Below are positions 1 to 64,000 of a stretch of 64,000 nucleotides of DNA, in pieces. A model generated the notes under the pieces. That model saw only the letters and a program-made list of their open reading frames with translations, made no database searches and had not been told where the DNA came from. How positions within the stretch are numbered: the stretch's first letter is position 1; each line of letters starts with the position of its first letter. This DNA is from Minisyncoccota bacterium (GTDB lineage Bacteria > Patescibacteriota > Minisyncoccia > Phycocordibacterales > PALSA-1337): assembly GCA_041666915.1 (NCBI GenBank), contig JBAYFZ010000001.1, positions 201,086 through 265,085 of the forward strand, in the 5' to 3' direction. The translations under genes were made by a program, and so were the position numbers.

Positions 1-416
1 AATACAGACGAGTCTATAATTATATGTTGTACGGGACATTGTAATTCATTAAAACTACTGAAGTTCGAGGTGAATAAATCTACTTTTTCAGTTAATTCCT
101 TGCTGGTATATACATGTATTCCAACTTCTCGGTCATGAAATCTCCAATAATTAAATATTCTATTCTTAAAATAATCAAAAAATTCTCTATGTGAAAGCTT
201 TGTCTTAAATAATTTATTAAGTGTTTCTTTATCCGCTTCACGATTTACAATAAATGCTATATCCAAATCTGAATACTTATCATGTGTCCCCGCCACACGA
301 GAACCGTGAAGCCAACACGAATTCACATACGATAAAGACTCCAGATTGGAGAGTATCCAGAGTAAGAATGGTCGATATTCATTTACGGGCAACTTAGATA
401 ATATACTTGTCTTCAT
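1..416 (-). CDS. Minimal nucleotidyltransferase (Pol-beta superfamily) domain protein, partial; runs off the window start
   Basis: The reverse-strand ORF starts at ATG 416-414 (MKTSILSKLPVNEYRP...). It contains LHGSRVAGTHDKYSDLDIAFIV, which fits the hG[GS]x9-13Dh[DE]h nucleotidyltransferase signature. It is absent from the ORF track because it is truncated at the window edge. Confidence 0.5.
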   Translation of the reverse strand, partial: MKTSILSKLPVNEYRPFLLWILSNLESLSYVNSCWLHGSRVAGTHDKYSDLDIAFIVNREADKETLNKLFKTKLSHREFFDYFKNRIFNYWRFHDREVGIHVYTSKELTEKVDLFTSNFSSFNELQCPVQHIIIDSSV

Positions 417-1359
417 GATTTATGATATTTAAATTTCTTCCTGATATAAACGCCCTGATATTATCGACTAATATTTTAGATATCTTGGTCTCAGACATCA
501 TTGTCTTAAAACCTATATGCGGTGTAAGAATGACATTATTAAAACTAAGTAAGGAATCATCTATTTTGATTGGTTCTCTTTCAAATACATCTAGTCCAGC
601 CGCAAAAATCTTTTTGCTCTTAATATTACTTACCAAAGCTTCAGTATCTATAACCGCACCTCGACTTGTATTTACAAGCACTACCCCATCTTTCATCAGA
701 TTAAACTCTCTCCGAGCGATTAGATGCTTTGTATTTTGATTCAACGGCACATGCAATGAAATGTAATCTGATTTACTGAGCAACTGTTCCAACTCATCTC
801 TATTACTCTTACTATCAATTGAAATAATATTCATATCAAATCCACTACGCGCTATTTCAGAGACTCTTTTACCTATCCTTCCGTATCCTATAATTCCAAG
901 CGTTTTACCCTTCAATTCTAGTCCCCTGTAAAGATGTGGATCCCAAATACCAGCACGTAATTCAGATACAGCCTTATAATATAATCTTGATGATGCAATC
1001 AATAGACCGATAACGTGTTCAGCAACCGCCTGTGTACAATAATCAGGTATATTTGCCACCACAATTCCATTTTTATCTGCAGCATCTATATCAATAAAAT
1101 CAAAACCAGACCCGAATACACAAATTAATTTTGTTTTATTGAGTTTTCCGATGATAGAATCGTCTAGTCTATATTTATTGACAATAATAACTTCCGCATT
1201 AGATATGCGGTGTAAAACCTCCTCATCCGAAACTGGGTCTGAATTATATTCAACAAACGAATCACAAAATGAAGTCAATATATTTTTGTCATCTTGTAGA
1301 ATCTTAGCATTATCAATGGATACAATTTTTGATATCTTCATATTATTTAAAATAGGCAA
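394..1359 (-). CDS. D-isomer-specific 2-hydroxyacid dehydrogenase (glycerate/phosphoglycerate dehydrogenase family)
   Basis: The 321 aa product has an NAD-binding Rossmann motif GIIGYGRIGKRV and the family core LNQNTKHLI...VNTSRGAVID... Confidence 0.8.
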   Translation of the reverse strand: MPILNNMKISKIVSIDNAKILQDDKNILTSFCDSFVEYNSDPVSDEEVLHRISNAEVIIVNKYRLDDSIIGKLNKTKLICVFGSGFDFIDIDAADKNGIVVANIPDYCTQAVAEHVIGLLIASSRLYYKAVSELRAGIWDPHLYRGLELKGKTLGIIGYGRIGKRVSEIARSGFDMNIISIDSKSNRDELEQLLSKSDYISLHVPLNQNTKHLIARREFNLMKDGVVLVNTSRGAVIDTEALVSNIKSKKIFAAGLDVFEREPIKIDDSLLSFNNVILTPHIGFKTMMSETKISKILVDNIRAFISGRNLNIINHEDKYII

Positions 1360-1485
1360 TCAATAGCTTCCTTCTTTTTAGACCTTTCTTTATCAATTGA
1401 TTCTCCTTCCACATTGTCCATCACCGTCACATGTGTTTTCGGGCATAGTTTTTCCTTTCGTTTTAAAACTACAATCGTCTACTTT

Positions 1486-1560
1486 CTTTGAGTATATCAT
1501 ACACATACGAGTTAAAATCCTGATAAAAAAAGGTTAAAGAAACGATAAAAAAGCGTTAAA
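1486..1560 (-). repeat. Copy C of a dispersed promoter-like repeat (TTTCTTTAACCTTTCTT-ATCAGGATTTTAACTC-TATGTGTATG), pointing at the dehydrogenase gene
   Basis: The reverse complement matches the copies at 10754-10821 and 39279-39336 almost base for base. This includes the downstream TATGTGTATG. Confidence 0.5.
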
Positions 1561-2107
1561 GAAACAATGAAGATTTTGATTCTGTAATGTGGCTACAAAT
1601 AACGATAAAATCTACTTTTACCTCGAGAAGTTGCTAAAAACATGTAAAAAGTGAGAGTAAAAAGGGGTATGTGAGGGTGTTTTTGGGTCAAAAATAATTT
1701 TTATGTAAACATAAATATTTACAGCGTGATAGTTTATACCAATCACTAACAAGTTACCTACGTATAGGTATTTTATGTTTTAAATATGGAAATCGATAAT
1801 CCAAATGCTATATTTCCTATAATAATCAAGGATATCTTATCCAAAGCCTTTTACCTTTTCAAAGATTTATTTGACGCATTTATAGGAACAAAAAAGGACG
1901 AGCGAAGTCGGTAAGAAACAAAAAATTTCAAATATTTGAGAGATGTGCTAGATTTATTCCCTTAATGGATAAATCACCCAACAAAGAAGCGATCGCTTTT
2001 TTCACCGAATGTATAGGCATGGGTGGTGTCCTCATGCTGATCGTTGGATTTTTTCTCCTCAGGATTCTAGAGACTTTTGGAATAGTGAAGGTGAATTTGT
2101 GGAATTA

Positions 2108-2143
2108 AAAAACTGCAAAATCCTTTTGGGATCATGCAGTTTT
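2108..2143 (-). terminator. Rho-independent terminator downstream of the ABC transporter gene
   Basis: The hairpin is AAAACTGCA-loop-TGCAGTTTT, followed by a U-run on the minus strand. Confidence 0.5.
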
Positions 2144-2160
2144 CGTGAATTTAAAATACG

Positions 2161-3978
2161 TTAGGCCAGAATCACTTGATTGTGTACCAAACGTCGATAA
2201 TAACCATCTTTTTGTACAAGTTCCTCGTGAGAACCTTGCTCAACAAGCTTCCCTTCATCAAAGACAAATATTTTGTCGACATCTTTCACTGTCGCCAAAC
2301 GATGAGCAATGATGATGGTCGTCTTTCCAACAGAAGCTTCTCGGATACTTTCCCGAATAATAGCTTCATTTTCAGTATCAAGACTTGAAGTAGCCTCATC
2401 AAAGATCAATATTTGCGGATTCTTGATGAGTGCTCGAGCAATACCGACCCTTTGCCTCTGACCGCCAGACAATTTGAGACCACGTTCACCGACCAAAGTA
2501 TCCCAACCATTTTCAAGCTTATTGGAAAATTCCGATACGCGTGAGAGTTTGGAAATATGGTCAAGTTGTTCGTTGGTAACTTTATCAGCTGACCCATTCA
2601 GACCAAAGGTGATGTTGTAGCGCATAGAACCGTCGAACAGTGCTACGTCTTGCGGTACCAAACCAATATTGCGACGAAGCTCTCGGTAATCGAGCATCCG
2701 TATGTCAACTCCGTCTATCAGTACATGACCAGCCTGAGAATCGTACGCCCTAAGAACAAGTCCTATAAGCGTTGATTTCCCTGCTCCAGATGGACCAACA
2801 AACGCATAACGTTTACCGGGATCTAGAACGAGAGAGATGTCCTGAAGAGCTGGTATCTCCTGATGCTCTTTCGTGGAAGTTTCTTCACCTTCATCGTCAT
2901 TTAATGAATCCTTATCTGTGCGCTTACGATAAGTGAAACTGACGTGACGAAACTCAATTCTCCCTTGCAGATTTTCAATGGGTACCGGCTTATCGGGCAT
3001 TAGAATATCTGGCTGATAATCCAAAAACCTGAAATATTTACTAACAGGTGCTAGATTTTTCATCAGATTACGTTGGACGTGACTAATGTTAGTCAAAGTC
3101 CCTAATGCCGAACCAATCCATATGACAACTGCTACAAATGTTCCTGGTGTAATCGTTCCTTTACGGGCCAAGTAGGCACTAATAGCAATACATAATGTCT
3201 GGGAGATTATCAAAAAGAATTGTCCCCCATAGAAACAAACACCGTAGGATAACCACACTGGCTTACCTTGCAATCCTTCAGTATTCTTTTCTTCGTCACA
3301 CTCTCTTCGCACACGCTCTTCTTGGGCATTAGCAAAGACAAGATCTGCATTTTCTATCACCTCGCCACGTTTCTTTGAAACAGTATTGGATAAAGTGTCC
3401 AATTTTCGTAACCGTGGAGAAAAAGAAGTATTGTACTTCACGGTATAGATGGCATAGCAGATAATTACAAAGATTACACAAGCACCGATAATCGGTACTT
3501 TCACTAGAAGAAGTCCTAGTGGTATGAAAACCATGAGAATAGTCGGAACAAGTTCGTATATTCCCATATTTACAATACCAGCAACGGCAGCTTCTCCTTT
3601 GCTCATAATACTTCGTTTGATGATCGAGTGTCCTGCATGATGTTGGCCCATAGATATGCTGAAAAACTTTTCCAGAGATATCCGTGAGAGATGCCTGTAC
3701 AATTCATAATCCAAATTATGAATTTCAAAACGTTCTCGAAAGAGAGCGAGACTGTTCCTTGTACATCCGAGTAATCCCCAAAGACAGATAGCTATGATCA
3801 GGGTTTGAGTCTCGTCGGTTTTTGACGATGAGACCGACGTTACGATCATTCCAAAGATCATTGGGAATATCGCGATTATCGCTTGAATGACAAGGATAAG
3901 GCCGAGAATACTGATGATTTTACGATGATATGGAGCACATAAGCCCCAAATCCGTTTTAGAGTTTGTACTTTTTTCAC
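2161..3978 (-). CDS. ABC transporter, fused permease/ATPase (type I exporter, MsbA-like)
   Basis: The 605 aa product has an N-terminal 6-TM domain. It carries Walker A GPSGAGKST, the ABC signature LSGGQRQR, and Walker B ILIFDEATSSLD. Confidence 0.9.
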   Translation of the reverse strand: MKKVQTLKRIWGLCAPYHRKIISILGLILVIQAIIAIFPMIFGMIVTSVSSSKTDETQTLIIAICLWGLLGCTRNSLALFRERFEIHNLDYELYRHLSRISLEKFFSISMGQHHAGHSIIKRSIMSKGEAAVAGIVNMGIYELVPTILMVFIPLGLLLVKVPIIGACVIFVIICYAIYTVKYNTSFSPRLRKLDTLSNTVSKKRGEVIENADLVFANAQEERVRRECDEEKNTEGLQGKPVWLSYGVCFYGGQFFLIISQTLCIAISAYLARKGTITPGTFVAVVIWIGSALGTLTNISHVQRNLMKNLAPVSKYFRFLDYQPDILMPDKPVPIENLQGRIEFRHVSFTYRKRTDKDSLNDDEGEETSTKEHQEIPALQDISLVLDPGKRYAFVGPSGAGKSTLIGLVLRAYDSQAGHVLIDGVDIRMLDYRELRRNIGLVPQDVALFDGSMRYNITFGLNGSADKVTNEQLDHISKLSRVSEFSNKLENGWDTLVGERGLKLSGGQRQRVGIARALIKNPQILIFDEATSSLDTENEAIIRESIREASVGKTTIIIAHRLATVKDVDKIFVFDEGKLVEQGSHEELVQKDGYYRRLVHNQVILA

Positions 3979-4089
3979 AAGTCAAAGATCTTTCTTTTGT
4001 TGATGTTAATTTTTTCACGTACGCACGTACGCAAAAATTCTGTGTAACATTATATCACACATTTTATAAAAATCAAGTTTTCTATCACC

Positions 4090-4797
4090 CTAAACCCTCT
4101 CATACAACCCACTCACTTCCCTATGCAAAATCTCTGTTATAGAATCTACAGATTGACCATTGGGGATATTGATTTCACCACCAACATTGATGAAAAACTC
4201 TCTTCGAAGCCACTTACGTTCACCCAGGCGGAATGAGACAGGAATGATATGGACACCAGTCTTTTGTTGGAGGACAGCGGCACCTTTTTTGAATGGACCA
4301 ACTTGGTCGCCATAGGTGATCTTCCCTTCCGGATAAATAACGATATTACCACCAATATGGATGATCTCTACAGCTTTCTCAATATTCTTTTCAATACCCA
4401 AACCAGGGGTTACAGTGAATACCCCAAATAATGAATAAATAAAATCAACAACACCTATTTTAGCGAGAAAATTCAGAGATCTAGTATTGAACTTGGTAAC
4501 AGCCATGAATCGCAAAGGTAGATGATGGGTGAATACACCTAGAACTAGACGAAAGAGAAAACTGTCGTAAAAAGAGACGTGGTTTGTAATGATGACAAAA
4601 GGCCCCTTCGTGCGTGGGAATATTTCTTGGCCACGTATACGGACTTTGAGCGTGCTGTGGAACAACAAGAAAAGCAACGGCCACGTGACGTATTGAGTAA
4701 TTTTGGCAAACTCGTTTATGATCCTCTCTTTTGAGACAGCTTTTTTCGTAGTTGGTATTTCGAACGTATCAGCGATATTTTCCGCAACAGTTGACAT
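4090..4797 (-). CDS. plsC: 1-acyl-sn-glycerol-3-phosphate acyltransferase
   Basis: The HxxxxD motif (NHVSFYD) and the PEG motif (IYPEGKI) are both present. Confidence 0.75.
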   Translation of the reverse strand: MSTVAENIADTFEIPTTKKAVSKERIINEFAKITQYVTWPLLFLLFHSTLKVRIRGQEIFPRTKGPFVIITNHVSFYDSFLFRLVLGVFTHHLPLRFMAVTKFNTRSLNFLAKIGVVDFIYSLFGVFTVTPGLGIEKNIEKAVEIIHIGGNIVIYPEGKITYGDQVGPFKKGAAVLQQKTGVHIIPVSFRLGERKWLRREFFINVGGEINIPNGQSVDSITEILHREVSGLYERV

Positions 4798-4848
4798 GAT
4801 AGATAATTATAGCACTATTCTTATTTTAAATTTGGTCTTGTGGATAAT

Positions 4849-7062
4849 TTAAGCGGGCTCCTCGACCGTGCTCGGAGCAGGCCACTTTTCCACAATCAAC
4901 ATTTTCTTGTTTGAAATAGGCATTTCTGACCAAATCTCCTCTGTGATATATGGCATGAATGGATGCAGTGCCTTCAGGATCGTAGCGAAGATTTCCATGA
5001 GCAATTGTTTTCTAGAGAGGATTTCCTCGGCTGTACCCTCAGAAATAACTTTCTTACTTTCTTCTATGATGAGATCAGCATAGTTGTGCCAAGCATAATG
5101 ATAGAGTTTTTCTCCAGCTAGATAATATCTAAAATTGTCCATATCTGAAGTAACGTCAGTCATGAGAGCTTTCATTTCATTCAATAATTTCAGATCAGCT
5201 GGTGCATAGGCTTTGAAATTGCTATCAAATGTAAAAGGTAAAGTCCCTTCAATGATCTTTCCACCAGGACCGATGCCTTCCAAGGTTGAGAAGACGAATC
5301 TGGCAACATTCCATAGTTTATTTGCGAACTTTTTGTAAGCCGAGACTTTGTCATCAGATAGAGCTAGAGAAGTTCCAGGAGTATTGCCTATGACCAATCC
5401 CATCCTGAAGGCATCTGTACCAAATTTAGAAGTGAGGTCTAGAGGGTTGATAACATTTCCTTTACTCTTACTCATCTTCAGACCTTTTGCATCCAAAACA
5501 AGCCCGTGTAAATAAACAGTTTTGAAAGGAATCTTTCCCGTAACATAAAGCCCCATCATTATCATCCTAGAAACCCAGAAGAAAATGATTTCTCCAGCTG
5601 TTTCCATGACATCTGTAGGATAGTAATTTTTGAAATCTTCTCCATTTGGAAAACCGAGTGTAGCAAAAGGCCATTGGCATGAAGAAAACCAAGTATCAAA
5701 AGTATCGTTATCTTTTTCCAAAGCACCGTCGCATTTTTTACAATTGGTTAGTTTGTCTTCTAGATCAACAAAACCTTCTCCGCAACTCTTACAAATCTTG
5801 GCAGGTATAGGTATACCCCAAACGATCTGTCTAGAAATATTCCAATCCATTATATTCTCTAGCCAATGAAGAGTGATCTTTTGATAATGATCTGGTATAT
5901 AAGTAATGTCACCAGAATTAATCTTTTCTAGAGCTTTCTCTGCCAAAGGTTTCATTTTGACGAACCACTGACTGCGAATCTGAGGTTCAATGAGAGTTCC
6001 GCATTTGTAGCAAGTACGAACTACGTGTTTGTAACCAGTATCAATCTTTTCAACCAAACCTTTTGATTTCAATTTTTCAATGATAAGCGGACGAGCCTTC
6101 TTGATATGTTGGCCAGCGAATTCTCCTGCAATAGGCAAAAGTTTACCCATTTCATCTATAATCTGCTCTTTATCAAGGTTATGACGCTCGGCAATGCCGA
6201 AGTCCACAGGATCATGCCAAGGAGTGATGGTCATGACACCTGTACCGAATTCCATATCTATAGCTGTATCCTTGATGATGGTGGCGGTGATGGGACCGTT
6301 TATCCATTCAAGTTCTATTTTCTGTCCTTCTTTGTAATTTGCATAACGCTTGTCATCCGGATGCATAACGACATATTTGTCACCAAATTTTGTTTCTGGT
6401 CTAGAAGTACCGATGACGAATGGGCCATATTTCAAGAAATAGAATTCTTCGGTTCTCTCTTCATCTTTTATTTCCAAATCAGAAAAAGCCGTCTGATGTT
6501 TTGTACACCAACTGACTATGCGCTTGCCACGATAAAGTAGGTTATCATCAGAGAGTTTTTTGAAAGTTCCGTAAACAGTCTTGACTACATCTGGATCTAG
6601 TGTGAATTTTTGACGTGACCAATCGCAGGAAGCGCCCATTTTCCTAACTTGAGATGTGATATTGGAAGAATTGGTCAAAGTAAAATCCAAGATTTCCTGA
6701 TATAACTTTTTTGGTTCAATATCAAAACGAGTTCTACCTTCTTTCTCCAACTTTTTTTCATAAACTACTTGAGTTTCAAATCCAGCATGATCCAAACCTG
6801 GCAACCAAAGAGTTCTAAAACCAGACATACGCTTGTAGCGAGTCATGATGTCTTCAACCGTCATAACTAGTCCGTGGCCAGCATGAAGAGAACCGTTGGC
6901 ATTGGTTGGGGGCATGATAATAGTAAAAGGCTTGGCATCCTTTGCAGTGATTCCACTTTTTACACATTCATCAGGGTTAAAAAAACCACTTTTTTCCCAC
7001 TTCGTGTATATTCTCTCCTCGGTCTCTTTTGGGTCGTAAGGCTTTAGGAATTTTCCGTCCAT
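4849..7062 (-). CDS. valS: Valyl-tRNA synthetase (short form, no C-terminal coiled coil)
   Basis: HIGH region PPTNANGSLHAGHG, RYKRMSGF..LWLPGLDHAGFETQ, DTFDTWFSS and KMSKSKGN are all present. This pattern is ValRS-specific rather than IleRS or LeuRS. Confidence 0.8.
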   Translation of the reverse strand: MDGKFLKPYDPKETEERIYTKWEKSGFFNPDECVKSGITAKDAKPFTIIMPPTNANGSLHAGHGLVMTVEDIMTRYKRMSGFRTLWLPGLDHAGFETQVVYEKKLEKEGRTRFDIEPKKLYQEILDFTLTNSSNITSQVRKMGASCDWSRQKFTLDPDVVKTVYGTFKKLSDDNLLYRGKRIVSWCTKHQTAFSDLEIKDEERTEEFYFLKYGPFVIGTSRPETKFGDKYVVMHPDDKRYANYKEGQKIELEWINGPITATIIKDTAIDMEFGTGVMTITPWHDPVDFGIAERHNLDKEQIIDEMGKLLPIAGEFAGQHIKKARPLIIEKLKSKGLVEKIDTGYKHVVRTCYKCGTLIEPQIRSQWFVKMKPLAEKALEKINSGDITYIPDHYQKITLHWLENIMDWNISRQIVWGIPIPAKICKSCGEGFVDLEDKLTNCKKCDGALEKDNDTFDTWFSSCQWPFATLGFPNGEDFKNYYPTDVMETAGEIIFFWVSRMIMMGLYVTGKIPFKTVYLHGLVLDAKGLKMSKSKGNVINPLDLTSKFGTDAFRMGLVIGNTPGTSLALSDDKVSAYKKFANKLWNVARFVFSTLEGIGPGGKIIEGTLPFTFDSNFKAYAPADLKLLNEMKALMTDVTSDMDNFRYYLAGEKLYHYAWHNYADLIIEESKKVISEGTAEEILSRKQLLMEIFATILKALHPFMPYITEEIWSEMPISNKKMLIVEKWPAPSTVEEPA

Positions 7063-7083
7063 ATGAAGATATTAGCATATTGT

Positions 7084-7169
7084 GTCATTCCCGCGAAGGC
7101 GGGAATCCATGAAGACAATTAAAGGAATTTTTTGGTAATATCCTGGATTCCCGCCTTCGCGGGAATGAC
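7084..7169. repeat. Inverted-repeat element, copy 1 (TIR GTCATTCCCGCGAAGGCGGGAATCCA ... TCCTGGATTCCCGCCTTCGCGGGAATGAC)
   Basis: Read directly from the sequence. Each TIR is itself a hairpin (CCCGC-GAAG-GCGGG). The element sits between the valS start and the stop of the Gly/Tyr-rich gene. Confidence 0.85.
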
Positions 7170-7176
7170 GCAAGGA

Positions 7177-7698
7177 TTAGTATCTGTGGCCGTATCCTCC
7201 ATAATAAGTATTCAAATGAGCACTACCTATAGGACCACCGTAGTTATAATAGTTGTATCCACCGTTATAGATTCCAGTACCAAATGGGCCACCATAATAA
7301 GCACTGCCAACAGGACCGCCGTAATTGTAATAATTGTATCCACCATTGTAAATTCCAGTACCATAAGGATTGCCGTAGTAAGAACTACCATAATAAGTAT
7401 TATCATAGCCACCGTAATAATCGTTGTAACCACCATAGTCATATCCACCGTAATATGATCCGTAATAACTAGAGTCATAATAACTTACACTAGAATAATC
7501 ACTGTAGTAACTATCGGAATAGCTTCCATAATAACCACTGTCGTAACTATCGTAACCTCCATCATATCCACCATAATCACTGTAATAACCTCCGTAATCG
7601 TAATATTGAGCCTCTGCTTGGCTAGGAATAGCCATAAACAAGCCAAATATGGCAATAACAATGATTCCGGCTAGGGTGAATTTATTGGAAGATTTCAT
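7177..7698 (-). CDS. Secreted Gly/Tyr/Ser/Asp-rich low-complexity protein
   Basis: The signal peptide is MKSSNKFTLAGIIVIAIFGLFMAIPSQAEA. About 140 aa of YGGY/YYG repeats follow. There is an exact tandem duplication GTGIYNGGYNYYNYGGP(V/I)GSA. Confidence 0.6.
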   Translation of the reverse strand: MKSSNKFTLAGIIVIAIFGLFMAIPSQAEAQYYDYGGYYSDYGGYDGGYDSYDSGYYGSYSDSYYSDYSSVSYYDSSYYGSYYGGYDYGGYNDYYGGYDNTYYGSSYYGNPYGTGIYNGGYNYYNYGGPVGSAYYGGPFGTGIYNGGYNYYNYGGPIGSAHLNTYYGGYGHRY

Positions 7699-7767
7699 AC
7701 AAAAAGTGTACTACTATTTTATAAAATGTCAAGGTTTTTGGATTCTCTAATGGTAAAACCCGACCAA

Positions 7768-7795
7768 GAAAAAACCCCGCTTTCGCGAGGCTTCT
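7768..7795 (-). terminator. Putative terminator downstream of the cold-shock gene
   Basis: On the minus strand the hairpin is CCTCGC-GAAA-GCGGGG, followed by TTTTTTC. The stem has one mismatch. Confidence 0.35.
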
Positions 7796-7829
7796 TCTAT
7801 TCTTATTAAGCCGTTAGGCCTAAAAAGTA

Positions 7830-8030
7830 TTATACGCGCTTTACATCCTGTGCGTTTGGTCCTTTTTGACCGTCAACGACATTGAAAGTAACAGCATCAC
7901 CTACTTTGAGTTCAGCAAAAGTGACACCGGAAAGATCGTTTGAGTGAAAGAAGAGATCTTTTGTCTCACCTTCACGAGCGATGAATCCGAATCCTTTCTC
8001 TGTCAAAGTCTTGATTGTTCCTGATTGCAT
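7830..8030 (-). CDS. Cold-shock protein (CspA family)
   Basis: The 66 aa product contains the RNP-1 motif KGFGFI and FFHSNDL. Confidence 0.9.
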   Translation of the reverse strand: MQSGTIKTLTEKGFGFIAREGETKDLFFHSNDLSGVTFAELKVGDAVTFNVVDGQKGPNAQDVKRV

Positions 8031-8076
8031 GGTTTTTGATTTTAAAATATAAATTGAAGAAGTTCGACTCGTTTCT

Positions 8077-9102
8077 TTGTGTAGACATCATAGCATAGAT
8101 GGTGATATTAACCTAATATGTTTGAGGTTTCTCATCAACTGGCGAATCGGGGCTTATCTTTGTTATACTATTCATATGATTTACACACATTCTTACCGTG
8201 GTATCGTTTGGCTCGATATGGAATCCCCTTCAGATGAAGAAGTTTCCAGTTTAATAAAACGTTATGGACTCCATCCTCTAGTTGGAGAGGAACTCAAGAT
8301 TTCTAGTTCTATAGCCAAGATTGATTTCTTTGATGATTACATCTTTATCGTTCTTACCCTACCAGTCCGCAAGCGTACAAAAAATGGTGGCTATGAGATT
8401 GTAGATCGTGAGATAGATTTTGTCATCGGTAAAAATTTTCTTATTACCTCAAGAGAAGATACTATTGAACAATTGGAGTATTTCGGTAAGATTTTTGATA
8501 CCAATTCTATTCTCAATAAAGATGAAAAGATTGAACACGCCGGTTATCTTTTCTACTATATGGTCAAACGTATATACGCCGGCATGGTTGAAGATTTGAA
8601 AAATATTCAGGATTCACTGGCTTCAGCAGAAAAAGGTATATACCAAGGCGATGAACGCAAAATGGTTGAGGTTTTATCAGCTCTCAGTCATGAACTTATT
8701 GATATCAAGCAAACTGCCAGAATGCATCGTGAAGTTTGGGAGAAAATGGTGGACTATGATGAGAAAAATTTCTTCGGAAAAGACTTCAATTCTTACGTAC
8801 ACGATATTCGCAATGAATTTAACATCATTCATGAACTTATCATAAATACCCATGAACTCTTGGCGGATCTACGCGAGACCAACGATTCCCTTTTAAATGC
8901 CAAGCAAAATGAGACGATCAAAATGTTGACCACTATCACCGTGATCTTCTATCCAGCCACACTCATTGCTTCCATATTCACTATTCCAGCTTTAGGCATC
9001 CCTATTTTGAATAATTCAAATAGTTGGGGTATCCTCATGATCATCTCTATTGTCTGTACCGGCGGTTTTTGGTATCTACTTAAAAAGAAGAACTGGATCT
9101 AG
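8077..9102 (+). CDS. CorA-family divalent cation transporter with non-canonical signature; likely true start at ATG 8218 (MESPSDEEV)
   Basis: It has the CorA N-terminal domain layout and two C-terminal TM helices. The position of the canonical YGMNF motif reads IFTIPALG instead. The upstream extension (MCRHHS...) is likely not translated. Confidence 0.55.
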   Translation: MCRHHSIDGDINLICLRFLINWRIGAYLCYTIHMIYTHSYRGIVWLDMESPSDEEVSSLIKRYGLHPLVGEELKISSSIAKIDFFDDYIFIVLTLPVRKRTKNGGYEIVDREIDFVIGKNFLITSREDTIEQLEYFGKIFDTNSILNKDEKIEHAGYLFYYMVKRIYAGMVEDLKNIQDSLASAEKGIYQGDERKMVEVLSALSHELIDIKQTARMHREVWEKMVDYDEKNFFGKDFNSYVHDIRNEFNIIHELIINTHELLADLRETNDSLLNAKQNETIKMLTTITVIFYPATLIASIFTIPALGIPILNNSNSWGILMIISIVCTGGFWYLLKKKNWI

Positions 9103-9146
9103 TAAAAACCTATGAATTTGATGCATTTCTTCGTTGCTTCGCTCGT

Positions 9147-10625
9147 TTGCTCCATCGCAGTATTAAACTATACAGCTCAGTCGCAAACATCGCTTGCGCC
9201 TCGAACTGCATTCAAATTCATAGGTTTTTGAAAAATAACATGATAAATAACATTCAAATATTTAACACCCTTTCTCGCAAAAAAGAGATTTTCAAGCCTA
9301 TAAACAAAGGCGTAGTCGGAATGTACCACTGTGGACCAACCGTCTATGATCGTATTCACATTGGTAATTTCCGCGCTTTTATAGTTCCAGACATTTTACG
9401 AAGAATGTTTGAATACAACGGTTATGAGGTCAAACAGATCATGAACATTACTGATGTTGGCCATTTGGTCAGTGATGGTGATGAAGGAGAAGATAAAATG
9501 ACAAAAGGTTTGAAGCGTGAAGGCAAACCTATCACCCTAGAAGCAATGTTGGAATTATCTTCTAAATACGCCGACCAGTTTTTGGAAGATTTGAAATCAT
9601 TGAATATAGAGCCGGCTCAAAAATATCCTAGAGCTAGCGAACATATCATTGAAGATATTGAGATAGTCAAACAACTTGAGACAAAAGGTTTCGATTATGC
9701 TCTGGATGATGGTATGTATTTTGATACTGCCAAATTCCCTTCTTATGGCAAGCTCGGAAACATTTCCATTGAAAGCCTCAAGGAAGGTGCTCGCATAACG
9801 ACTAATTCAAACAAACGTAATCCCGCAGATTTCGTCTTATGGAGATTTGACCCGAAGATTGGTTGGGATAGTCCTTGGGGTAAAGGTTTTCCTGGTTGGC
9901 ATATAGAATGTTCGGCAATGTCAGCGAAATATTTGGGACAACCATTTGATATCCATACTGGAGGAATTGATCATATTCCTGTTCACCACAACAATGAAAT
10001 AGCTCAATCTGAAGCGGCTTACGATAAGCCTCTGGCCAATTACTGGATGCACAATGAGTTTCTCATCATTGGCGGAGACAAAATGTCCAAGTCTTTGGGT
10101 AATTATGTAACTTTAGAGACCCTGAAAGAAGAAGCTATCTCACCTCTTGCATATCGTTATTGGTCATTGACTGCACATTATCGTTCACCAGTTAATTTCA
10201 CCTACGAAGCTGTCCGTGGTTCTCAAAATGCCCTCATAAAACTTATGAAGACGATCGTAAGTTATCCAAAAGATGGTCAGATTATTCCTGAATACAAAGA
10301 AAAATTTTTGACTCTTATTAATGATGATTTGAATTTGCCACAAGCTATCGCTCTAGCTTGGAATCTAATCGCTGATTCCAATCAAAAAGATGCTGACAAA
10401 AGAGCAACTTTGATTGATTTTGATAGAGTTTTTGGTCTGAAATTGGATTCTATCCCTGAGACAAAAGAAGAAGTCCCTCCAGAAATACAAGCTTTGGCAG
10501 AAACGCGTGAAGAGGCTCGTAAAGAGAAAGATTGGGTAAAGGCTGATGCCATCCGAAAAGAGATTGAGAATAGGGGCTTTACAGTCAAAGATACGGCTGA
10601 GGGGATTGAAATCGTTAGGATATAG
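9147..10625 (+). CDS. cysS: Cysteinyl-tRNA synthetase; likely start at ATG 9240 (MINNIQIF)
   Basis: MYHCGPTVYDRIHIGNFR contains the HIGH motif, and KMSKSLGN is present. The overall architecture fits CysRS. Confidence 0.9.
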   Translation: MLHRSIKLYSSVANIACASNCIQIHRFLKNNMINNIQIFNTLSRKKEIFKPINKGVVGMYHCGPTVYDRIHIGNFRAFIVPDILRRMFEYNGYEVKQIMNITDVGHLVSDGDEGEDKMTKGLKREGKPITLEAMLELSSKYADQFLEDLKSLNIEPAQKYPRASEHIIEDIEIVKQLETKGFDYALDDGMYFDTAKFPSYGKLGNISIESLKEGARITTNSNKRNPADFVLWRFDPKIGWDSPWGKGFPGWHIECSAMSAKYLGQPFDIHTGGIDHIPVHHNNEIAQSEAAYDKPLANYWMHNEFLIIGGDKMSKSLGNYVTLETLKEEAISPLAYRYWSLTAHYRSPVNFTYEAVRGSQNALIKLMKTIVSYPKDGQIIPEYKEKFLTLINDDLNLPQAIALAWNLIADSNQKDADKRATLIDFDRVFGLKLDSIPETKEEVPPEIQALAETREEARKEKDWVKADAIRKEIENRGFTVKDTAEGIEIVRI

Positions 10626-10632
10626 TCGCTGT

Positions 10633-10747
10633 GTCATTCCCGCGAAGGCGATTTAGCAAAATCGTGTCGAATGGACCGGTGAATCCATGAAGACAAATAA
10701 ATGGATTTTTTGGTAATATCCTGGATTCCCGCCTTCGCGGGAATGAC
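10633..10747. repeat. Inverted-repeat element, copy 2, with a 31-bp nested insertion in the left TIR
   Basis: The left end reads GTCATTCCCGCGAAGGCG-[ATTTAGCAAAATCGTGTCGAATGGACCGGT]-GAATCCATGAAG, and the right TIR is canonical. The element begins 8 bp after the cysS stop. Confidence 0.85.
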
Positions 10748-10753
10748 AACAGA

Positions 10754-10821
10754 ATTTCTTCATTATTTCTTAATAACTTCTTTATCGTTTCTTTAACCTT
10801 TCTTAATCAGGATTTTAACTC
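10754..10821 (+). repeat. Promoter-like repeat, copy A (doubled TTTCTTTAAC unit), directly abutting element copy 2 and upstream of the ORF starting at 10836
   Basis: Sequence identity to 39279-39336 and to the reverse complement of 1486-1560. Confidence 0.5.
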
Positions 10822-10835
10822 GTTTTGATATCGTA

Positions 10836-11132
10836 ATGTCGTACACATTATCATTTATCAAAACAAATATGTCCTTAGAACAAAAAGATCTTGAGTTAAT
10901 AGAAAGTCTAATCTACAAAAATAGTGACGATATAGCAATATCCATAGCTAGAAGCTTTGAACGACTAGAAAAACGTGGCGATGACAGTGAGTCACGCATC
11001 TATTCACGTCTTTCTGAAATAGAAGACCGTATAGAATCCAGTCGACAAGATATGTCGGATACTATTGGTGACATAAAAGAGGAGATACGAGATACCATGA
11101 GGTTCAAAACTCTTGCTGAAGTTAACAATTGA
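10836..11132 (+). CDS. Hypothetical acidic coiled-coil protein
   Basis: The 98 aa ORF has no recognisable motif. It lies downstream of the promoter-like repeat. Confidence 0.4.
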   Translation: MSYTLSFIKTNMSLEQKDLELIESLIYKNSDDIAISIARSFERLEKRGDDSESRIYSRLSEIEDRIESSRQDMSDTIGDIKEEIRDTMRFKTLAEVNN

Positions 11133-11174
11133 AAACCGTGAGCCTCTGTGGTATAAATTACGGCGGAGGTAAAT

Positions 11175-11282
11175 ATGAGTCAAAAATCTAATGATTGTAA
11201 CGGAGCAATTTTTGTCATAGTCATTGGTATTGTAGTTACTCTGGTGTATTTATCACTTTCGAGTTTAAAGGTAACTGGCTAA
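11175..11282 (+). CDS. Small hydrophobic peptide (35 aa), possible membrane toxin-like peptide
   Basis: The sequence is MSQKSNDCNGAIFVIVIGIVVTLVYLSLSSLKVTG. A strong SD (GGAGGT) precedes the ATG with a 7-nt spacer. Twin terminators follow. It is below the ORF-track length cutoff. Confidence 0.35.
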   Translation: MSQKSNDCNGAIFVIVIGIVVTLVYLSLSSLKVTG

Positions 11283-11293
11283 GACAAAATTCA

Positions 11294-11360
11294 AAATGGC
11301 GGTCATTCTTTGACCGCCATTTTTCTAACAAAAAAGTGACGAAAAATCCGTCACTTTTTT
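11294..11360. terminator. Back-to-back rho-independent terminators between the small peptide ORF and lexA
   Basis: The first is AATGGCGGTCA-TTCTT-TGACCGCCATTTTT (11294-11325). The second is AAAAAGTGACG-loop-CGTCACTTTTTT (11330-11360). Confidence 0.65.
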
Positions 11361-11382
11361 GTGGGCGCTGATCATTGATTAC

Positions 11383-11946
11383 TTAATACTTCCTAACAAC
11401 CCCTTTTACAATAGCGGCAACCTTGAGATCCTGCTCCGGATATATCGGTCTATACTTTTTATTGGCTGGTTCTAGATAGATGACATTTCCCTGTTTACGG
11501 AAATATTTCATAGTCCAACCACCATCAACCTCGGCAATGACAATATCACCTGGTTTTGGTTCTCCTTTGCGCTCTGCTATGACCAAATCGCCCTCTTGGA
11601 TACCAGCATCAATCATAGAGTCGCCTTTTACCTCTAATAAATACGTAGCGGATTTATCTTTTATAAGATAATCCTCTATGTTCATGGTGTCAGTCATCTG
11701 TTCATCCATTGTTGTAGGAAAACCAGCTTCTACCAAACCAAGCAAAGGTATCTCACCGATAAGCCTGTTTGGCACAAGCCTGCCTCTAGAATCTTTGTCC
11801 AAAACACCTTCATCAACTAGTTTATTTATAAGTTTGTAGACAGAATTTTTGGATTTGAAACCAAGTAAAGACATAATCTCGGTATAACTAGGCATACGCT
11901 TTGTTCGTTTATAAAAAGAGATTATTTTGTTTTTATAATTTTCCAT
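11383..11946 (-). CDS. lexA: LexA repressor (S24 peptidase)
   Basis: There is an N-terminal wHTH. The Ala-Gly cleavage site is VEAGFP, the Ser nucleophile is in GDSM, and the catalytic Lys is near the C-terminus. The length is 187 aa. Confidence 0.85.
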   Translation of the reverse strand: MENYKNKIISFYKRTKRMPSYTEIMSLLGFKSKNSVYKLINKLVDEGVLDKDSRGRLVPNRLIGEIPLLGLVEAGFPTTMDEQMTDTMNIEDYLIKDKSATYLLEVKGDSMIDAGIQEGDLVIAERKGEPKPGDIVIAEVDGGWTMKYFRKQGNVIYLEPANKKYRPIYPEQDLKVAAIVKGVVRKY

Positions 11947-11985
11947 AAATTAAATAATAAAGTGATACGGTATAAATTTTTTAAA

Positions 11986-12192
11986 TTAAAACATGAAGGT
12001 TGATACGAAACTCAAAGATTTACCAAACCAGTTGGATTGGATCTTGGAGAGCCTAGCAAGCTGAGCCATCAAAAATTTGTGTCTTTGAGATTGTTGTCTG
12101 TATGAAAGACCTTTGATGATGCGTAGGTCAATCTCTCTATTGAGTCTTTCTATCTCACTACGAATTGTTTTGATGGCTTGATGCTTACTCAT
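11986..12192 (-). CDS. Hypothetical 68 aa protein immediately upstream of lexA (co-oriented)
   Basis: The ORF is MSKHQAIKTIRSEIERLNREID..., with no clear family. It is preceded by the palindrome at 12233-12252. Confidence 0.4.
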   Translation of the reverse strand: MSKHQAIKTIRSEIERLNREIDLRIIKGLSYRQQSQRHKFLMAQLARLSKIQSNWFGKSLSFVSTFMF

Positions 12193-12232
12193 GGCTTTGT
12201 ATGATTAATGTTCTCTATTGCCATATCATTAT

Positions 12233-12252
12233 AGGTGAACGATAGTTCACCT
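12233..12252. promoter_or_regulatory. Perfect palindrome AGGTGAAC-GATA-GTTCACCT (GAAC-N4-GTTC, LexA/Cheo-box-like) upstream of the ORF68-lexA pair
   Basis: Read directly. It lies 41 bp upstream of the ORF68 start codon. Confidence 0.45.
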
Positions 12253-12310
12253 GCAAGCAAAAACTGTGGATAACTACATAGTACTCCGGAGGTGTAACCT
12301 CCGGAGAAAA

Positions 12311-13591
12311 TTAGTTGATGAAAGTCAAAGCTTTACCACGCTTGTCACCTCTGCCTGTACGACCAATACGGTGTACGTAGTCATCATAAGTAGCAGGTAA
12401 TTCGTAGTTGATAACATGACTTACATCAGCAATATCAAGACCGCGAGCAGCTACGTCAGTAGCGACCAAGATCTGGACACTTCCCTCCTTGAACATCCTT
12501 AGAGCCTGTTGGCGCTTGGAGTGATTTTTGTTGCCGTGAATAGACTCAGCTTTGAAACCTTTTTCTATGAGCAATTTTGAAAGTCTTTCTACACCATGTT
12601 TGGTGCGACCAAAGACTAGGACTCTACTAAATTCTTTTTGAGCCAAAAGGTTGCGTAAAACATCCAATTTATCTTTTCCAGCAGTACGAACAACGTCTTG
12701 TTCAACATTTCTAGCAGTATCTCCTGTCTTTACAGAGATTCGGACTGGTTCTTTGAGGAATTCACCGATCAGTTTTTCAATAGAAGGAGAAAGTGTTGCA
12801 GAGAAAAATAGTGTTTGGCGGACTTTGGCCATCTGGGACATGACAAGTCTCATGTCACCGATGAATCCCATATCCAACATGCGGTCAGCTTCGTCCAAAA
12901 CGATAGTACTGAAAATAGCTGGATTGATACGTTTTCTATCAATAAGATCTTTGAGACGACCAGGTGTTCCAATGATAAAATTGTAAGGATAGCGAAGATC
13001 AGAAATCTGTTTATTGATAGACATTCCACCAACACAACAGACAGAGAAAATCTTCATACCTTTACTAAAACTTTTGAATTCTTGATCAATCTGCAAAGCG
13101 AGCTCTCTTGTAGGGACGATAATAAGAATGTGTTCAGAAGGTTTCTGAATAACTTTGTTTATAAGAGGGATAAGAAAAGCGGCAGTCTTACCTGTACCAG
13201 TATTTGCAATACCTACGAGGTCTGCACCTTTCAAAATATGAGGAATGGAGCGATCTTGAATAGGAGCTGGAGCGGTATAACCTTTTGTAACAATAGCCTG
13301 TTTGATGCGTTCATCAATGAGAAAATCACCGAAAGCATGTTCGGGTTTGTAGATTTGTGCCTCTTCCGTTACGACAACTTTGTTAACGAAGCGTGCTGGA
13401 TTGAGATATTCTCCTGTAGAACCTTTGTTACCACGGCCTCTCCCTGAGAATTTTGGGCGACCTCCGGCAGTGCCAGGAGATCGTCTATGCTGGCCAGAAA
13501 AGGGTTTTCCTCCTCTTGGCGCGTTTCTAAAATTTGTATACACAGTTGCCCTAGTATAATCCATATTCTTTTCCTTGTCAAGGGTTTGCAT
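12311..13591 (-). CDS. DEAD-box ATP-dependent RNA helicase with an N-terminal RGG-rich tail
   Basis: Helicase motifs GTGKTAAF, PTRELA, VLDEADRMLDMGF, SAT and HRIGRTGRG are all present. Confidence 0.9.
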   Translation of the reverse strand: MQTLDKEKNMDYTRATVYTNFRNAPRGGKPFSGQHRRSPGTAGGRPKFSGRGRGNKGSTGEYLNPARFVNKVVVTEEAQIYKPEHAFGDFLIDERIKQAIVTKGYTAPAPIQDRSIPHILKGADLVGIANTGTGKTAAFLIPLINKVIQKPSEHILIIVPTRELALQIDQEFKSFSKGMKIFSVCCVGGMSINKQISDLRYPYNFIIGTPGRLKDLIDRKRINPAIFSTIVLDEADRMLDMGFIGDMRLVMSQMAKVRQTLFFSATLSPSIEKLIGEFLKEPVRISVKTGDTARNVEQDVVRTAGKDKLDVLRNLLAQKEFSRVLVFGRTKHGVERLSKLLIEKGFKAESIHGNKNHSKRQQALRMFKEGSVQILVATDVAARGLDIADVSHVINYELPATYDDYVHRIGRTGRGDKRGKALTFIN

Positions 13592-13636
13592 CCGTACAAC
13601 GTTCGAGACTTCGTTATAACTACACGAGAGATGAAA

Positions 13637-14047
13637 TTATGGGGTTTTTGGCATCTTGTTTTCATCCATATAGAACACTTCCCAAACATGACCATCTAGA
13701 TCTTGAAAACTTTTGGTGTACATCCAATCCAAATCTTCTGGTTCATGATTAATCTTACCACCAGATTCTATTGCCCTATTAAATACATCATCAACTTCTT
13801 CTTTACTTTCTACCGATAAAGCCAATAACGCCTCTGTCACCTCTTTTGCATTAGCAATCTTTTTCTTGGTAAAAGTCTTAAAGAATTTTTCAGTAACAAG
13901 CATTGCAAAAATATGTTCACTTATGACCAAACATCCCGCTTTTTCATCAGTAAATCTTGGATCAAAACTATACCCAAGATTACTAAAAAATTCCATGGAT
14001 TTACCCAAATCTTTGACTGGTAGATTGACAAATATTTTTGTTATCAT
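13637..14047 (-). CDS. VOC/glyoxalase-bleomycin resistance family protein
   Basis: The 136 aa product starts MITKIFVNLPVKDLGKSMEFFSNLGY, a typical VOC N-terminus. The betabetaalphabeta-like pattern repeats twice. Confidence 0.65.
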   Translation of the reverse strand: MITKIFVNLPVKDLGKSMEFFSNLGYSFDPRFTDEKAGCLVISEHIFAMLVTEKFFKTFTKKKIANAKEVTEALLALSVESKEEVDDVFNRAIESGGKINHEPEDLDWMYTKSFQDLDGHVWEVFYMDENKMPKTP

Positions 14048-14201
14048 GGTGTCAAAAAGTTAATCTCTAATAAATAGACCTTTTATTTATATACGAACGA
14101 ACCACCTATTTGGTTGCAAAATCACCATTTATAGAAGTTACAAAAGGTGAATGTTTATCCATTGTGTTATTATGGCATTTTGACGAGGTGTCGCCTTCGC
14201 T

Positions 14202-14987
14202 TTAATAAGCTACGGCGACCGAAGCGGACTTTGATAAATATCTCTTCCTTTTATCTTCCTCAAACTTTTCTATAGCATATCTGAGCATCGTTCTAGGCAT
14301 GATCTTGTAATTCCTATCCAAAAACTCACATAAGGTTGACTCCGACTTCTTACCGACTTCGCGTAACATCCAACCAACCGCTTTGTGGATGAGATCATGT
14401 TTATCGTCCAAAAGTATTTCTGCTAAACGTAAAGAATCTTTGAAGTCACTTTTTCTTATAAATGAAAAAGTAGAAATTATAGCGATTCTCCTATCCCAAA
14501 GATTTTTTGATACAACTAATTTATATAAAATAGATCTGTCGTTATCAATCAGCCAATTTCCTAAAATATAAGGCGCGGAAGTGTCCACCAAATCCCAGTT
14601 GTTTATATTTTTACGATTATTTAAATAAAATTTAGCAATTTGATCTTTTTCTTTTTGATCAGCTTTTTTGTATTTCAAGACTAAGATAGCCAGTGCCGTA
14701 AAACGATATTCGTGAATATTACTGGAAAGAAGTTTGGAAATTTCAACCAAAGAAAGTTCTTGATATTTCCCTGCCACACTTCTTTGCTGTGGCACCATAA
14801 TACCTAAAAATTTATCCCCTTCTGCATATTCACCTTTACCAGTCTTGAAATATCTTTGTAGGAGTTTGGCTTTGGTAGGATCGGCTAGAGTTTTTAATTC
14901 TTTTGTAATATCGGTGGATTTCATCTCTGGATTATAGCATTTCATCAATCCGCCAACTGGTGGACCGACCTTGACACCTATTACCAA
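14202..14987 (-). CDS. DNA alkylation repair enzyme (AlkD/AlkC-like HEAT-repeat glycosylase family); likely start MKCYNPEM at 14946
   Basis: LQRYFKTGKGEYAEGDKFLGI, NNWDLVD and VGWMLREVGK match the DNA_alkylation family signature. Confidence 0.7.
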   Translation of the reverse strand: MVIGVKVGPPVGGLMKCYNPEMKSTDITKELKTLADPTKAKLLQRYFKTGKGEYAEGDKFLGIMVPQQRSVAGKYQELSLVEISKLLSSNIHEYRFTALAILVLKYKKADQKEKDQIAKFYLNNRKNINNWDLVDTSAPYILGNWLIDNDRSILYKLVVSKNLWDRRIAIISTFSFIRKSDFKDSLRLAEILLDDKHDLIHKAVGWMLREVGKKSESTLCEFLDRNYKIMPRTMLRYAIEKFEEDKRKRYLSKSASVAVAY

Positions 14988-15060
14988 AGGAGTAGATTTT
15001 AAATGGAATAAAACTGTCCCGTCACAGTGCGGGGCATAACAAAGAAAGTGAGTTAGTTCT

Positions 15061-16107
15061 ATGACAACAGCAAATAATACAGTCTCAAAAGAGGCTCCTC
15101 CGGTAGAAAACCAAATACACGACCTGTTCTCGCGCGAGATTCGCCCTATACAAAATTGGAATGAATGGTTGGAACGTTGGCAATCCGCTAAGACGTATGA
15201 GGAAATGCTTGGCCTTTTACACAGAGGTTACAAAGTCATATCTTTTGACCCTCAAAAACATGGCGATAAAAAATACTGTCCAAACGATCGTGATCTCTTT
15301 TATCTAACCATTGCAGATGGTTGGACAAGTAGTTCTTTATTAGAAAAACCCACTGAACATCCTAGCTGGGCATTTAGAATGAAAAGAGAAAACAACAATG
15401 AAGCTGAAGATCTGAGTATTAGCGAAATACGTCAATTGCTTGCTACCAAAGCTTTTGAAATGCTCTGTGCTAATTTCTTTAACATCGGACCATACATATA
15501 CAACGGTGAGGAAAATTGGCGTTGGATAACATTGGTTTCAGAAAAGAAACTTTTTACGATTGTCCAGAACTTTTTTCGTGTTGAAACACGATTCAGTGAA
15601 CTTCAAGTTCGTAATATAGATATAGGCGATAAAGATCTTAGGCACGAGAATGCCAAGAAATTCTTACTCCGTCTAGCTAATTTCATGTGGGCATGGGAAG
15701 AAGACCCAATTAGAGAATGGGATTCTTGTGGAGTAGAGAAAGAAAGAAAAAATCTCATGATACGTTCCACGATATCTTCGGCGATGTTTTGGATGATTGA
15801 AGTTCTTTGTTGTATAAAGGAACTTCGGCTATTAGACAAGCATATCCTGAAATTAGACGACAATTGTTTAATGAAAATGAAGGAAATAGCCTTCAGAAGT
15901 AAGTTCTGCGCACATTCTGAATATGTCATGAAGGAACGCAATGTTATGAGTATTGAAGAAGCTTGTCTTCTAGGCTCAGCACCAGCGTGGCTTTTTAAAA
16001 AACATCAGATCATGAAAGCTGAAGATAAGAGGCTTAAAAAAATCAGGAAAGCTGAACAAGTCAAAGAGTTAGCGGAACAACAATTGAAAAAATTGCAAAA
16101 ACGATAG
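15061..16107 (+). CDS. Hypothetical protein (348 aa), Cys/Trp-rich, with a K-rich C-terminal helix
   Basis: It is a long ORF with a terminator downstream. No recognisable motif was found. Confidence 0.45.
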   Translation: MTTANNTVSKEAPPVENQIHDLFSREIRPIQNWNEWLERWQSAKTYEEMLGLLHRGYKVISFDPQKHGDKKYCPNDRDLFYLTIADGWTSSSLLEKPTEHPSWAFRMKRENNNEAEDLSISEIRQLLATKAFEMLCANFFNIGPYIYNGEENWRWITLVSEKKLFTIVQNFFRVETRFSELQVRNIDIGDKDLRHENAKKFLLRLANFMWAWEEDPIREWDSCGVEKERKNLMIRSTISSAMFWMIEVLCCIKELRLLDKHILKLDDNCLMKMKEIAFRSKFCAHSEYVMKERNVMSIEEACLLGSAPAWLFKKHQIMKAEDKRLKKIRKAEQVKELAEQQLKKLQKR

Positions 16108-16126
16108 TAGTCACCAACTAAACACA

Positions 16127-16155
16127 AGCGGAACCCAAAAGGTTCCGCTTTTTTC
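16127..16155 (+). terminator. Rho-independent terminator (AGCGGAACC-CAAAA-GGTTCCGCTTTTTT); second palindrome TCAAGGTCCGACCTTGA follows
   Basis: Read directly. It lies between convergent genes. Confidence 0.6.
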
Positions 16156-16178
16156 ATCAAGGTCCGACCTTGATGATA

Positions 16179-17081
16179 CTATCTAAACACCATTTCCCCA
16201 TCAAGTTTCAGATTGAAAACCAATTCTCCTTTTGAGGTGAAATGATAACTTTGTACCTCACTCATCATCTTGGAAAAATCATTTTCTTGTGAACCTTCGC
16301 AATACATGAGTGTAGACATCATCCTTTCAAAAGAAATCTTACTGCCATTTACTATATATTCACCACCGACACCATTACAATCGGTCTTAGCTGAGAAATT
16401 GTTACCTTTGAATGTCAGAACAAATCTCGTTGGATCTTTTGGAACTACAATCTTGCCATCTTTATAGACCGTACTTATCCAACTCCAATCCTTCATATCC
16501 AAAGTTATTTTGGCAGGATCAGCTTCACCTTCAAAATTTTGAACAACTTCACCCAACTGCATGGTCTTTGGATCTAATAATATAGATATGCTTTTTCCTA
16601 TTGAAGGTTGTACAGCGAAACTTTCCCCTTCTTTTCTATCAGCATAATTAACAACAATAATATTACCCTTACCCATTTCGGTTGTTTGTGGAGCAATACG
16701 ATCTCCTAGAAGGAATCCCTCTGAACCAACATACCCCCTAGGGGTATTCAAAGCTACAACTAAATAATAGAAAGTACCCGTACCACCAGAATTTTGAGTC
16801 AAGAGAAAAGCGATGTCTTCGCGACCATCACCATTAAAATCGTGTCGGACTTCATTACCAAAGTACCTCGTAACCATTTTTGAAGCCGATACTGGAGTTA
16901 TCTCTATTTCAGACACCCCATTTACAAGTGTGATACTTTTACCATCAATGATGTAAGTTGCATCCTTTGGGTCAGCGTTACCGTTTTGTAAACCTTCTGG
17001 AGCGGTAGAAAGACGAACAGTAAAGACCGCAACGACGATAACTACTATAGCGATAATTGAAATTAAAGAAGGTTTTTTCAT
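16179..17081 (-). CDS. Secreted/anchored protein with an FG-GAP-like calcium-binding loop and a C-terminal META/HslJ-like domain
   Basis: N-terminal TM/signal is MKKPSLISIIAIVVIVVAVF. The FG-GAP-like loop is HDFNGDGREDIAF. The C-terminus has the TDCNGVGGEY...LMYCEG pattern typical of the HslJ/META domain. Confidence 0.45.
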   Translation of the reverse strand: MKKPSLISIIAIVVIVVAVFTVRLSTAPEGLQNGNADPKDATYIIDGKSITLVNGVSEIEITPVSASKMVTRYFGNEVRHDFNGDGREDIAFLLTQNSGGTGTFYYLVVALNTPRGYVGSEGFLLGDRIAPQTTEMGKGNIIVVNYADRKEGESFAVQPSIGKSISILLDPKTMQLGEVVQNFEGEADPAKITLDMKDWSWISTVYKDGKIVVPKDPTRFVLTFKGNNFSAKTDCNGVGGEYIVNGSKISFERMMSTLMYCEGSQENDFSKMMSEVQSYHFTSKGELVFNLKLDGEMVFR

Positions 17082-17098
17082 AGGGTTAGTATACTACA

Positions 17099-17809
17099 TC
17101 AATCCACATAAGCCTCTACGATACCTATATGATTTGATAAATGTAATTTGTCGGCCAAATGCGGAAACATGGTCCTATTCGAAAGACCAATACACAAATC
17201 ATCTAATTTATTCAAACCCGGATATGGTAATAGAGTATAAACTAGATCACTACCTTGAATATGTACTCCGTTCACAAAAAGCGGTAACTCATATAGTACA
17301 TAATCTGTTAGTCTATCTAATTCCTCTTGGGACATTTTTGAAATACTCTCTACTCGATCACTTCTTCCAGACACTACGATATCTGTCATAAAATCATGAA
17401 ATTCTTTATTATTTACAAATTCGTCTTTTATCGCCTGTAAATTATATTTGTAAATCTCATTCTGAGTTACATCACCCCATCTCACTACTCGAACTTTATT
17501 CCGATCTTCTGATGATAAAGTGGCAATAATTTCTTGGATCTCTTCATTCTTCTTGTCACCAATCTTTGTAGCTTTCCTCAAAGCACGCTTAGGACTTCGC
17601 TTATCCAATACCTCCAAATTAACTGTATGCAACGCATCAGGTATTACGATTAAAACACCATCTTTGGTATTAGCAATAGCCCATTTAATATACTTTTCAA
17701 TGTTATCTTTAAAAAAATATTTATTTCCAAGACTTATACCTAACCATATATTATGACGTTTATCTCTTATTTCTTCTGGAGTTATATTCAAATAAGTATT
17801 AATCCTCAT
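17099..17809 (-). CDS. tRNA-dependent cyclodipeptide synthase (CDPS, AlbC/YvmC family)
   Basis: The 236 aa product has WLGISLGNKYF (compare AlbC LIGISAGNSYF and YvmC LVGISPFNSRF, which hold the catalytic Ser). It also has YVLYELPLF (compare AlbC YVLAEAPLF, Y178/E182). Size and motif spacing fit a CDPS. Confidence 0.7.
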   Translation of the reverse strand: MRINTYLNITPEEIRDKRHNIWLGISLGNKYFFKDNIEKYIKWAIANTKDGVLIVIPDALHTVNLEVLDKRSPKRALRKATKIGDKKNEEIQEIIATLSSEDRNKVRVVRWGDVTQNEIYKYNLQAIKDEFVNNKEFHDFMTDIVVSGRSDRVESISKMSQEELDRLTDYVLYELPLFVNGVHIQGSDLVYTLLPYPGLNKLDDLCIGLSNRTMFPHLADKLHLSNHIGIVEAYVD

Positions 17810-17955
17810 AAACTTAGTATACTACGAAAGATGTTTTTATTGAAAAAAATGATAATTTGCGAGACTTGCCAAGTGTTGACTTACGTATCATAATATAGTA
17901 ATCTAAATACCAGATAGAAACATAAACAATAAACCTTAAAGAGAAAGGATCCTCC

Positions 17956-18813
17956 TTGAAAAAACAGAAAATAACTAGTCGTTATGAGTTCAAAAACGGC
18001 CGTGGAACAAAAATTGGAACAATAGTGGTGCTAAACATAATTGCACTAATAGGCATCATCTATTACCTAATAATTCAATCATCAAACCATGAGCCTGAGA
18101 TTGAATCTTATATTCGCTCACAAATTACACAGAAAGACGTAGCTCCGGGTTTCGAACCAGCCTTCATCTACTTCAAACGCCCTAACATGACAAATGAGAT
18201 GTTCTGTTGTGTTGGAACAATATTCAGTGATAAAAATAGTGTTATACAAATAGCCACAGCTGAACATGTCTTTCGGACTGATATACACTCATCGCAAATA
18301 TTAAGTGTACGTACCCTACGTCAAAAAATGAATCCGCCCGTAGCCTACATCAATCGTATTATTGCAACAGGTAAAGAACTCGGTGGACCAGATCATGATG
18401 AACGTGATATTGTTGTTGCCTCGTTAGGATCGGAACCTGTTGTTCTTAAACCATATTCCGGATTCTTATATAACGAAATTGGTCAAAACTTCTGGGGTAA
18501 TGTCGTTATAGGTAAAACTAAAATTACACGTTTACGTTCATTATTATCAGGTGAATACGTAAATACACTTGGCTATGTACAAAGCAGGCAAGGAACAAAC
18601 ATTTCTAACTTTGTTCTTATTGAAAAACATGTTAGGCAAGGTGAGAGCGGTACTGGTTACGTTGATGATTTTGGTGGTTTATGGGTTGTACATTCTGGTA
18701 CAGAAGATAAAAACGAGGAAGCTGAAATCTGTAAAGAAGGTAAACGTATAACAGGTAGACGTATTACCGGTGTCGCTACAGTTTCTGGACCACTCTTCGG
18801 ACATTACAAATAG
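17956..18813 (+). CDS. Membrane-anchored protein with a trypsin-like serine protease-like triad pattern
   Basis: The N-terminal TM is GTIVVLNIIALIGIIYYLII. Candidate triad residues lie in IATAEHVF (His), DERDIVVASL (Asp) and QGESGTGYV (compare GDSGGP). The assignment is weak. Confidence 0.35.
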   Translation: MKKQKITSRYEFKNGRGTKIGTIVVLNIIALIGIIYYLIIQSSNHEPEIESYIRSQITQKDVAPGFEPAFIYFKRPNMTNEMFCCVGTIFSDKNSVIQIATAEHVFRTDIHSSQILSVRTLRQKMNPPVAYINRIIATGKELGGPDHDERDIVVASLGSEPVVLKPYSGFLYNEIGQNFWGNVVIGKTKITRLRSLLSGEYVNTLGYVQSRQGTNISNFVLIEKHVRQGESGTGYVDDFGGLWVVHSGTEDKNEEAEICKEGKRITGRRITGVATVSGPLFGHYK

Positions 18814-18836
18814 AGTGTTGCAGAGTAACAATCTCA

Positions 18837-18882
18837 AGACCTCACACGAAAAGGCATCACGCTTTTAATGTGAGGTCTTTTC
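18837..18882. terminator. Hairpin AAGACCTCACA-loop-TGTGAGGTCTTTT between convergent genes (member of the recurring GACC(C)TCA terminator family)
   Basis: Read directly. Confidence 0.5.
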
Positions 18883-19521
18883 TTATTTCTTAAAATATTC
18901 TGAAACTGTCGTTACCAAATCTTCTGGTTTTTCAACAATCTTAAAAGGTTCTCCACGAATAAGAGTTTCCCTATCATGAAAACCCCAAGTAACTCCAATA
19001 GAACCCATCTTTACATGCTTTGCTTCGCGCATATCACCAAGAGTATCCGTGATGAAAACACATTTATTTGAATCAATATTATATTTAGAAAAAACCATCT
19101 TCATTTTCTCAACCTTACTCGTGTGCACATCATTTCCCATCACTTCTACAAAAAACGGTGCTAGATTATATTTTTCCAAAAGTCCTTGTATCGGAGCTGT
19201 AAGTGTAGAAGAAATCACTATGAGTGTATATGATTTTGCTAACTCTTTTATAACTTTTTCTATACCAGGAATAGTCAGAACTCGTTCTTTTATTCTTGGA
19301 ATATACTCTGCAAAAAAATCAATATCGTGACGACATTTTTCATCATGTTTTGTATCTGCTTTTTGCCAATCATTAATATTTCCTTCAAAACCTTTTTTAT
19401 AATCAGCTTCTGTTGCATTAGGACAGATCATCTTTTTCACCTCAAAGGCTGTAGCAAAAGAATCTACTATAACTCCATCAAAATCAAAGAGAATAAAGTT
19501 GGTATGCATTGATAATTTCAT
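18883..19521 (-). CDS. HAD-superfamily hydrolase (phosphatase/beta-PGM-like)
   Basis: Motif I is FDFDGVIVDS. The C-terminal ITDTLGDMREAK provides the metal-binding Asp motif. Confidence 0.8.
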   Translation of the reverse strand: MKLSMHTNFILFDFDGVIVDSFATAFEVKKMICPNATEADYKKGFEGNINDWQKADTKHDEKCRHDIDFFAEYIPRIKERVLTIPGIEKVIKELAKSYTLIVISSTLTAPIQGLLEKYNLAPFFVEVMGNDVHTSKVEKMKMVFSKYNIDSNKCVFITDTLGDMREAKHVKMGSIGVTWGFHDRETLIRGEPFKIVEKPEDLVTTVSEYFKK

Positions 19522-19528
19522 ATATGAT

Positions 19529-20077
19529 CTAATTCCAAATAATATTCAATTTCGGCCACTTTTCTTTCCAGCGCTTACTCACCACTCTATCGTTGTATGC
19601 CCCAGCATCAGAACATCTAGGATTCATCCGTACAACCAAATTCACCAAATCATCAATCCCGAACGAAGCATGGAGTCGTAGTTCCCCATTATTATCCATA
19701 GACACCGCTATACATGTTGGTATTTCTACCCAATCAGCTAAAGCGTCCTGCGTATCTTTATATGACCCTCTATTGTGCCATTTATGGGTATAAGCTTGAT
19801 TGACAATCTCCCAATCTACACCAGTTTTTTCCTTGGCTTCCAGAGATAGTTGACTATCTTTATTTTCATCAATATTGTTTTTGTCAAAATATATGAGATC
19901 AATATCCCTTGTCGGCACCTTCTCATTTTTATATCCATGCAGATAATCCCAAACTTTATTTCTCACAAACCCTGCACCAATCATCCAATCTGGCAAATTC
20001 AATTTTTGAGCAACGTGCAAAATATCCATCATCCATTTATCATCTTCAATAATTTTTAGAATGTCTTGTTCGGTCAT
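19529..20077 (-). CDS. Nucleotidyltransferase family protein (NTP_transf_6/PF06042-like)
   Basis: WMIGAGFVRNKVWDYLHG...TRDIDLIYFD shows a GxG...DxD nucleotidyltransferase fold pattern. The length is 182 aa. Confidence 0.45.
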   Translation of the reverse strand: MTEQDILKIIEDDKWMMDILHVAQKLNLPDWMIGAGFVRNKVWDYLHGYKNEKVPTRDIDLIYFDKNNIDENKDSQLSLEAKEKTGVDWEIVNQAYTHKWHNRGSYKDTQDALADWVEIPTCIAVSMDNNGELRLHASFGIDDLVNLVVRMNPRCSDAGAYNDRVVSKRWKEKWPKLNIIWN

Positions 20078-20101
20078 TAGATTATGTTGTTGTAGACTTG
20101 C

Positions 20102-20716
20102 ATGGTTATGAATAGTTTATGTTATCATTTTAATACCAACATGTCCCTACTCACTGAACAAAGTAACAAATTCAAGAGCCTCGCGGATGACTTACTCGCC
20201 TCATCAAAATTACCCCAGATTTTAGAAAAATATGGTCAAGTCAGGTTCGTCGGTTCTTACTCGGCAGGATTGATGATGCATGGTGACATTGACATTCACA
20301 TCCTCCGCGACAAAGAGTTTACTAAACAAGAAACGTTGAATATGTTCAATGAAATTGTTGCTTCCACCAAATTCAACAGTTATTACATTGGTGACTGGAA
20401 TGACAGTAATGTTCACCCCAAATTTCCTTATGGATATTACATCGGTTTGAAGACACGGATTGGCGATATTAGATGGAAAATTGATATTTGGTTTGTGAGT
20501 ATTGCTGAGCAGAATCGATTCAATAAGGAAAATATGGATGTAACGAAGCTCACCCTATCTGACGAGCAACGAGAAGCTATTCTAACATTCAAAAAATACC
20601 GACAAGAAAACGGTGTCAAAATATCTGGACAAGAGATTTATGAAATGGTTATAAACAAAGGAATCAACAAACTAGAAGAATTCAAACATTTATTGAAAGA
20701 TCACGTTTCAAAATAA
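20102..20716 (+). CDS. Minimal nucleotidyltransferase-fold protein with a helical C-terminal domain; likely start MSLLTEQS at 20141
   Basis: VRFVGSYSAGLMMHGDIDIHIL fits hG[GS]...DhDh. It is divergently arranged with the previous nucleotidyltransferase gene. Its 3' end overlaps the convergent NUDIX gene. Confidence 0.45.
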   Translation: MVMNSLCYHFNTNMSLLTEQSNKFKSLADDLLASSKLPQILEKYGQVRFVGSYSAGLMMHGDIDIHILRDKEFTKQETLNMFNEIVASTKFNSYYIGDWNDSNVHPKFPYGYYIGLKTRIGDIRWKIDIWFVSIAEQNRFNKENMDVTKLTLSDEQREAILTFKKYRQENGVKISGQEIYEMVINKGINKLEEFKHLLKDHVSK

Positions 20717-21188
20717 GCGCTCTTTTCATAATCCTCTCTCCAACTTCACCCCAATCAAAATACTTTTTGTAATCAGCTGGATCAATCAAATTGATCTCTG
20801 TAATATCTCCATCTGGATCTGACTCAAATGGTCCATAAGGCTCTACTATACAAACTGAACGAGTCTGTCGCACGATCCTATCCGGTTCATAGATGTCTTG
20901 ATAGCCGATAAACTTTTGACTTAATACTTTCATATTCGTTTCTTCTTTTACCTCTCGCACAACAGCTTCTTCATATGTTTCTCCTTGTTCAATACCTCCT
21001 CCCGGTGGAGTCCAATACCCTTTTTCGGATGCATAGACAACAACGAGTTTGCCCTTATAGAAACAAAAAGCATGGACAGCTTGAAGTATTTTTCCATCGA
21101 GATCCTTCAACGGATTATCTTCACGATAAATGAGGTTGAGTTTTTGGCCAGAACGATTAATGTGAGAGAATTTTATTTCCATATGCAT
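20682..21188 (-). CDS. NUDIX hydrolase
   Basis: The Nudix box is PPGGGIEQGETYEEAVVREVKEETNM. Confidence 0.85.
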   Translation of the reverse strand: MHMEIKFSHINRSGQKLNLIYREDNPLKDLDGKILQAVHAFCFYKGKLVVVYASEKGYWTPPGGGIEQGETYEEAVVREVKEETNMKVLSQKFIGYQDIYEPDRIVRQTRSVCIVEPYGPFESDPDGDITEINLIDPADYKKYFDWGEVGERIMKRALILKRDLSINV

Positions 21189-21505
21189 ATGTAAGATATC
21201 TTGATTTTTAAATGACCGTGGTTATCTACAACTTTTGCTGGCTGTGTGGGACGAAGTTGGAACATGTTTATAGAGGAATGGAGGGGGTTAAGGCAAGGTA
21301 TTCACAACCTACCAGACACAGGTGAAATCATTTGAAGTAAATACTGATTAGTATCCAGAGAAGGATTGTCATTATATTTTTGATTTTGATAAATATTTTC
21401 TAATTACATTAGCTGACCTTCGCGGGTTCGTATATTTCTACACCTTACCCCACAAGACTTTTCCAATGTTTTTTAGTTTATCATTTTGACACTCCTCGGA
21501 ATATT

Positions 21506-22123
21506 TTACGCAAAAAGTTTTGCGGCTACAGAAACAATAAAGGCTAGGAGGCCCAGCACGAACAATGTAAAGCGTTTTTGAGATAACATTTCAATTTGGT
21601 ACTTTACGATTGCATGCTTTTCCTTCAGTGGTCCTGAAAAAGTACTGTCAAGCATTCTTTGAATTTTTAAACCTTGGTTCTCCGCAAAAAGTTTCCTTGG
21701 ATACTCATGCTGGCTTTTATTTTCTTTCTCCCAAAGCAGTCTTTCAGATTCCAATATATCTTTTACATTTCTAGTTTTTTCTTCTAAAGCCTTTTTATTT
21801 TCTTCATTGCTTAGAGTTACTTTTATGAACTGTAATAATGATGGAGTATAAAATTCCTTCATTATCTTATCCAAATCAGATTCAAAATCTGATTTCCATT
21901 TATCTTTCTGACTATCAAAGATACTTTTTCTCAGAGACTCCCTGTACTTAGCGTACAACGTAAGAAGTAGGCACAGAACAAGAAGAACGATTGAGACAAT
22001 AGTAGAAATCTTGAAATAGACAGTTTGCCCCGTCTGAAGGGAATATAAAACCACAAAGGCAGCCAACAGGGCTATCGATGCTGTGATTAAGACATTATCA
22101 ATCTTCTCAATTTGATCTTTCAT
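21506..22123 (-). CDS. Hypothetical membrane protein (N-terminal 2 TM, coiled coil, C-terminal TM)
   Basis: Assessed by hydrophobicity pattern only. Confidence 0.4.
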   Translation of the reverse strand: MKDQIEKIDNVLITASIALLAAFVVLYSLQTGQTVYFKISTIVSIVLLVLCLLLTLYAKYRESLRKSIFDSQKDKWKSDFESDLDKIMKEFYTPSLLQFIKVTLSNEENKKALEEKTRNVKDILESERLLWEKENKSQHEYPRKLFAENQGLKIQRMLDSTFSGPLKEKHAIVKYQIEMLSQKRFTLFVLGLLAFIVSVAAKLFA

Positions 22124-22419
22124 ATTAATTTAATGCTTTCTTCATTATGGGTCTTATAAAAATGCTCTTCGGACTCCGAACCTTTCTGCGAAATTGCTGG
22201 CAGGGCTGGACGATGTTCGAACATTTCGCAATATAAATGAGTATGCAGTCAAGGCAATATACCACTTCTTCAGAAGCGTCTGTGAGTCCCCTTCCTTTAC
22301 AATATCTGATTGGTTTCTGTTATATCATTCGGGAAGTATCGACGATATATGGAATTGAAAAAAGACGGCAAAAATTGCCGGGACAAGCAACTTTTACAGT
22401 GAACCGTTACTTGTTTTGT

Positions 22420-22863
22420 TTAAATTACTTCAACTCTCCTCTTAATTTCATAAACAGTTGCAAACGGAAATATGAATGACCCTTTAATCATTTCTGGCTT
22501 ACCATTAATCTCAATGATTGTTTTACGAGCGTATGGTTTTGAAGAATTCTTTCCGTAAATAGACTCAAACATAAGAGGGTTACTAATTTTGTTATTTATC
22601 TCAAAAGAGTCATAAATCTTTACAGACTTTCCTTTCAAAATTCCCTCTATTACATTCTGCTCCATATGGTCTGGCATATCTGCAAAAGTTATGTTTGACC
22701 AAAACTTCATTTGGAAGTTTAGATTATATCGTCTAGCTAATTTCCTAAGACGTAACGACCTTAGCAATTTAGGCCCCATAACAGGAATTGAAAAGATTGG
22801 AAGTAAAATCAGACCAACAATACAAATAGCACCAAATACTTTTATGTTTTCTAAGGATATCAT
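22420..22863 (-). CDS. Hypothetical membrane-anchored protein (operon member 4)
   Basis: It has an N-terminal TM (FGAICIVGLILLPIFSIPV). It lies 2 nt downstream of the previous gene. Confidence 0.4.
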   Translation of the reverse strand: MISLENIKVFGAICIVGLILLPIFSIPVMGPKLLRSLRLRKLARRYNLNFQMKFWSNITFADMPDHMEQNVIEGILKGKSVKIYDSFEINNKISNPLMFESIYGKNSSKPYARKTIIEINGKPEMIKGSFIFPFATVYEIKRRVEVI

Positions 22864-22864
22864 C

Positions 22865-23143
22865 TTATTCTATATTATTCTTCATCCACTCATTCACTTC
22901 TTTAGATACTCCGTATGTCCCCCAATGTTTAACGATCTGAATGACCAATAATTTATCATTAGCATCAAGGAAGCCTTTTAGCTCATCCCTAATTTCACCA
23001 GCAGTTTTTTTACTTTTTACAAACCATACGGAATATAATGGCTTTGCCCACCATGAATAAGACTTAATCTTTGCTATAAGATTAACATAATCCTGTCGTG
23101 TTTCTGGTTGACCTAGATCATATGAAATAAGGTAGGTATTCAT
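22865..23143 (-). CDS. Small alpha/beta protein with Cas2-like secondary-structure pattern (operon member 3)
   Basis: The 92 aa product has YLISYDL..., LYSVWFVKS and KLLVIQI, resembling the beta1-alpha1-beta2-alpha2-beta3 order of Cas2/VapD-like ferredoxin folds. This is a resemblance only. Confidence 0.3.
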   Translation of the reverse strand: MNTYLISYDLGQPETRQDYVNLIAKIKSYSWWAKPLYSVWFVKSKKTAGEIRDELKGFLDANDKLLVIQIVKHWGTYGVSKEVNEWMKNNIE

Positions 23144-23148
23144 TATTA

Positions 23149-23790
23149 TTATTTTATTTCTGAAGTCACAGATACTGGGTTTGTAGATCCAACATCCCTG
23201 ATTTCTTCGATACTTGCCAACTCCACCCCCGTCTCCGAGTCCGTTTGTGGAATTTTTGATAAAATCAGATTCAACATCTCTTGTTTTTTCACCAGTTCAA
23301 TATTTTGCTTTTGAAGTTTACCATTTTCGTCAATAAGTTTCTCAGCAAATTTCACCACACGTTCACGATTAAAGGCACTCTGATCTCTATCGTTTTTTAT
23401 TTCCGCAAGTTCTTTCTGATGTTCAACTCTTTCGGCATTTAATTTTTCTTGATTTTTTTCATCATCCCATAATTTATTCGCTTTATTCCTAATCATTTCT
23501 TGTATATCATTAAGTCTTCCCCTCGCTCCAAAAAAATTGAATTCTTCAATTGAAAAGAAAAGGTACGTAAATACTTTCCTAAAGAAGATAAGCGCACAAA
23601 GTGTAATCGCTGGCCAAATTGTTGCGTTAATTAAGCTTATTAAATGATCGTATGTTAGACCGAAATGAGCAATCGGGATTAATATTGCACCAACTAAAAC
23701 AACAAAGATAACATATGGTAGTAGATCAACAAATTTAGTGGCGAGATTATTCATTCCGATATGGAAATTTACATAACAAAACCTTACCAT
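23149..23790 (-). CDS. Hypothetical membrane protein with a C-terminal coiled coil (operon member 2)
   Basis: It has 3 N-terminal TM helices followed by a K/E-rich coiled coil. Confidence 0.4.
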   Translation of the reverse strand: MVRFCYVNFHIGMNNLATKFVDLLPYVIFVVLVGAILIPIAHFGLTYDHLISLINATIWPAITLCALIFFRKVFTYLFFSIEEFNFFGARGRLNDIQEMIRNKANKLWDDEKNQEKLNAERVEHQKELAEIKNDRDQSAFNRERVVKFAEKLIDENGKLQKQNIELVKKQEMLNLILSKIPQTDSETGVELASIEEIRDVGSTNPVSVTSEIK

Positions 23791-23890
23791 ATTATTTGCA
23801 GAAAAGGAAGGTTTTTAAGAAAATTTCTTCAACTATTAAAATTCCCAATTATTAGTTACAACTACTCCAAATGTAGCCATCAACGATAAA

Positions 23891-24487
23891 TTAAACAATA
23901 GTCGGCTGACACGTCTTAAATGCGAGGACCTCAGAATTGCGCATCAAAATGGTCTTGTTTGTAGTATACGACAAACCTTTGTTTGGCTGATTCTCAAAAC
24001 CAAGATAGACACAACTTACCTTTCGCGCACGAACTTCTTTGATGGCTGGTTGCAGATCAGAATCGGAACTAGCCAATATAATTTCTTTTACAGATTCGTC
24101 ACAAGCCATTGTTACCATATCAACAGCAATTTTTACATCCACACCCTTTTCTTTAAAAACCAAGACTTTCTTTCCATTCAGACCTTCTTCCATTTGCCCC
24201 CTGACGCGTCCACGTAAAACCACTTCAAAACCCTGATTTTCCAGATGAGTCTTCAACAAACGTTGCTCTTCTATGAGTTGCTGGGATTTTTCCCTGCTTC
24301 CTTCATGTACTTTAATCTGGGCAAAATAGAAGATCTTACGATCAATAACAAAACCTTCCAAGACTTTCACAAATAATCCACGAAAATCAAATTCATGCCA
24401 TACTGGTTTGTTGTTTTTAGTCTCACTGAAAACGGCCCTTATTTTGCCCTTGAGATTCTCCCCATCAATTAACAGGACTGTTTCCAT
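23891..24487 (-). CDS. NYN-domain (LabA-like) putative RNase (operon member 1)
   Basis: LIDGENL, KGVDVKIAVDMV and ILASSDSDLQPAIK match NYN/LabA catalytic motifs. Confidence 0.65.
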   Translation of the reverse strand: METVLLIDGENLKGKIRAVFSETKNNKPVWHEFDFRGLFVKVLEGFVIDRKIFYFAQIKVHEGSREKSQQLIEEQRLLKTHLENQGFEVVLRGRVRGQMEEGLNGKKVLVFKEKGVDVKIAVDMVTMACDESVKEIILASSDSDLQPAIKEVRARKVSCVYLGFENQPNKGLSYTTNKTILMRNSEVLAFKTCQPTIV

Positions 24488-24675
24488 GGGGGTATTCTAC
24501 CATATCAATAACGCAAAACCCCAGCGGACCTTGCGGCTGGCTGGGGCGTGTATATCATTATAGTATACCCAAGTATATCTAAAGTCAATACCCATTACAT
24601 TATGGATTTACCACCCAGATTTGCGCCTTTTTTGAAAGAGAGTAGGATTCGGGGTGATTAATTAAACCGCAAACC

Positions 24676-26073
24676 ATGCCCACATATTTTGTTTACTGCC
24701 GCAAATCTACCGAAGCCGAGGATAGGCAGATTTTATCAATTGATTCTCAGATCAATGAACTCAAACAGCATGCCATAAAGAAAGGAATCAAAATTGTAGC
24801 TGTTCTGACCGAGGCCAAATCAGCCAAGGCACCGGGACGTCCGGTGTTTAATTCTCTAATGGAACGGTTGTACCGTGGTGAAGCTGATGGAATCCTGTGC
24901 TGGAAATTGGACCGTCTTGCTCGTAACCCTGTTGATGGTGGTGCTATCATCTGGGCCATGAAGGAACATGGGGTAAAAATTATTACCCCTTTACAGACAT
25001 ACGGACAATCCGAAGACAATGTCGTCTGGATGTACCTGGAATTTGGCATGGCACAGAAATACGTTGATGACTTGAGCCGAACCGTAAAACGGGGTTTGCG
25101 GGCGAAAGCGGAATCTGGTTGGTTTCCAAGCGTTACCCCGCCAGGATACATGAATTGTGAGAACGACGAGGGACGCAATGTTATCGCCAAGGATCCCAAA
25201 CGATTTGATATTATCCGAAAGTGCTGGGACTTAATGCTTACTGGAAAGTACACACCTCCAGAAATCAGAGAAATTGCCAATACCGCATGGAGGTATACAA
25301 CAAATCATGGAAATCCTCTGGGGCGTAGCACCATTTACAACATCTTTTCAAATCCCTTTTACCATGGCACTTATGAATATCCAAGAGGAAGTGATAACTG
25401 GCACACTGGTCGGCATACCCCTATGATAACAGAGGAAGAATTTGATACGGTCCAACACATTTTATCACGATCTCGCCATATGCCACGAAACCGCAAGGTG
25501 TTTGCCTTCACTGGAATCATCCGGTGCGGTGGATGCCAAGGCGCTGTGACAGCAGAGGAAAAGCATCAGATTATATGCCCAGTCTGTAAATTGAAGTTCG
25601 CTTACCGCTCCAAAGAGCAGTGTCCACGATGCCAGACAGCTATCGCAAACATGGTAAAACCAGTCCACCTCACTTACACCTACTACCACTGTACCAAATC
25701 TTCCAATCCCGCCTGTACCGAGCTCGGAGTTGAGCGAAAAGAATTGGAACGTCAGATCATTCGCCACCTTGAAGGTGTGCATCTTCCCGATTTTCACAAC
25801 CACTGGGTTAACACCTGTTTTGGACGTTTGAGCACAAAACCGGATACCACCAGCATGTTGGCAGTCATTACCCAATCATTCCCCAATAGCAGTCCAGATG
25901 TTCAACGAGAAATTGTTACATCAATATTTTCAGCAATAGTTCTGAAGGATAGGGAGATTGGCGTTTCGCTCAAAATTCCCTTTTCATTCCCTAACAAGGC
26001 TGAGGTGCCCACCCCGCTTGACCAAAAATCCTTTACTCAAAAGACGTTGCAGGAGCACATGTCCAGATCGTGA
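24676..26073 (+). mobile_element. Large serine recombinase (phage-type serine integrase/transposase)
   Basis: The N-terminal resolvase domain is YFVYCRKSTEAEDRQ...LDRLARN. A recombinase domain and a Cys-rich zinc ribbon (CGGCQG...CPVCK...CPRC) follow. Local GC is about 47-50% against about 33-35% around it. Confidence 0.8.
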
Positions 26074-26352
26074 CGATTGGTAACCTAAAGCCGACGAAAG
26101 TCCCCTTACAGAAGGAAAACTACCAGTGGCAGCATATTGCTGACGTAAAACTTGAAGAGCTTCCTTTTCTGGTTCGGTGAGTAAATCTTGAACTGCTTTT
26201 TCCTCTTGATTTTTCACACTAGCAGCAATGTGGCAGAGACCAAGGAACCGTACACCCATGTCATGAATTTCTTCATCAGTAGATTCTATTCCTGATTTTC
26301 GTTGGATTTTACGCAGATGCTTAAACGTGCGAGTGGAAAGTATTGGGATCAT
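25984..26352 (-). CDS. Small wHTH protein with a LexA-N-terminal-like DNA-binding domain (possible excisionase/regulator); start uncertain, 3' end overlaps the recombinase gene
   Basis: LTEPEKEALQVLRQQYAATGSFPSVRGLSSALGYQSSRSGHVLLQRLLSKGFL resembles the LexA_DNA_bind fold. Confidence 0.35.
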   Translation of the reverse strand: MIPILSTRTFKHLRKIQRKSGIESTDEEIHDMGVRFLGLCHIAASVKNQEEKAVQDLLTEPEKEALQVLRQQYAATGSFPSVRGLSSALGYQSSRSGHVLLQRLLSKGFLVKRGGHLSLVRE

Positions 26353-26421
26353 TTTCCCAATTTAGCAATATCCTGGCATCATAAACAAGCCTGGACGCCG
26401 ATGGTGTTTACTTTTGGACCC

Positions 26422-26468
26422 CTGTTTACTTGCCTGTACCGTTTATTACCTAGGATCAAAGTAAACAG
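26422..26468. other. Candidate serine-integrase att site: 9-bp perfect inverted repeat CTGTTTACT ... AGTAAACAG with a 29-bp spacer; a third direct TGTTTACTT copy lies at 26405
   Basis: Read directly. The 47-bp size and symmetric arms fit serine-integrase att sites. It lies between the recombinase islet and tRNA-Gln. Confidence 0.3.
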
Positions 26469-26536
26469 ACATGAAAAAAATGGCTTAACAAAAGCCCAGT
26501 TACGAACATCAAATATCCAAGAACTGTATCAGTGTG

Positions 26537-26607
26537 CTGGGGGACAGGGACTCGAACCCCGATAATCAGGACCAAAACCTGATGTCCTACCATTAGACGA
26601 TCCCCCA
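26537..26607 (-). tRNA. tRNA-Gln (anticodon TTG)
   Basis: The cloverleaf was folded by hand: acceptor UGGGGGA/UCCCCCA, D stem GUCU/GGAC, anticodon stem UCAGG/CCUGA with loop UUUUGGU, and T arm CGGGG-UUCGAGU-CCCUG. CCA is not encoded. Confidence 0.8.
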
Positions 26608-26724
26608 ATATTCTGTTATACCTTTGATCCAGCCTGTAATCTTACGATTCAAATCTGAACTTGTTCTTATATTAACCCGTAAAAGGCCGATATACAAGGT
26701 TACATTTAAAACTGAATACTTCTA

Positions 26725-27777
26725 TTATTTTGAAACTCCTTCACAAATCTTTACCACCGCTATCTCCAATGGCAAAACTTCTATCTTGGATCTACCGACG
26801 GCATCCACAGCATCTAGAAGAGACGCCAAAACAACAGGCGTAATACCCTTCTTCATTGCTATCTGTTCTATAAAAACCCAATCATCTGCCGAGACCCTCT
26901 CCTTAACCTCAGATTTAGAACTTACAGAATGTTGAACGAGTAGAATGAAGCGAGCTTTCTCTAAAACTAAAGTACCAAACAATCCCATACTGATACCGAC
27001 TTTCTCAACACCAAGGAGAACCTTCAGAGCGTTGTCGGCATTCTTTTCTACTAAAGCCGTAATAAAAGAATTTACCAGACCGGCTTTCGGAGAACCAGTG
27101 ATAGCTTCTACTTCTTCGCGAGTAATTTTTTTCATGCCTCGAGCACGGTCGAGAGGAGCACTAGAAGCAGACAAAACTTTTTCCAACATTCCCAAAGAAT
27201 CACGGAATGAACCGTCACCTAGAAGTGCGATGAGATCTCCTGCACCAGAATCAAGTTCGTAACCTTCTTTCTTGGCAACTTCTATAGCCATCTTACGGAC
27301 TATTTCTTTTGCTGGTTTACGGAATGAGAAAGTTTGACAGCGTGAGATTATGGTATCAGGGACTTTATCCAGATCCGTTGTCGCTAGGATGAATATAACG
27401 TGTTTGGGAGGCTCTTCTAGGGTCTTCAAGAGAGCATTCCAAGCTTCTTTGGAAAGCATGTGGACTTCGTCAATAATATAAACTTTAAAAGGTGAAGAGA
27501 AAGGTAAAACCGAGACATGTTCTCGGAGTGAACGGATGTCATCTATACCTCGGTTTGAAGCGGCGTCTATTTCATAAATATCTTCTTCGCTAGCCAAAAC
27601 AGATTTTGCCAAGATGCGTGCAACTGAAGTTTTACCAGTTCCTCTAGAACCGGAAAAAAGAAAAGCGTGGGCAACACGTTTATTGGCTATAGCATCTTTC
27701 AAAGCCGAGACGATATGGTCTTGACCGATGACCTCTGACCACTTGCTAGGGCGATAGGTTCTATATAATACCGACAT
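26725..27777 (-). CDS. dnaX: DNA polymerase III gamma/tau subunit (short form)
   Basis: YRPSKWSEVIGQDHIVSALKDAI...AHAFLFSGSRGTGKTSVARILAK. The clamp-loader AAA+ fold is present. Confidence 0.85.
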   Translation of the reverse strand: MSVLYRTYRPSKWSEVIGQDHIVSALKDAIANKRVAHAFLFSGSRGTGKTSVARILAKSVLASEEDIYEIDAASNRGIDDIRSLREHVSVLPFSSPFKVYIIDEVHMLSKEAWNALLKTLEEPPKHVIFILATTDLDKVPDTIISRCQTFSFRKPAKEIVRKMAIEVAKKEGYELDSGAGDLIALLGDGSFRDSLGMLEKVLSASSAPLDRARGMKKITREEVEAITGSPKAGLVNSFITALVEKNADNALKVLLGVEKVGISMGLFGTLVLEKARFILLVQHSVSSKSEVKERVSADDWVFIEQIAMKKGITPVVLASLLDAVDAVGRSKIEVLPLEIAVVKICEGVSK

Positions 27778-28312
27778 GGAACGATTATAACATAAAGGAA
27801 GACCGCTGTTCTGGCAAACAGCGGTCTTGGTGCCTTTGAGACACCATTTCAGTTTTGGGCTATTTTTTAATTACCAGCGTTGACCACGAACCTTATCGTG
27901 CGCCAGATTCTTCAAGGTGAATATTTGGCCATGATGCAATTTCTTGCGTGGCCTGATTTCTCTCCCTGAAAATCGCTGAAACGAACCCATATTACCAACT
28001 ACTTCTAACCAAATGTTCATGGTAGCTCCAAAGAGAATGCATTCCACGAACTGGACCAAGTTATATGTAGTCTTCATAATCTAACTCCGTTCAAAACATT
28101 ACACCCATAGGAAAAAATATGCAAGTATGAAAAAACCCGAGCAACCTTAGTTATCCACCTCCACTTTTGACTTTACACTCCAATCATTGTATACTAGGTT
28201 TCAGATTAGGCTCTCGTTCGTTGACAAAACGACAGAGTTTCTCCAAACAAAAACAGCTTCAGTATTGTACATATTGTGTGTAATACAAAGCGCAAAAGAA
28301 AGTGAGTAAGTT

Positions 28313-29305
28313 ATGAAAAAATTAATTGACACGATGATTACTATATTCATCGTAACCATCCTTGCTTCCCTTGCGCTAGACGTAAGAGGAGCTGGTTCAA
28401 CATCCAGTATCGTCATAGATTCATCTGGGTTACCCAACAAACTGCCAATGGGTGACGAGTCAACATTCAAAAGTTATATCGTAGGTAAAAACAACCTCGG
28501 AATGAACGTCTGGGTTAGTTTGGGATTCCAAAATGATAATGATAATTGGACACCTTCCAGCTGTGGAAAATTTTCATATGGATACGATTCCTATGATGAT
28601 TTTCTAAATGATGTAACCAATGCTGCAGTGAAAGTACTTGAAAGATACTACACAAATGGTATAGCCTATCCTCCTGGGAGAAAGTTATACGCAATGCTTG
28701 AAGTTACATACTTCAACGACAGACCCGATACCCCATCATATCCAATAGGTCTATGGGTATACAGAGAGGTTGGTACTTTGGAAATGGTTACTCCTATGAC
28801 ATTCAAGGAAGTATTCTCTCTTCCATCAACTGCTACAACAAATCTAGTTGAAAAAGCAGTGATTGCAATACCCGCTCTTGAATATCTAAACATCACCGTA
28901 GAGATGCCAACCGGTGTAGGGACATTCAGTTGGTCCAATTCTGTCGTCAAAACTTCGGCATTGTGGCCAAGTAACCCTTCAAACCAAACAAGGCCTGGTT
29001 ATCTATCTATGGACAAATGGCTTTGTGTTGGCAATTATCCAGCAAGGATCACGATCAGGACAACCAACGGGTCGCTAGCGGTATACACTCATTATGGTGA
29101 CAGGATAAAACCGCCAAAAATGAGCATGCCTGACAGCAAAAATCTTGCAATCAATACCCCCAGAGGTTCAAATACTAAAATCTTTTCATCAACCGATTTG
29201 AAGAACTGGACATTGTTCGGTACTACAAATTCAGGTGGAGTAAATAACATTACACTACCAGTAAATGGCAACGGAAAGACGTTTTATAAGGCTTCTTGCG
29301 AGTAA
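28313..29305 (+). CDS. Secreted hypothetical protein (330 aa)
   Basis: The signal peptide is MKKLIDTMITIFIVTILASLALDVRGAG. No family was recognised. Confidence 0.5.
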   Translation: MKKLIDTMITIFIVTILASLALDVRGAGSTSSIVIDSSGLPNKLPMGDESTFKSYIVGKNNLGMNVWVSLGFQNDNDNWTPSSCGKFSYGYDSYDDFLNDVTNAAVKVLERYYTNGIAYPPGRKLYAMLEVTYFNDRPDTPSYPIGLWVYREVGTLEMVTPMTFKEVFSLPSTATTNLVEKAVIAIPALEYLNITVEMPTGVGTFSWSNSVVKTSALWPSNPSNQTRPGYLSMDKWLCVGNYPARITIRTTNGSLAVYTHYGDRIKPPKMSMPDSKNLAINTPRGSNTKIFSSTDLKNWTLFGTTNSGGVNNITLPVNGNGKTFYKASCE

Positions 29306-29337
29306 GATTGATTGTGAGCAAAATGTATGGAATACAC

Positions 29338-29375
29338 AAACCCTCAACACGATGAATGTTGAGGGTCTTTTGTTA
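29338..29375. terminator. Hairpin AAACCCTCAACA-loop-TGTTGAGGGTCTTTTGTT between convergent genes
   Basis: Read directly. It belongs to the same stem family as the terminators at 18837, 61680 and 63358. Confidence 0.5.
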
Positions 29376-29381
29376 AAGACA

Positions 29382-32300
29382 TCAGAACGTTGTTTCTGCT
29401 TCACCTCCGAAAGAACTGAAAACATTCAAAATAGCTGTTGCAGTTTTTTCTGGATAGGTAACTTGATCGCCACCAGAAGTACAAGTAATCTTGAAAAGAT
29501 AAGTACCCCTAACCGAAGTATTCATACTACTTACATTAGAATTCGCATCTACATTATCATCTGTTAAAACACTACCCCATCCATCTGGATCATTAGAAAT
29601 TGAACGTGAACAATTGTAACCCTCTGTATTAGTAGGACTCCAAGCCGGTAAAGTATTTTGCCATGCCAAACCAAAGCTATATCCTTTCTTTACAGTATAT
29701 TCAGTCCTTTTGGAACTATCGGCAGTGCTACCATTACTACCAATCCAGAGATTGAGTACTGGTTCTACGACTGGTGTAGATATTCTTACATCTTGCCATG
29801 AACTACAGTTATTGGTTTCATCTGACTCTGTGACCGTGCCGGCAAAAGAAAAGTCTTGACTATCAGCACAGACTTTTACAGACTTGACACCATCTGAAGT
29901 AAAAGTATACCGGCCTAAGATAGGTGCATTTTCACCACTTCCCAAACCATCAGGAGAGATGGCTACCATAGGAATAACGTCCGCTACAGTACCACCACCA
30001 CTTGTCTGCTCTGCTACTTGGAAGAAGTTCCTAAATGAAGAATCTACACTGACACCACCAATATTTGAAATATTTGCATAAAAATAAATCAGCGAATCTT
30101 TAGCCCCACCAGAAGAAGTTAGCATGACCGCAGTAAGATCTGGTAATGAAGTTACAGGCGCAGTCACCTTCACTGAAGTCGTAGCATATTCAGTGGTACT
30201 CCAATACGTATCACTTTGTGGATAACCGGTAATTTGGGTGGTCTGTCTAATCGCAACATCTGCTATATAATCCCCTGCCGTAGGATAATTACAATAATAA
30301 ATATTTGACAAAGAACTGACACTCCATACAGGATCAGTATTATGGCATTTGAATGCGTAATACATATTGTTTACACCCCAAGATGAAGCTGTAAGTTTAA
30401 CATTAGTCATACCACCAACCTCTCCAGTGGAAGGCGTGGCAGACAAACTAGGAATAGCTATGTGAACATCGGTACTTGCATTAGCAGTACCCCCCGGTCC
30501 TATACAGGTCACACTAAATGAACTATCTGTATACATAGCACCAGTACCAGCAAAAATAGTATTATCATAATTATACGGTGACATAGTACCCGTTGGAATA
30601 AAATATCTGTCACATGATGTTGTATTTTGGGAAGAACCAAAGAAAAATGTTCCTTGACCCTTCAAAACATAACTAGGGTTGACTGTCATCTCAACCGTAG
30701 GAGGTGGGTTGGCCGTAACAGTTACAAAAGCGCGGTCTGAAGAAGGCCAAGGAACAGTCCATGTACAAGTCATATCAAAAGTAGTTGTTACATTCAGAAT
30801 ACTGGTCTGTAAACCGGTAGTATTGACAAGAGGTACTTCTGTACCTTTTGTATAAGGTGCAGGCCAATTATCACCTGCAAAACATTTGTCTGGATTTTGA
30901 CTAGTTGACCAAAACAGATTGGTGTAATTACCAGTGTTAACTGAACTAGGTGTAGCTGTTATGATAACATTTCCATTTGGAGGACTATTGACCAAAGTCA
31001 CCGTCACACTATCGCTTGCAGATCCTTCAGGACCAGTACAAGTTATTTCATAAGTCTTTGTAGCTGTTATAGGACCAGTACTTACACCAACATAATTTGA
31101 TGTACCAGTATAACTTGCTGGCCAAGAAGCTCCTGTAACACATGATGTGGTATTTTCAGATACCCAAGAAAGTTGGGATGAAGAATTGTAGGTCACCGAC
31201 AAAGGGTTTGCACTTAGATCAACAGTCGGGGTACCTGTAGGCGGAGGACTGGCTTGAGAAGAACCGACCGTGATGACTGTCACAGGCGTTGCAATTATTC
31301 CCGATTGCGTAACTTTGGCAGAAGCTGTATATGTACCATTTGTTGTATAAGTACAAGAAAAAGAATTTGAAGATTGTGAAAGACTCCACATATCAATATC
31401 CTTACATTTAAACTGATAAGTGATAGCACCGATAGCAGTTCCACCTGTACGTGTAGCGGTGAGAGTATTATCCAAAGTCGCACTACCACTAGAAGGACTT
31501 GCAACAAGAGACGCCGTGAGAGCTGGAGTATTAACATCAAAAGGAATAGCGTGTGTACCAAACTGATGTGGTAACCACTGCCACCCTACTCCATCTACAT
31601 AATCAAAAGTATTACCCCAATCTTGACCATTCAAAATATGAGAACCTGCAGTGACACCGTACGTATCATAAAAAATTAAATTACCTACACAAGAATAAAC
31701 AGCCTGAACCACACTTTCTTGAGGTCCACCATCAACATCCGCAGAAATACTTAGGGCTGTATTACTATTGAAATTACAACCACCACTAACATCAGATACG
31801 GATCCAGAAGCGATTATTGATTCTCCAAAATCATAAGTGGATTTATTGAGGCCTAGATTGTAAACATAAGTATAACCAGCAACGTTATAGATCTTTGTAT
31901 CTGCTTTAACCATATCCACACCACCAAACATATACAAACCAAAAACCAAAAATAATACAAATATACTTTTCAACTTTTTATTTATATGTACTCGCAACAT
32001 GATGACTATCATTATCAATATAAATCCAACAATTATTGTGATAGTTTCAGCTACAGGCCAACTGGCTTTTACTTCCACAGGCGTTGTTACTTTTGCTTCT
32101 TTCGTATCCAAGATTTGTGACTTGCCACCTGATTTGGCTTCAAAAGATATATTAGCCTTAGGATCATTACAACCTGTTACTATTGGTACAAGAGCATTGA
32201 TAACCAAATTGTTTACACCCATCATCTGTTGACCACAGACAACTCCTTCTCGGTTAGTTACAGTGACTTTGATTACTTGATTTTCAAGACTTGTACCAGC

Positions 32301-33257
32301 ACCCAAACGTGAATCTGGAAAAGTATCAGCCGATGGTGTCAAGAAAATTTGTAATTTTGCAGTATCTCCTGTTTTATATGAAGATTTGTCAAAAACGATA
32401 TTTTGAATAGTACCACTTGCACCACGTAGAACGTAATGGAATCTGGCTGTATTGGAAGTAGTGGTACTACTGGTCAATGAAAAAAGTAGATCGTATGATT
32501 GTGGTTGCAGAGCTTTTGGTAATTCAAATGACAATGTAGAGGTACCAGCTTTTACTGTAACTGCCGTGACTACAGGTTCAGTCTGATTTACTTTATTACC
32601 ATAAATAGTTCTGTTATAGGTTTCAAAAACTGGCTTGAGAATAGTAAAATCACTAAATATTTTACAGTTAGCTATCAATACCTCATTTTGATTTATATCT
32701 ACACCCTGATTTGGTTTATACCCTTTTTGTGGTTTTTCGCCTTTTACACTTAGACTACATGTGTCTGATATGATCTCAATTCTTGGTAGCTTGTTACTTT
32801 GCAAAGTGACATCTCCTAGACTTGCCAAAGCCAAAGGAAGACCTCTATCATTGTTACTTTTAATCCAGAGTTGATATATACCACCAGAAAGTGCTACTGG
32901 TGATGTATATATAATGTTTTTCTGAATTGTTTGATTTGGACCCAACTCTATAATTTCGTCGTATACCTTTTCATCTGCGGTACTTCCAAACGGAGGTTTA
33001 GTCAGTACTACAGAATATTTGATACCTGATTGAACTCCTTCGCGATTGGAGAGATCAAAAGAGAGCCTAAGGGTATTTTCTCTTTGAGAGACTATTCTGG
33101 CATTATAGATATTGACAGTAGCAACTGTAGCGCTGATCGCTTTTGAAGAAGTGGAGGTGTTGGACGGTATACTTTGCGCAGAGACGTCACTTCCAAAGAA
33201 CAATACACCTAATGTAAAGAATGCTAACGAGATATTCTTTTTCATTTCTATATTCAT
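29382..33257 (-). CDS. Giant Ser/Thr-rich surface protein (1291 aa) with Ig/PKD-like repeats, an internal TM plus signal-peptide-like segment, and a conserved C-terminal domain
   Basis: The N-terminal signal peptide is MKKNISLAFFTLGVLFFGSDVSAQS. The internal segment is ITIIVGFILIMIVIM-LRVHINKKLKS-IFVLFLVFGLYMFGGVDMVKA. It has repeated Y(Q/A)FKC...YTASAKV modules. Its C-terminal 120 aa are homologous to the C-terminus of the next gene. Confidence 0.7.
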   Translation of the reverse strand: MNIEMKKNISLAFFTLGVLFFGSDVSAQSIPSNTSTSSKAISATVATVNIYNARIVSQRENTLRLSFDLSNREGVQSGIKYSVVLTKPPFGSTADEKVYDEIIELGPNQTIQKNIIYTSPVALSGGIYQLWIKSNNDRGLPLALASLGDVTLQSNKLPRIEIISDTCSLSVKGEKPQKGYKPNQGVDINQNEVLIANCKIFSDFTILKPVFETYNRTIYGNKVNQTEPVVTAVTVKAGTSTLSFELPKALQPQSYDLLFSLTSSTTTSNTARFHYVLRGASGTIQNIVFDKSSYKTGDTAKLQIFLTPSADTFPDSRLGAGTSLENQVIKVTVTNREGVVCGQQMMGVNNLVINALVPIVTGCNDPKANISFEAKSGGKSQILDTKEAKVTTPVEVKASWPVAETITIIVGFILIMIVIMLRVHINKKLKSIFVLFLVFGLYMFGGVDMVKADTKIYNVAGYTYVYNLGLNKSTYDFGESIIASGSVSDVSGGCNFNSNTALSISADVDGGPQESVVQAVYSCVGNLIFYDTYGVTAGSHILNGQDWGNTFDYVDGVGWQWLPHQFGTHAIPFDVNTPALTASLVASPSSGSATLDNTLTATRTGGTAIGAITYQFKCKDIDMWSLSQSSNSFSCTYTTNGTYTASAKVTQSGIIATPVTVITVGSSQASPPPTGTPTVDLSANPLSVTYNSSSQLSWVSENTTSCVTGASWPASYTGTSNYVGVSTGPITATKTYEITCTGPEGSASDSVTVTLVNSPPNGNVIITATPSSVNTGNYTNLFWSTSQNPDKCFAGDNWPAPYTKGTEVPLVNTTGLQTSILNVTTTFDMTCTWTVPWPSSDRAFVTVTANPPPTVEMTVNPSYVLKGQGTFFFGSSQNTTSCDRYFIPTGTMSPYNYDNTIFAGTGAMYTDSSFSVTCIGPGGTANASTDVHIAIPSLSATPSTGEVGGMTNVKLTASSWGVNNMYYAFKCHNTDPVWSVSSLSNIYYCNYPTAGDYIADVAIRQTTQITGYPQSDTYWSTTEYATTSVKVTAPVTSLPDLTAVMLTSSGGAKDSLIYFYANISNIGGVSVDSSFRNFFQVAEQTSGGGTVADVIPMVAISPDGLGSGENAPILGRYTFTSDGVKSVKVCADSQDFSFAGTVTESDETNNCSSWQDVRISTPVVEPVLNLWIGSNGSTADSSKRTEYTVKKGYSFGLAWQNTLPAWSPTNTEGYNCSRSISNDPDGWGSVLTDDNVDANSNVSSMNTSVRGTYLFKITCTSGGDQVTYPEKTATAILNVFSSFGGEAETTF

Positions 33258-33300
33258 ATATTTTACCTCGATTCAACTCCAATTGTGAACAATGAAATAA

Positions 33301-34581
33301 TCATCTCTCCCCGCCACCACCCGAGGAACTGATCACTTCCAACACAGCTGAAGCTGTTTGTGTATCATCGGGACTTCCTCCTTTATTTTCACATAGTATC
33401 TTAAAGACGTATGTACCAGTATCTGTGGTATTCATTGGAGAGAAAGTTCTACCATCAGAATTGACATTACCATCCCACACAGAAGACCAATTAGAACCAC
33501 TAGCAGTTGGTATCAAAGTATTACACTGGTAACCTTTACCAGTATTTTGATTGAATTTTGGATTTAATGCATTACCCCATTTCAAACCAAAGGTATAACC
33601 TTTCTTAACTGTATATGAATTTTTATTGGCACTATTACCGGTACCGCCAATCCAGAGATTGAGTAAAGAATCCGTAGTGGTAATCTCTTTTGTAGGTGTT
33701 GACGTTACACCCTCTCGTACAACCTTTGCTGAAGCTGTGTAATTACCAATATCTAGACCGGAATAATCACAATCTGCATAAACTTTGAAAGTATCTGTGG
33801 TAGTAATAGGGGTACTCCATGAAGAATCTGTTTCCTTACATTTGAATTGATAAGTGATGGGACCTACAGCCGTACCACCAGAAACACTAACAATGAATGT
33901 TCTACGGAGACTCCTCAAGCCTATCTGATAATCAACAGTCATGACCGTACTCAAAGTTGGAGTTGAGACTGGATTTGGAGTAAGTGGCAACGATGAATAA
34001 TCTGGATTGAATTGCAACCAACCGATAACATTTCCTCCCCAAGCATATCCGCGTAACATCTTGGTTGAAGCACCACCAACAATAACATCGTCCATATGTA
34101 CGCCCGATGATCCTCCGGCAGTAGAAGGATGATTTGCTCCTGCCAACTCTATCCAACCATCCCAACCATCAGTCCTACTGACCATACTGCTACAATCACC
34201 ATTTGCTGTACCTGCACAAGCACGTGCCCAACCTCTCACTTCTCCAGTCGTTGAATCTATATTTGCAGGAACTCCAGAAGCACCATTTGAAGGATAGCCT
34301 GATAAACCACCAAATTTTATCCAACCAATGTTAGACGACCAAGCGTAACCCGTGATATCACCACTCACCGAACCAACAACTACGGGAGTATTGTTCGGAG
34401 CAAGATCCACCCAACCGATATTTGACGACCAAGCCCAATTTCCTAAACTAACAGAATCTGCCCTAACAGATGTAGCAGGTTTTGTGATAATAGTAAGAAT
34501 CGTAACCGTAATAAACAAAATCAATACTGTCGTAATGGTAGCTAAGACATTTCTCCTCATTATTGAAGTGTTATTAGGCAT
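33301..34581 (-). CDS. Surface protein (426 aa) with 3x (Y/W)AW(S/G)xN(I/V)GW repeats, a PKD-like module and the shared C-terminal domain
   Basis: The TM/signal is MRRNVLATITTVLILFITVTILTIIT. The three repeats are WAWSSNIGWVDL, YAWSSNIGWIKF and YAWGGNVIGWLQF. The C-terminus NLWIGGTGN...GTYVFKILC aligns with NLWIGSNGS...GTYLFKITC of the giant protein. Confidence 0.65.
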   Translation of the reverse strand: MPNNTSIMRRNVLATITTVLILFITVTILTIITKPATSVRADSVSLGNWAWSSNIGWVDLAPNNTPVVVGSVSGDITGYAWSSNIGWIKFGGLSGYPSNGASGVPANIDSTTGEVRGWARACAGTANGDCSSMVSRTDGWDGWIELAGANHPSTAGGSSGVHMDDVIVGGASTKMLRGYAWGGNVIGWLQFNPDYSSLPLTPNPVSTPTLSTVMTVDYQIGLRSLRRTFIVSVSGGTAVGPITYQFKCKETDSSWSTPITTTDTFKVYADCDYSGLDIGNYTASAKVVREGVTSTPTKEITTTDSLLNLWIGGTGNSANKNSYTVKKGYTFGLKWGNALNPKFNQNTGKGYQCNTLIPTASGSNWSSVWDGNVNSDGRTFSPMNTTDTGTYVFKILCENKGGSPDDTQTASAVLEVISSSGGGGER

Positions 34582-34689
34582 AAGAATCTATATTTTTTAA
34601 AAAATTAAAAGAAATAATATCATGTCAATAATAACATTATTACGCACCACCAACAAAGTCATTTGGGGATAAGTATGGCTTTATTTGGG

Positions 34690-35718
34690 CTATTTTTCTA
34701 ATTTTAAATATTCTTTTACAACCTTTTCAACTTCTTTAGAATTCTTACAATTCATAAGTTCAACACGAAGCTCTTTTGCACCATCCCAACCAGAAACATA
34801 AGCTTTGAAGTGTTTCTTCATAACATCAAAATTCTTCATCTTGACACTACCCTTTTTGAAAGTTTTTTCAAAGAGTTTTGTATGTTCAACCATGATTTTT
34901 AACCGAACCTGTTTTGTTGGCGTCTTTTCTGAAGAAAAATCAGTAATTTCACTAAATTTTGGATCCTTGGAAAAAAACCATGGTCTACCAAATATGCCCC
35001 GACCGATCATAACTCCATCACAACCATACTTTCTGACCATTTCTTGTGCCATTTCTAGAGAATTAACATCTCCATTTCCTATTATCAAAGTCTCTGGAGA
35101 TATTTCATTTCTCATTTTAATAATCTCTGGCATAACATCCCAATGAGCTTTCACCAAAGATAACTCTTTTGTAGTGCGCAGATGAACAGTTAGAGCTGGA
35201 AGCTTTTGCTCCAAAAGCAATCTAATCCAATCCAAATCTATTTTTGTATAACCAATCCTAGTTTTAACTGAAATTGGGATAGAAGATCCTTCCCTAGCCA
35301 TTTTTAGTACTTCAAGAGCTATTTTTGAATTTTTAATCAATGAAGATCCGCCTCCTTGTTTCAAAACTGCCCGATCTGGGCAACCCATGTTGAGATCCAA
35401 ACCATCAAAACCAAGTTTACTAACCAATTCTGCAGTACCCTTCATGACTTCTGGATGTCCTGTAAAAAGTTGAGCTACAATAGGTTTTTCTTTCTTAGAA
35501 AATTCCAAATTATGTAACAATTGTTTCCTCCCTTTGGACATGAGTCCATCTGCTGAGACGAATTCTGTCCACATAACATCAGGTTTACCGTACTTAGCTA
35601 TCATCTGGCGAAAAGCGTAATCTGTAACATTGGCCATTGGTGCTAACACAAAAAACGGCTTACCCAAGCCTTTCCAGAAGTTCTTCTCTTTTTTCTTATC
35701 CAAAACCTTCATAGTCAA
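34690..35718 (-). CDS. tRNA-dihydrouridine synthase
   Basis: The TIM-barrel Dus motifs are MANVTDYAFRQM, LDLNMGCP and the catalytic Cys region. Confidence 0.85.
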   Translation of the reverse strand: MTMKVLDKKKEKNFWKGLGKPFFVLAPMANVTDYAFRQMIAKYGKPDVMWTEFVSADGLMSKGRKQLLHNLEFSKKEKPIVAQLFTGHPEVMKGTAELVSKLGFDGLDLNMGCPDRAVLKQGGGSSLIKNSKIALEVLKMAREGSSIPISVKTRIGYTKIDLDWIRLLLEQKLPALTVHLRTTKELSLVKAHWDVMPEIIKMRNEISPETLIIGNGDVNSLEMAQEMVRKYGCDGVMIGRGIFGRPWFFSKDPKFSEITDFSSEKTPTKQVRLKIMVEHTKLFEKTFKKGSVKMKNFDVMKKHFKAYVSGWDGAKELRVELMNCKNSKEVEKVVKEYLKLEK

Positions 35719-35787
35719 CTCACTTTACCGTTTTTGACGAATAATGGGAAGGAATGTTAGTAGTGCAAAGTTGCAAATTTTTTTGTT

Positions 35788-35930
35788 GTCATTCCCGCGA
35801 AGGCGATTTAGTAAAATCATGTCGTATGGACCGGTGAATCCAGGATTACTACGAGATAATAGTTTGTTATAATTTATTTGAAGACAGATTTTGTGGTGAC
35901 ATCCTGGATTCCCGCCTTCGCGGGAATGAC
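35788..35930. repeat. Inverted-repeat element, copy 3, with the same 31-bp nested insertion variant as copy 2
   Basis: The left end reads GTCATTCCCGCGAAGGCG-[ATTTAGTAAAATCATGTCGTATGGACCGGT]-GAATCCAGGAT, and the right TIR is canonical. It ends 8 bp before the stop of the carboxypeptidase gene. Confidence 0.85.
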
Positions 35931-35938
35931 ACGCAACA

Positions 35939-36901
35939 TTATTCCGAAATCTTCGCCAACAACTTAACTACATCCCCATCTCTCGCATTACTTCCCAAAA
36001 CGATGACGGCATAAACATCTTTTTTATCACCCATCTCAAACAACATTGCACCAGTTTGATCCGCTTCATCTGTATAACCATTTTTACCACCTAAATAATT
36101 TGACCAACTTAAAAAATGTGCTGGATTCGTCCAAGTATGTGAACGCATAACTTTTGTCTTTGTTTCTGTAATCGCCATTATTTCCGGTTCATTGATTCGT
36201 ATCCAATCTAGTATGACTGCAATATCATTTACCGTTGATCTACTACTAGCCGACAAACCAGAAGGTTCGTAGAATGTAGTCCTATACGCACCTATAGATT
36301 GAACAAAATCATTCATAGTTTTAATAAATTTCACACGACCGTAACTTTTGGCCAGAGCTTCAGCCGCATCATTGGAAGAATCCATGAGGAGTGGGTAGGA
36401 CAAATCACCAGCCCTAAATGTTTCGCCAATTTTAAATTGAGCAGTATTACCGTAAGTGTTGATTATTTCTCTTGTAATCTGAACCTTTGTCTCACCGTCA
36501 ATCAATCTTTTGGCAACAACAGCGGTAACCAATTTCGTAAGTGAAGCGATAGGTAAAAGCTTGTTGGGATTGCTTTCTGCAATAACTTTTCCTGTTTTTA
36601 GATCTTTTACCATATAAGCATCTGCTGAAATGGTATTTATAGAGCCATTTGGTAATGAAAGCGTCGCTGCTGACATCAAACCTTCTTCTTCACTAGCTGT
36701 ATAACGGACTGTACGTTTCAAGCCAGAGATAGAAGTCCCATCTATGGGTTGAGATACAATAGAATCGGCAAGAAACGATAGATTAATATTTGCTAGTTTG
36801 GGTATAACCGATACAACAAACAATCTTCCTACAAAGGCAATCAGAATACCACAAGCAACAGCAGTTATACCTCCAAAAACTACATAAAAGAAATGCTTCA
36901 T
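35939..36901 (-). CDS. Serine-type D-Ala-D-Ala carboxypeptidase (PBP5/6-like, peptidase S11)
   Basis: SxxK is ASLTKL, an SxN-like motif is present, and the KTG-like motif is KNGYT. There is an N-terminal TM. Confidence 0.7.
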   Translation of the reverse strand: MKHFFYVVFGGITAVACGILIAFVGRLFVVSVIPKLANINLSFLADSIVSQPIDGTSISGLKRTVRYTASEEEGLMSAATLSLPNGSINTISADAYMVKDLKTGKVIAESNPNKLLPIASLTKLVTAVVAKRLIDGETKVQITREIINTYGNTAQFKIGETFRAGDLSYPLLMDSSNDAAEALAKSYGRVKFIKTMNDFVQSIGAYRTTFYEPSGLSASSRSTVNDIAVILDWIRINEPEIMAITETKTKVMRSHTWTNPAHFLSWSNYLGGKNGYTDEADQTGAMLFEMGDKKDVYAVIVLGSNARDGDVVKLLAKISE

Positions 36902-36911
36902 TGGAAGTATT

Positions 36912-37775
36912 CTACTTTATCTCACGATAAAAGACATTAGATCCATACCTAATATCTATATACTCCATATTAATATTCTTGGTCACCACCATACGATTCC
37001 AGAAAGAAATGAGATTTGAGAGTTGGTCTTTCAGTGGACGAAATCCATTAAAATAAACAACCGTGTCATTTGCATACATCTCATATTCACCATTATCTTT
37101 AACGAGGATAGCGAGTACTTTTATACCAGCATTACGTGCTCCATTATAAAAATCTTGCAAAAGAGAAAATTTGAGAGAAGAAGTAGCATATAAACCAATA
37201 ACAGAATCGCTGGATGTGGCAATTTCTGATAGAGCTGGAATAAAATAACGATTGTAAACTAAACTCGAAGAAGATACTTTATCAAAAATATAACCAGACC
37301 AATCTGCCAGATAACAATCATCAGTTTCATTCAAATAAAATGTCTCGTCAGAAAAATCAGGTAATCCAGCACAAACAATAGCTGAAGGATTCTTTTCTAT
37401 AACATCAATCTTTAATCCCTGAAAACCGTCACGACTTATCGTCAATGATTTTACGCTTGGCAAAACTTTTTCTATTGAAGAAACAACTTTATTATGCGGG
37501 TATATAAAAATATTTGATTTAGAAAACAATCCCATATATGAACCCTGCAATGAATCCTTGGCCAAAGCTTGTAGAGGTACAGAAATATTGATATTGGCAC
37601 TATTTACTCTTATATCTTTAATAGTAAAAACATTCAGATAACTCAAACCCGAGAAACAATACAGCCATAAAGCTATACAAAAAATGGAGAGGGCGATCTC
37701 AATAGTAACGCGAGCATTCTTGCGTTCAATAAACTTTTTTGATTGATAGGAAGTAAGACGACTGTGAGGACGCAT
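36912..37775 (-). CDS. FtsQ/DivIB-like cell-division protein (TM plus POTRA-like domain)
   Basis: It has a cytoplasmic N-terminus, a TM (IALSIFCIALWLYCF) and VFTIKDIRVNSANINI, a POTRA-like start. The assignment is weak. Confidence 0.35.
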   Translation of the reverse strand: MRPHSRLTSYQSKKFIERKNARVTIEIALSIFCIALWLYCFSGLSYLNVFTIKDIRVNSANINISVPLQALAKDSLQGSYMGLFSKSNIFIYPHNKVVSSIEKVLPSVKSLTISRDGFQGLKIDVIEKNPSAIVCAGLPDFSDETFYLNETDDCYLADWSGYIFDKVSSSSLVYNRYFIPALSEIATSSDSVIGLYATSSLKFSLLQDFYNGARNAGIKVLAILVKDNGEYEMYANDTVVYFNGFRPLKDQLSNLISFWNRMVVTKNINMEYIDIRYGSNVFYREIK

Positions 37776-37823
37776 GAAGTAATAATAACACAGTAATTTG
37801 TGTCACCTGTCATGCTTTTTGTT

Positions 37824-37942
37824 GTCATTCCCGCGAAGGCGGGAATCCAGGATTATTACGAGCGGAGAGTCTGTTAAATTATTTTAAAATATATGCTATT
37901 TATTGTGGTTATATCCTGGATTCCCGCCTTCGCGGGAATGAC
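37824..37942. repeat. Inverted-repeat element, copy 4
   Basis: Canonical TIRs flank an AT-rich spacer. It ends 7 bp before the serS stop. Confidence 0.85.
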
Positions 37943-37949
37943 AGCGCAG

Positions 37950-39236
37950 TTATTCTAATCTGATTGAATCTTTCCCAAAATACTTGACCAAGACTTCTGG
38001 AATCTTGATACTACCGTCAGCTTGTTGATAATTTTCTACGAGAGAAACGAGAATACGAGGCGTAGGAATAGCAGTTGAATTTAATGAATGTGCATAACGC
38101 ATAACACCTTCTGTGTCACGGTACTTTATATTGAGTCTGCGAGTCTGAAAATCGTGGAAATATGAAGCTGAACCAATTTCGCGATACTTTTGTTCTTTTG
38201 GAACCCAAAGTTCAACATCGTATTTCTTAACCTGACCTTGACCAAGATCACCACCGCAATTGACTACAGTATGATAAGGAATATTCAAAGATTCAATGAA
38301 TTCTTCAATATTTCTATTGACCTCTTCATGATGCTTGACTGATGTCTCATGGTTGGCTTCACAGATGATAACTTGTTCAAACTTATAAAATTCCTGAACT
38401 CTAATAAGTCCCCGAACATCTTTGCCGTGCGCACCAGCTTCGCGACGATAACAAGGAGAAAATCCCAAATATTTTTTTGGAAGTTCACTTGCAGTAAAAA
38501 CTTCGTCACTATGAAAACCCATGATAGGAACTTCAGCTGTACCAGCTAGATAGTCACCATCTTGAGTCTTGTAAAGATCTTCTTCGCCTTGTGGCAAATA
38601 TCCTGAACCGAGAAAATTGAGCTTACGCAAGACAATAGGAGGAATGATCGGATTAAATCCTTTTTTACTAAAAAATTCCAAGGCATAATTCCAAATAGCA
38701 AAAGATAATCTTGCACCATCACCCATGAGAAAATATCCACGAAAACCGTGAACTTTTGCTCCCCTATCAAAATCAACCATCTTCAAATTTGTCATAAGGT
38801 CAACATGATCCTTTGGTTCAAAAGGAAATTTTGGACATTCACCCCAAGTCTTGATCTCTTTGTTATCAGCATCACTATCTCCTTCTGGTACAGACATATC
38901 GGGAATATTTGGAACACGAAGCATAGCAGATTGCCAATCCTTCATAACTTCTTTCAAAGCCTCTTCATCTTTTTCCATAGCAGTCTTTACAATCTTCATC
39001 TCATCAATGAGTTTTTGTCTTTCTTCTGGAGATTTTGCACTAGCAATCTTTTCGCTAGCGGAATTTTGCTCGGCACGACGCTTTTCCGTAGAACCCATGA
39101 GTAAACGACGTTTGTCATCTAGAGCAATAAGTTCTTCAACTACAAAATTGAGATGCTTCTTTTTTGCAGCTGCAGTTATAAGCTCTTTGTTCTCACGTAT
39201 AAATTTGATGTCTAACATAATAATTAAGTCTAACAT
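37950..39236 (-). CDS. serS: Seryl-tRNA synthetase; likely start MLDIKFIREN
   Basis: An N-terminal coiled-coil arm is present. Class II motif 2 is FRREAGAHGKDVRGLIRVQEF. Motif 3 lies near the C-terminus. Confidence 0.9.
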   Translation of the reverse strand: MLDLIIMLDIKFIRENKELITAAAKKKHLNFVVEELIALDDKRRLLMGSTEKRRAEQNSASEKIASAKSPEERQKLIDEMKIVKTAMEKDEEALKEVMKDWQSAMLRVPNIPDMSVPEGDSDADNKEIKTWGECPKFPFEPKDHVDLMTNLKMVDFDRGAKVHGFRGYFLMGDGARLSFAIWNYALEFFSKKGFNPIIPPIVLRKLNFLGSGYLPQGEEDLYKTQDGDYLAGTAEVPIMGFHSDEVFTASELPKKYLGFSPCYRREAGAHGKDVRGLIRVQEFYKFEQVIICEANHETSVKHHEEVNRNIEEFIESLNIPYHTVVNCGGDLGQGQVKKYDVELWVPKEQKYREIGSASYFHDFQTRRLNIKYRDTEGVMRYAHSLNSTAIPTPRILVSLVENYQQADGSIKIPEVLVKYFGKDSIRLE

Positions 39237-39278
39237 AATGAGGTCAGACCTAACAAATAGCGATATCCAACCTAGCTA

Positions 39279-39336
39279 AATTTCTTCATTATTTCTTTAA
39301 CCTTTCTTCATCAGGATTTTAACTCATATGTGTATG
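39279..39336 (+). repeat. Promoter-like repeat, copy B, 38 bp upstream of dprA
   Basis: It is identical in core to copies A and C, including the downstream TATGTGTATG. Confidence 0.5.
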
Positions 39337-39373
39337 CTTATCTGTATTATTTCTAACCACAGGACCAATCGTC

Positions 39374-40447
39374 ATGCAAACTATCCGCATTACAAAAGAA
39401 CAATTCCCTTATCTCTTGAGACAAATTGAAAAGCCACCCGAATATTTGGATTGCGCTGGAGCTTTACCACCCGGTGAAGAATATCGATACCTTTGTGTTA
39501 TAGGTTCTAGAGAATTTAGTGAATATGGTGCAGAGGTTTGCAGACATTTAATAAATGGTTTGAAAAATTACCCCATAGTCATAGTCTCTGGTATGGCCAT
39601 AGGAATAGACTCTATTGCTCACGTATCAGCTCTAGATGCTGGGATGAAAACTATAGCTTTCCCTGGTTCAGGCCTTTCAAAAAATGTTATTTCTCCAAAT
39701 AGACATATCGCTCTTGCAAATAGGATTATAGAAACTGGTAATACCCTGCTCTCACCTTTCAAAAAAGATCAGACTGGAACAATATGGACTTTTCCTGTCC
39801 GTAATCAACTAATGGCGGGATCTTCACATGCCACTCTTATAATAGAAGGGCGTGAAGGCTCTGGAACACTCCTTACCGCTAATTATGCTCTAGAATTCAG
39901 CCGTGAAGTCCTCATTGTACCCGGTTCTATATTCTCAGATCTTTCCTATGGTCCACATAAGTTATACAAGGAAGGCGCTATTCCCGTAACTTCGTCAGAA
40001 GAAATTTTGGAAGCTTTGAAATTTGAGCTTCCAGAGAAACCGCAAAAGATTGAATTCAACAAAAAAGTAAATACGGGAGTAAATGCTGGAATAATTTTTG
40101 ACAAAGATACTATTAGTTGCAAGATTCCAGTTGACACTTATTATTCACCAGAAAATGAATATTTTTATCAAACAAAATATGAAGTAGGAAGCGAGGAAAA
40201 AGATGCGGAAGAGAATGCGACAGTTTCTAATCCAATCTCCCAACCAAATCTTTCTTCTAAAGCTTTTGAAGGGCTTTTCAAGGAGGAAATGCTTGTGATT
40301 AAGATTCTTCAATATGCACCGTGTTCAGGTTCTGATCTTGTCCAAAAGACTTCATTTAATGTGAGCCAGCTAAATATTATTTTATCAGAGCTTGAGTTAA
40401 AGGGGTTAATTAAACAAAACGGGGAGTTTTATTCAATAAGGAGATAA
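39374..40447 (+). CDS. dprA: DNA-processing protein A (Smf), with a C-terminal winged helix
   Basis: GSREFSEYGAEV...IVSGMAIGIDSIAHVSALDAG matches the DprA Rossmann signature. Confidence 0.85.
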   Translation: MQTIRITKEQFPYLLRQIEKPPEYLDCAGALPPGEEYRYLCVIGSREFSEYGAEVCRHLINGLKNYPIVIVSGMAIGIDSIAHVSALDAGMKTIAFPGSGLSKNVISPNRHIALANRIIETGNTLLSPFKKDQTGTIWTFPVRNQLMAGSSHATLIIEGREGSGTLLTANYALEFSREVLIVPGSIFSDLSYGPHKLYKEGAIPVTSSEEILEALKFELPEKPQKIEFNKKVNTGVNAGIIFDKDTISCKIPVDTYYSPENEYFYQTKYEVGSEEKDAEENATVSNPISQPNLSSKAFEGLFKEEMLVIKILQYAPCSGSDLVQKTSFNVSQLNIILSELELKGLIKQNGEFYSIRR

Positions 40448-40480
40448 AATTTTGCAAAATAATATTATCATGCAATACTT

Positions 40481-42847
40481 ATGACACACATGAAATTACT
40501 CATTGTGGAATCCCCTTCAAAATCAAAGACCATCTCCAAATATCTTGGGGACTGTTTTGTTGTCCGTGCTTCAGTAGGACATGTTAGAGATCTACCAAAA
40601 TCTAGCAAAAAAGCTATAGATATAGAAGGTGGTTTCATTCCTCATTATGAAGTTGTAGCAAAAAAAGAAGATGTCATCGCCGACATCACCATGCAAGCCG
40701 AAAAAGCCAATGAGATCATACTCGCAACCGACCCCGACCGTGAAGGAGAAGCTATTGCTTGGCACATAGCTGAAGTCTTGAAAGACCGCCTAGGTGCAAA
40801 AATAGCAAAGAAAATGAGTCGTGTCACCTATCATGAAATCACAAAAGAAGCCGTCCTAGAGGCCCTAGAACACCCAAGAGAGATAGATCAGCACCTTCGT
40901 GAGGCTCAGGAGGCTCGTCGTGTCCTAGATCGTATTGTAGGTTACGACCTATCTGGTCTCGTCTGGAAAAAAGTTCGCTACGGACTTTCTGCTGGTCGTG
41001 TCCAATCCCCAGCTCTACGTATCATAATGGAACGCGAACGTGAGATTCGTGCTTTCAAACCAGAAACATATTGGGCTATAGCCGGACAATGGAAAACTCC
41101 TATTGGAGAAAAACTTTCTTTGACTTGCGTAGAAGAACCACGTGACAAAAAACAAGTTGACACCATCCTAGAAACTGCCAAAAAAGAAAAATGGCATATC
41201 GTAGATATAGAAGAATCTGAACAAAAGAGATCTCCTCGTGCCCCATTCATCACTTCTACTCTCCAACAAGCCGCCAGTTCACGCCTAGGATTTTCTCCTT
41301 CTAGAACTATGGGTATTGCCCAGAAACTTTATGAGTCTGGTTACATTACTTATATGCGTACAGATTCTACAAACCTAGGTAAACAAGCCTTGGAGCAAAT
41401 AGGTAAAGTTGTAGAAAAACAATACGGTAAAGACTATCTCTCATTCCGTACTTACAATGCAAAGAGTAAGAATGCCCAAGAAGCTCACGAAGCTATCCGT
41501 CCTTCTCATTTTGATAAAGAAAATGCTGGCCACAATGACGAGCAAAAGAAACTTTATCGTCTCATCTGGCAAAGAGCCGTCTCCTCACAGATGGCGGATG
41601 CTCGCATGGCACGAACAAAAATAATTGCAAATGTAAATGTTGGCACAATACCAAATTTTGAAGCCAATGGTTCAAGAGTTTTGTTTGATGGCTGGCTCAA
41701 AGCTGATCCAGAATCAAATGGTGAAGAAACGACCTTACCAAAATGTAGTAAAGATGAAAATCTAGATCTCATCTCTATAGATTCAGAAGAAAAACAGACC
41801 CAGCCACCTCCTAGATACACCGAAGCTGGCCTTATCAAAGAATTGGAAAAGCGAGGTATCGGTCGCCCCTCTACTTACGCTTCTATTTGTAAGACCATAG
41901 AAGACCGTGGTTATGTTTCCAAAGAAAATAAAGCTTTGAGACCAACCGATACTGGTGATGTTGTCTCATCATTCTTGGAAGAATATTTCCCTTCTTATAT
42001 TAGCGATTCGTTCACAGCTGAAATGGAAGATCATCTGGATGAGATTGCAAATGGAACCAGAACCTATGAAAAAACTCTTTCTGATTTCTACAAACCATTC
42101 CACAAAGAAGTTTTGTCAAAAGAAAAATTAGCAAAAGCAACCAACCTCGGTCTTTCAGATCCAAAATTCAAATGTCCAAAATGTGGTACATCACCTATGG
42201 AGATAAAATTAGGTAAGAATGGCAAATTCTTGTCTTGTACACGCTATCCAGATTGCGAGGGTGCTCTCACCTTAGATGGTACCGAATTCAAAAGTGACAC
42301 ACCTATCGGCAATGATCCTACGACCGGTTTACCTATTTACGTATTGAATGGCAGATTTGGTCCTTATGTTCAACTTGGTGCAAGGTTACCTAAAGTTAAG
42401 AAAACTAAAAAACCAAGAGTAAAGAAAATCAAAAAAGATAAATCTTCTTCAGAAGCAAAATCACCCGCAAATGATTCGTCTGCAATCTCGACTGAAACTG
42501 AAGTAACCAAGACTCCAGCCGAAATAATTAAGCCTACCGAAGAAGCACCTGCACCAGTAGCACCAAAACCAAAGATGGCTTCTATTCCAAAATACATGGA
42601 TCCTTCCAAGGTCACGGTTGCTGACGCTCTTAAATTTTTGAGTCTACCTAGAACTCTCGGCATAGATCCAAAAACAGGCAAAGATGTTGTAGCTTCGGCT
42701 GGACGTTTTGGTCCTTATATAGTTTCTGATGGCAATTACAGAACAATCAAAACTCCTGATATTGTTTACGATATTACCTTGGAGAGAGCATTGGAGATGC
42801 TTGCGGTACCAAAGATGGTGAGAGGAAAAAGGAAAATTACTAATTAA
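40481..42847 (+). CDS. topA: DNA topoisomerase I with a Lys-rich linker and C-terminal GRFGPY repeats; likely start MKLLIVESPSK at 40490
   Basis: The Toprim motif LLIVESPSKSKTISKYLG, a catalytic Tyr region, Zn-ribbon Cys pairs and GRFGPY repeats are all present. Confidence 0.9.
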   Translation: MTHMKLLIVESPSKSKTISKYLGDCFVVRASVGHVRDLPKSSKKAIDIEGGFIPHYEVVAKKEDVIADITMQAEKANEIILATDPDREGEAIAWHIAEVLKDRLGAKIAKKMSRVTYHEITKEAVLEALEHPREIDQHLREAQEARRVLDRIVGYDLSGLVWKKVRYGLSAGRVQSPALRIIMEREREIRAFKPETYWAIAGQWKTPIGEKLSLTCVEEPRDKKQVDTILETAKKEKWHIVDIEESEQKRSPRAPFITSTLQQAASSRLGFSPSRTMGIAQKLYESGYITYMRTDSTNLGKQALEQIGKVVEKQYGKDYLSFRTYNAKSKNAQEAHEAIRPSHFDKENAGHNDEQKKLYRLIWQRAVSSQMADARMARTKIIANVNVGTIPNFEANGSRVLFDGWLKADPESNGEETTLPKCSKDENLDLISIDSEEKQTQPPPRYTEAGLIKELEKRGIGRPSTYASICKTIEDRGYVSKENKALRPTDTGDVVSSFLEEYFPSYISDSFTAEMEDHLDEIANGTRTYEKTLSDFYKPFHKEVLSKEKLAKATNLGLSDPKFKCPKCGTSPMEIKLGKNGKFLSCTRYPDCEGALTLDGTEFKSDTPIGNDPTTGLPIYVLNGRFGPYVQLGARLPKVKKTKKPRVKKIKKDKSSSEAKSPANDSSAISTETEVTKTPAEIIKPTEEAPAPVAPKPKMASIPKYMDPSKVTVADALKFLSLPRTLGIDPKTGKDVVASAGRFGPYIVSDGNYRTIKTPDIVYDITLERALEMLAVPKMVRGKRKITN

Positions 42848-42856
42848 ATTACTGTT

Positions 42857-42990
42857 GTCATTCCCACGCCTCCTGTGTCATTCCCGCGAAGGCGGGAATC
42901 CATGTTTACCACAAACGGTCTCGTATTATCTTCAAATACTAAAAACATTATCTCGTAATAATCCTGGATTCCCGCCTTCGCGGGAATGAC
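42857..42990. repeat. Inverted-repeat element, copy 5, with an extra truncated TIR fragment (GTCATTCCCACGCC) at its left end
   Basis: Read directly. It lies between convergent topA and parB, and the parB stop is at 42998. Confidence 0.85.
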
Positions 42991-42997
42991 ACAGCGA

Positions 42998-43972
42998 TTA
43001 AACCGAGAAATTTTTCAGTGAGTAAAGTTCTTCATTATCCTCTTTCTCAATCTCTTTTGCTGACCTATCATCCATAGGAATAACTGAATCCGTTGTTTCT
43101 GTCTTCGCAAGTTGACTAAATTTACCTGATTCTGATTTTATAAGTTTCTCCAATAGTCCACGTAGATCATCTGGACTAAAGAAATCAATCGTAACAGTAC
43201 CACCAGCCTTATTATTCTTTTCAATACGCACACGTGTACCCAAAGACTCGGTAAAATTCTTCTCCATTTCAATAATCTGTGGATCCAAATATTTTTCTTT
43301 GTTGCGAATCTTGTCTGTAGCAACTCTTCTAGACATAGATTCAGCTTCACGGACCGTGAGCTTATTTGCCATTATTTCTTTGAACAAAACTAGCTGTTCT
43401 TCTGGCCTATCAGCAAGCATGAGCAATGGACGAGTGTGACCTTCAGAAATCCTACCTTCTTCAAGAGCGGTGATCATCTCATCTGGCAATAACAAAATAC
43501 GCATTGAGTTGGAAACATATTCACGGCTCTTGCCCACTTTGTCTGCAATCTGAGCTTGCTTGAGTTTGAATTCTTTTGCCAAACGTTCAAAAGATCTAGC
43601 GCGGTCTACAGGATTAAGGTCTTCCCTTTGGAGATTTTCAATGATAGCCATCTCCAATTTTAGCTGAGGGTCTTCTTCACCACTTCGGATAAGTACTGGC
43701 ACCGAAGCCAATCCTGCCAACTTGGAGGCTCTCAAACGACGTTCCCCTGAAATAAGTTCATATTCTACGGTCATTCCGCCAGTTTCGTGGAAAACTTCCT
43801 TTCTGGTGACAACCAATGGTTGCAAAACACCGTACATGCGGATAGATTCTGATAAAGCTTTAAGAGCGACTTCGTCGAATTCGCGTCTTGGTTGATAAGG
43901 ATTGGGACTGATCTTCTCTACTTCAACCCAGAAGATCGCATCGCTAACATAAGGTGTTGCCATGTATGACAT
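42998..43972 (-). CDS. parB: ParB/Spo0J chromosome partitioning protein
   Basis: The ParB box is KISPNPYQPRREFD...LQPLVV. The GERRLRA motif and a C-terminal dimerisation domain are present. Confidence 0.85.
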   Translation of the reverse strand: MSYMATPYVSDAIFWVEVEKISPNPYQPRREFDEVALKALSESIRMYGVLQPLVVTRKEVFHETGGMTVEYELISGERRLRASKLAGLASVPVLIRSGEEDPQLKLEMAIIENLQREDLNPVDRARSFERLAKEFKLKQAQIADKVGKSREYVSNSMRILLLPDEMITALEEGRISEGHTRPLLMLADRPEEQLVLFKEIMANKLTVREAESMSRRVATDKIRNKEKYLDPQIIEMEKNFTESLGTRVRIEKNNKAGGTVTIDFFSPDDLRGLLEKLIKSESGKFSQLAKTETTDSVIPMDDRSAKEIEKEDNEELYSLKNFSV

Positions 43973-44031
43973 TGTAACACCTTTGATTTATTTCTAAAAT
44001 ACTATAAACTGGTTCATGGTGGTATTTATAT

Positions 44032-44113
44032 GCCGGAGTGGCGAAATTGGTCTACGCGCACGACTCAAAATCGTGTGGAGAAATCCATGTGGGTTCGAGT
44101 CCCACCTCCGGCA
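44032..44113 (+). tRNA. tRNA-Leu (anticodon CAA), type II with a long variable arm
   Basis: Hand-folded: acceptor GCCGGAG/CUCCGGC, anticodon stem CACGA/UCGUG with loop CUCAAAA, variable arm UGGAGAAAUCCAU, and T arm GUGGG-UUCGAGU-CCCAC. A36A37A38 is present. Confidence 0.8.
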
Positions 44114-44121
44114 CCGTAATT

Positions 44122-44775
44122 ATGCAGTATATCCATATCAAAAAATGGGTGCCTGATTTGGCATACGTTGTCGGTCTTTTGGTAACTGATGGTTGCCTTT
44201 CTTCTGATGGACGTCATGTAATCTTCACTTCAAAAGATATTGAGGCTGTAAACAATGTCCTCAAAATTCTTGGTGCCACAAATTCAGTTGGTAAGACGAT
44301 AAACGAGAGATCTGAAGCGTATCGTATTCAAATTGGAAGCATTGAACTTTATCGCTGGTTAGAAAGTATAGGATTAACACCTCACAAATCTCTAACTATA
44401 GAATCAATCAAAGTACCAGATGAATACTTCATAGATTTTCTAAGAGGACACCTAGATGGAGATGGTTCAATCACAACTTACTTGGATAAATATAATACAA
44501 AGAAAAATAAAAAATATGTATATCAAAGACTTTGGGTACGATTTATTTCAGGAAGTCAAAAACATATAATATGGTTACGTAAACAAATTACAAAGATTAT
44601 TGGTGTCAAAGATCGTATACATATAACAAAACCTAATAATATTGGTAACTCAATTTATGTGATAAAGTTTGGAAAGAAAGAATCAATAAAATTACTTAGT
44701 AAGATATACTATTCCAATACATTACCCTGTCTGACAAGAAAACGAACAATTTACAAGAAATTTAAAAATTCATGA
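44122..44775 (+). mobile_element. Free-standing double-motif LAGLIDADG homing endonuclease
   Basis: The two LAGLIDADG motifs are YVVGLLVTDGCLSSDG and FIDFLRGHLDGDGSI. The ORF-track start at 44038 would read through the tRNA, so the start is taken as ATG 44122. The stop overlaps the miaA start (ATGA). Confidence 0.7.
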
Positions 44776-45641
44776 AAACCAAACTGATTGTAATCCTAGG
44801 TCCTACAGCATCCGGCAAAAGTAACCTTGCTGTACAAATAGCCAAAAAAATTGGTGGCGAAGTTATTTCTGCTGATTCTAGACAAGTTTATAAAGGTTTA
44901 AATATTGGAACAGGTAAAATTACTAGTGTTGAAATGCAAGGAATTCCTCATCACCTTTTGGACGTTGCCGACCCAAAAGAAACTTTTACTGTAGCTGATT
45001 ACGTAAAATTGGCAGAAAAAGCCATCGCAGATATTACAAAGAGAAACAAAATTCCAATAATTTGTGGTGGAACTGGTTTTTATATTCAAGCTCTAGTTGA
45101 TGGCTTATCTATACCCGAAGTACCTCCAAATGAAGAATTAAGAAAGGGACTTTCAACAAAAACTATCTCTGAATTAAATAAAATCTTAGAGAGACTTGAC
45201 CCTGCAAGATTTGAAACTATTGATAAAGATAATCCTCGTAGACTTATCCGAGCTATAGAGATAGCTACAGCACTAGGTAGTGTTCCTCTTCTAGAAAAAA
45301 CATATAAATATGATACCAGATTCATAGGGATTGATATGCCGATGGATATATTGAAAGAAAGAATTCACAAAAGGTTACTTAGTCGTATCAAAAATGGAAT
45401 GATAGAAGAGATTCGCAATCTTCATGACAACGGGCTTTCGTGGGAAAGAATGGAGGATCTTGGTTTGGAATACAGATATGTTTCAAGACATCTCCAAGGA
45501 ATGATTACAGAAAAAGAAATGCTGGAACAACTGGAAATGGAAATTTGCCATTATGCCAAAAGACAAATGACGTGGTTTAAGAGAGATAAGAAGATTGAGT
45601 GGTACAAGAGTGGTGAAGAGGCGCTATTGGCTTTCAAGTAA
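44772..45641 (+). CDS. miaA: tRNA dimethylallyltransferase
   Basis: The P-loop is IVILGPTASGKSNLAV, followed by SADSRQVYKGLNIGTGK. Confidence 0.9.
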   Translation: MKTKLIVILGPTASGKSNLAVQIAKKIGGEVISADSRQVYKGLNIGTGKITSVEMQGIPHHLLDVADPKETFTVADYVKLAEKAIADITKRNKIPIICGGTGFYIQALVDGLSIPEVPPNEELRKGLSTKTISELNKILERLDPARFETIDKDNPRRLIRAIEIATALGSVPLLEKTYKYDTRFIGIDMPMDILKERIHKRLLSRIKNGMIEEIRNLHDNGLSWERMEDLGLEYRYVSRHLQGMITEKEMLEQLEMEICHYAKRQMTWFKRDKKIEWYKSGEEALLAFK

Positions 45642-45693
45642 ACAAAAAAGAGGAGCCGAAACTCCTCTTGTGATTCAAACGATCTAATAATTT

Positions 45694-46326
45694 TCAACCT
45701 TCTTCTGGTGTCTTTTTTGGGTCTTCTGTGTTTAGACAATAGATTACCCAGAATATCATACCCACCACCATAGCAATCATGTAGACGATAAACAATATTG
45801 GTATGTATGCAGTACCAAGAAACAATGCTGTGAAGACGCTCATTGTCAGATCTAGGACAATCACTGTTCCTAATGGTCCAATATTATTTGTAGACCATCC
45901 AGAATCTTCTTTTTCGGCAAAGTAATAACTGGTCCCAATAAAACCAAGAGTAAAAAACCAACCGGGAATAAGAAATATATCCCACAGACGACTCACGGCA
46001 AAAGGTAATTCAATATCCCACCAAATCAATTCCAAAATTGAAACTGATGGGGCACTGCCATTGATTTGAACGTACAAAACCCACCCCAAAGCGTAAACAA
46101 AAGCGAAGAAGATGATCAGGCAAGTCCTAAGACAAATCATATCGCCATAGTCATCTTTACATAACCATCGCACAATCTTCACCAATCTACCCTTAATCGA
46201 CTGCCATTTTCTTTTCAATTTTTCTCTCATAAGACTCTCCTCGTATTTTATTTGTTTTTCTTGAAAGTACGAATGCACTTTCTCTGCAGTCATATAACAC
46301 CTAAAAGAGGGTTTGGTCAAGACCAT
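45694..46326 (-). CDS. Hypothetical multi-pass membrane protein
   Basis: It has four predicted TM segments and no family motif. Confidence 0.4.
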   Translation of the reverse strand: MVLTKPSFRCYMTAEKVHSYFQEKQIKYEESLMREKLKRKWQSIKGRLVKIVRWLCKDDYGDMICLRTCLIIFFAFVYALGWVLYVQINGSAPSVSILELIWWDIELPFAVSRLWDIFLIPGWFFTLGFIGTSYYFAEKEDSGWSTNNIGPLGTVIVLDLTMSVFTALFLGTAYIPILFIVYMIAMVVGMIFWVIYCLNTEDPKKTPEEG

Positions 46327-46332
46327 CAGATT

Positions 46333-46719
46333 CTATTGGTCAAAATCCATTTGCTCCTTTGGAATACCTTTTAATATTCCATAATCTACCACCTCCTTTA
46401 TTTTATCTTTTTCGTTTCGCTTAAATTGAAAAACCTTTCCATATTCTCCATCATCAGCACCAAAAGCTACTATAAGCTCATTCTTATCATCTTCTTTATA
46501 CCCATCCATATACCAAGGAATATTTGAGTCGTCATAATGTTTAACCATTAACTTTTGCATCTCTCCAACTTGCTCTAATGTGACTGAGACTTCATCAATA
46601 CTTATCCAAACATCTCTTTCTAAATTTTCTATAATTTTAGCTCCGAGCTTGTCCAAAACACTTTGGTCAACAAAAGCTCCCCTGACTACTCTCATTTTGT
46701 ATTTAGTTTCTAATTTCAT
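46333..46719 (-). CDS. Hypothetical protein (128 aa)
   Basis: ORF only. Confidence 0.35.
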   Translation of the reverse strand: MKLETKYKMRVVRGAFVDQSVLDKLGAKIIENLERDVWISIDEVSVTLEQVGEMQKLMVKHYDDSNIPWYMDGYKEDDKNELIVAFGADDGEYGKVFQFKRNEKDKIKEVVDYGILKGIPKEQMDFDQ

Positions 46720-46813
46720 ATCCCCAAAATTACATTGATAAATTCAATCTTTTATACAAGTCCTAATATCTCTAACTCTATCTAAAAGTAATCCCATACA
46801 GATCAACAAAATT

Positions 46814-46887
46814 TGGCGGGCCCACCAGGACTCGAACCTGGAACCTCGCTTTTGGAGAGCGATGCTTTACCATTAAACTATAGGCCC
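46814..46887 (-). tRNA. tRNA-Trp (anticodon CCA), CCA end encoded
   Basis: Hand-folded from the reverse complement: acceptor GGGCCUA/UGGGCCC, anticodon stem UCGCU/AGCGA with loop CUCCAAA, and T arm CCAGG-UUCGAGU-CCUGG. Confidence 0.75.
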
Positions 46888-46894
46888 CAACACC

Positions 46895-47548
46895 TTAAAT
46901 ATAGAGCCTTATAAACTTTTTTGCAAACGCCAAAATCACTCGAGCTAAATGTGAATCAAAATATGTTACTCTGACACAACCTTTATACCCTTTCTTAGAA
47001 AACAGATGATTACTTTTCTTCATATACGGATTGGTAAATTGCACCAATGATATACCAAGAGTGTCAGACCAAAACGAAAGTATCTCTTTTCTGTTGTGAT
47101 AATCATGTAAATGTACACAAATTCTTAATTTATCTCTATTAATGTCAAAGATATTGCCAAGCATTTTTATAAAAGCACGAACCAATTCTGGATCTGAGTT
47201 AGTAAAAGATATACCTCTGCCATCTTTTGTCCCTTCGCACCAATACATCATAGAAAGAGCGACCATTGAAGTAATTTTATCTTTTTGAACATTCTCAAAT
47301 AATTTATCCGCGATAATATCAGCTTTAATTAGACGCTCTAATTTTTTCTCATGAAGTTTAGCATGTCCTTTAGCCATGTTTATTTTGGTATTTAACTTTA
47401 CACGAGCATCTCCTACAGAACTCAAAATAACATCTTTCGTCCATAAAGATGCCGTACTTTTTGAGATACCAAAACGTTTAGAAATCTCACTCAAAGAATA
47501 ACCTTGGTTGCGTAAAGTTCGTGCATCATTTTTATGAATCGTCTTCAT
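46895..47548 (-). CDS. Hypothetical protein with an N-terminal resolvase-type HTH, inserted between rpmG and tRNA-Trp
   Basis: The HTH is GYSLSEISKRFGISKSTASLW. The remainder (YWCEGTKDGRG...) was not recognised and could be a degenerate homing-endonuclease-like domain. Confidence 0.35.
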   Translation of the reverse strand: MKTIHKNDARTLRNQGYSLSEISKRFGISKSTASLWTKDVILSSVGDARVKLNTKINMAKGHAKLHEKKLERLIKADIIADKLFENVQKDKITSMVALSMMYWCEGTKDGRGISFTNSDPELVRAFIKMLGNIFDINRDKLRICVHLHDYHNRKEILSFWSDTLGISLVQFTNPYMKKSNHLFSKKGYKGCVRVTYFDSHLARVILAFAKKFIRLYI

Positions 47549-47620
47549 TCGACGATTATATCAGATATAACAAAAACGATTCTCACTCATGTAGAATCGT
47601 TTAAATTATAAAATAAAATA

Positions 47621-47776
47621 CTATTTCTTGGCTTCCTTGAAAACGACGTGCTTTCTCAATTTGGCACTGTATTTCTTGAGTTCTATCTTCTTTTCAACAG
47701 TCTTCCTGTTCTTGCGAGACCAATAAACCTCGCCAGTTAACTTGTTTTTGAGCTGTATAAGTTTGTCTTGTGACAT
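47621..47776 (-). CDS. rpmG: 50S ribosomal protein L33
   Basis: The 51 aa product is MSQDKLIQLKNKLTGEVYWSRKNRKTVEKKIELKKYSAKLRKHVVFKEAKK. Compare E. coli L33 ...[29 protein letters not shown]. It is below the ORF-track cutoff. Confidence 0.85.
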   Translation of the reverse strand: MSQDKLIQLKNKLTGEVYWSRKNRKTVEKKIELKKYSAKLRKHVVFKEAKK

Positions 47777-47823
47777 GATTGTATTACTATTTAGAACCCA
47801 TAATATATCCTATAAACGAAAAA

Positions 47824-47851
47824 CCCGCAAGCTGCTTATGCAACTTGCGGG
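47824..47851 (-). terminator. Rho-independent terminator (CCCGCAAG-loop-CTTGCGGG plus U-run on minus strand) after the 150 aa secreted-protein gene
   Basis: Read directly. It is a near-paralogue of the hairpin at 48395. Confidence 0.55.
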
Positions 47852-47874
47852 GTGAAACGTATCAATCAGAAGCT

Positions 47875-48327
47875 TTAATTCTTGCCGTTAACAATAGCGA
47901 CTGTAGTCGCATTATTGTTAATATTTGTTAATGGGTAGATATAAGTCGTACCGACCCACTCAACAATCTTGAGGTATCCACTATTGGAATATTCACCCTC
48001 AAAATAAAACTTCTCATTGATACGGTAAAAATTGCGAACTTCGTTCGTCTGCTGACCATTTTTATTGGTCTTATTGACAAGGACGTTCATCTCTCTTATG
48101 TCATACGGTTCCACTTTGATTGGTTTCGTAAGATACAAGAAGTTGGTATACCCGATGGCGGTTGGATTGTATCCACCTTTGGGTATAACTGGCTTAGCCA
48201 AGTTTTCTTCATTGATCTGTTCATTGGTTTGCGCACCGACGTTGGTCGTAAACAATATGACAATAATCATTAGAATCTTCGCGATTGTTTTCATTTGTTT
48301 CCTTTCTAACAATACCCTATCACACAT
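47875..48327 (-). CDS. Secreted hypothetical protein (150 aa)
   Basis: The signal peptide is MKTIAKILMIIVILFTTNVGAQT. Confidence 0.45.
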   Translation of the reverse strand: MCDRVLLERKQMKTIAKILMIIVILFTTNVGAQTNEQINEENLAKPVIPKGGYNPTAIGYTNFLYLTKPIKVEPYDIREMNVLVNKTNKNGQQTNEVRNFYRINEKFYFEGEYSNSGYLKIVEWVGTTYIYPLTNINNNATTVAIVNGKN

Positions 48328-48394
48328 ATATCACATTTGTCAAACAGCAATGCCGTAGATTCAACTTTTTCTTTCTCAATCTTATAAAAACAAA

Positions 48395-48425
48395 CCCCGT
48401 AAACTGCTTTCGCAATTTACGGGGG
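48395..48425 (-). terminator. Rho-independent terminator (CCCCGTAAA-loop-TTTACGGGG) after the 350 aa secreted-protein gene
   Basis: Read directly. Confidence 0.55.
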
Positions 48426-48445
48426 TGAAATCAAATTAGGGTTGA

Positions 48446-49498
48446 TTAGCCCTTGCCACCACTCTCATTGTTATTTAACGGTTGCATATTCTTTTCGTGG
48501 TCAAAACGAATAAGAATTGTCCCTTGTGGCTTGACTGAAAATTTAACGGGTTCAATGTATGGATTAAACTCCTTCCAATCGGCATTTGGATTTTCTGCCA
48601 AAGCTTCTGAGGATATAACCGACACTTTAACCGGATAACGTTTGAGACCAGCCCGAAACGTCACCTGTACTATAATTTCTTTTAAGAACGAGTACGACGC
48701 ACGGATAATCTGATCCGTATCTTCGTAATCAATACTAAACGTATCGGCAGGAACCGATCGAATACCTTTAATCGTTGGGTTAAACCCACCAGCCGAGACA
48801 TTTTCCGTCGACTTACGATTTCCAGTACCGAGGTCATAGATAATTCGTGAACCATTATTCATAACCAGATTGAATTCCCCATTTCTGGAGACCAATTCTT
48901 TTGTAAGAAAAATGATTCCGCGATCCATCCAATAACCATCACCTTGTCTGAAACTATAGAACCCGTTTTGATTACCATTTTCATCCTTAGTAACGATGTA
49001 AGCATCTGTCATACCAGGAATGACGAACGGGATTCCATAATAATCCAGTTCAACCTTGCAGGCGTCCGAAGGAACTCCCCATCCACCTTTTTGAGGCTCT
49101 AACATAAACTCCTTCTGTCCTGAAAATAAGGCAAAAGAAGTAGAATAACCATCCGACAATGCAATCTCGCGACTATTGTACGAGATGTACGATGTCAACT
49201 TATCGTCAGTAGTTGCATCAAACCGCAAGACCTGAGATCTGGCGACATAGGCCATACGATCAGGGTCCGCATCCTTATAAGGGTAGTCCACGGATTGATA
49301 ACTGTTTCCCTGTACCGACGATCCGTAAACCTGAACGTTAATTCTCCCCACCATTGTCAAGGCGTAAGCCTTGAGAACTTCCTCTGAAGCTAGTGGGATC
49401 TTTTCAGGGATCGCAGTTACAGCCTGTTGGGTTGGGGTTTGAGCAGAGATGCTTAACACGAAAGTTAGCATCATTATTATTGATGACACGATCTTCAT
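48446..49498 (-). CDS. Secreted hypothetical protein (350 aa)
   Basis: The signal peptide is MKIVSSIIMMLTFVLSISAQT. Confidence 0.45.
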   Translation of the reverse strand: MKIVSSIIMMLTFVLSISAQTPTQQAVTAIPEKIPLASEEVLKAYALTMVGRINVQVYGSSVQGNSYQSVDYPYKDADPDRMAYVARSQVLRFDATTDDKLTSYISYNSREIALSDGYSTSFALFSGQKEFMLEPQKGGWGVPSDACKVELDYYGIPFVIPGMTDAYIVTKDENGNQNGFYSFRQGDGYWMDRGIIFLTKELVSRNGEFNLVMNNGSRIIYDLGTGNRKSTENVSAGGFNPTIKGIRSVPADTFSIDYEDTDQIIRASYSFLKEIIVQVTFRAGLKRYPVKVSVISSEALAENPNADWKEFNPYIEPVKFSVKPQGTILIRFDHEKNMQPLNNNESGGKG

Positions 49499-49539
49499 AC
49501 TTTTTCCTTTTTTTGGTTTTTTGTTTGGTTTTTACAACA

Positions 49540-49851
49540 TCATTTAATGACTGGCTGAGCACGATACTCAACCGTCACCCTATTAGTCAGACTGGACTTA
49601 GACTCCAACACGACAGGTGTTTGAGTCTTAACAACTGCAGGACTAATCTGCAAAGTCGCTGGTACTATAGGGGCATCCTTCATCTTACAATTAGAGGTAG
49701 CGATCCCGAGGACCGATGCCATAATTATCAAACTAAAGATACAAATCCAAATATTTGAATCTTTGGATTTTTCCGTACTTTCAATATTTTTTCGCATAAC
49801 TTTGTTTCCAAGTTTTTTCATCCAACAAAAACCATATCTTCTCGCACACAC
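49540..49851 (-). CDS. Small secreted/anchored hypothetical protein (103 aa)
   Basis: It has an N-terminal hydrophobic segment. It is co-oriented with the two upstream secreted-protein genes. Confidence 0.35.
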   Translation of the reverse strand: MCARRYGFCWMKKLGNKVMRKNIESTEKSKDSNIWICIFSLIIMASVLGIATSNCKMKDAPIVPATLQISPAVVKTQTPVVLESKSSLTNRVTVEYRAQPVIK

Positions 49852-50014
49852 GAAAAGATAAAACTACGGCTTATCTTAGCCGTAATTCACAATATGTGGT
49901 TTTCAAGGAATGAAAATAGGCTTTTGAGCCTTTGTTTAATCTCCTAGTAGACTAGCATACATAAGCCCTATATGTCAAGTAGTATGAAAAAGCTACTCGG
50001 CGTACAATAAACCG

Positions 50015-51196
50015 ATGAAAAACCCTTTAACTTGGCTGTCCCGTCGTCGTTTTCCATACGAACCCCTCATCAAGGTTGAGATATCAAAAAGTAGACTTAC
50101 TCACAATTTGAACGAGTTCAAAAAACTAGCTCCAGAAAATAAAATCGCTCCTGTTTTGAAAAGTAACGCCTATGGACATGGATTGTTGGAAATCGCTAAC
50201 CTTCTAGAATCAGAAATAAAAAAGAGTGGGATAATGAAAAAACACCTCCCCTTCTTCGTTGTTGATTCATATTTTGAAGCAGTAGCATTACGAGCAAAAG
50301 GGATCAAAACTCCTCTGTTGATTATCGGATACACCCGACCAGAAACTATATTAACTTCACATCTTTCCCATATCAGTTACACCATCTCAAATCTGGAATC
50401 ATTACAAGCTATAAAAAATTGCAAGCACACAATTTCCATTCATTTGAAAATAGATACCGGAATGCATCGTCAAGGGATACTACCAAGTGAAATAGATCAG
50501 ACTATTCAATATCTCAAAAATAGTCCTAGGGTATCACTAGATGGTATCTGTTCTCATCTATGCGATGCTGATAATCAAGATTCAAAATTTACAAAAAATC
50601 AAATTTCTATATGGAATAATGCTGTCAAAAAAATAAAAAATGAATTCCCTAACATTAAATACATTCATCTAAGTGCTACCGATGGACACAAATATTCTCC
50701 TATTATAGAAGCTAACGTTTCCAGACTTGGTTTGGGTCTTTATGGTATTACAGAAAAATTTAACGCTGAACTAGACCTTCAACCTGTCTTAGAGATGAAG
50801 ACTATCATTACAGGGATAAAAAAACTAAGACAGGGAGAAACTATAGGCTACAACAATACTTTCAAGGCAGAACGAGATATGACCGTAGCCACGATACCCG
50901 TCGGATATTTTGAAGGTGTAGATCGTAAATTATCTAATATTGGCGCTATTGAAGTTGTCCACGGATCAACAAATCAGAAAACAATCTGCCCCATCATAGG
51001 CAGAGTCAGTATGAATATTACGAGTATAGATATTTCTGGTATAAGTGATGTCTCTATTGGTACTGAGGTTATAGTGATCAGTAACAATCCTTCAAATAAA
51101 AATTCTATTCAATCTATCTCCAAACTCTGTGGAACTATTGAGTACGAAAGAGCTGTTCATATTCCTGAACATTTAAAAAGGGTCATAAGTTGCTAA
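50015..51196 (+). CDS. alr: Alanine racemase
   Basis: The PLP-Lys motif is VLKSNAYGHG. A fold-type III C-terminal beta-domain is present. Confidence 0.85.
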   Translation: MKNPLTWLSRRRFPYEPLIKVEISKSRLTHNLNEFKKLAPENKIAPVLKSNAYGHGLLEIANLLESEIKKSGIMKKHLPFFVVDSYFEAVALRAKGIKTPLLIIGYTRPETILTSHLSHISYTISNLESLQAIKNCKHTISIHLKIDTGMHRQGILPSEIDQTIQYLKNSPRVSLDGICSHLCDADNQDSKFTKNQISIWNNAVKKIKNEFPNIKYIHLSATDGHKYSPIIEANVSRLGLGLYGITEKFNAELDLQPVLEMKTIITGIKKLRQGETIGYNNTFKAERDMTVATIPVGYFEGVDRKLSNIGAIEVVHGSTNQKTICPIIGRVSMNITSIDISGISDVSIGTEVIVISNNPSNKNSIQSISKLCGTIEYERAVHIPEHLKRVISC

Positions 51197-51235
51197 ACAA
51201 GCCAAATAATATTAGAATCATTGGGTTCGCCAAAA

Positions 51236-51319
51236 GCGCAGGTGGCAGAGCGGTCAATTGCAATGGACTGTAAATCCATCGCCCTATGGGCTACGAAGGT
51301 TCAAATCCTTCCCTGCGCA
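51236..51319 (+). tRNA. tRNA-Tyr (anticodon GTA), type II
   Basis: Hand-folded: acceptor GCGCAGG/CCUGCGC, anticodon stem AUGGA/UCCAU with loop CUGUAAA, a long variable arm, and T arm GAAGG-UUCAAAU-CCUUC. Confidence 0.8.
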
Positions 51320-51324
51320 CTACG

Positions 51325-51350
51325 AAAAAACCGAGTTTTACTCGGTTTTT
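51325..51350 (+). terminator. Rho-independent terminator after tRNA-Tyr (AAAACCGAG-UUUUA-CUCGGUUUUU)
   Basis: Read directly. Confidence 0.65.
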
Positions 51351-51450
51351 GAGTGGGCGCAGAGCGACGTGCCTGAGTACGTCGCAGTAAAAAAATCCTT
51401 CCCTCAAAATTTTCTTTTGCTTCTTTTTGAAGTTGGTGTATCATTCCTAA

Positions 51451-51768
51451 ATGGAAATAATTTATTGGAATGAAAAAGTACAAGAATTTATAGACGGTCT
51501 CGATAAGATCACATCCTCCCGCGTAAAAAAGACGATAAATTCTCTGGAAAAATTCGGACATTTATTAGGAATGCCTGATTCTAAAAGCTTAGGTAAGGGA
51601 TTATTTGAACTTAGAACTCTCGGTAAAAATCAAATAAGAATTTTGTATATATTCCATGACAATAAGGTTTATATTATTCACGGTTTTATCAAAAAAGCTT
51701 GGAAAATAAGTATAAAAGACATTAGTTATGCTAGGAGAATTCAGAATGAGGTCGTTGGATTTGCATAA
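51451..51768 (+). CDS. Type II toxin, Gp49-like/HigB-like (RelE/ParE superfamily)
   Basis: The 105 aa product has GKGLFELRTLGKNQIRILYIFHDNKVYIIHGFIKKAWKISIKDISYA, matching the Gp49 (PF05973)-like pattern. Confidence 0.7.
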   Translation: MEIIYWNEKVQEFIDGLDKITSSRVKKTINSLEKFGHLLGMPDSKSLGKGLFELRTLGKNQIRILYIFHDNKVYIIHGFIKKAWKISIKDISYARRIQNEVVGFA

Positions 51769-51794
51769 TATACCGTATATGCTATATTAGTACC

Positions 51795-52064
51795 ATGATG
51801 AAAACGCACAAACAAGTCATGGAAGAATTTCTTAGGGATCCAGAAAATAAGAAAGCTTATGATAGTCTTGAAGTTGAATTCAAAATTCACGATGCACTTA
51901 TAGAAGCCCGAATCCAAAAGAAACTCACTCAAAAACAGTTAGCTTCAAAACTGGGGATTACCCAATCAGCTCTTGCACGTTTTGAATCTGGCAGAACAAA
52001 TCCCACTCTTTCTTTTCTCCAAAAAATTACTTCTGGATTGGGTTTGAAACTTACCATAATTTAG
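51795..52064 (+). CDS. XRE-family HTH antitoxin (HigA-like)
   Basis: The HTH is LTQKQLASKLGITQSALARFESGRTNPTLSFLQKI. It follows the toxin immediately. Confidence 0.7.
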   Translation: MMKTHKQVMEEFLRDPENKKAYDSLEVEFKIHDALIEARIQKKLTQKQLASKLGITQSALARFESGRTNPTLSFLQKITSGLGLKLTII

Positions 52065-52090
52065 ATTATTATAGTCAATAGTAGTTACCA

Positions 52091-52118
52091 CAAAAAAACC
52101 GAGACATCCTCGGCTTTT
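52091..52118. terminator. Bidirectional terminator (CCGAG-ACATC-CUCGG flanked by A- and U-runs)
   Basis: Read directly. It lies between convergent genes. Confidence 0.55.
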
Positions 52119-52143
52119 TGTTTCTATTTTCTTTATTATTATA

Positions 52144-53106
52144 TTATTTCTGTGCCAATGAATGTGTTGGTAGACCTTCGGCGTAAATACGCTGAACTTC
52201 TGAAGCAGTAAGACTCTTGCCTGCGAACATGACTTCATCGTAATAACCACCGGCTACCCAGTCATTGTTATAGGAAAGCAAAATATATTTAACATTAGTC
52301 ATATTACCCGTCGCAAAGACATCAGAAGCCGTTACCTGTTTTCCATTTATATACAAAGAATAACTAGAAGTCGTAGTATCAATTTTCTTTACTGATACAG
52401 CAAGATGAGCCCACTGATTTGATTTGATACTAAAAGCAACATCCCCTAGATAAGCAGAAACAAATGGCCTAATCGTATTGACACTTGAAACTGAATCATA
52501 TTGTGCATATAAAGCAAAAGTCGAAGCGTTATCAGCATTACCAACACCAAACATCATACCCGTAAAACTTGTTCTATGACTTGTTGGTTTAAACCAAAAA
52601 CTAAAAGAATAATCTCCGTTACTAAAATTAATTAAATCGGAAGTTGAGACAAACTTAAGTCCATCAACAAAAGGAGATGCTGCTATATTACCGAAATTAT
52701 TACCCCTTTTATACAAATCTGTATCTCCTGTAAAAGGAGATCCACCAAAAGACGAACTCAAATACACACCATTGATACACGTAAATGCAACTGAAGGACA
52801 AGGACCATTTACACCAACACTCTTTCCCAAATTAGGTACAGAATATAAACCAGCAGAGGTCCAACTTGCATTATCAAAATCAAAGTAAACCAAAGCATCA
52901 TCATACAGAGCCGACTTTGTGTTGTTGGCAAAAGTTTTGCCAGCTGCAACATATGCAGTGGCTCGAACATTACCCAGAGTAACCAACGTTATTGATGCCA
53001 ACGTTCCAATAATAGAAATAACCACCAAAAGTTCAATAAGAGTAAAACCTGAACTTCTGTGTTTGCTTGTAAAGTTAATGATTTTCATATGCTGTTGATT
53101 ATACAA
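52144..53106 (-). CDS. Type IV pilin-like protein (prepilin N-terminal methylation motif) with a LamG/concanavalin-like C-terminal domain
   Basis: G|FTLIELLVVISIIGTLASI has Glu at +5. Downstream is a beta-rich domain (DYSFSFWFKPTSH...), a LamG-like signature. The likely start is MKIINFTSK. Confidence 0.65.
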   Translation of the reverse strand: MYNQQHMKIINFTSKHRSSGFTLIELLVVISIIGTLASITLVTLGNVRATAYVAAGKTFANNTKSALYDDALVYFDFDNASWTSAGLYSVPNLGKSVGVNGPCPSVAFTCINGVYLSSSFGGSPFTGDTDLYKRGNNFGNIAASPFVDGLKFVSTSDLINFSNGDYSFSFWFKPTSHRTSFTGMMFGVGNADNASTFALYAQYDSVSSVNTIRPFVSAYLGDVAFSIKSNQWAHLAVSVKKIDTTTSSYSLYINGKQVTASDVFATGNMTNVKYILLSYNNDWVAGGYYDEVMFAGKSLTASEVQRIYAEGLPTHSLAQK

Positions 53107-53141
53107 TAATACTTAATTAAATAATAATCTATAGTTATCCA

Positions 53142-53945
53142 CTACTTACATAAACTCTTGATTTCAACCACAATCTGATCCAATGACGTAGAAGCCTTCA
53201 CCAGAAACTTATTGGCACCCAAATCCTTTGCTTTTTCAATATCAGAAGACTTGCTTAGATTGGATAATACCATTCTTGGCACTTTTTGTAGAGCAGAATT
53301 ATCTTTGATTTTCTGTAAAATATCAAAACCGCCCATACCAGGCAAAAGAAGGTCAATAACTATCACATCTGGTACTCTGGATTCTAAAGATTTGATAGCT
53401 TCTTCGCCACTCATAGCATGAACCAGATCAAAACCAGAAGAAACCAATTTTTTTGACAAAATCGTACCTATCAACTTGTCATCTTCTATCCACAAAATCT
53501 TCTTCTTTGTTATTGGAGAAAGTTCTGATTCATCAACAGTAGCTTGTGGATAATCAAAAAATTCATTTATATTTTTCAAAATTTCTACAGGTTTAGTGGG
53601 TGGTGAAATGATGATCTGAGCATTACTATCTCTAGGAATACTATTCATATTTATAACCGCTCCAGATGTAGAAAGTAAAATAACAGGAATTTTTGACAGT
53701 AACGGCTCTGCTTGTTTCCTTTTCAAAATTTGATATCCATCAGTATCCGGCAGAGTAACATCCAATATAATGAGGTGCGGTAATATATCATACACATTCT
53801 TCAAACCTTCTTCGCCATTTTTGATAAGGAAAACACTTTCATAACCATCTGCTTTTAGAGTATCAAGCAATTGTTTTCCAAAAGATTCGGAACTTTCTAT
53901 AATGACGATTTTTTCCTTCTTAAAAGAAAGAGTGTTCGTAGCCAT
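53142..53945 (-). CDS. Tandem-receiver (REC-REC) response regulator without an output domain
   Basis: There are two CheY-like domains. The phospho-acceptor Asp positions are in ILDVTLPDTDG and VIDLLLPGMGG, and conserved Lys positions follow. Confidence 0.7.
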   Translation of the reverse strand: MATNTLSFKKEKIVIIESSESFGKQLLDTLKADGYESVFLIKNGEEGLKNVYDILPHLIILDVTLPDTDGYQILKRKQAEPLLSKIPVILLSTSGAVINMNSIPRDSNAQIIISPPTKPVEILKNINEFFDYPQATVDESELSPITKKKILWIEDDKLIGTILSKKLVSSGFDLVHAMSGEEAIKSLESRVPDVIVIDLLLPGMGGFDILQKIKDNSALQKVPRMVLSNLSKSSDIEKAKDLGANKFLVKASTSLDQIVVEIKSLCK

Positions 53946-53978
53946 ACCACTATTTTAGCATATAACAAAAATAAAGGT

Positions 53979-56066
53979 TTACTTCTTTTTCTTGATTATT
54001 GCAATACCAAATTTCTCCTCCAAAACGAACAATTCATCTCGTATTAGAGCCGCGGTTTCAAAATCAAGATTTTTGACTGCTTCAGCCATTTGCTCCTCCT
54101 TTTGCTTAAAAAGTAACTTCGGATTGGTCTTACCCAATTCTTCATCTATAAGGATCAACTCATGTACAGCTTTTTCATGTTCAGTCCTCAAATGATCCGT
54201 AATATCATGAATATTTTTTATAATAGTCTTAGGAGTGATGTTATGTTTGGTATTATAAGCAACCTGAATAGCGCGTCTACGATCGGTCTCTTTGATTGCC
54301 CTATCTATTGAACCAGTGACATTGTCTGCATAGAGAATAACTTTACCAGCAGAATTACGAGCTGCTCTACCGATAGTTTGAATAAGAGAAGTCTCTGAAC
54401 GCAAAAAACCTTCTTTATCTGCGTCAAGAATACCTATAAGAGAAACTTCTGGCAGATCCAATCCTTCACGAAGCAAGTTAACCCCAACCAAACATTCATA
54501 TTTTCCCCTTCTAAATTCTGTAAGAATAGTAATTCTTTCCATAGTTTTTATATCACTATGTAAATAAGTAGTTTTTATACCCTTCTCTTTCAAAAATTCA
54601 GAAAGATCCTCTGCCATTTTCTTTGTAAGCGTAGTAGCAAGGACACGATCACCTTTTTTTATTGTCTTTTCCGTTTCATTTATAAAATCAAAAATCTGAC
54701 CTTTATATTTTCCGCTTTCGCGAATAGGTCTGATTTCAACTTCTGGGTCTATAAGTCCAGTTGGTCTGATAACTTGTTCTACTATTTGCTTACTAGTCTC
54801 ATGCTCATAATCAGAAGGTGTAGCAGAAGTGTAGATCATCGGACCAACCCTTTCCAAAAATTCTGCAAAATTAAGCGGGCGATTGTCTTTGGCAGAAGGT
54901 AGACGAAAACCGTGTTCAACAAGGGTTTCCTTACGAGAAGCATCACCAGCGAACATGCCTCGGATTTGTGGTATAGCCACATGTGACTCATCAATAATAG
55001 TCAAAAAATCTGGTACTTTTTTAGCATTTGGACCAGCCCCGAGCGTAATTGATGGAAAATATGAGAGTAAAGTATCTGGCGGTTCGCCTGGCATTTTGCC
55101 AGAAAAATGACGAGAATAATTTTCAATACCATTCGTATATCCAACTTCACGAATCATAGAAAGATCGTATTTGACTCTGCGCTTCAATCTTTCTACTTCC
55201 AAAGTCTTACCTTCCTTCTCCATAACTTTCAATCTATCAGCCAATTCGGCCTGAATAGTTTTGACGGCTTTTTCACTCTGTTCAGGACTACTGATAAAAT
55301 GTTTGGCTGGAAAAATGAAGATGGTGCGACCCTCGTCCCGATGTTCAACATCAGAATCACGAACAGCTCTAGAAACAGGGTCCAATTCTACAATATGACT
55401 GATAACGCCACCATCAAATTCTATTCTGAAAATAGTCTTTTCATTGACCGGCATAATTTCTAAAGTATTTCCAAGTGCACGAAATTGACCAGAATTGATA
55501 TCTGCGTTTGTACGAACAAAATGAATATCTATAAGTTTACGGATAAGTTCTGAACGAGACAATTCCATACCTACTTTTATCTTCAAATTTACTTTTTCAT
55601 ATTCTTCTGGACTTCCCAGACCGTAAATACAAGAAACCGATGCAACTATGATCACATCTTTTCTTGTAAGCAAAGCTTGTGTGGAGGCGTGGCGAAGTCT
55701 CTCAATCTCTTCGTTGATCATCGCTTCTTTTTCTATATAAGTATCAGTTGCTGGCATATACGCCTCTGGCTGATAGTAGTCATAATAAGAGACGAAATAA
55801 TGAACAGCGTTATTTGGAAAAAATTCTTTGTATTCTTGAGCGAGTTGAGCAGCCAAAGTCTTGTTATGAGCAATAACTAGAGTAGGTTTACCATAAGAAG
55901 CAATAACATTGGCCATGGTAAAAGTCTTACCTGAACCGGTAACACCGAGCAGGGTTTGCCTATCAAAAGACTTCTCCAAGCCCTCTATAAGGCCTTTTAT
56001 AGCCTTTGGCTGGTCTCCAGCGGGTTTGAATGGAGTAGCTAGCTTGAATGGTGATTTACCTGACAT
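53979..56066 (-). CDS. uvrB: Excinuclease ABC subunit B
   Basis: GVTGSGKTF is present, together with the helicase motifs, beta-hairpin region and C-terminal UvrB/UvrC interaction helix. The length is 695 aa. Confidence 0.9.
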   Translation of the reverse strand: MSGKSPFKLATPFKPAGDQPKAIKGLIEGLEKSFDRQTLLGVTGSGKTFTMANVIASYGKPTLVIAHNKTLAAQLAQEYKEFFPNNAVHYFVSYYDYYQPEAYMPATDTYIEKEAMINEEIERLRHASTQALLTRKDVIIVASVSCIYGLGSPEEYEKVNLKIKVGMELSRSELIRKLIDIHFVRTNADINSGQFRALGNTLEIMPVNEKTIFRIEFDGGVISHIVELDPVSRAVRDSDVEHRDEGRTIFIFPAKHFISSPEQSEKAVKTIQAELADRLKVMEKEGKTLEVERLKRRVKYDLSMIREVGYTNGIENYSRHFSGKMPGEPPDTLLSYFPSITLGAGPNAKKVPDFLTIIDESHVAIPQIRGMFAGDASRKETLVEHGFRLPSAKDNRPLNFAEFLERVGPMIYTSATPSDYEHETSKQIVEQVIRPTGLIDPEVEIRPIRESGKYKGQIFDFINETEKTIKKGDRVLATTLTKKMAEDLSEFLKEKGIKTTYLHSDIKTMERITILTEFRRGKYECLVGVNLLREGLDLPEVSLIGILDADKEGFLRSETSLIQTIGRAARNSAGKVILYADNVTGSIDRAIKETDRRRAIQVAYNTKHNITPKTIIKNIHDITDHLRTEHEKAVHELILIDEELGKTNPKLLFKQKEEQMAEAVKNLDFETAALIRDELFVLEEKFGIAIIKKKK

Positions 56067-56120
56067 ATTCTCACAATAACATCAAAATCGGGTTATGACC
56101 ACATATCAACATGGCCCCTA

Positions 56121-57218
56121 TTATTTAATGTACTTAGAAACATTCGCCACCATTCCTGATATTGCCAAAGTGATAATAAGCGCAGTTCCTCCGTGACTGA
56201 CGAATAACAACGGAACTCCTGATAATGGTATAAGTCCTATCATAGCCGAAATATTCATGAAAGATTCTGTAATAATGAGTACACCTATACCCATGACCAT
56301 GAGCCCACCGAAAACATCTGGTGACCTATTCCCTATTCTGAAAATACTAGCAATCAAAAGTAAATACAAACCAATAAGAGCAATACTACCTAGAAAACCG
56401 AATTCTTCAGCTGTTACAGCAAAAATGGAGTCATCGGTCGGTTGAGGTAAATAACCGAACTTTTGAATACTTTGACCAAAACCTCTTCCAGTCAATTGTC
56501 CTGAACCTATCGCAATCAAAGATTGATTGATCTGATAACCAGAACCTTGAGTATCTGAACCGCGATTCAAAAATGTCTTGACTCTATCTAGAGCGTATGG
56601 ACGAATCAAGACAACTCCACCAACCATTATGCCCATAAGGACCATTATAAGAATAATTTGTCTAAACCGTATACCAGCTATAAAAAGCATCGCAAGTCCA
56701 GTGGTTGCAATGATGACCAAAGTATCTGTATCTCTCTGAATCAATAAGAGTGTACCTAGCACAGCCATAATGACTAAATAAGGTAGAGTTCCAAATTTGA
56801 AACCTTCAATCTTATCCTTTATAAAATAAATCCAAGCCGCCATATAGATAATAAAAGCAATCTTCAACAATTCTGATGGTTGAAAAGATAATGGGCCGAT
56901 GGCAAGCCAACGCGAAGCCCCATTGAAATGAATAGTCAAACTAGGAATAAAAAGAAGTAGGTTAACTAAAATCGCTCCAATAAGTATAAAAAGTGCTGAT
57001 TTGCGTAACCAAGAATAATGAATTTTGGAAAAAACAAGAAAAGCGATAATGCCGAGGATTAGACTTATAGTTTGTTTAATCGCAACAGTTTCAAAAGAAG
57101 CACCATCTTGTGCCAAAAGTCCCATTGAGACAGATAGAAAAACGACAAAACCAGCCAACGTCAATGTGCTAACGGAGATGAGAAAAAAACGGTCAATTTT
57201 TGAAAAGAATGAAATCAT
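56121..57218 (-). CDS. SEDS-family peptidoglycan glycosyltransferase (FtsW/RodA)
   Basis: It is a 10-TM protein with the SEDS pattern. Confidence 0.75.
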   Translation of the reverse strand: MISFFSKIDRFFLISVSTLTLAGFVVFLSVSMGLLAQDGASFETVAIKQTISLILGIIAFLVFSKIHYSWLRKSALFILIGAILVNLLLFIPSLTIHFNGASRWLAIGPLSFQPSELLKIAFIIYMAAWIYFIKDKIEGFKFGTLPYLVIMAVLGTLLLIQRDTDTLVIIATTGLAMLFIAGIRFRQIILIMVLMGIMVGGVVLIRPYALDRVKTFLNRGSDTQGSGYQINQSLIAIGSGQLTGRGFGQSIQKFGYLPQPTDDSIFAVTAEEFGFLGSIALIGLYLLLIASIFRIGNRSPDVFGGLMVMGIGVLIITESFMNISAMIGLIPLSGVPLLFVSHGGTALIITLAISGMVANVSKYIK

Positions 57219-57245
57219 TTTTATAAAATAAAAATCTAACCAAAA

Positions 57246-57779
57246 TTACTCTTGTTGTGCCTTTTTGAAATTTTCTATCTCAGCTTTGACTTGTCCATAT
57301 TCTGGCAGATCTTCAATCTTTGAAATACCCATATGAGACAAAAGAGCCAAGGTTGGTTTGTAGAGAAAACTACGAGCGTCTACGGGATTATCTACACGTT
57401 CCACAAGTCCTCTGATGAGAAGGTTTCGCAAAATAAATTGCGAATTGACACCACGTATATAATCTATATCTGCGCGAGAAATAGGTCCTTGATACAAAAT
57501 GATTGAAAGTGTTTCCAAACCAGCTTTACCCAAATCACGGGTCAGTTCTTCTTTTGTAATATCTTCTATCAAAGATGAAAGCTCCTTGGCTGTTCCAAGC
57601 ATCACTTCTTCATCATCACGAACCAAAGAAAGTCCACGACCCTTCAGGTTTTGCTCTAATTGATCCAACCCTTGAACGATCGCAGAATTATCAACCTTCA
57701 ATAAAGATGCCAACTTTTTTATAGATATTGGTTCCGCTTTCCAAAAAAGTAAGGCTTCAATTTTTTGTGATAATTCCAT
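57246..57779 (-). CDS. scpB: Segregation and condensation protein B
   Basis: IEALLFWKAEPISIKKLASLL and the tandem winged-helix pattern are present. Confidence 0.8.
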   Translation of the reverse strand: MELSQKIEALLFWKAEPISIKKLASLLKVDNSAIVQGLDQLEQNLKGRGLSLVRDDEEVMLGTAKELSSLIEDITKEELTRDLGKAGLETLSIILYQGPISRADIDYIRGVNSQFILRNLLIRGLVERVDNPVDARSFLYKPTLALLSHMGISKIEDLPEYGQVKAEIENFKKAQQE

Positions 57780-57823
57780 GGGATTATTGTAACATTTCTT
57801 TTGTCATTTTCGCTTTTTTTGTT

Positions 57824-57941
57824 GTCATTCCCGCGAAGGCGGGAATCCAGGATTATTACAAGATAACATCTATTTAATATTTAAATATAATACGAGATTG
57901 TCTGTGGTTATACACTGGATTCCCGCCTTCGCGGGAATGAC
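57824..57941. repeat. Inverted-repeat element, copy 6 (between scpB start and scpA stop)
   Basis: Canonical TIRs are present. A partial TTGTCATTTTCGC lies just upstream at 57802. Confidence 0.85.
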
Positions 57942-57946
57942 ACATC

Positions 57947-58678
57947 TTAGTATCTCGGCACCCCAACCTCTTTCGTCTCCATCTGAATATCGCCGAAGGT
58001 CTTCTCTTGACTAACATGTACTATCCCTTGTTTGACCAATTCAAGCATGGCAAGAAAACTAACGATGACATTCACACGATTTTCCTTGTGTTCTTTGGTA
58101 AATTCCTTGAAACTCATACGGAGATGACTGGTAATACGAGTCGTGAGAGTCCCTATCATATCTTCAAGACTTATAACTTTTTTAATCAAAACTTTTGGTG
58201 CATTCTCCTTCTTTGGTAAACGGTTGATAAGGTCCTTCAATGAATACAAAGCTTTTTCTAAGGTAAATTCTGGTTCTGGTGTAAAAACTGGGATGATAGG
58301 TTTAGATTGTGATGGTGAAAAGATAACTTGCTCACCAAAAAGTTTGCTTACATTTAAGCTAGCATCTTTAATTCTCTTGTAAATCTTCAAGCGCGTCTCA
58401 AGATCGTGGATATCTACTTGTTCTTCTTGGGTCAAAGCCAATTCTGGAAGTAATGATTTTGATTTGATGAGGAGTAACGTTGAAGCAACCAAAATAAAGT
58501 GAGCTGACTCACCTATTTCTACATTTCCCATGTCTCTCACATGCAAAATAAAATCATCCGTGACTTTCGCCAAAGAAATATCACTAATAAAAAGTTTACG
58601 TTTTTCTATAAGATCCAACAATAGATCCAGAGGACCTTCAAATGATTGTGTTTTTATAGTAAACGACATTTTAAACAC
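57947..58678 (-). CDS. scpA: Segregation and condensation protein A
   Basis: FEGPLDLLLDLIEKRKLFISDISLAKVTDDF matches ScpA. Confidence 0.8.
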   Translation of the reverse strand: MFKMSFTIKTQSFEGPLDLLLDLIEKRKLFISDISLAKVTDDFILHVRDMGNVEIGESAHFILVASTLLLIKSKSLLPELALTQEEQVDIHDLETRLKIYKRIKDASLNVSKLFGEQVIFSPSQSKPIIPVFTPEPEFTLEKALYSLKDLINRLPKKENAPKVLIKKVISLEDMIGTLTTRITSHLRMSFKEFTKEHKENRVNVIVSFLAMLELVKQGIVHVSQEKTFGDIQMETKEVGVPRY

Positions 58679-58686
58679 TAGGACTA

Positions 58687-59634
58687 TTACAAGACTCCTA
58701 TCTTAGCTTTTACATCCAAAAGCTTTTTTCCAGCTACTTCATTGGCTTTCAAACTTCCCTTTTTCAATACTTCAATAATAAAGTCTTGATTCTTGGCCAA
58801 TTCTTCGCGCTTTTCTCGGAGAGGTTTGATGAAAGCATCAATATCTTCTATCAAAGATTCTTTCAAGATCTTGTACTTGCCTGAGTTTTTTGCATAAAAA
58901 TCTTTTAATTCGGAATCGGTTTTGAAAAGTTTGTGAATAGCATAGACATTTTCTGGAATACCTGCACCAGAATCAGTCACAATACTCATGACAGCCTTTG
59001 TGATCTCCTCACGAGTAGCAAAAAGTGGAATTGTATTGTTATAACTCTTGGACATTTTGCGACCATCAATACCTGGGACTGTAGCAACATTTTCCAAAAT
59101 AAGAGATTCTGGTAATTTGAAAGTCTCTCCGAAGATATGATTGAATTTCTCTGCGATATCGCGGGCATACTCTATATGTTGTTTCTGATCCTGTCCTACT
59201 GGCACAACATCTGTACCATAAAGCAAAATATCGGCAGCCATAAGTACTGGATAATTGAAAGTTCCTACATTGATCTCTTTGTTTTTAGCCTCAGCGTCTT
59301 TGAAAGCATGTGCACGCATGAGGTATGGCATTGTTACTATTGTGTCAAAAATCCAAGCGAGCTCGGTATGAGCCGAGACGTCTGATTGTTTGAAGATTGT
59401 AGTAGTTTCAGGATTAAGCCCTATAGCCAAATAATCAATAACAAGATCCGTAATAAACTTCTCCATTTTTGATCTATCTTGAATAAAATTCAAAGCGTGA
59501 TAATTAGCAAGAAAGATAAAACAATCATAGTTATTTGATTTTTGTAAATCGACAAACTGTTTCATTGCTCCAAAATAATTACCAATATGTGGTCGTCCAG
59601 TTGGTTGTACACCAGAAAGTATTATTTTTTTCAT
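58687..59634 (-). CDS. trpS: Tryptophanyl-tRNA synthetase
   Basis: SGVQPTGRPHIGNYFGA carries the HIGH motif, and KMSKS is present. Confidence 0.9.
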   Translation of the reverse strand: MKKIILSGVQPTGRPHIGNYFGAMKQFVDLQKSNNYDCFIFLANYHALNFIQDRSKMEKFITDLVIDYLAIGLNPETTTIFKQSDVSAHTELAWIFDTIVTMPYLMRAHAFKDAEAKNKEINVGTFNYPVLMAADILLYGTDVVPVGQDQKQHIEYARDIAEKFNHIFGETFKLPESLILENVATVPGIDGRKMSKSYNNTIPLFATREEITKAVMSIVTDSGAGIPENVYAIHKLFKTDSELKDFYAKNSGKYKILKESLIEDIDAFIKPLREKREELAKNQDFIIEVLKKGSLKANEVAGKKLLDVKAKIGVL

Positions 59635-59730
59635 AGACTGATTATAACAAATAAGGTCAGTGGTGCACAGTCTCGGAAGAGTCCTGCCATATTCTTTTCA
59701 TGAATCCGAGTATTTCTCCAACTTTTTGTT

Positions 59731-59867
59731 GTCATTCCCGCGAAGGCGGGAATCCAGGATATAACCACTAAATACAGATATCAAAAAACATAGTTCAGTT
59801 ATTTAAATCACTTTATAAAACTATTATCTCGTAATAATCCTGGATTCCCGCCTTCGCGGGAATGACA
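59731..59867. repeat. Inverted-repeat element, copy 7 (between trpS start and dnaJ stop)
   Basis: Canonical TIRs are present. It ends 3 bp before the dnaJ stop codon. Confidence 0.85.
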
Positions 59868-59870
59868 CAA

Positions 59871-60977
59871 CTAAATTCCTTCTCGTTTCAAATCTTCAAT
59901 AGCCTTCCTTGCATCCTTTGACAACCTCTTTGGCATTTCAACATTTATCTTTATAAGCAAATCACCTCTCCTGTCACCACTTGGAACGCCTTTGCCTTTT
60001 ACACGAAGAATGTCACCATTATTGGTTCCTTCTGGAATTTTGACGACAATATCACCGTCAAGAGTTTTGAATGTAACTTCACCACCAATCAAAGCTTGAG
60101 TAAGTTTGATTTTTAGTTCCGCAACAAGGTTGTGACCTTCTTTACGAATATGAGAATGTTGTTTGACATGAATCTTTACATAAAGATCACCACTAACACC
60201 AAAAGGTATAGCTTCACCCATTCCTGTGAGACGCATGGACTGACCATCTTCTATACCTTCAGGAATCTTGACGGCAATTTCTTGAGCTCTTTCTTTGACG
60301 CCAGTACCATGACAAGTTCCACATTTGGAAGAAGGTACGTGACCTAGGCCGTGACAATTGTCACAAACTCTGGTTGTATTGAAAACTCCAATGAATGACC
60401 TGCGGGTTTCATTTATCTTGCCTCTACCATTACAAGTGTCACATTTGTGCATAGAAGAACCTTTTTCAGCTCCACTACCTTGGCAAGTCAAACATTTTGA
60501 TGATTTTGTAACCAAGAGATCTTTTTCAACGCCAAAAATAGATTCTTCAAAAGAAATGAGTAAGTCAACAGAAATATCACGACCCCTCTCATCTGCGGCT
60601 CGTCTTGAACTAGATCTTCCACCTTGACCAAAGAATTCTCCAAAGATATCACCTAGATCAAATTCAAATCCTTGACCATTGCCTTGCTGAAATCCAGAGA
60701 AATCAAAACCACCAAAACCTCCTTGTGGGTTGAAACCACCACCATTGAAACCAGCTCCACCAGGTCCAGCTGAACCATAGGTATCGTATTGCTGGCGTTT
60801 ACCATCATCTGACAATATAGAATAAGCCTCACTGGCTTCTTTGAACTTTTGAGAAGCGGTGGGGTCATTTTTAGTTTTATCTGGATGATATTGATGCGCC
60901 AATTTTCTAAAGGCCTTTTTTATATCGTCCTTGGAAGCACCTTTTTCAACACCTAATGTTTTGTAATAATCTTTCAT
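59871..60977 (-). CDS. dnaJ: Chaperone DnaJ
   Basis: The J domain carries HPD (HQYHPDK). A G/F-rich region and four CxxCxGxG zinc-finger repeats follow. Confidence 0.9.
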   Translation of the reverse strand: MKDYYKTLGVEKGASKDDIKKAFRKLAHQYHPDKTKNDPTASQKFKEASEAYSILSDDGKRQQYDTYGSAGPGGAGFNGGGFNPQGGFGGFDFSGFQQGNGQGFEFDLGDIFGEFFGQGGRSSSRRAADERGRDISVDLLISFEESIFGVEKDLLVTKSSKCLTCQGSGAEKGSSMHKCDTCNGRGKINETRRSFIGVFNTTRVCDNCHGLGHVPSSKCGTCHGTGVKERAQEIAVKIPEGIEDGQSMRLTGMGEAIPFGVSGDLYVKIHVKQHSHIRKEGHNLVAELKIKLTQALIGGEVTFKTLDGDIVVKIPEGTNNGDILRVKGKGVPSGDRRGDLLIKINVEMPKRLSKDARKAIEDLKREGI

Positions 60978-61111
60978 ATTTGACGATTAATGTTTGCCAT
61001 GTTATCATACTTTTAGCCGTTTTACAAGTCTTTATGACTTGAAACACTGGTCTTTGAATTAATTTAAAAATGGTCTAACAGAAACTTAAACCAAAAACTA
61101 AAGGATTTATT

Positions 61112-61375
61112 ATGACAAAATTCTTGGTTAAAAATCAAGATGGCAAAGTGCTTGCAGAAATTAAGTTTTCTGGGCACTGCACTATTGAACCTCAAGAGAT
61201 GGGTAGTATCGTATGCGAAACACCTGTTCCAGAAAATGGCTTTCAAAACTTTGAAGTTGGTCGCACAAGAACTCTTGAACCGAAACCTCATTTCACTATC
61301 AGAGAGGTCTCAGAAAAACAATCCAAAGAAAAACAATTGAGAAACATTCTTACAAAAAAGACACGCAGGACGTAG
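61112..61375 (+). CDS. Hypothetical protein (87 aa)
   Basis: ORF only. Confidence 0.3.
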   Translation: MTKFLVKNQDGKVLAEIKFSGHCTIEPQEMGSIVCETPVPENGFQNFEVGRTRTLEPKPHFTIREVSEKQSKEKQLRNILTKKTRRT

Positions 61376-61437
61376 GTTGGTTTTAGAAAGGAAACCGAGG
61401 TAAGCCTAAACAAGAAAACCTAAAACATTGAAATGTT

Positions 61438-61653
61438 ATGCTATTAAGATCAGATCTATCAATAACTTGCTTCCATAGAACAAAGAAAAGGGCTCGAATG
61501 ATTGAAGATGAGGTGAAAACAGGGACTGTCCGTTGTTATGGGTGTAAAAATCACATACCCAAAGAGACAGTAGCGATGAAAATGGTTGATTCGCGTGGTA
61601 AGACAATCCACTGGTTCCACAATATAAAATGTTTCAACCTATACCACCGCTAA
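61438..61653 (+). CDS. Hypothetical protein (71 aa) with a Cys/His cluster (possible zinc ribbon)
   Basis: CYGCKNH...HWFHNIKC. Confidence 0.3.
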   Translation: MLLRSDLSITCFHRTKKRARMIEDEVKTGTVRCYGCKNHIPKETVAMKMVDSRGKTIHWFHNIKCFNLYHR

Positions 61654-61677
61654 CCCAATTCTCAGCCAGTAATCTCA

Positions 61678-61762
61678 CAAAGACCCTCACACTTTCTCCA
61701 ACGAAAGCAGTGAGGGTCTTTTTTATCACTCCGAAAAAACGTCGAACTTTTCGACGTTTTTT
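61678..61762. terminator. Twin-terminator module (AAGACCCTCAC-loop-GTGAGGGTCTTTTTT, then AAAAAACGTCGAA-CTT-TTCGACGTTTTTT)
   Basis: Read directly. A near-identical module lies at 63356-63424. Confidence 0.6.
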
Positions 61763-61765
61763 ATA

Positions 61766-62776
61766 TTATGATACTAATAGGTTAGTCACCAAAGCCACCA
61801 TCACCTCTTTTTCTTTTGGATCACTTTCTGCAATAAGGAGTGCTAGGGCAACCAAAGTATTATCATTAATTTTCTTTTCTCCGTTTGGACGGATCAAGAT
61901 GCCATTGATCTGTAAAAATGAAATGAACAAGAAAGAACCGACTCGTTTATTACCATCAGAGAAAGGATGATCTTTGATAATAAAGTACAATAAATGTGCA
62001 GCTTTTTCTTCAAGACTTGAATACAATTCTTTACCACCAAACGTTTGATAAATTGTTTTCAAGATACCTTGGAATGAGCCGTCGCGCTCAGAACTGAACA
62101 ATTCCCCAGCCTCAGCTTTTCCAATCAAATTTTCCTTCAATCTATCAACAGCTGGTCGGACAAATTCATAGTCAAAGCGTCGCTTTTCCTTACCTTTACT
62201 CTTTTTCAATAAAATTCCGCCTTCATCATACTCTTTAAGAAGTAACCAAGCATTTGAATAACCGTCAATAACGGATAATAAACCGTCAACTTCATTTTTG
62301 TTGAGTTCTCGTCTCTGAATTGTACGTTGAATAAACTTAATTTTTTGATCAAGATCTTTGAGAATCTTTTCAGGAAGTTGTTTGATACGGTCAGTATTCA
62401 TCACAATACCCTTCATAAGATACTCTCTTAGAGTCTTGGTAGCCCAGATACGGAATTGAGTTGCTTGTTTAGAATTAACGCGATAGCCGACAGAAAGAAT
62501 AGCGTCGAGATTATAGAATTTAACCTTGTATTTCTTACCATCTTCGGCAGTATGTTCCAAAATGGAACTGACTGAATTTTCATTCAATTCTCCAGAATCA
62601 AATATGTTTTTAAAATGTTTCGTAATCGCCGGTCTTTGGATTCCAAAAAGTTTAGCAATCTGGTCTTGAGTTCCCCAAATAGTCTCCTTCCCAACATCCG
62701 CTCGTAACTCAACTCCACCCTTCTGACCACTGTAAATAATCAACTCCCCTGTATTTTTGACTTCTTTTTTGTTCAT
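61766..62776 (-). CDS. RhuM-like N-terminal domain fused to a Fic (AMPylase/DOC family) domain
   Basis: The Fic motif is HPFSDGNKRVGS (HPFx[DE]GNGR). The N-terminal ...VKFYNLDAILSVGYRVNSKQATQFRIWATKTL matches the Virulence_RhuM family pattern. Confidence 0.75.
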   Translation of the reverse strand: MNKKEVKNTGELIIYSGQKGGVELRADVGKETIWGTQDQIAKLFGIQRPAITKHFKNIFDSGELNENSVSSILEHTAEDGKKYKVKFYNLDAILSVGYRVNSKQATQFRIWATKTLREYLMKGIVMNTDRIKQLPEKILKDLDQKIKFIQRTIQRRELNKNEVDGLLSVIDGYSNAWLLLKEYDEGGILLKKSKGKEKRRFDYEFVRPAVDRLKENLIGKAEAGELFSSERDGSFQGILKTIYQTFGGKELYSSLEEKAAHLLYFIIKDHPFSDGNKRVGSFLFISFLQINGILIRPNGEKKINDNTLVALALLIAESDPKEKEVMVALVTNLLVS

Positions 62777-62990
62777 ATGTTTATAAAATTAATTAATAAT
62801 TATTTCCTGTAACAAAAAACCGCCTCTCACTCCTTTTCGACGGTTTTTCGTTCGCTAGAAATTGAAATTTGTTACTACAATTTTACGCTTGTTAAAAAAT
62901 ACCACAACTTGACATAATAGTAACTACAATGTTAATGTTTTATTAAACAGTTAAAGGGTTAATACCCTTTATTCAAGGCATTGGAATGCT

Positions 62991-63326
62991 TTGGAAATTA
63001 AACTTAGAAGATGCACATTTATGAGAGTCTTATTATTGTTCCTTGATACCGTTGATTATAATCGAGAAGCTTCAAAGATTGTCAATCTACCACAAAATAT
63101 CAATCCGTTTATTGGAATGACAATCCACACTGAAAATGACCTCAGTCTTGTCGTTAAAAAAGTGGAAGCGTCTATTGATCAGAAAGATACACCGGAAGAA
63201 CCATCAATTACATTAATATTGGAAGATGAGCTTATTGATGACGCAAAAGAAATCGAGCAACGTAAAAAAATACTCGATATCAATTTTGAAGTTCTTAAAG
63301 AGACTGGCTGGGAAACAAATTTCTAA
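62991..63326 (+). CDS. Hypothetical acidic protein (111 aa)
   Basis: ORF only. Confidence 0.3.
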   Translation: MEIKLRRCTFMRVLLLFLDTVDYNREASKIVNLPQNINPFIGMTIHTENDLSLVVKKVEASIDQKDTPEEPSITLILEDELIDDAKEIEQRKKILDINFEVLKETGWETNF

Positions 63327-63355
63327 CTTTCACCGAAGAATGACCTTCACCATCA

Positions 63356-63424
63356 CAAAGACCCTCATCACCGAGGGTCTTTTTTATCATTCCGAAAAAA
63401 CGTCGAAAAGTTCGACGTTTTTTC
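63356..63424. terminator. Second copy of the twin-terminator module
   Basis: AAGACCCTC-ATCACC-GAGGGTCTTTTTT ... AAAAAACGTCGAA-AAG-TTCGACGTTTTTT. Confidence 0.6.
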
Positions 63425-63458
63425 ATGGTAGTTTTTTCGGCTAGGTCGGACCTAGCTA

Positions 63459-64000
63459 TTACTTCTTCTCCTTAAATTCGGCATCTTTCACATTATCACC
63501 TCCCTCTTTACCGTCACCTGAATTACCAGCCGGCTCCGAATTCCCAGTCTGATTATTCTGCTTGTCCTTCGAAGCTTCAGCGTAGAAGGAACCAATCTTC
63601 TGAATCTCTGTAGAAAGAGCTTCGGTTGCCTTTTTGATAGCTTCTTTATCTGGATTGGAATTATCTTTAGCAGTCTTCAAATCTGCAATCTTATCTTCAA
63701 TTGACTTACGAAGTTCGGCTGGAACTTTTTCACCAGCATCCTTCAAAGCTTTTCCTGCGGTATAAACAAGTTGTTCCGCAATATTTTTTGCTTCAACCGC
63801 TTCATGCTTGGCTTTATCTTCAGCTTCATGAGCAGCAGCTTCTTGCTTCATCTTTTCTACCTCTTCTTTTGAAAGTCCCGAGCTAGCAGTGATCTTGATA
63901 GAATTCGCTTTTCCAGTAGCTTTATCTTTTGCGGTAACATTCAAGATACCGTTTGCATCAACATCAAATGAGACTTCCACTTGAGGCATACCACGAGGTG
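63459..64000 (-). CDS. dnaK: Chaperone DnaK (Hsp70), C-terminal part; gene continues beyond the window end
   Basis: The substrate-binding-domain end VSFDVDANGILNV and the helical lid with a G-rich acidic tail are present. Confidence 0.85.
   Translation of the reverse strand, partial: PRGMPQVEVSFDVDANGILNVTAKDKATGKANSIKITASSGLSKEEVEKMKQEAAAHEAEDKAKHEAVEAKNIAEQLVYTAGKALKDAGEKVPAELRKSIEDKIADLKTAKDNSNPDKEAIKKATEALSTEIQKIGSFYAEASKDKQNNQTGNSEPAGNSGDGKEGGDNVKDAEFKEKK

Follow-up and report, generated by a model that had tools for sequence, protein, structure and literature searches.

A probable 4.34-kb serine-integrase cassette at the 3′ end of tRNA-Gln(UUG) in a Candidatus Paceibacterota chromosome

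Genes and features of the locus

The window, which is the whole stretch of 64,000 nucleotides analysed here, encodes a large serine recombinase (integrase) of 465 aa, whose intact gene is located at 24676-26073 on the plus strand. Pfam profiles identify a Resolvase domain at residues 5-148 (PF00239, E = 9e-22) and a Recombinase domain (PF07508, E = 5e-8), and the solved structures matched by the protein are those of SPbeta, TP901-1, and other serine recombinases. The catalytic and recombinase domains named in an earlier sequence-only reading are thereby confirmed, as is its zinc ribbon, which is sub-threshold in Pfam (Zn_ribbon_recom PF13408, 20.5 bits, below the 25.3 cut-off) and present in the AlphaFold2 model. 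This model comprises the catalytic domain, DBD1, and the zinc ribbon, with beta-ribbon strands at residues 282-339, helices at 354-417, and closing strands at 418-432. The residues R9-K10-S11 and D79-R80-L81-x-R83 are invariant in 25 homologues, and so are eight cysteines. The protein has both the catalytic domain with a nucleophilic serine that marks a large serine recombinase and the succession of DBD1 and a zinc-ribbon DBD2 with a coiled-coil insertion. A gap of 85 residues relative to the long integrases could suggest a short enzyme devoid of the coiled coil, an idea rejected on the model, in which about 64 helical residues (354-417) occupy the place where the coiled coil is expected; the enzyme therefore looks complete, with a coiled-coil geometry that is tentative at the overall pLDDT of 72. 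The best NCBIfam match is XisF (NF041201, E = 4e-25, 88.7 bits against a cut-off of 375); the enzyme does not qualify as a developmental excision recombinase of this type, and no gene is interrupted. The Ccr families score 69.6 bits for CcrB (cut-off 900), 53.5 for CcrA (700), and 43.2 for CcrC (900). About 10-35 nt upstream of the integrase ATG, the plus-strand block GTAGGAT... (TCATATCA in relatives) at 24642-24668 is kept in more than 15 relatives, with unrelated sequence further upstream, and is likely to be the integrase promoter.

A minus-strand gene at 25984-26352 is convergent with the integrase gene and overlaps it by 90 bp at its 3′ end. According to Pfam, AlphaFold2, and Foldseek, its 122-aa product consists of three N-terminal helices and a LexA-type winged-helix DNA-binding domain. 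This domain occupies residues 58-120 at the C-terminal end and matches LexA_DNA_bind (PF01726, E = 9e-8). The AlphaFold2 model has a pLDDT of 84.5, and its top nine Foldseek matches are LexA structures, with an rmsd of 1.6 Å over 66 residues to the LexA-DNA complex 3jso, in good agreement with the overlapping, opposite-strand LexA-like protein proposed from sequence alone. TIGR00498 matches the domain only (26.9 bits versus a cut-off of 111), and no match to an S24 peptidase domain was obtained in the 122-aa protein, which lacks this hallmark of a self-cleaving LexA repressor. The real LexA-like gene of the window lies at 11383-11946. An intact convergent homologue occurs in every relative that has an integrase at least 55% identical and downstream sequence available; the motif YxSSRSGH is invariant among these winged-helix proteins, and the window protein is neither longer nor shorter than its homologues. 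A comparison of the winged-helix protein with the additional C-terminal portion of the long integrases revealed no homology.

Upstream of the winged-helix gene are three TGTTTAC boxes, two of them direct (GTGTTTACTTT at 26404-26414 and CTGTTTACTT at 26422-26431) and one inverted (AAGTAAACAG at 26459-26468). Three TGTTTAC/GTAAACA heptamers fall within 65 bp, versus 0.013 expected from base composition. The boxes are kept in 13/13, 12/13, and 13/13 aligned loci, where the integrases are only 56-78% identical and the flanking columns vary, and they are also present at one locus (L101) beside a winged-helix homologue of 27% identity. It could be deduced from this conservation that they are probably binding sites of the winged-helix protein. 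In the window, 70-130 bp separate them from the crossover; where the site of relatives is unrecombined, the distance from the core to the inverted box is 68-74 bp in 10 of the 13 loci and 85-86 bp in L001 and L002. A near-constant distance, also where the core is unrecombined, is as expected of accessory or operator sites in the P arm. The inverted repeat with a third direct copy that had been described here is therefore real and slightly longer than described, whereas the att-site role given to it does not hold, the crossover core being at the 3′ end of the tRNA. Integrase codons 4-7 contain a fourth TGTTTAC (24690), which was put down to chance because homologues do not keep it. A plus-strand open reading frame across the P arm (26302-26565, 87 aa) was also discarded, as relatives have stop codons there; its apparent conservation (VFTF...LFT...KVN) results from the TGTTTAC DNA boxes being read in one frame.

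Four further genes are found on the minus strand to the left of the integrase. The first, at 22420-22863, encodes 147 aa with no Pfam, PADLOC, or NCBIfam match. The second (22865-23143, 92 aa) is Cas2-like, with a PADLOC Cas2b match at E = 2e-5 and a Pfam CRISPR_Cas2 match at E = 7e-3, below the cut-off. The third (23149-23790, 213 aa) has a hydrophobic N-terminus and a charge-rich, probably helical C-terminal part, and gives only a weak PADLOC match to a JetA region (E = 4e-5). The fourth (23891-24487, 198 aa) carries a NYN domain (Pfam NYN, E = 4e-15; PADLOC HEC-09 E = 2e-9, NYN E = 1e-7) and is a predicted RNase. The four genes are probably a defence or toxin-type cargo module. A terminator-like hairpin, CGGCAATTTTTGCCG with a T-run, stands at the operon end (22366-22380, minus strand). 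Between the cargo and the integrase, the minus-strand block 24504-24590 contains a promoter-like TTGACT-17-TACTAT (24588-24560), a GC-rich hairpin, and a U-run. The hairpin, CCCCAGC...GCTGGGG, was placed at about 24512-24540 by the sequence-only reading and taken to mark the other end of the element. It does exist, at 24519-24546 (minus-strand fold of -22.7 kcal/mol, z = -2.2), and is among the features picked out by a terminator scan. The block is 88-93% identical to two loci only, L003 and L038, where about 870-925 bp, including a toxin-antitoxin pair, separate it from the integrase downstream; by this comparison, the hairpin is to be regarded as internal and not as an element end.

The base composition of the locus is uneven. 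The 1.9 kb at 24641-26540 have 45.1% GC, while the rest of the window has 37.5 +/- 1.9% with a maximum of 41.7%, so that a GC rise judged by eye persists on windowed computation (z ~4); its size had been overestimated, at 47-50% against 33-35%, the window mean being 37.8%. The recombinase gene has the highest GC3 (0.47) among 26 genes checked, and the adjoining dnaX has 42.5% GC. The cargo genes are host-like (32-39.5%), compared with 45% for the integrase module and 41% for the integrase tail described below. This contrast indicates that the cassette is a mosaic, and the tail could in principle stem from an earlier, separate event.

Junctions and the tRNA-Gln target

On the right, the element adjoins tRNA-Gln(UUG) (anticodon ttg; 26536-26607, minus strand), which ARAGORN and Rfam (60.4 bits) both detect, as expected from the reading of the sequence. 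The tRNA, which forms the B′ arm as the integration target, is intact and identical in sequence in the window and in L096, L099, and L100. The attR core TGCTGG (26535-26540) overlaps its last bases and, together with the core-proximal P arm CTGTATCAGTG, spans 26524-26540, as located by homology breakpoints on both sides. From the element side, homology to relatives ends at about 26541-26543; the closest relatives show 72.6% DNA similarity over 1,885 bp, from the integrase ATG to 26543, where it stops. From the host side, similarity to genomes with an empty site ends directly after ...CCCCCAGCA, that is, at position 26535. A comparison of this kind had been proposed as a check, and such sites were indeed found: the order S11 peptidase-Dus-DnaX-tRNA-Gln(ttg) is kept in six related Paceibacteria loci, and four of the DnaX-tRNA-Gln sites (L095, L096, L099, and L100, in three related genomes) are empty, with ordinary genes following the tRNA. 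The empty-site genomes are other species (DnaX 77-82% identical), and their sequence 3′ of the tRNA can be aligned with the left flank of the window for a few bases only. At two other loci, L097 and L098, a different integrase occupies the very same tRNA-Gln. Both flanks of the window, DnaX on the right and NUDIX/HAD/DEAD-box helicase on the left, are syntenic with relatives. Just downstream of the tRNA, a terminator-like GGCTYAAC motif with a 5-bp stem and T7 (26474-26496, minus strand) was recognised by conservation and a terminator scan. A conserved terminator hairpin was rejected for it, because relatives do not consistently preserve the stem; what is conserved may be the sequence itself and no hairpin, the terminator being a possibility for the window only.

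On the left, the attL core TGCTGG (22195-22200), with host arm B on one side and element arm P′ on the other, was recognised as the hexamer common to the right junction from which integrase-tail sequence starts to the right. Since no long direct repeat of the tRNA-Gln 3′ end occurs within the window and only 6 bp of core are shared, the left end was located through the homology of its P′ arm. This arm (22194-22358, plus strand) is an orphan, intact 54-codon C-terminal tail of an integrase (LLAGLDDVRTFRNINEYAVKAIYHFFRSVCESPSFTISDWFLLYHSGSIDDIWN and a stop) with no integrase body upstream. Over 170 bp (22195-22364), it shares 78% nucleotide identity with the 3′ coding end of the long integrase of L027, and tblastn gives E = 5e-25. 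The dN/dS of the tail against those of L027 and L002 is 0.21-0.30. Eight relatives have sequence of the same type after the core (GCTGGAGAC.TAGACGATGTTCGAACC...ATATAC...TTC). In relatives, the tail sequence directly follows the right-hand arm, which represents an unrecombined attP; when the two window arms are joined (...CAGTGTGCTGG to CAGGGCTGGACGATGTTCGAAC), they recreate this attP type as seen in L018 (...CAGAGTGCTGG to AGGGCTGGACGAAGTTAGAAC). The conserved right flank of L018-type loci was also considered as a tRNA, tmRNA, or other known RNA, for which ARAGORN and Rfam were negative; it proved to be coding sequence of the integrase tail. In L099, the empty site reads ATTGCTGGGGG, and ATTGCTGG on the host flank of attL matches it. 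Two contigs from other samples (L103 and L104, independent assemblies) are 100% identical at the left junction, which together with the syntenic flanks shows that it is not an assembly artefact. Outside the element, 15 bp from the attL core on its host side, the terminator scan finds a weak minus-strand stem-loop, TTCGGAGTCCGAA, followed by a T-run (22168-22180). As its fold is weak (z = 0.3), we infer its role indirectly: it is probably the original terminator of tRNA-Gln, parted from the tRNA by the insertion.

Extent of the element and alternative readings

Collectively, the two junctions make it probable that 22195-26540 is one site-specific integrative cassette of 4,340 bp at the 3′ end of tRNA-Gln(UUG) in this ultra-small bacterium. 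Its contents are best read as four minus-strand cargo genes, the 465-aa integrase, and the convergent 122-aa protein with the LexA-type DNA-binding domain. The view that the tRNA-Gln 3′ end holds an integrative element that was acquired horizontally and is driven by a large serine recombinase is supported, and the boundaries proposed for it are not: the left junction is 2.3 kb further left than the hairpin, so that the element is 4.34 kb long with four cargo genes instead of being a two-gene islet of 2 kb, and its annotation should read 22195-26540, not 24490-26620. The suggestion that it could be a remnant is not favoured either, because the integrase and winged-helix genes and both junctions are intact. 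The element is also present in the two other assemblies of the strain (3/3 in total), and neither an empty site nor a circular junction was seen among these assemblies. Exact-protein matching with the 205-aa left neighbour, aimed at an unoccupied site in this strain, gave two other contigs, both identical to the window and with the element in place. The strain occurs in the samples ENA ERZ27249449, SRR6484324, and JGI 3300037810.

A prophage or phage satellite is not indicated by the gene content, in which virion, packaging, and replication genes are missing, or by relatives on viral contigs. No relatives of the integrase were found in IMG/VR viral contigs, the reconstructed attP had no match in viral contigs, and Pfam and PADLOC profile searches detected no phage-type families among the cargo. 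Phage records match the integrase at 25% identity or less. A single viral locus (L105) matched the three-box pattern; it has neither an integrase nor a winged-helix gene, and the match was attributed to chance.

Three other explanations of the locus were weighed. The one that survives best, which we still consider improbable, is a composite of two events, in which the tail at 22.2 kb, and perhaps some cargo, was left by an older long-integrase element at this tRNA and the short integrase/winged-helix module arrived, or was swapped in, later, so that the 4.34 kb would no longer move as a unit. The differing GC contents of cargo, tail, and integrase module could be explained in this way, the internal hairpin block resembles a module boundary, and relatives such as L002 and L101 often have tandem arrays and partly decayed modules. 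However, no remnant of an integrase body exists in 21.2-24.6 kb, and tblastn finds one integrase only. Moreover, a single P arm and a single P′ arm are present, correctly ordered and oriented and with the same core, and relatives share the layout of tail, small cargo, short integrase, winged-helix gene, and P arm.

It is very improbable that the recombinase is fixed, domesticated, or decaying and mobilises nothing any more, in a relic island that persists by chance or because it serves the host, for instance by an XisF/SpoIVCA-like regulated rearrangement. Such a state is consistent with the absence of any direct sign of excision, with the occurrence of the element in every assembly of the strain, and with the XisF match, though this lies far below the cut-off, but both reading frames and both junction arms are intact, the intact tRNA leaves no gene interrupted, and the corresponding sites in related genomes are empty or differently occupied. 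Equally improbable, and largely refuted, is a minimal 2-kb islet of integrase and winged-helix genes whose left boundary would be the hairpin at ~24.52 kb and whose att site would be the 47-bp repeat at 26422-26468: the GC rise does not extend beyond ~24.6-26.5 kb, DNA similarity to relatives starts at the integrase start codon, and GCTGGGG occurs in both the hairpin (24540-24546) and the tRNA end (26536-26542), yet a match of 7 bp counts for little, the spacing between repeat and core is kept at 68-86 bp in 13 loci, unrecombined cores among them, homology to empty sites and relatives breaks at 26535-26543 and not at the repeat, the hairpin block is common to L003 and L038 only and lies there beyond a toxin-antitoxin pair, and a bona fide P′ arm is located at 22.2 kb.

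Proposed route of integration and comparison with known systems

The arms of the single 4.34-kb cassette are hybrid by homology, with P beside the tRNA, P′ at 22.2 kb, and TGCTGG in common. A circular form would have carried attP, reconstructed as ...CTGTATCAGTG-TGCTGG-CAGGGCTGGACGATGTTCGAAC... (junction sequence AAGAACTGTATCAGTGTGCTGGCAGGGCTGGACGATGTTCGAACATTTCG), and attB would have been the 3′ end of tRNA-Gln(UUG) with the first downstream bases, reconstructed as ...CTGCGAAAT-TGCTGG-GGGACAGGGACTCGAACC... (junction sequence CCGAACCTTTCTGCGAAATTGCTGGGGGACAGGGACTCGAACCCCGATAA). The cassette's own 465-aa integrase would have recombined the two by a two-base crossover somewhere within the shared TGCTGG, leaving the tRNA intact, and may still be active today. 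The winged-helix protein is predicted to bind the three boxes between its own start codon and the crossover. These boxes occur in attP and attR only, and from this position the bound protein could autoregulate the module, act as a DNA-bound directionality (excision) factor, or both.

The P′ arm encodes the intact C-terminal tail of a longer, paralogous integrase. In relatives, such cassettes are found within the 3′ end of long integrase genes, whose tail is replaced in frame, and the 3′ end of the tRNA is similar to this target. A downstream tRNA gene, always on the opposite strand, is present in 34 of the 51 related integrase loci with enough flank; ten different tRNA species are involved, and the tRNA 3′ end lies at a median of 525 bp after integrase residue 378. 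At L008, an attL of the tail type is ~9.8 kb from tRNA-Ser, and at both L008 and L098 the open reading frame of the long integrase runs into a tRNA gene. Close relatives form tandem arrays. These observations raise the possibility, which we hold tentatively and somewhat below even chances, that cassettes of a short integrase and a winged-helix protein are a component of an accretion system like SCC or integrons. A core within the 3′ part of the coding sequence of a long resident serine integrase would then be the preferred target, with tRNA 3′ ends as look-alike alternatives. Each cassette would bring an in-frame spare integrase tail, so that the resident integrase stays intact, and repeated insertion could build tandem arrays of small defence or toxin cassettes, some of them integrase-less and presumably moved in trans. 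In such a system, the winged-helix protein would sit on its TGTTTAC boxes and, from the DNA, switch the direction of recombination by a large serine integrase.

In most accounts, large serine integrases target protein-coding genes. Here a whole clade of them, mostly from Patescibacteria, keeps a constant spacing from tRNA 3′ ends, which belong to at least ten different tRNA species. A literature search yielded no report on this integrase clade and none on serine integrases that target tRNA genes in Patescibacteria. The reduced patescibacterial genomes are thought to be poor in mobile elements, and the very small defence-like cassettes of this clade could be one route by which defence and toxin genes are exchanged in them. 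In addition, compact integrase/att pairs with universally conserved tRNA landing sites could help to engineer uncultivated or hard-to-transform lineages.

The known systems share different parts of this arrangement. Like staphylococcal SCC/SCCmec with Ccr, small to medium cassettes are moved by large serine recombinases and inserted at the 3′ end of a conserved gene that is not inactivated. SCC/SCCmec forms defence-rich tandem arrays with short repeated cores and recombinase-less cassettes (PMC11470126), and the relatives of the window element likewise show tandem arrays, short repeated cores, recombinase-less cassettes, and defence genes. Unlike in SCC, integration is not at rlmH (orfX) but at the 3′ end of either a tRNA or a paralogous integrase gene, the integrase is no Ccr orthologue even by its CcrB score, and a LexA-DBD protein with conserved boxes belongs to the module. 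With 3-10 kb, window-type cassettes are also far smaller, and their hosts are Patescibacteria, Verrucomicrobia, and other environmental lineages. In the rumA-targeting streptococcal ICEs, which have a single serine integrase, the 3′ end of the integrase gene itself contains the recombination core, so that integration swaps the 3′ parts of integrase and target gene (PMC4701971). The long relatives of the window enzyme at L008 and L098 do so with tRNA genes, whereas the streptococcal target is protein-coding and the elements are large conjugative ICEs. The short integrase of the window has its own stop and does not cross the core; the orphan attL tail alone recalls the streptococcal arrangement. 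tRNA genes are the classic targets of tyrosine integrases, and the specificity of serine integrases is poorly known (PMC4701971). As in tyrosine-integrase islands, the integrase adjoins the 3′ end of a tRNA that stays intact and is a hotspot for several elements, with tandem accretion; the differences are the serine recombinase chemistry and the short core, of which 6 bp are shared in the window, with no long direct repeat.

Excision by a serine integrase requires a cognate directionality factor, and for this role the winged-helix protein is a candidate only. The phiRv1 element of M. tuberculosis, as worked out by Bibb and Hatfull, is reportedly small and unlike a phage, and encodes, besides a large serine integrase, a DNA-binding Xis that acts at core-adjacent sites in attP and attR. 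The cassette resembles it in small size and in the pairing of a large serine integrase with a small predicted DNA-binding helper that has putative sites beside the core. It differs in that the helper is a LexA-type winged helix with a helical N-terminal part instead of an excisionase fold, and in that the target is a tRNA instead of a repetitive element. Most directionality factors characterised for large serine integrases make contact with the integrase and not with DNA (PMC12286644). The conserved LexA-type binder, with its three invariant core-adjacent boxes, is a directly testable candidate for a DNA-bound directionality or regulatory factor.

Target site and junctions of the element

On sequence comparison, the segment 22195-26540 is a serine-integrase cassette that would work like SCC elements and tRNA-targeting islands, inserted at the 3′ end of the tRNA-Gln(UUG) gene (26536-26607, minus strand). 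The window lies on a 450-kb contig in the metagenome-assembled genome of a Candidatus Paceibacterota bacterium, and related loci were found through contigs of DnaX homologues that are 77-82% identical to the DnaX of the window. The order of S11 peptidase, Dus, DnaX, and tRNA-Gln(ttg) is kept in all six loci, and left of the element the NUDIX, HAD, and DEAD-box helicase genes are again syntenic with the same relatives. In four loci (L095, L096, L099, and L100), ordinary genes and no recombinase follow the tRNA-Gln gene, which in the last three is the same as that of the window at every base. The empty-site loci match the window up to ...CCCCCAGCA, which is base 26535, and then break off. From the element side, the closest relatives, L018/L019, share 72.6% DNA identity over 1,885 bp, from the integrase ATG to 26543, and similarity in a 13-locus alignment breaks directly after ...AGTGCTGG. 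The two breaks combined place the right junction within TGCTGG at 26535-26540. The integrative element next to tRNA-Gln that the sequence-only reading had proposed is borne out by the junction arms and by the empty sites in relatives. Two further loci, L097 and L098, from a related Paceibacterium, carry another serine recombinase of 551 aa at the same tRNA-Gln, with an ORF overlapping the tRNA 3′ end and a tyrosine integrase directly after it, which makes this tRNA gene an insertion hotspot. This recombinase (L097 8853-10553, L098 5692-8540) is ~51% identical in part, its overlap with the tRNA is ~60 nt, and in L097 it was missed by gene calling.

A long repeat of the tRNA end was searched for in the window and not found, and the left end was traced by comparing the sequences 5′ of the integrase among relatives. 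Positions 658-827 of the related locus L027, which encode the C-terminal end of a longer serine recombinase (ending ...LGDLEEVRTLRNNNEYLVKAIYHFFRSVCMSPSFTLSDWFMLYHSGSMDDWKN before the stop), share 78% identity with window 22195-22364. The same type of sequence follows a core, with no tRNA there, in L002, L018, L020, L023, L025, L026, L030, and L032. In the window, this tail (22194-22358) keeps an intact 54-codon frame with no recombinase body 5′ of it (tblastn E 5e-25). The attL core TGCTGG (22195-22200) lies directly left of the tail; its host side reads ATTGCTGG, matching the L099 empty site, and the host-type sequence farther left holds a weak hairpin with a T-run (22168-22180, terminator scan), plausibly the former tRNA-Gln terminator. 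When the P arm at the tRNA (attR) and the P′ arm of the window are joined, they read ...CAGTGTGCTGG followed by CAGGGCTGGACGATGTTCGAAC, and the sequence of L018 reads ...CAGAGTGCTGG followed by AGGGCTGGACGAAGTTAGAAC. From the P′-arm homology and the attP-like rejoined arms, it could be deduced that the element spans 4,340 bp from core to core; the size first assigned to it was too small by half. Across the attL junction, contigs from two other samples match the window at 100% identity, so the junction is not an assembly artefact. One of these contigs, L104, assembled independently from the same strain (= window 21063-22223), ends 23 bp inside the element, past the attL core and within the tail, which is only a hint of possible mixed integrated and excised populations.

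Integrase family, tRNA targets, and tails

In the large serine recombinase (24676-26073, plus strand, 465 aa), Pfam detects Resolvase (E 9e-22) together with Recombinase (E 5e-8), and Zn_ribbon_recom scores 20.5 bits, under the cut-off; the protein is 100% identical to the NCBI protein annotated on the same contig. Pfam and the structural models agree with the initial identification of this gene and of its LexA-DBD-type winged-helix neighbour. Its sequence matches among solved structures are serine recombinases such as the integrases of SPbeta and TP901-1. Identity to phage integrases is only 21-25%, and its relatives in databases number thousands. An AlphaFold2 model computed from an alignment of 25 homologues contains the catalytic domain, DBD1, the zinc ribbon, and helices at 354-417 where the coiled coil is expected, and residues 441-465, overlapped by the winged-helix gene, show weak conservation and low model confidence. 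A block kept among relatives lies directly 5′ of the ATG. Membership in the Ccr, XisF, and LexA families was ruled out by the defining scores of these families.

Among 51 fetched integrase loci with sufficient downstream sequence, 34 have a downstream tRNA gene, on the opposite strand in 34/34, with a median of 525 bp from residue 378 to the tRNA 3′ end. Ten tRNA species are hit (Ser, Gly, Asn, Gln, Leu, Asp, Thr, Tyr, Trp, and Val). The ORFs of the longer integrases of L008 and L098 continue into the tRNA, and the core therefore lies within the 3′ end of the long integrase itself. This layout is known from the rumA-targeting serine integrases of streptococcal ICEs, which in this respect resemble the longer relatives of the window enzyme (PMC4701971). 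L008 has a tail-type attL (VVDDIRTY...) ~9.8 kb from tRNA-Ser. It presents two candidate left ends ~190 bp apart, namely an exact 18-bp copy of the tRNA-Ser 3′ end (168-185), possibly a scar left by a previous event, and the tail-type junction (~355-400; ATGCGGAGCGTAGTAGACGACATTAGAAC, reading VVDDIRTY).

At the right junction, the winged-helix subclade has a tRNA in the window as well as in L001 and L021/22, and an integrase tail in L002, L018/19, L020, L023, L025, L026, L030, L032, and L101. In L002, L018, and L020, the short-integrase unit is preceded at a distance of 2-10 kb by a long integrase that has an in-frame tail of its own, so that tail, cargo, short integrase, winged-helix gene, and P arm stand between two cores; an integrase tail or 3′ end also lies upstream of the short integrase in L026, L027, L028, L031, and L035. 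The cargo in tail-type loci comprises AbiEii, a TIR protein, or DUF4258/DUF2283 pairs. We infer from the sequences of ~10 loci that the tails would often serve as in-frame C-terminus replacements for the resident integrase, which fits a tail dN/dS of 0.2-0.3 between loci, orphaned copies included. Alternatively, the arrangement may have arisen by duplication and then divergence.

With four and three tails, respectively, L002 and L101 are tandem arrays. In L002 (1-13500, a complete Verrucomicrobiae chromosome), the tails at 1599, 3316, 11856, and 13258 form one array, in which two cassettes of ~1.4 and ~1.7 kb lack a recombinase and share a 385-bp right end, 86% identical, that contains both the GGCTTAAC motif and the core TGCTGG; these are candidates for mobilisation in trans. 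The reverse complement of L101 (880-10650, on a 1.2-Mb contig) has three consecutive modules ending in tails (1452, 6027, and 10542), and one integrase is split into three ORFs. Its leftmost module, where the winged-helix homologue is only 27% identical, retains the TGTTTAC boxes at altered spacing.

Winged-helix partner and TGTTTAC boxes

The gene of the LexA-type DNA-binding-domain protein (25984-26352, minus strand, 122 aa; Pfam E 9e-8) is convergent with the integrase gene and overlaps it by 90 bp. Its model has a pLDDT of 84.5, and its nine best PDB hits in Foldseek are all structures of LexA, LexA-DNA complexes included (rmsd 1.6 Å over 66 residues). The protein has few homologues (155 of 1.84 billion cluster representatives at E ≤ 1e-3), and the presumed recognition helix, YxSSRSGH, shows no variation among homologues. 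The gene is confined to the subclade whose integrases share at least 55% identity with that of the window, and there it is always convergent and overlapping.

The inverted repeat and third direct copy reported from the sequence are present, as is the hairpin, and the boxes TGTTTACTTT, TGTTTAC, and GTAAACA are found in 13/13, 12/13, and 13/13 aligned loci, respectively. The integrases of these loci are only 56-78% identical, the columns around the boxes vary, and in L101 the boxes lie next to a winged-helix homologue of 27% identity. The 47-bp repeat had been taken as the att site, which does not hold because the crossover core is TGCTGG and the boxes are 70-130 bp off it. Large serine integrases require att sites of 40-50 bp (PMC12286644), and the boxes fall beyond a site of this size. 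They are probably binding sites of the winged-helix protein, judging from their conservation. A plausible promoter of its gene (TTGTTT, 17 nt, then CTAAAT with TG before it; 26387-26359) lies just downstream of them. The protein could be an autorepressor, a DNA-bound directionality factor on attR/attP, or both. A full-length LexA-like gene with HTH and S24 peptidase domains (11383-11946, E 4e-27), 13 kb from the element, is the host LexA-type repressor, distinct from the peptidase-less protein of the element.

Cargo, composition, and neighbouring genes

From the left, the P′ tail relic is followed by a terminator-like hairpin (22366-22380, terminator scan), four minus-strand cargo genes, and a promoter-like and hairpin block (24504-24590, minus strand), and then by the conserved block, integrase, winged-helix gene, TGTTTAC boxes, conserved GGCTYAAC motif, core-proximal CTGTATCAGTG, and core/tRNA. 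The cargo genes encode proteins of 147 aa (no family match), 92 aa (Cas2-like; PADLOC Cas2b, E 2e-5), 213 aa (no clear match), and 198 aa (NYN; Pfam E 4e-15, PADLOC HEC-09 E 2e-9). Their GC content of 32-39.5% is host-like, and the integrase module and tail are GC-richer, the integrase having the top GC3 of 26 genes compared. The GC-rich islet of the sequence-only reading is a genuine rise of overstated magnitude, with 45.1% in 24641-26540 against 37.5 ± 1.9% in the rest of the window (z ~4). The cassette looks like a mosaic of exchangeable cargo between conserved ends.

The hairpin once thought to mark the far boundary is internal to the element. It forms a stable stem on the minus strand (-22.7 kcal/mol, z -2.2), with a promoter-like TTGACT-17-TACTAT before it and a U-run after it, and the block has no match in Rfam. 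Possible roles include a small RNA, insulation from antisense transcription, and a boundary between cargo modules. The block is common only to L003/L038 (88-93% identity), where a toxin-antitoxin pair comes between it and the integrase. The window and L003 (600-720) copies belong to two otherwise divergent cassettes and differ in position relative to cargo. The L003 contig is binned as Geobacter and resembles a cassette of the family of the window integrase; left of its block, ~640 bp (1-640) hold no ORF of at least 40 aa on either strand, which is unusual in such compact genomes.

In the literature searched, the use of tRNA targets by a whole clade of serine integrases in Patescibacteria, a LexA-type partner with invariant boxes, a spare integrase tail, and tandem arrays of mini-cassettes are apparently undescribed; single ingredients of the system already have precedents.

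Beyond the element, the dnaX-dus interval (28313-34581) encodes proteins of 330 aa (plus strand), 1,291 aa (minus; weak CARDB match), and 426 aa (minus). Since dus and dnaX lie side by side, or almost so, in six of six related loci, this stretch of ~6 kb appears to be a second lineage-specific insertion, with large surface-type proteins. Elsewhere in this reduced genome, a cyclodipeptide synthase homologue (17099-17809; Pfam CDPS, E 1e-20) lies beside a META-domain protein.

Follow-up and report, generated by a model that had tools for sequence, protein, structure and literature searches.

What do three adjacent large genes encode, and do their products act together at the cell surface? They occupy positions 28,313 to 34,581 of the analyzed stretch of DNA (64,000 nucleotides, hereafter the window), and a first-pass annotation had described them as secreted surface proteins, candidates for cell-cell attachment or host interaction. 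We favor, at slightly better than even confidence, a reading of the locus as a Patescibacteria-specific surface-display or adhesion set, in which conserved cell-proximal platforms would carry variable Ig-like distal domains. The domain anatomy, family sizes, conservation and synteny given below are observed, and the functions that we propose for them are inferred.

Organization of the locus

All three open reading frames, of 330, 1291 and 426 aa, lie where they had been annotated. Gene A (28313..29305, + strand; 330 aa, predicted secreted) is convergent with gene B (29382..33257, − strand), which encodes the 1291 aa giant, and gene C (33301..34581, − strand; 426 aa) encodes a signal or anchor segment, a W-hairpin module, an Ig-like module and a C-terminal domain, CT. 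Gene prediction in two independent public assemblies also gives A, B and C, with B again at 1291 aa; A is identical to NCBI 'hypothetical protein WCS89_01310 [Candidatus Paceibacterota bacterium]', and C is identical to the public JGI record P0001 except for an alternative start. C and B, on the same strand with B 43 nt downstream, are probably co-transcribed. Consensus scans, the only source for either element, gave a promoter-like site 5' of C (34701..34730, − strand, 10/12 match) and a terminator-like hairpin with a 10-bp stem in the 76-nt convergent gap between A and B (29340..29366, + strand). The surrounding genes in the window are housekeeping genes (Dus, DNA polymerase III subunit), and the three-gene layout recurs in four other loci (L008, L012, L013 and L016).

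The export that had been proposed for these proteins is supported: each begins with a signal or anchor segment, and they have invariant Cys pairs and ectodomains that are all-beta and Ig-like. The suggestion that a single C-terminal domain unites all three does not hold, the domain being confined to B and C, with A showing no sequence similarity to either.

The W-hairpin module of protein C

The first 39 residues of C (34465..34581, − strand) contain a hydrophobic helix at aa 10-31, followed by 'SVRA↓DS', and are predicted from a hydrophobicity scan and the AF2 helix to be a signal peptide or signal anchor; in C homologs an AxA-type site lies a few residues ahead of the first hairpin. The W-hairpin module follows at aa 43-193 (34003..34455, − strand; alignments A1 and A2 and a domain model), with four hairpins per module and the motif G-[WY]-A-W-S-x-N-[IV]-G-W-[IV]-x-F. 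The three (Y/W)AW(S/G)xN(I/V)GW repeats previously noted in C are present as exact copies (aa 48-62, 77-93 and 176-193), but they do not form a loose tandem array: there is a degenerate fourth copy, GWARAC...DGWDGWIEL, at aa 115-148, a conserved Cys-Cys loop lies inside the third W-hairpin (GWARACAGT..GDCSS..SRTDGWDGWI), and modeling indicates that the four hairpins are one conserved domain of ~150 aa. The AF2 model of this domain is all-beta with 12 strands (pLDDT 86, pTM 0.83); the model of the whole of C has pLDDT 79. As had been suspected, the repeats belong to no named family, the module having no match in Pfam, NCBIfam, PDB (by sequence or fold) or BFVD.

The module occurs in 8,615 cluster representatives (E<=1e-3), with carriers in at least 472 species genomes or loci, and the taxon-specific labels on these records are Patescibacteria in every case seen. 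In most members it stands directly after the signal peptide, starting at residue ~25-45, and it is fused to many C-terminal domains, NHL, PKD, Big and Flg_new among them. Some of the proteins array up to nine hairpin stretches, and a genome may hold several paralogs in differing conserved contexts (aminoacyl-tRNA synthetase or elongation-factor neighbors). A constant module with diverse C-terminal fusions is the pattern expected for an anchoring platform with swappable cargo; since known wall-binding domains have no detectable similarity to the module, the proposed anchor role is drawn from architecture alone.

Repeated aromatic-rich beta-hairpins typify carbohydrate- or choline-binding repeats, and this resemblance raises the alternative that the Trp-rich module is a lectin or CBM for host-wall or environmental polysaccharide, a ligand binder instead of an anchor. 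The hairpin arrays and a weak CBM_6 match in one family member (E=0.0019) would agree with glycan binding, which we nevertheless regard as quite improbable: no significant CBM or lectin match was found by sequence or fold, the Trp residues may merely build a hydrophobic core, and the very high conservation of the module over its many carrier species points to an unchanging ligand of the cell's own more than to varied glycans from outside. In the reading that we favor, C is exported via Sec and its mature N-terminus is the W-hairpin module; this module would hold C at the envelope, on the wall, the surface layer or the pilus base, while the Ig-like module and CT project outward.

Protein B, a proposed second platform

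B is Ser/Thr-rich, as annotated (23.6% Ser+Thr), and has no significant W-hairpin module by profile search. It belongs to a separate family, in which 29 homologs share the N-terminal ~490 aa and differ in the C-terminal part, with NHL, Kelch or other domains where B has its variable ectodomain; B-type and W-hairpin genes adjoin in only 2 of ~86 loci.

A signal peptide ending ...SDVSA↓QS (aa 1-28; 33174..33257, − strand) is predicted by hydrophobicity scan, and an N-terminal hydrophobic segment is found in nearly all homologs. The ectodomain behind it (aa 29-397; 32067..33173, − strand), conserved across the B-type family in alignment A4, spans ~370 aa with four invariant cysteines (C167, C198, C341 and C363); it neither reaches the threshold of any Pfam family nor has a relative among PDB sequences. 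A transmembrane segment (TM1), a K/R-rich loop (RVHINKKLK) and a second hydrophobic segment ending 'VKA↓DT' then occupy aa 398-452 (31902..32066, − strand), as judged from hydrophobicity and homologs. This internal pair of hydrophobic segments is present in 26 of the 29 homologs, and 24 of 29 have an AxA↓(D/N)T-type site under a loose pattern (about 20 exact; consensus 'AKADT').

Rather than a membrane hairpin, the pair is more likely a stop-transfer anchor followed by an internal signal peptide of Sec type with an SPase I site, and B is probably cut in two at the signal-peptide-like segment. The earlier picture of a secreted giant stands as regards export; simple secretion is at odds with the conserved internal hydrophobic pair (aa ~400-450), which the first-pass annotation had overlooked, and with membership of a distinct family. 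We propose that B is a second platform, made up of signal peptide, Cys ectodomain, stop-transfer TM, K/R loop and internal signal peptide (AxA↓DT), which signal peptidase would split: the base (aa 29-452) would stay anchored in the membrane, and an Ig-like stalk of ~840 aa, ending as C does in CT, would be released. To our knowledge, no bacterial family with such an internal-signal-peptide design has been described.

Ig-like modules common to B and C

The variable ectodomain of B (aa 453-1163; 29769..31901, − strand) consists of Ig-like modules. Within it lie a module common with C (aa ~596-665; 31263-31472, − strand; BLASTP and tblastn), three 'L.W.S...C...C.G' modules (aa ~670-935, − strand) and a CARDB-like module (aa 1039-1152; 29802-30143, − strand; CARDB E=5.7e-4, short of the Pfam cut-off). 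The corresponding module of C, 'ITYQFKCK...YTASAKV' (aa 226-302; 33676..33906, − strand), is supported by BLASTP, tblastn and AF2: it lies in a B/C common block (B 537-756 against C 171-413, E=4e-16), it matches B at 31269-31532 as a tblastn query (E=1.5e-12), and AF2 predicts it to be a beta-sandwich (pLDDT 65-84). A PDB fold comparison superposes the Ig module of C, together with its CT, onto tandem cadherin EC or gp130 FnIII domains, matches at the level of a generic fold (E ~5e-4, TM ~0.15-0.3 over the whole model). Of the 'PKD/Ig-like' label once given to these modules, the sharing is confirmed and the Ig-like character holds by predicted fold only, while PKD finds no support in Pfam, where no Ig, PKD or cadherin family scored above threshold.

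The terminal domain CT and the co-occurring protein A

CT is common to B (1165-1288) and C (304-425) at 43% identity over ~120 aa (BLASTP, E=7e-20), in agreement with the first-pass annotation. In C (aa 303-426; 33304..33675, − strand) it is predicted to be a seven-strand Ig-like sandwich (AF2 pLDDT ~90) with a near-invariant Cys353/Cys397 pair and a tail ...SSSGGGGER with Glu at −2; in B (aa 1164-1291; 29385..29768, − strand; HMM E=7e-29) the tail is ...FSSFGGEAETTF, and this ending (…ETTF) departs from the E-x-COOH rule. CT defines a family with members in other genomes of the lineage (132 proteins in the set examined) and matched no named family or known sorting signal in Pfam or the NCBIfam sorting-domain models; the tails are, as had been noted, not LPXTG, PEP-CTERM or GlyGly-CTERM signals. 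In the set examined, CT stands at the protein end in 120 of 132 members, Glu is penultimate in 97/103, and 71/103 end in E-I/F, compared with 2.3% among background ORFs. The Gly-rich tails are local versions of this ...E-(I/F)-COOH terminus, which runs through the whole family. A W-hairpin is present in 128/132 CT proteins, but because the set was collected via W-hairpin homologs this near-exclusive pairing is partly a sampling effect; CT is also found on cargo with other upstream architectures, B-type proteins included, and one protein, P0121, has a CT-like module in an internal position.

A has no Pfam or PDB relatives, and its C-terminal module reads ...SS.DL..W...(F/Y)(F/Y)RA. In 15 other loci an A-family gene follows the repeat gene at a median distance of ~72 nt, always convergent, and a CT protein is present in all 16 loci with an A homolog as opposed to 16 of the 65 without one (Fisher p=1.8e-8, kinship ignored). 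What places A in the cluster is its conserved gene neighborhood and its co-occurrence with CT, not sequence similarity, and on these grounds it is a true partner of the CT-bearing proteins. The ...E-(I/F)-COOH end may be a docking end common to B and C for one partner, with secreted A the best candidate for the protein that reads and binds it; the A-family alignment has no invariant charged residues obviously suited to reading a carboxylate.

CT could alternatively be a C-terminal sorting or attachment signal instead of a binding tip, with A as the dedicated factor that recognizes ...E-(I/F)-COOH and exports, processes or fixes the cargo. Its terminal position, almost invariant −2 Glu and hydrophobic last residue are consistent with this, as are its Ig-like fold, the constant co-occurrence of A with CT and the variety of cargo. 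We give this reading a low probability, since these bacteria are considered monoderm and their proteins already bear Sec signals, A has neither conserved catalytic-type residues nor a known family, P0121 has its CT-like module internally, the B tail is off-rule, and no NCBIfam sorting-domain model matches.

Association with type IV pilus operons

The attachment tools proposed for Patescibacteria are type IV pili and exported proteins of Ig/PKD fold (PMC10936435). Of 80 W-hairpin loci, 11 (~14%) have a codirectional PilB gene downstream (binomial p=6e-7 if a 2% background is assumed, on raw locus counts with kinship ignored), and 10 of those 11 also have PilC. In L027, a W-hairpin-CT protein ends ...EEI with PilB 35 nt downstream, and in 4 of 6 loci examined a B-type gene sits between NusA and PilB, PilC and pilins. 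The window, too, encodes a pilin-like ORF. With W-hairpin and B-type relatives directly upstream of PilB-PilC-pilins, the most likely role is to attach the cell to a host or a substrate alongside type IV pili, and the attachment idea gains indirect support.

B and C might then be pilus-tip or pilus-base adhesins, not wall-anchored proteins, the W-hairpin and the B-type base docking on the pilus or on minor pilins. The leading position of both gene types in pilus operons of several genomes, the short spacing in L027 and the pairing of a conserved with a variable module in both families make this worth weighing. It remains unlikely in our judgment: about 69 of the 80 W-hairpin loci have no pilus genes nearby, nor are PilB, PilC or NusA found near A-B-C in the window; the paralogs of one genome can occupy different conserved contexts; neither PilY1/pilin family similarity nor a class III signal peptide was found; and the NusA-PilB slot may merely tolerate insertions of large surface genes. 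We therefore retain the surface-display reading, with an adhesion role that would be exercised alongside type IV pili, and, as relatives of B and C head pilus operons, consider the proteins of this locus good candidates for the attachment machinery of host-dependent ultrasmall (candidate phyla radiation) bacteria.

Comparison with known systems

Like SLH, CWB2, LysM, the GW modules of Listeria InlB/Ami and pneumococcal choline-binding repeats, the W-hairpin is a conserved aromatic-rich repeat module on Sec-exported proteins with swappable domains, and like these non-covalent monoderm anchoring modules it has several paralogs per genome. It differs in lacking sequence or fold similarity to them, in that its four hairpins make up a single unit of ~150 aa, which contains a Cys-Cys loop and sits at the mature N-terminus, and in its occurrence so far only in Patescibacteria-labeled records.

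In PilY1/PilC, a conserved domain sits on the pilus and a variable domain binds targets. The families described here resemble them in gene position inside type IV pilus operons and in joining a conserved to a variable, target-binding domain, but they are not homologous to PilY1/PilC and lack the beta-propeller PilY1 domain, the order is reversed with the conserved part N-terminal, and most W-hairpin family members are not beside pilus genes. As a long Ser/Thr-rich string of Ig-like modules, B recalls Ig-fold adhesins and cadherin-like or FnIII tandem arrays, a likeness that, in the fold matches of C, is one of generic fold only.

In chaperone-usher systems the partner grips the terminal carboxylate of the subunit. 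CT parallels these subunits and the T9SS C-terminal domain as a terminal Ig-like sandwich with a constrained extreme C-terminus and a dedicated co-encoded partner. It has no homology to either, however, A is of no known family, and neither the window nor the other loci examined showed T9SS or usher machinery. The B-type proteins are reminiscent of precursors that signal peptidase cuts at internal signal peptides, such as flavivirus polyproteins, in having a mid-protein n-h-c segment that ends AxA↓DT after a stop-transfer TM and a positive loop. Their cleavage is read from sequence only, and they have no SlaA/SlaB homology. A cut B-type protein would leave a base in the membrane and release an outer subunit, the two in a 1:1 ratio, which recalls the SlaB/SlaA anchor-plus-canopy pairs.

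Three adjacent genes for secreted proteins

The first-pass annotation placed three genes for secreted proteins side by side in the window, and ORF calls bear this out: A (28313..29305, plus strand, 330 aa), B (29382..33257, minus strand, 1291 aa) and C (33301..34581, minus strand, 426 aa). Public assemblies made independently of each other, one a 450,810-bp ENA contig and the other a Logan contig, gave exactly these three gene calls, and NCBI lists a protein identical to A as a 'hypothetical protein' from a Candidatus Paceibacterota MAG. Only 43 nt separate C from B, with a promoter-like site upstream of the pair, and a terminator-like hairpin lies between the convergent genes A and B. The flanking housekeeping genes in the window encode a DNA polymerase III subunit, Dus, D-Ala-D-Ala carboxypeptidase, SerRS, DprA and topoisomerase I. 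Serine and threonine make up 23.6% of B. Searches of A, B and C against Pfam and NCBIfam returned nothing above cut-off.

The annotation had also described the cluster as sharing domains, which holds for B and C but not for A, since no sequence similarity was detected between A and either of the others. B and C have in common a C-terminal domain, hereafter CT (43% identity over 129 aa, E=7e-20), and a second block (B 537-756 versus C 171-413, E=4e-16) that includes an 'ITYQFKCK...YTASAKV' module. Within the 64-kb window, CT is encoded only by these two genes. The PKD label given to the module does not stand: no PKD-clan Pfam model matches B or C at E<=1, a PKD model matches one homolog (P0076), and the module is Ig-like by AlphaFold2 and Foldseek only. 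Elsewhere in B, aa 1039-1152 align to 98 of the 101 profile positions of CARDB (PF07705) at 20.5 bits (E=5.7e-4), below the gathering cut-off of 22.7.

About 2 kb from the cluster, the region 24676-26607 encodes a large serine recombinase (Resolvase, Recombinase and zinc ribbon, 465 aa), overlapped on the opposite strand by a LexA-like HTH ORF (25984..26352) and adjoined by a tRNA-Gln (26536..26607). The G+C content of this region is raised (0.44 versus ~0.37), and what remains of an integrated element, or the edge of one, may lie here. An NYN-domain protein is encoded near the recombinase (23891-24487, minus strand) and another inside the PilB-PilC interval of a related locus (L083, 16717-17199), a recurrence that is probably coincidental.

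A tryptophan-rich hairpin module in Patescibacteria

We found 328 relatives of C, and every source name that identifies an organism is Paceibacterota or Parcubacteria. Residues ~45-195 of C are common to all 120 of the matches listed, while the Ig module or CT occurs in only about a third. Alignment of this region gives a strongly conserved unit of ~150 aa with four hairpins of the form G-[WY]-A-W-S-x-N-[IV]-G-W-[IV]-x-F, the third of which is split by an invariant GWARACAGT..C..RTDGWDGWI loop carrying a Cys pair. The W-repeats reported earlier in C are therefore real but number four rather than three, all within one conserved domain. We defined this W-hairpin family (C aa 43-193) by an alignment, A2, of ~150 aa with four G-[WY]-A-W-x-x-N-[IV]-G-W hairpins and a GWARACAGT...C...RTDGWDGW core. 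C, the reference row of the alignment, shows these features over the full module, and the A2 profile gives E=1.6e-54 for P0001, a protein identical to C.

AlphaFold2 modeled the module with a pLDDT of 85-94 within whole C and, in isolation, as 12 strands with a pLDDT of 86 and a pTM of 0.83. Comparison of the isolated model with known structures by Foldseek gave no significant match either in the PDB (best E=0.22, TM 0.46, to the HphA beta-barrel) or in BFVD (best E=0.21). The W-hairpin profile had no relative among all PDB sequences, and 40 family members searched one by one against Pfam matched no known family, with only scattered noise below threshold. Among such sub-threshold matches were CBM_6 and ChW, each in single members of the W-hairpin, A-family or B-type alignments. 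With these null searches for family and fold, we consider it very unlikely that the module is a lectin.

The family is large. A profile search of 1.84 billion cluster representatives returned 8,615 proteins at E<=1e-3 and 5,605 at E<=1e-10, and the module is encoded in at least 472 species-representative genomes. We kept 79 loci, in which all taxon-specific record titles name Patescibacteria lineages and a minority read only 'uncultured bacterium'. The module usually starts 25-45 residues from the N-terminus, directly behind the signal peptide, and the domains that follow it vary (NHL propellers, PKD, Big, Flg_new and others). Source names of the unusual family members are all empty or 'hypothetical protein'. 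A few proteins array up to nine hairpin stretches. In five (P0153, P0156, P0160, P0223 and P0225), the profile matched only over its first one or two hairpins, 6-9 times, and these appear from their sequences to be long arrays of hairpin units rather than the four-hairpin domain.

Across loci L004-L082, the W-hairpin gene recurs in a few fixed contexts. In 19 loci it follows directly on the gene for a ~739 aa protein whose sequence points to an aminoacyl-tRNA synthetase, in 13 it is divergent from NusA, and in 8-10 it stands beside translation-GTPase genes resembling EF-Tu and EF-G. These fixed contexts suggest that W-hairpin genes occupy several old paralogous positions per genome.

The CT domain and its terminus

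The annotation had noted that the Gly-rich acidic tail behind CT is no known sorting signal. The sortase and exosortase signals LPXTG, PEP-CTERM and GlyGly-CTERM, each a motif with a C-terminal TM helix and basic tail, are indeed lacking, and the tail itself turns out to be a local variant of a family-wide terminus. We read CT as an Ig-like domain, not a membrane-sorting signal, because residues 307-417 of the C model form a seven-strand sandwich (pLDDT ~90), hydrophobicity analysis showed the C-terminal ends of A, B and C to be free of hydrophobic segments, no LPXTG-like motif lies near any of their C-termini, and NCBIfam sorting-domain models match none of the three. The T9SS C-terminal sorting domain likewise had no NCBIfam or Pfam match. 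Foldseek comparison of the whole C model with the PDB gave only generic tandem Ig matches, the Ig module and CT superposing on tandem cadherin/FnIII domains. Cys353 and Cys397 of C are nearly invariant in the alignment.

An iterated HMM search found CT in 132 proteins of the assembled sets, at the terminus in 120 of them. Among 103 non-redundant CT termini, the penultimate residue is Glu in 97, and the last residue is Ile in 61 and Phe in 15; an exact E-(I/F) end occurs in 71 of the 103, versus 26 of 1,122 other ORFs of the same loci. It is on these statistics that we consider the Gly-rich tail a variant of a position-locked terminus; the tail of C (…GGGGER) retains the Glu, and that of B (…EAETTF) does not. 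A terminus locked in position implies that the end of the chain may be read by some partner.

We rejected concerted evolution of variable domains in paired neighbors as weak at best: the CT domains of B and C are reciprocal best matches at 44%, versus 40-43% across genomes, and in the clade of locus L008 the CT domains group by gene position.

Protein A as a partner of the cluster

We clustered all ORFs of 81 loci to find neighbors of the W-hairpin gene. The commonest specific neighbor is a ~340 aa secreted protein of the A type, present in 16 loci including the window, whose gene is convergent with the W-hairpin gene and lies a median of ~72 nt downstream; a weakly related A-like cluster occurs in 7 further loci. 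A CT-bearing protein is encoded in all 16 loci with an A-type gene versus 16 of the 65 without (Fisher p=1.8e-8, uncorrected for phylogeny). Four loci (L008, L012, L013 and L016) keep the layout of the window, with a small W-hairpin-CT protein, a CT-bearing giant of >1000 aa and a convergent A; their giants differ from B in having a complete W-hairpin module and in lacking the internal TM. The A family ends in a conserved ...SS.DL..W...(F/Y)(F/Y)RA, and neither Pfam, searched with each alignment member, nor the full set of PDB sequences held a relative. A is a genuine partner of the cluster.

This association and the locked terminus could also be accommodated if CT were a sorting or attachment signal handled by A; set against the null searches for sorting domains, we hold that to be quite unlikely.

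A second family with a predicted internal signal peptide

B aligns with its 28 homologs over no more than the first ~490 residues (31-44% identity); beyond these, the C-terminal remainders of the homologs vary, with NHL, Kelch and Ig domains among them. The part conserved in 26 of 29 homologs starts with a signal peptide, continues over ~370 aa in which four Cys are invariant, and includes two hydrophobic segments. Behind the first (TM1) comes a Lys/Arg-rich loop (KKKK or KRKK in homologs, RVHINKKLK in B) and then the second hydrophobic stretch, which ends in A-x-A|(D/N)-T (consensus AKADT, VKA|DT in B); this motif occurs in 24 of 29 homologs by a loose pattern, about 20 of them exact. We defined the B-type family on alignment A4 as a signal peptide, a ~370 aa ectodomain with 4 invariant Cys, a TM, a K/R loop and a hydrophobic segment ending AxA|(D/N)T; in B itself the four Cys and the two hydrophobic segments are all present, as are the KKLK loop and VKA|DT. 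We rejected an assembly or gene-fusion artefact as the origin of B, given that 26 of 29 homologs also have the internal TM pair and that two assemblies yield the identical ORF. The B-type N-terminal module has no Pfam family above threshold and no relative among PDB sequences.

To judge from its sequence, this segment of B is built like a Sec signal peptide, with n-h-c regions and a signal-peptidase I site, from which we infer cleavage. Signal peptidase would leave aa 29-452 anchored in the membrane as a base and release a stalk of ~840 aa, beginning DTKIYN and ending in CT. The distal half of B resembles a C-like protein, and two results, the reciprocal-best CT match and the alignment between B 537-756 and C 171-413, suggest that a C-like gene may have been fused to a B-type base in this lineage. 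A W-hairpin module in B was rejected, as profile search gave no significant copy.

DUF4131, the N-terminal membrane region of ComEC, matches 4 of 12 B-type proteins weakly in Pfam (best E=2.5e-4), and one homolog (P0121) bears the NCBI label 'DUF2304 domain-containing'; the hydrophobic hairpin of the family (31902-32066 in B) is probably all that either assignment reflects.

Linkage to type IV pili

Relatives of both C and B are found beside type IV pilus genes. One locus (L001) reads NusA (minus strand), W-hairpin protein, B-type protein, PilB and PilC, with pilins nearby, and 4 of 6 B-type loci examined have NusA beside the B-type gene, followed by PilB, PilC and pilins. PilB lies a few kb downstream of the W-hairpin gene on the same strand in 11 of 80 loci (binomial p=6e-7 versus an assumed expectation of 2%), with PilC in ten of these. 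The typical order is NusA, W-hairpin protein, another secreted protein, PilB, PilC and GFTLIE pilins. Some pilus-linked W-hairpin proteins match the architecture of C: that of L027 ends ...EEI, with PilB 35 nt downstream, and that of L067 ends ...IIEI. W-hairpin and B-type genes as obligate neighbors were rejected, since, apart from L001 and the window, just 1 of the 79 loci retrieved has them side by side.

In locus L084, NusA and PilB directly flank a tandem pair of B-type paralogs (8001-17023) of 1540 and 1425 aa. The two are 49% identical over ~1,140 aa, and each has NHL repeats in its distal part. Another unnamed secreted family sits just upstream of PilB, with the conserved motif W(T/Q)xPxxxPPxxN directly behind a signal peptide, e.g. 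AQTSPSWQAPTGAPPAGN; its members are at L020 6303-8792 (two genes upstream of the W-hairpin gene), L033 2308-3297, L054 11070-12065, L067 11723-13678 and L070 11282-12151.

A position beside pilus genes was rejected for the cluster itself, the window containing no PilB, PilC or NusA. Despite this, a 320 aa pilin-like ORF (52144..53106, minus strand) with a class III (pilin-type) signal of the GFTLIE kind, ...SGFTLIELLVVISIIGTL, indicates that the genome encodes type IV pilin-like proteins. The class III signal peptide, G|(F/M)TL(I/L)E plus a hydrophobic helix, is absent from the N-termini of A, B and C, which are not type IV pilins or pseudopilins. Adhesins docked on the pilus in the manner of PilY1 would fit the PilB linkage; the PilY1/Neisseria PilC adhesin domain (Pfam Neisseria_PilC, a C-terminal beta-propeller) has no match in B or C, and we think this reading unlikely.

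Interpretation and relation to known systems

The best-supported reading, in which we infer function, is that the cluster serves surface display or adhesion and is specific to its lineage. Conserved cell-proximal platforms of two alternative kinds, the W-hairpin module and the B-type membrane base, would carry variable Ig-like or propeller ectodomains; at this locus both would end in CT as a common docking domain, with a constrained terminus that the secreted partner A probably reads, and the system would be deployed alongside type IV pili. It offers four testable parts: a large unnamed domain family, a second platform with an apparent internal signal-peptidase site, a Glu-X-ended Ig-like domain and a co-occurring partner. 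A bolder combination would make the W-hairpin a Patescibacteria-specific envelope- or pilus-docking new fold, E-(I/F)-COOH a new C-terminal signal read by A, and B-type proteins signal-peptidase-split 'polyproteins'; it is unlikely to hold in full. If true, the W-hairpin module would organize much of the surface proteome of ultrasmall episymbionts, and a conserved internal signal peptide would split B-type proteins into a membrane base and a released adhesin.

A large part of bacterial diversity falls within the Patescibacteria (candidate phyla radiation, CPR), which spend their lives attached to other microbes; to our knowledge, little is known of how they recognize and hold their hosts beyond type IV pili. 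The window locus itself shows no direct pilus linkage. The value of these families lies in annotating and probing CPR surface biology: naming and modeling them would annotate thousands of 'hypothetical proteins' and give enrichment-culture work on Paceibacteria specific surface targets for proteomics, antibodies and cryo-tomography.

In a study of parasitism between Paceibacteria and archaea (PMC10936435), exported proteins of Ig/PKD fold are proposed, together with pili, as means of attachment; the W-hairpin, B-type, CT and A families are not described there, and our literature search found no description of the W-hairpin motif or of these Paceibacteria surface protein families. Multidomain Ig-rich bacterial surface proteins are a familiar general kind. 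What appears undescribed is the W-hairpin family, by its size and the absence of a sequence or fold match, the B-type design with its internal signal peptide, the E-X-COOH terminal rule of CT and the co-occurring A partner. Two known cell-wall-binding designs invite comparison with the hairpins, and neither has a Pfam match in C or in the 40 family members searched (for GW, at E<=1 in C). The Listeria-type GW module is an SH3b-like unit of ~80 aa with a GW dipeptide, whereas the module of C is predicted to be a 12-strand hairpin assembly with no SH3 match. Choline-binding repeats (CW_binding_1) are tandem units of ~20 aa, whereas the W-hairpins are spaced 15-80 aa apart within a single domain.

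Follow-up and report, generated by a model that had tools for sequence, protein, structure and literature searches.

A putative free-standing LAGLIDADG homing endonuclease seated at the 3′ edge of tRNA-Leu(CAA) genes in Candidatus Paceibacterota and other bacteria

What is a gene for a DNA-cutting enzyme doing in the narrow interval between an intact tRNA gene and miaA? The question is raised by a 64,000-nucleotide stretch of a Candidatus Paceibacterota (CPR) MAG, hereafter the window, in which a double-motif LAGLIDADG endonuclease gene lies directly behind tRNA-Leu(CAA). Enzymes of this class cut DNA in a site-specific manner at sites of 14–40 bp, leaving 4-nt 3′ overhangs; the bacterial ones described so far come mostly from introns and inteins, and most of the free-standing homing endonucleases on record belong to phages and organelles. 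We found in the literature no published description of a LAGLIDADG endonuclease linked to tRNA-Leu(CAA). The reading that we favour, with modest confidence, is that the gene encodes an active, putative free-standing homing endonuclease of the I-DmoI/I-Tsp061I monomeric type, which has its niche, and probably also its target, at the 3′ edge of the tRNA-Leu(CAA) gene. The distribution of the gene suggests a selfish element that has specialised in this tRNA gene and not in the neighbouring miaA.

The tRNA-Leu(CAA) gene (44032–44115, + strand) is an intact class II gene with a long variable arm and an incompletely encoded CCA (ACCg). ARAGORN and Rfam RF00005 (61.3 bits over 44032–44113) agree with the initial annotation, which had placed an uninterrupted tRNA gene immediately before the endonuclease ORF. 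The anticodon loop, read from the sequence, is C32 T33 C34 A35 A36 A37 A38 (CTCAAAA), in which the A36-A37-A38 stretch noted at the outset is present; by this signature, the tRNA would itself be a MiaA substrate. The spacer GTAATT (44116–44121, + strand; 6 nt, or 8 nt when measured from the discriminator A44113) is too short for a Shine–Dalgarno sequence or a promoter, and a similarly tight junction (gap, 0–13 nt; median, 7) occurs in 54 of 68 other loci. In a consensus scan, the sole +-strand promoter-like site preceding the tRNA/endonuclease/miaA unit is the candidate promoter TTGTAA-17-TAAAAT (43972–44000, + strand; 9 of 12 matches), ~31 nt upstream of the tRNA, which is weak evidence because such sites are not enriched in the region (12, versus 7.5 ± 3.1 in shuffles).

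The endonuclease ORF (44122–44775, + strand; 217 aa; family 1 in the following) begins with an ATG at 44122, 6 nt past the tRNA end assigned by ARAGORN, and ends with a TGA at 44773–44775; its start 8 nt past the discriminator and both of its motifs bear out the initial description. It is a real gene, because it has at least 900 homologues, evolves at a dN/dS of 0.05–0.11, and yields an AF2 model with a pLDDT of 95.7. With a GC content of 0.313, against an average of 0.376 ± 0.033, the gene is AT-richer than usual, yet no outlier. Pfam LAGLIDADG_3 matches residues 13–84 (E, 4e-7; 30.6 bits; cut-off, 22.5), and LAGLIDADG_1 matches residues 108–216 below its cut-off of 23.1 (E, 1.8e-3; 19.6 bits). 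The first motif, LAYVVGLLVTDG (residues 13–24; 44158–44193, + strand), contains the catalytic Asp23 (codon, 44188–44190), and the second, FLRGHLDGDGSI (44437–44472, + strand), which includes FLRGHLDGDG at residues 106–115, contains the catalytic Asp114 (codon, 44461–44463). Loss of the catalytic acids from both motifs had been named as one finding that would refute the idea; instead, Asp23 and Asp114 are retained and are invariant across 33 aligned homologues of 48–74% identity, as are the surrounding active-site positions.

The AF2 model (pTM, 0.91) shows the double alpha-beta-beta-alpha-beta-beta-alpha fold of the pseudo-dimeric LAGLIDADG type, which has a beta-sheet DNA saddle, with Asp23 at the C-terminus of a helix (residues 11–23) and Asp114 directly after another (residues 100–113). 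A Foldseek search against the PDB gave 115 matches at E ≤ 1e-3, of which the 50 best all have the LAGLIDADG fold and are mostly homing endonucleases; the best matches are I-Tsp061I (top match; E, 7.5e-12; TM, 0.70/0.74), intein endonuclease domains, and I-DmoI (TM, ~0.64). A profile search also matched PDB entry 2dch (E, 2.4e-7), with Asp23 and Asp114 aligned to the Asp residues of the first and second motifs of I-Tsp061I. I-Tsp061I (PDB ID: 2DCH) and I-DmoI are monomeric archaeal LAGLIDADG enzymes encoded in rRNA introns, and cut intron-less rDNA. The window protein resembles them in its length (~190–220 aa) and in having two motifs in one chain, each ending in an acidic residue, but is only 16–18% identical to them and is encoded by a free-standing gene beside a tRNA gene on a bacterial chromosome. 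The bI3 maturase and WhiA (3hyi; E, 1.1e-7) are also among the 50 Foldseek matches listed. WhiA (DUF199), a transcription factor with a co-opted double LAGLIDADG-like fold, is without the catalytic acids and has an HTH at its C-terminus. Assignment of the window protein as a co-opted protein of the WhiA type was rejected on its invariant acids and on the Pfam search, in which no HTH was found and nothing follows the second LAGLIDADG domain of the protein.

Relatives of family 1 are encoded in at least 573 GTDB species genomes, with hundreds of full-length copies in CPR, Omnitrophota, and Chloroflexota-labelled MAGs; the genome search used the two intact motifs as patterns, so that the high intactness among loci L009–L088 is partly due to ascertainment. 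Of the best 80 loci read, 77 have tRNA-Leu(CAA) next to the gene: in 73 it immediately precedes the gene, on the same strand (median gap, 7 nt), and in four, all from non-CPR phyla, it follows the gene at a distance of 13–41 nt; in Anaerolineales and Methylomirabilota MAGs, the gene thus lies on the opposite side of the tRNA. tRNA-Leu(CAA) is absent from three loci, two of which are contig ends; beyond the 77, one more locus uses tRNA-Leu(GAG). The tRNA gene is whole and uninterrupted both in the window and in these 77 loci, and the ORF lies outside it. With one and the same isoacceptor next to the gene in 77 of 80 genomes other than that of the window, the adjacency of tRNA-Leu(CAA) and endonuclease is, on this comparative evidence, not by chance. 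The tRNA-Leu(CAA) sequences themselves diverge widely among the carrier lineages; no single conserved target can thus be named, and the enzyme and its site would have to co-evolve. Identities of tRNA and endonuclease showed no correlation (Spearman, 0.05), a value that is uninformative because the tRNA is short. A search of IMG/VR viral contigs with the family profile returned no relatives, on which ground a phage vector was ruled out.

On the other side of the gene lies miaA (44772–45641, + strand), encoding tRNA (adenosine(37)-N6)-dimethylallyltransferase (TIGR00174: E, 1.8e-73; 247.3 bits; equivalog cut-off, 148.65; PF01715: E, 5e-69). Its ATG (44772–44774) overlaps the endonuclease TGA in an ATGA (44772–44775, + strand; tcATGAaa), as the initial annotation had read it, and the same 4-nt overlap is found in the gene calls of L003 and L004. 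The transcription unit likely ends, tentatively, at a GC-rich hairpin (45648–45669; its + strand T-run is poor, and the terminator-like match is on the − strand), located between miaA and a convergent ORF (45694–46326, − strand). Farther downstream, ORF2 (46895–47548) was considered as a second LAGLIDADG gene and not confirmed (Pfam E, 0.023; hhalign probability, 18%; Foldseek against the PDB, blank). In L007, L030, and most of L009–L088, the endonuclease gene adjoins tRNA-Leu(CAA) and is followed by a gene other than miaA. Because the downstream gene changes while tRNA-Leu(CAA) stays, miaA is, as judged from these neighbourhoods, incidental to the endonuclease, and the conserved partner is the tRNA gene; miaA was accordingly ruled out as a functional partner.

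The locus also exists without the gene. Six loci (L125, L135, L150, L104, L160, and L177) have empty parB/tRNA-Leu(CAA)/miaA sites with the same synteny, and in the first three miaA begins 0–12 nt past the tRNA; presence at this locus is therefore not universal among the relatives, a point on which the homing interpretation had been made to depend. Since relatives carry parB/tRNA-Leu(CAA)/miaA with nothing in between, the gene looks like an insertion into a pre-existing tRNA–miaA unit. The initial idea that the endonuclease had invaded a coupled tRNA-modification locus is thus supported as to insertion into the unit, but fails as to miaA being its partner. Near-identical tRNAs occur at 96 informative metagenome loci, of which two have an intact endonuclease gene (L097 and L167) and one a frameshifted copy (L129); L129 and L074 are both frameshifted and lack a canonical start. 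The comparison of filled (window, L097, and L167) with empty sites runs between lineages and not within one population; an empty allele was sought within the population and not found, three of three contigs encoding an identical MiaA being filled. The tRNAs of L150 (empty) and L167 (filled) differ by 1 nt, so immunity cannot lie within the tRNA body. Other lineages have at the same spot a second LAGLIDADG family (family 2; at least 663 proteins), which is 27% identical to family 1 (hhalign probability, 95%), has invariant Asp25 and Asp127, and starts 0–3 nt past tRNA-Leu(CAA) in L123, L202, L204, and L205. Some of its members give faint LAGLIDADG_WhiA matches or bear 'WhiA' names at JGI. In L091, a ~40-codon stump of family 2 is followed by miaA, and in the MiaA tree the filled, remnant, and empty loci are neighbours.

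How the gene is inherited bears on whether the host keeps it for its own use. Within the parB-adjacent clade, the identity of the endonuclease tracks that of the adjacent ParB (Spearman, 0.66; ParB versus MiaA, 0.45), and the endonuclease tree groups by phylum, suggesting that inheritance is mostly vertical. The ParB comparison is limited to adjacent ParB; an apparent incongruence (Spearman, 0.10) was discarded as an artefact of non-adjacent, probably non-orthologous hits. Purifying selection on the endonuclease is strong, with a dN/dS as low as that of ParB. In four of five close pairs, the endonuclease dS is 2–13 times below that of the flanking genes, a contrast that is rough because dS above ~1 is saturated. 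Nucleotide identity is highest over the tRNA and the endonuclease gene, and between L028 and L030 synteny stops exactly at the 3′ end of the endonuclease gene.

A gene useful to its host would likewise be expected to persist for long under strong purifying selection. The host could have retained a domesticated resident to serve at the locus, perhaps as a protein that binds the tRNA-Leu(CAA) gene or the tRNA–mRNA co-transcript and acts as a regulator, a helper in processing, or a maturase-like factor; families 1 and 2 would then have diverged from a single ancient CPR gene, which some lineages have lost. This explanation draws on the low dN/dS, the hundreds of full-length copies in CPR, Omnitrophota, and Chloroflexota-labelled MAGs, the co-divergence with adjacent ParB and clustering by phylum, the link to one tRNA isoacceptor on whichever side the gene lies, and the presence of co-opted folds (WhiA and bI3 maturase) among the structural neighbours. 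We nevertheless consider it unlikely. The catalytic Asp residues and the surrounding active-site positions are invariant, unlike in co-opted proteins of the WhiA type, and the gene is dispensable, since most close relatives with the same tRNA and parB/miaA synteny do without it. Moreover, the two families are mixed in one narrow clade beside the stump and a frameshifted copy, which looks like turnover and not orthologous divergence, and the endonuclease dS is below that of the flanks. Quite improbable, in our estimation, is a version that keeps the nuclease activity: families 1 and 2 would form an ancient host-retained nuclease lineage on one tRNA gene, older than the split of CPR, Omnitrophota, and Chloroflexota, with its message made by tRNA 3′ processing and its activity used at the locus, either in control or repair of tRNA-Leu(CAA)/parB or by acting on the tRNA–mRNA co-transcript. 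If true, it would be a new kind of resident LAGLIDADG function that retains the catalytic centre.

The gene might, alternatively, owe its position to expression alone, with the nuclease cutting elsewhere (foreign DNA or an rRNA-intron insertion site) and the seat behind the tRNA merely giving a promoter-less ORF constitutive transcription and a processed 5′ end. The tight junction devoid of promoter and Shine–Dalgarno sequence would fit, as would the empty sites, where miaA takes the same position of first cistron after the tRNA, and an unrelated gene family that hugs tRNA-Trp in the same genomes; LAGLIDADG-encoding insertions are, in addition, known in CPR rRNA genes (PMC11270868). However, any of ~45 tRNA genes would serve this purpose, and still the gene is found at tRNA-Leu(CAA) in 77 of 80 loci; family 2 is independently found on the same tRNA. 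In the four non-CPR loci, the gene is upstream of the tRNA, where tRNA read-through is unusable, and a homing endonuclease gains nothing by cutting far from its own gene. We regard this explanation as very doubtful. Descent from a group I intron of a tRNA or rRNA gene that lost its ribozyme is highly improbable, although the initial annotation had entertained a former intron. The closest solved relatives are intron- or intein-encoded, but an Rfam search of the window at the gathering threshold gave four tRNAs and no intron, every locus has an intact tRNA with the ORF outside it, and the spacer is only 0–13 nt; on the same evidence, an intron-encoded enzyme in place was ruled out and the gene is free-standing, as first described.

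Under the favoured reading of a homing endonuclease resident at the tRNA edge, the promoter-less ORF would be transcribed along with the tRNA by read-through, and RNase P and 3′ processing would free the tRNA and leave an mRNA with its AUG 0–13 nt from the 5′ end, so that translation would be leaderless or Shine–Dalgarno-independent. Such an ORF, a few nt past a tRNA 3′ end, resembles tRNA–mRNA co-transcripts and the mitochondrial 'tRNA punctuation', by analogy with which tRNA excision would create a leaderless mRNA. Translation of miaA could be coupled through the ATGA overlap. The protein would use Asp23 and Asp114 to cut an asymmetric DNA site of ~20 bp. In genomes without the endonuclease gene, this site most likely covers the tRNA-Leu(CAA) 3′ end together with the trailer. 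The break would then be repaired from the filled allele by way of homology in tRNA/parB and downstream, copying the ORF in, and the inserted ORF would split the site and render the carrier immune. At deep levels, the lineage would have descended mostly vertically with its tRNA, subject to repeated loss, decay, and replacement by the second LAGLIDADG family at the same site.

The best functional analogue is SegB of phage T4, a free-standing GIY-YIG homing endonuclease in the T4 tRNA gene cluster, as shown experimentally (PMC2330249). A conserved part of a tRNA gene, the T-psi-C stem-loop, lies within its 27-bp site, and SegB drives the inheritance of itself and of neighbouring tRNA genes by intronless homing (PMC2330249). 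Common to both is a free-standing endonuclease gene among tRNA genes; unlike the phage enzyme, the predicted window enzyme has the LAGLIDADG fold, its gene resides on the chromosomes of CPR and other bacteria, and a junction of a few nt ties that gene to a single isoacceptor. Within the CPR, LAGLIDADG genes occur in insertion sequences and group I introns of rRNA genes, in a report the text of which mentions neither tRNA nor free-standing copies (PMC11270868). These share with the present case the host group, the superfamily, and the sporadic occurrence at highly conserved RNA-gene sites, whereas here there is no intron and the RNA gene is untouched.

Two large LAGLIDADG families are thus found within a few nt of one particular tRNA gene across the CPR and some other phyla. 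If the tRNA edge is the target, bacteria would possess on their chromosomes an intron-less homing system that has endured on a phylum-scale time span, bearing on the persistence of selfish genes and on the idea of a free-standing ancestor for intron endonucleases. It would also offer hundreds of natural enzyme/target pairs, co-varying because each enzyme sits beside its presumed tRNA target, for understanding and engineering meganuclease specificity. The families further expose a systematic annotation problem, in that the majority of copies go under 'hypothetical protein' and gene-calling programs frequently start the ORF within the tRNA. Reading frames through the tRNA (for example, from GTG 44038, or the N-terminal extensions of P0026, P0042, and P0058) were set aside as trivial, because in the window tRNA all three forward frames are free of stops across the T-arm and acceptor 3′ half, and the frame of the ORF relative to the tRNA varies from locus to locus.

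The tRNA-Leu(CAA)/endonuclease/miaA layout noted in the initial annotation proved correct in every detail, as judged by ARAGORN, Rfam, Pfam, TIGR00174, and the sequence itself. On the forward strand, the intact tRNA-Leu(CAA) spans 44032–44115 (ARAGORN) or 44032–44113 (Rfam) and has the anticodon loop CTCAAAA, in which the claimed A36-A37-A38 is present. The LAGLIDADG ORF of 217 codons runs on the same strand from the ATG at 44122 to the TGA at 44773–44775, with a spacer of 6 nt from the ARAGORN end of the tRNA (8 nt from the discriminator), and its stop shares ATGA with the ATG (44772) of the plus-strand miaA (TIGR00174; 247 bits versus a cut-off of 148.65). In Pfam, LAGLIDADG_3 scores above threshold on the first half of the ORF and LAGLIDADG_1 below threshold on the second. 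Gene callers often run such ORFs upstream through the tRNA gene, as in the window GTG ORF 44038–44775 and the homologous proteins P0026, P0042, P0058, P0370, and P0373, with N-terminal peptides such as AHDSKSCGE being translated tRNA; this extension is a systematic mis-annotation that hides the tRNA–ORF junction.

A word-indexed search retrieved at least 900 homologues (hereafter, family 1), of which the best 120 are all 50–75% identical, 183–294 aa in length, and from Patescibacteria wherever the source names an organism; a family profile run against 1.84 billion cluster representatives gave 325 clusters at E ≤ 1e-30. Most members carry the NCBI label 'hypothetical protein'. The catalytic acids have not been lost from either motif: across 33 aligned members, no variation occurs at Asp23 and Asp114, the acidic residues closing each motif, or at 25 further positions. 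The AlphaFold2 model (pLDDT, 95.7; pTM, 0.91) consists of two αββαββα halves, and its closest solved structure in Foldseek is I-Tsp061I (E, 7.5e-12; TM, 0.70/0.74), followed by intein endonuclease domains, I-DmoI, I-AniI, bI3 maturase, and WhiA. I-Tsp061I, which is intron-encoded in archaea and shares the fold, was also found by a sequence profile (E, 2.4e-7) with both motif Asp residues aligned. In six close homologue pairs, dN/dS of the endonuclease is 0.05–0.11, similar to that of ParB (0.02–0.07) and below that of MiaA (0.11–0.14). To judge from sequence and model, the window protein is apparently a well-conserved, active monomeric LAGLIDADG enzyme.

The conserved partner of the endonuclease is the tRNA, not miaA. 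The order parB (minus strand)/tRNA-Leu(CAA)/endonuclease/miaA is kept around homologues of 67%, 60%, and 58% identity; a 54% identical homologue has unrelated neighbours, and yet tRNA-Leu(CAA) ends 4 nt before its ATG. Of the best 80 loci, 73 have tRNA-Leu(CAA) immediately upstream on the same strand, and four have it 13–41 nt downstream of the stop (Anaerolineales and Methylomirabilota, forming one clade in the endonuclease tree); it is missing in three, two of them at contig ends and one with tRNA-Leu(GAG). In 54 of 68 loci, the first in-frame start follows the tRNA end by 0–13 nt (median, 7). By this measure, miaA is incidental to the association. The tRNA-Leu(CAA) sequences themselves vary considerably among lineages, with acceptor stems including GCCGGAG, GGGCGTG, GGGGATG, and GCCCGGG.

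With each GTDB species represented by one genome, at least 573 genomes encode a family 1 relative, mostly in Parcubacteria- and Microgenomates-type lineages of the Candidate Phyla Radiation (CPR); MAGs labelled Omnitrophota, Anaerolineales, and Methylomirabilota are also among the carriers, although this non-CPR range needs checking because some record titles are probably automatic or mis-binned taxonomic labels. The titles concerned ('uncultured Candidatus Saccharibacteria', 'Gammaproteobacteria', 'Methanosarcinales archaeon', and 'Deltaproteobacteria') stand on Paceibacterota-like parB/tRNA-Leu/endonuclease contigs (loci L014–L020, L056, L058, L071, L081, L088, and others). Several junctions depart from the usual form. 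At L079, where tRNA-Leu(CAA) is absent upstream, the gene overlaps a tRNA-Leu(GAG) on its downstream side; at L039 and L071, tRNA-Leu(CAA) is upstream but 338 nt and 1.4 kb away, respectively. In L029, L031, L041, L066, L083, and L074/L129, the stretch from the tRNA end to the conserved core lacks an in-frame ATG, GTG, or TTG; these genes either use a non-canonical start, start within the 3′ part of the tRNA, or are decaying copies. A T-arm GTG or ATG is in frame in L083 and L063.

Metagenome contigs were scanned with the anticodon arm and the T-arm plus acceptor 3′ half of the window-type tRNA, which yielded 107 loci, 96 of them with enough downstream sequence. Two of the 96 (L097 and L167) contain an intact endonuclease gene, and one (L129) has a frameshifted copy with no canonical start, which matches the GTDB locus L074. 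About 33 of the 96 share ParB and/or MiaA synteny with the window's relatives, and several of these are clean empty sites with minus-strand parB, the tRNA, and then miaA, which starts 0 nt after the tRNA end with TTG (L125 and L135), after 12 nt (L150), or after a few tens of nt (L104 and L160). Thus, comparison across related genomes shows that the endonuclease gene is not universally present. In the empty sites, the tRNA with its A36-A37-A38 MiaA signature and the miaA gene form a compact unit by themselves; in other relatives (L094, L099, L121, and L131) the tRNA stands between parB and miaA in inverted orientation.

The same tRNA is also followed by a different double-motif LAGLIDADG ORF of ~190 aa (family 2; L123/L188 and L102), with the motifs YIIGVAIGDGNLS and LRGLIETDGSVY. 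Its first in-frame start is 0 nt past the tRNA end in L123/L188; in L102 the conserved N-terminal region is in frame from just past the tRNA, with the first canonical in-frame start ~55 nt downstream. Locus L091 retains the first 40 codons of family 2 alone (profile E, 2.3e-18), after which come two stops and miaA; it is a deletion remnant. Family 2 comprises at least 663 proteins, several named 'LAGLIDADG family homing endonuclease' by NCBI and some 'WhiA' by JGI, with invariant Asp25 and Asp127, and is homologous but distant to family 1 (hhalign probability, 95%; identity, 27%). In all three distant members inspected (L202–L205; a Portnoybacteria MAG, the complete Giovannonibacteria genome CP066687.1, and one other), the gene begins 1–3 nt after tRNA-Leu(CAA), with parA/parB upstream. 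In the MiaA tree, L012 (family 1), L091 (family 2 stump), and L150 (empty) are neighbours, as are L104 (empty) and L123 (family 2). With such mixing in so narrow a clade, the picture resembles turnover at a single site rather than orthologous divergence.

Deep inheritance seems mainly vertical, because endonuclease identity tracks that of the adjacent, presumably orthologous ParB (Spearman, 0.66; 20 loci), at least as well as in the ParB–MiaA control (0.45), and because the endonuclease tree groups by phylum, with Omnitrophota together and Anaerolineales with Methylomirabilota. The contigs with identical MiaA are filled in all three cases, and a search of viral contigs found no family 1 relatives. 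In four of five close pairs, dS of the endonuclease is below that of its flanks (0.35 versus 1.16 and 1.65 in L016/L017; 0.025 versus 0.13 and 0.32 in L029/L031; 0.67 versus 2.1 in L028/L030; 0.62 versus 1.44 in L065/L078), which is not proof of exchange because dS above 1 is saturated. The tRNA and endonuclease form the peak of nucleotide identity, and in L028/L030 synteny breaks off exactly at the 3′ end of the endonuclease gene. These patterns fit a cassette that is occasionally exchanged or gene-converted.

The main alternative to homing, a domesticated function retained by the host, agrees with the purifying selection and the vertical signal but fits poorly with the dispensability of the gene, its intact active site, and the two intermixed families with their remnants; we regard it as unlikely. 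Pure expression hitch-hiking behind the tRNA is less probable still, leaving unexplained why two families use one isoacceptor, on either side of the gene. The proposed remnant of a former intron found no support.

In the homing reading that we prefer, the enzyme's cleavage site would be the 3′ edge of the tRNA in the empty allele, and repair of the break from the filled allele would copy the ORF in. Since the tRNAs of L150 (empty) and L167 (filled) differ by one nucleotide, the tRNA body itself cannot hold what separates cleavable from immune alleles; the distinguishing sequence would have to extend across the tRNA 3′ boundary, which the insertion disrupts. Because the 6-nt spacer has no room for a promoter or ribosome-binding site, the tRNA, endonuclease, and miaA are probably transcribed as one; the sole plus-strand promoter-like site ahead of the unit, weak evidence in itself, is ~31 nt upstream of the tRNA. 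Processing of the tRNA would leave a nearly leaderless endonuclease message, and the ATGA overlap may couple miaA translation to it; in empty sites, miaA is the 'first cistron after the tRNA'. UUG, the only codon of tRNA-Leu(CAA), can also be read by tRNA-Leu(UAA), and damage to the tRNA-Leu(CAA) gene may therefore be tolerated; speculatively, this would make it a safe target. The closest functional precedent, likewise free-standing beside tRNA genes, is the GIY-YIG endonuclease SegB in the phage T4 tRNA cluster, whose 27-bp site contains the T-ψ-C stem-loop motif of a tRNA gene (PMC2330249). A full-text literature search, including a paper on CPR rRNA insertions and a review of bacterial group I introns, turned up no account of LAGLIDADG genes linked to tRNA-Leu(CAA) or of free-standing ones in CPR. 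Enzymes of this class and free-standing homing as a concept are already known; what appears to be new is the niche at the tRNA edge, together with its breadth and its occupancy by two families.

Other genes adjoin tRNAs in the window. In 51236–52064, tRNA-Tyr(GTA) is followed by ORFs of 105 aa (51451–51768) and 89 aa (51795–52064), which are not LAGLIDADG genes and whose sequences, by eye, are similar to those of a RelE/HigB-like toxin and of an HTH antitoxin. On the minus strand, a 217-aa gene (46895–47548) ends 7 nt before tRNA-Trp(CCA) (46814–46887). Its product has an N-terminal HTH and an α/β domain with the invariant motifs YWCEGxK, FTNSDP, and HLHDYH, gave no PDB match by Foldseek despite a model pLDDT of 94, and matches a single LAGLIDADG domain weakly (BLASTP E, 4e-4 over 25 aa; Pfam E, 0.023; hhalign probability, 18%). 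The family comprises ~98 proteins, all from Patescibacteria where the organism is named. The homologue at L013 ends 13 nt before tRNA-Trp, and those of three further lineages end 6–16 nt before the tRNA (L196/L197 and L198/L199) or overlap it by 10 nt (L200/L201), with rpmG just upstream of the gene in the window, L196/L197, and L198/L199.
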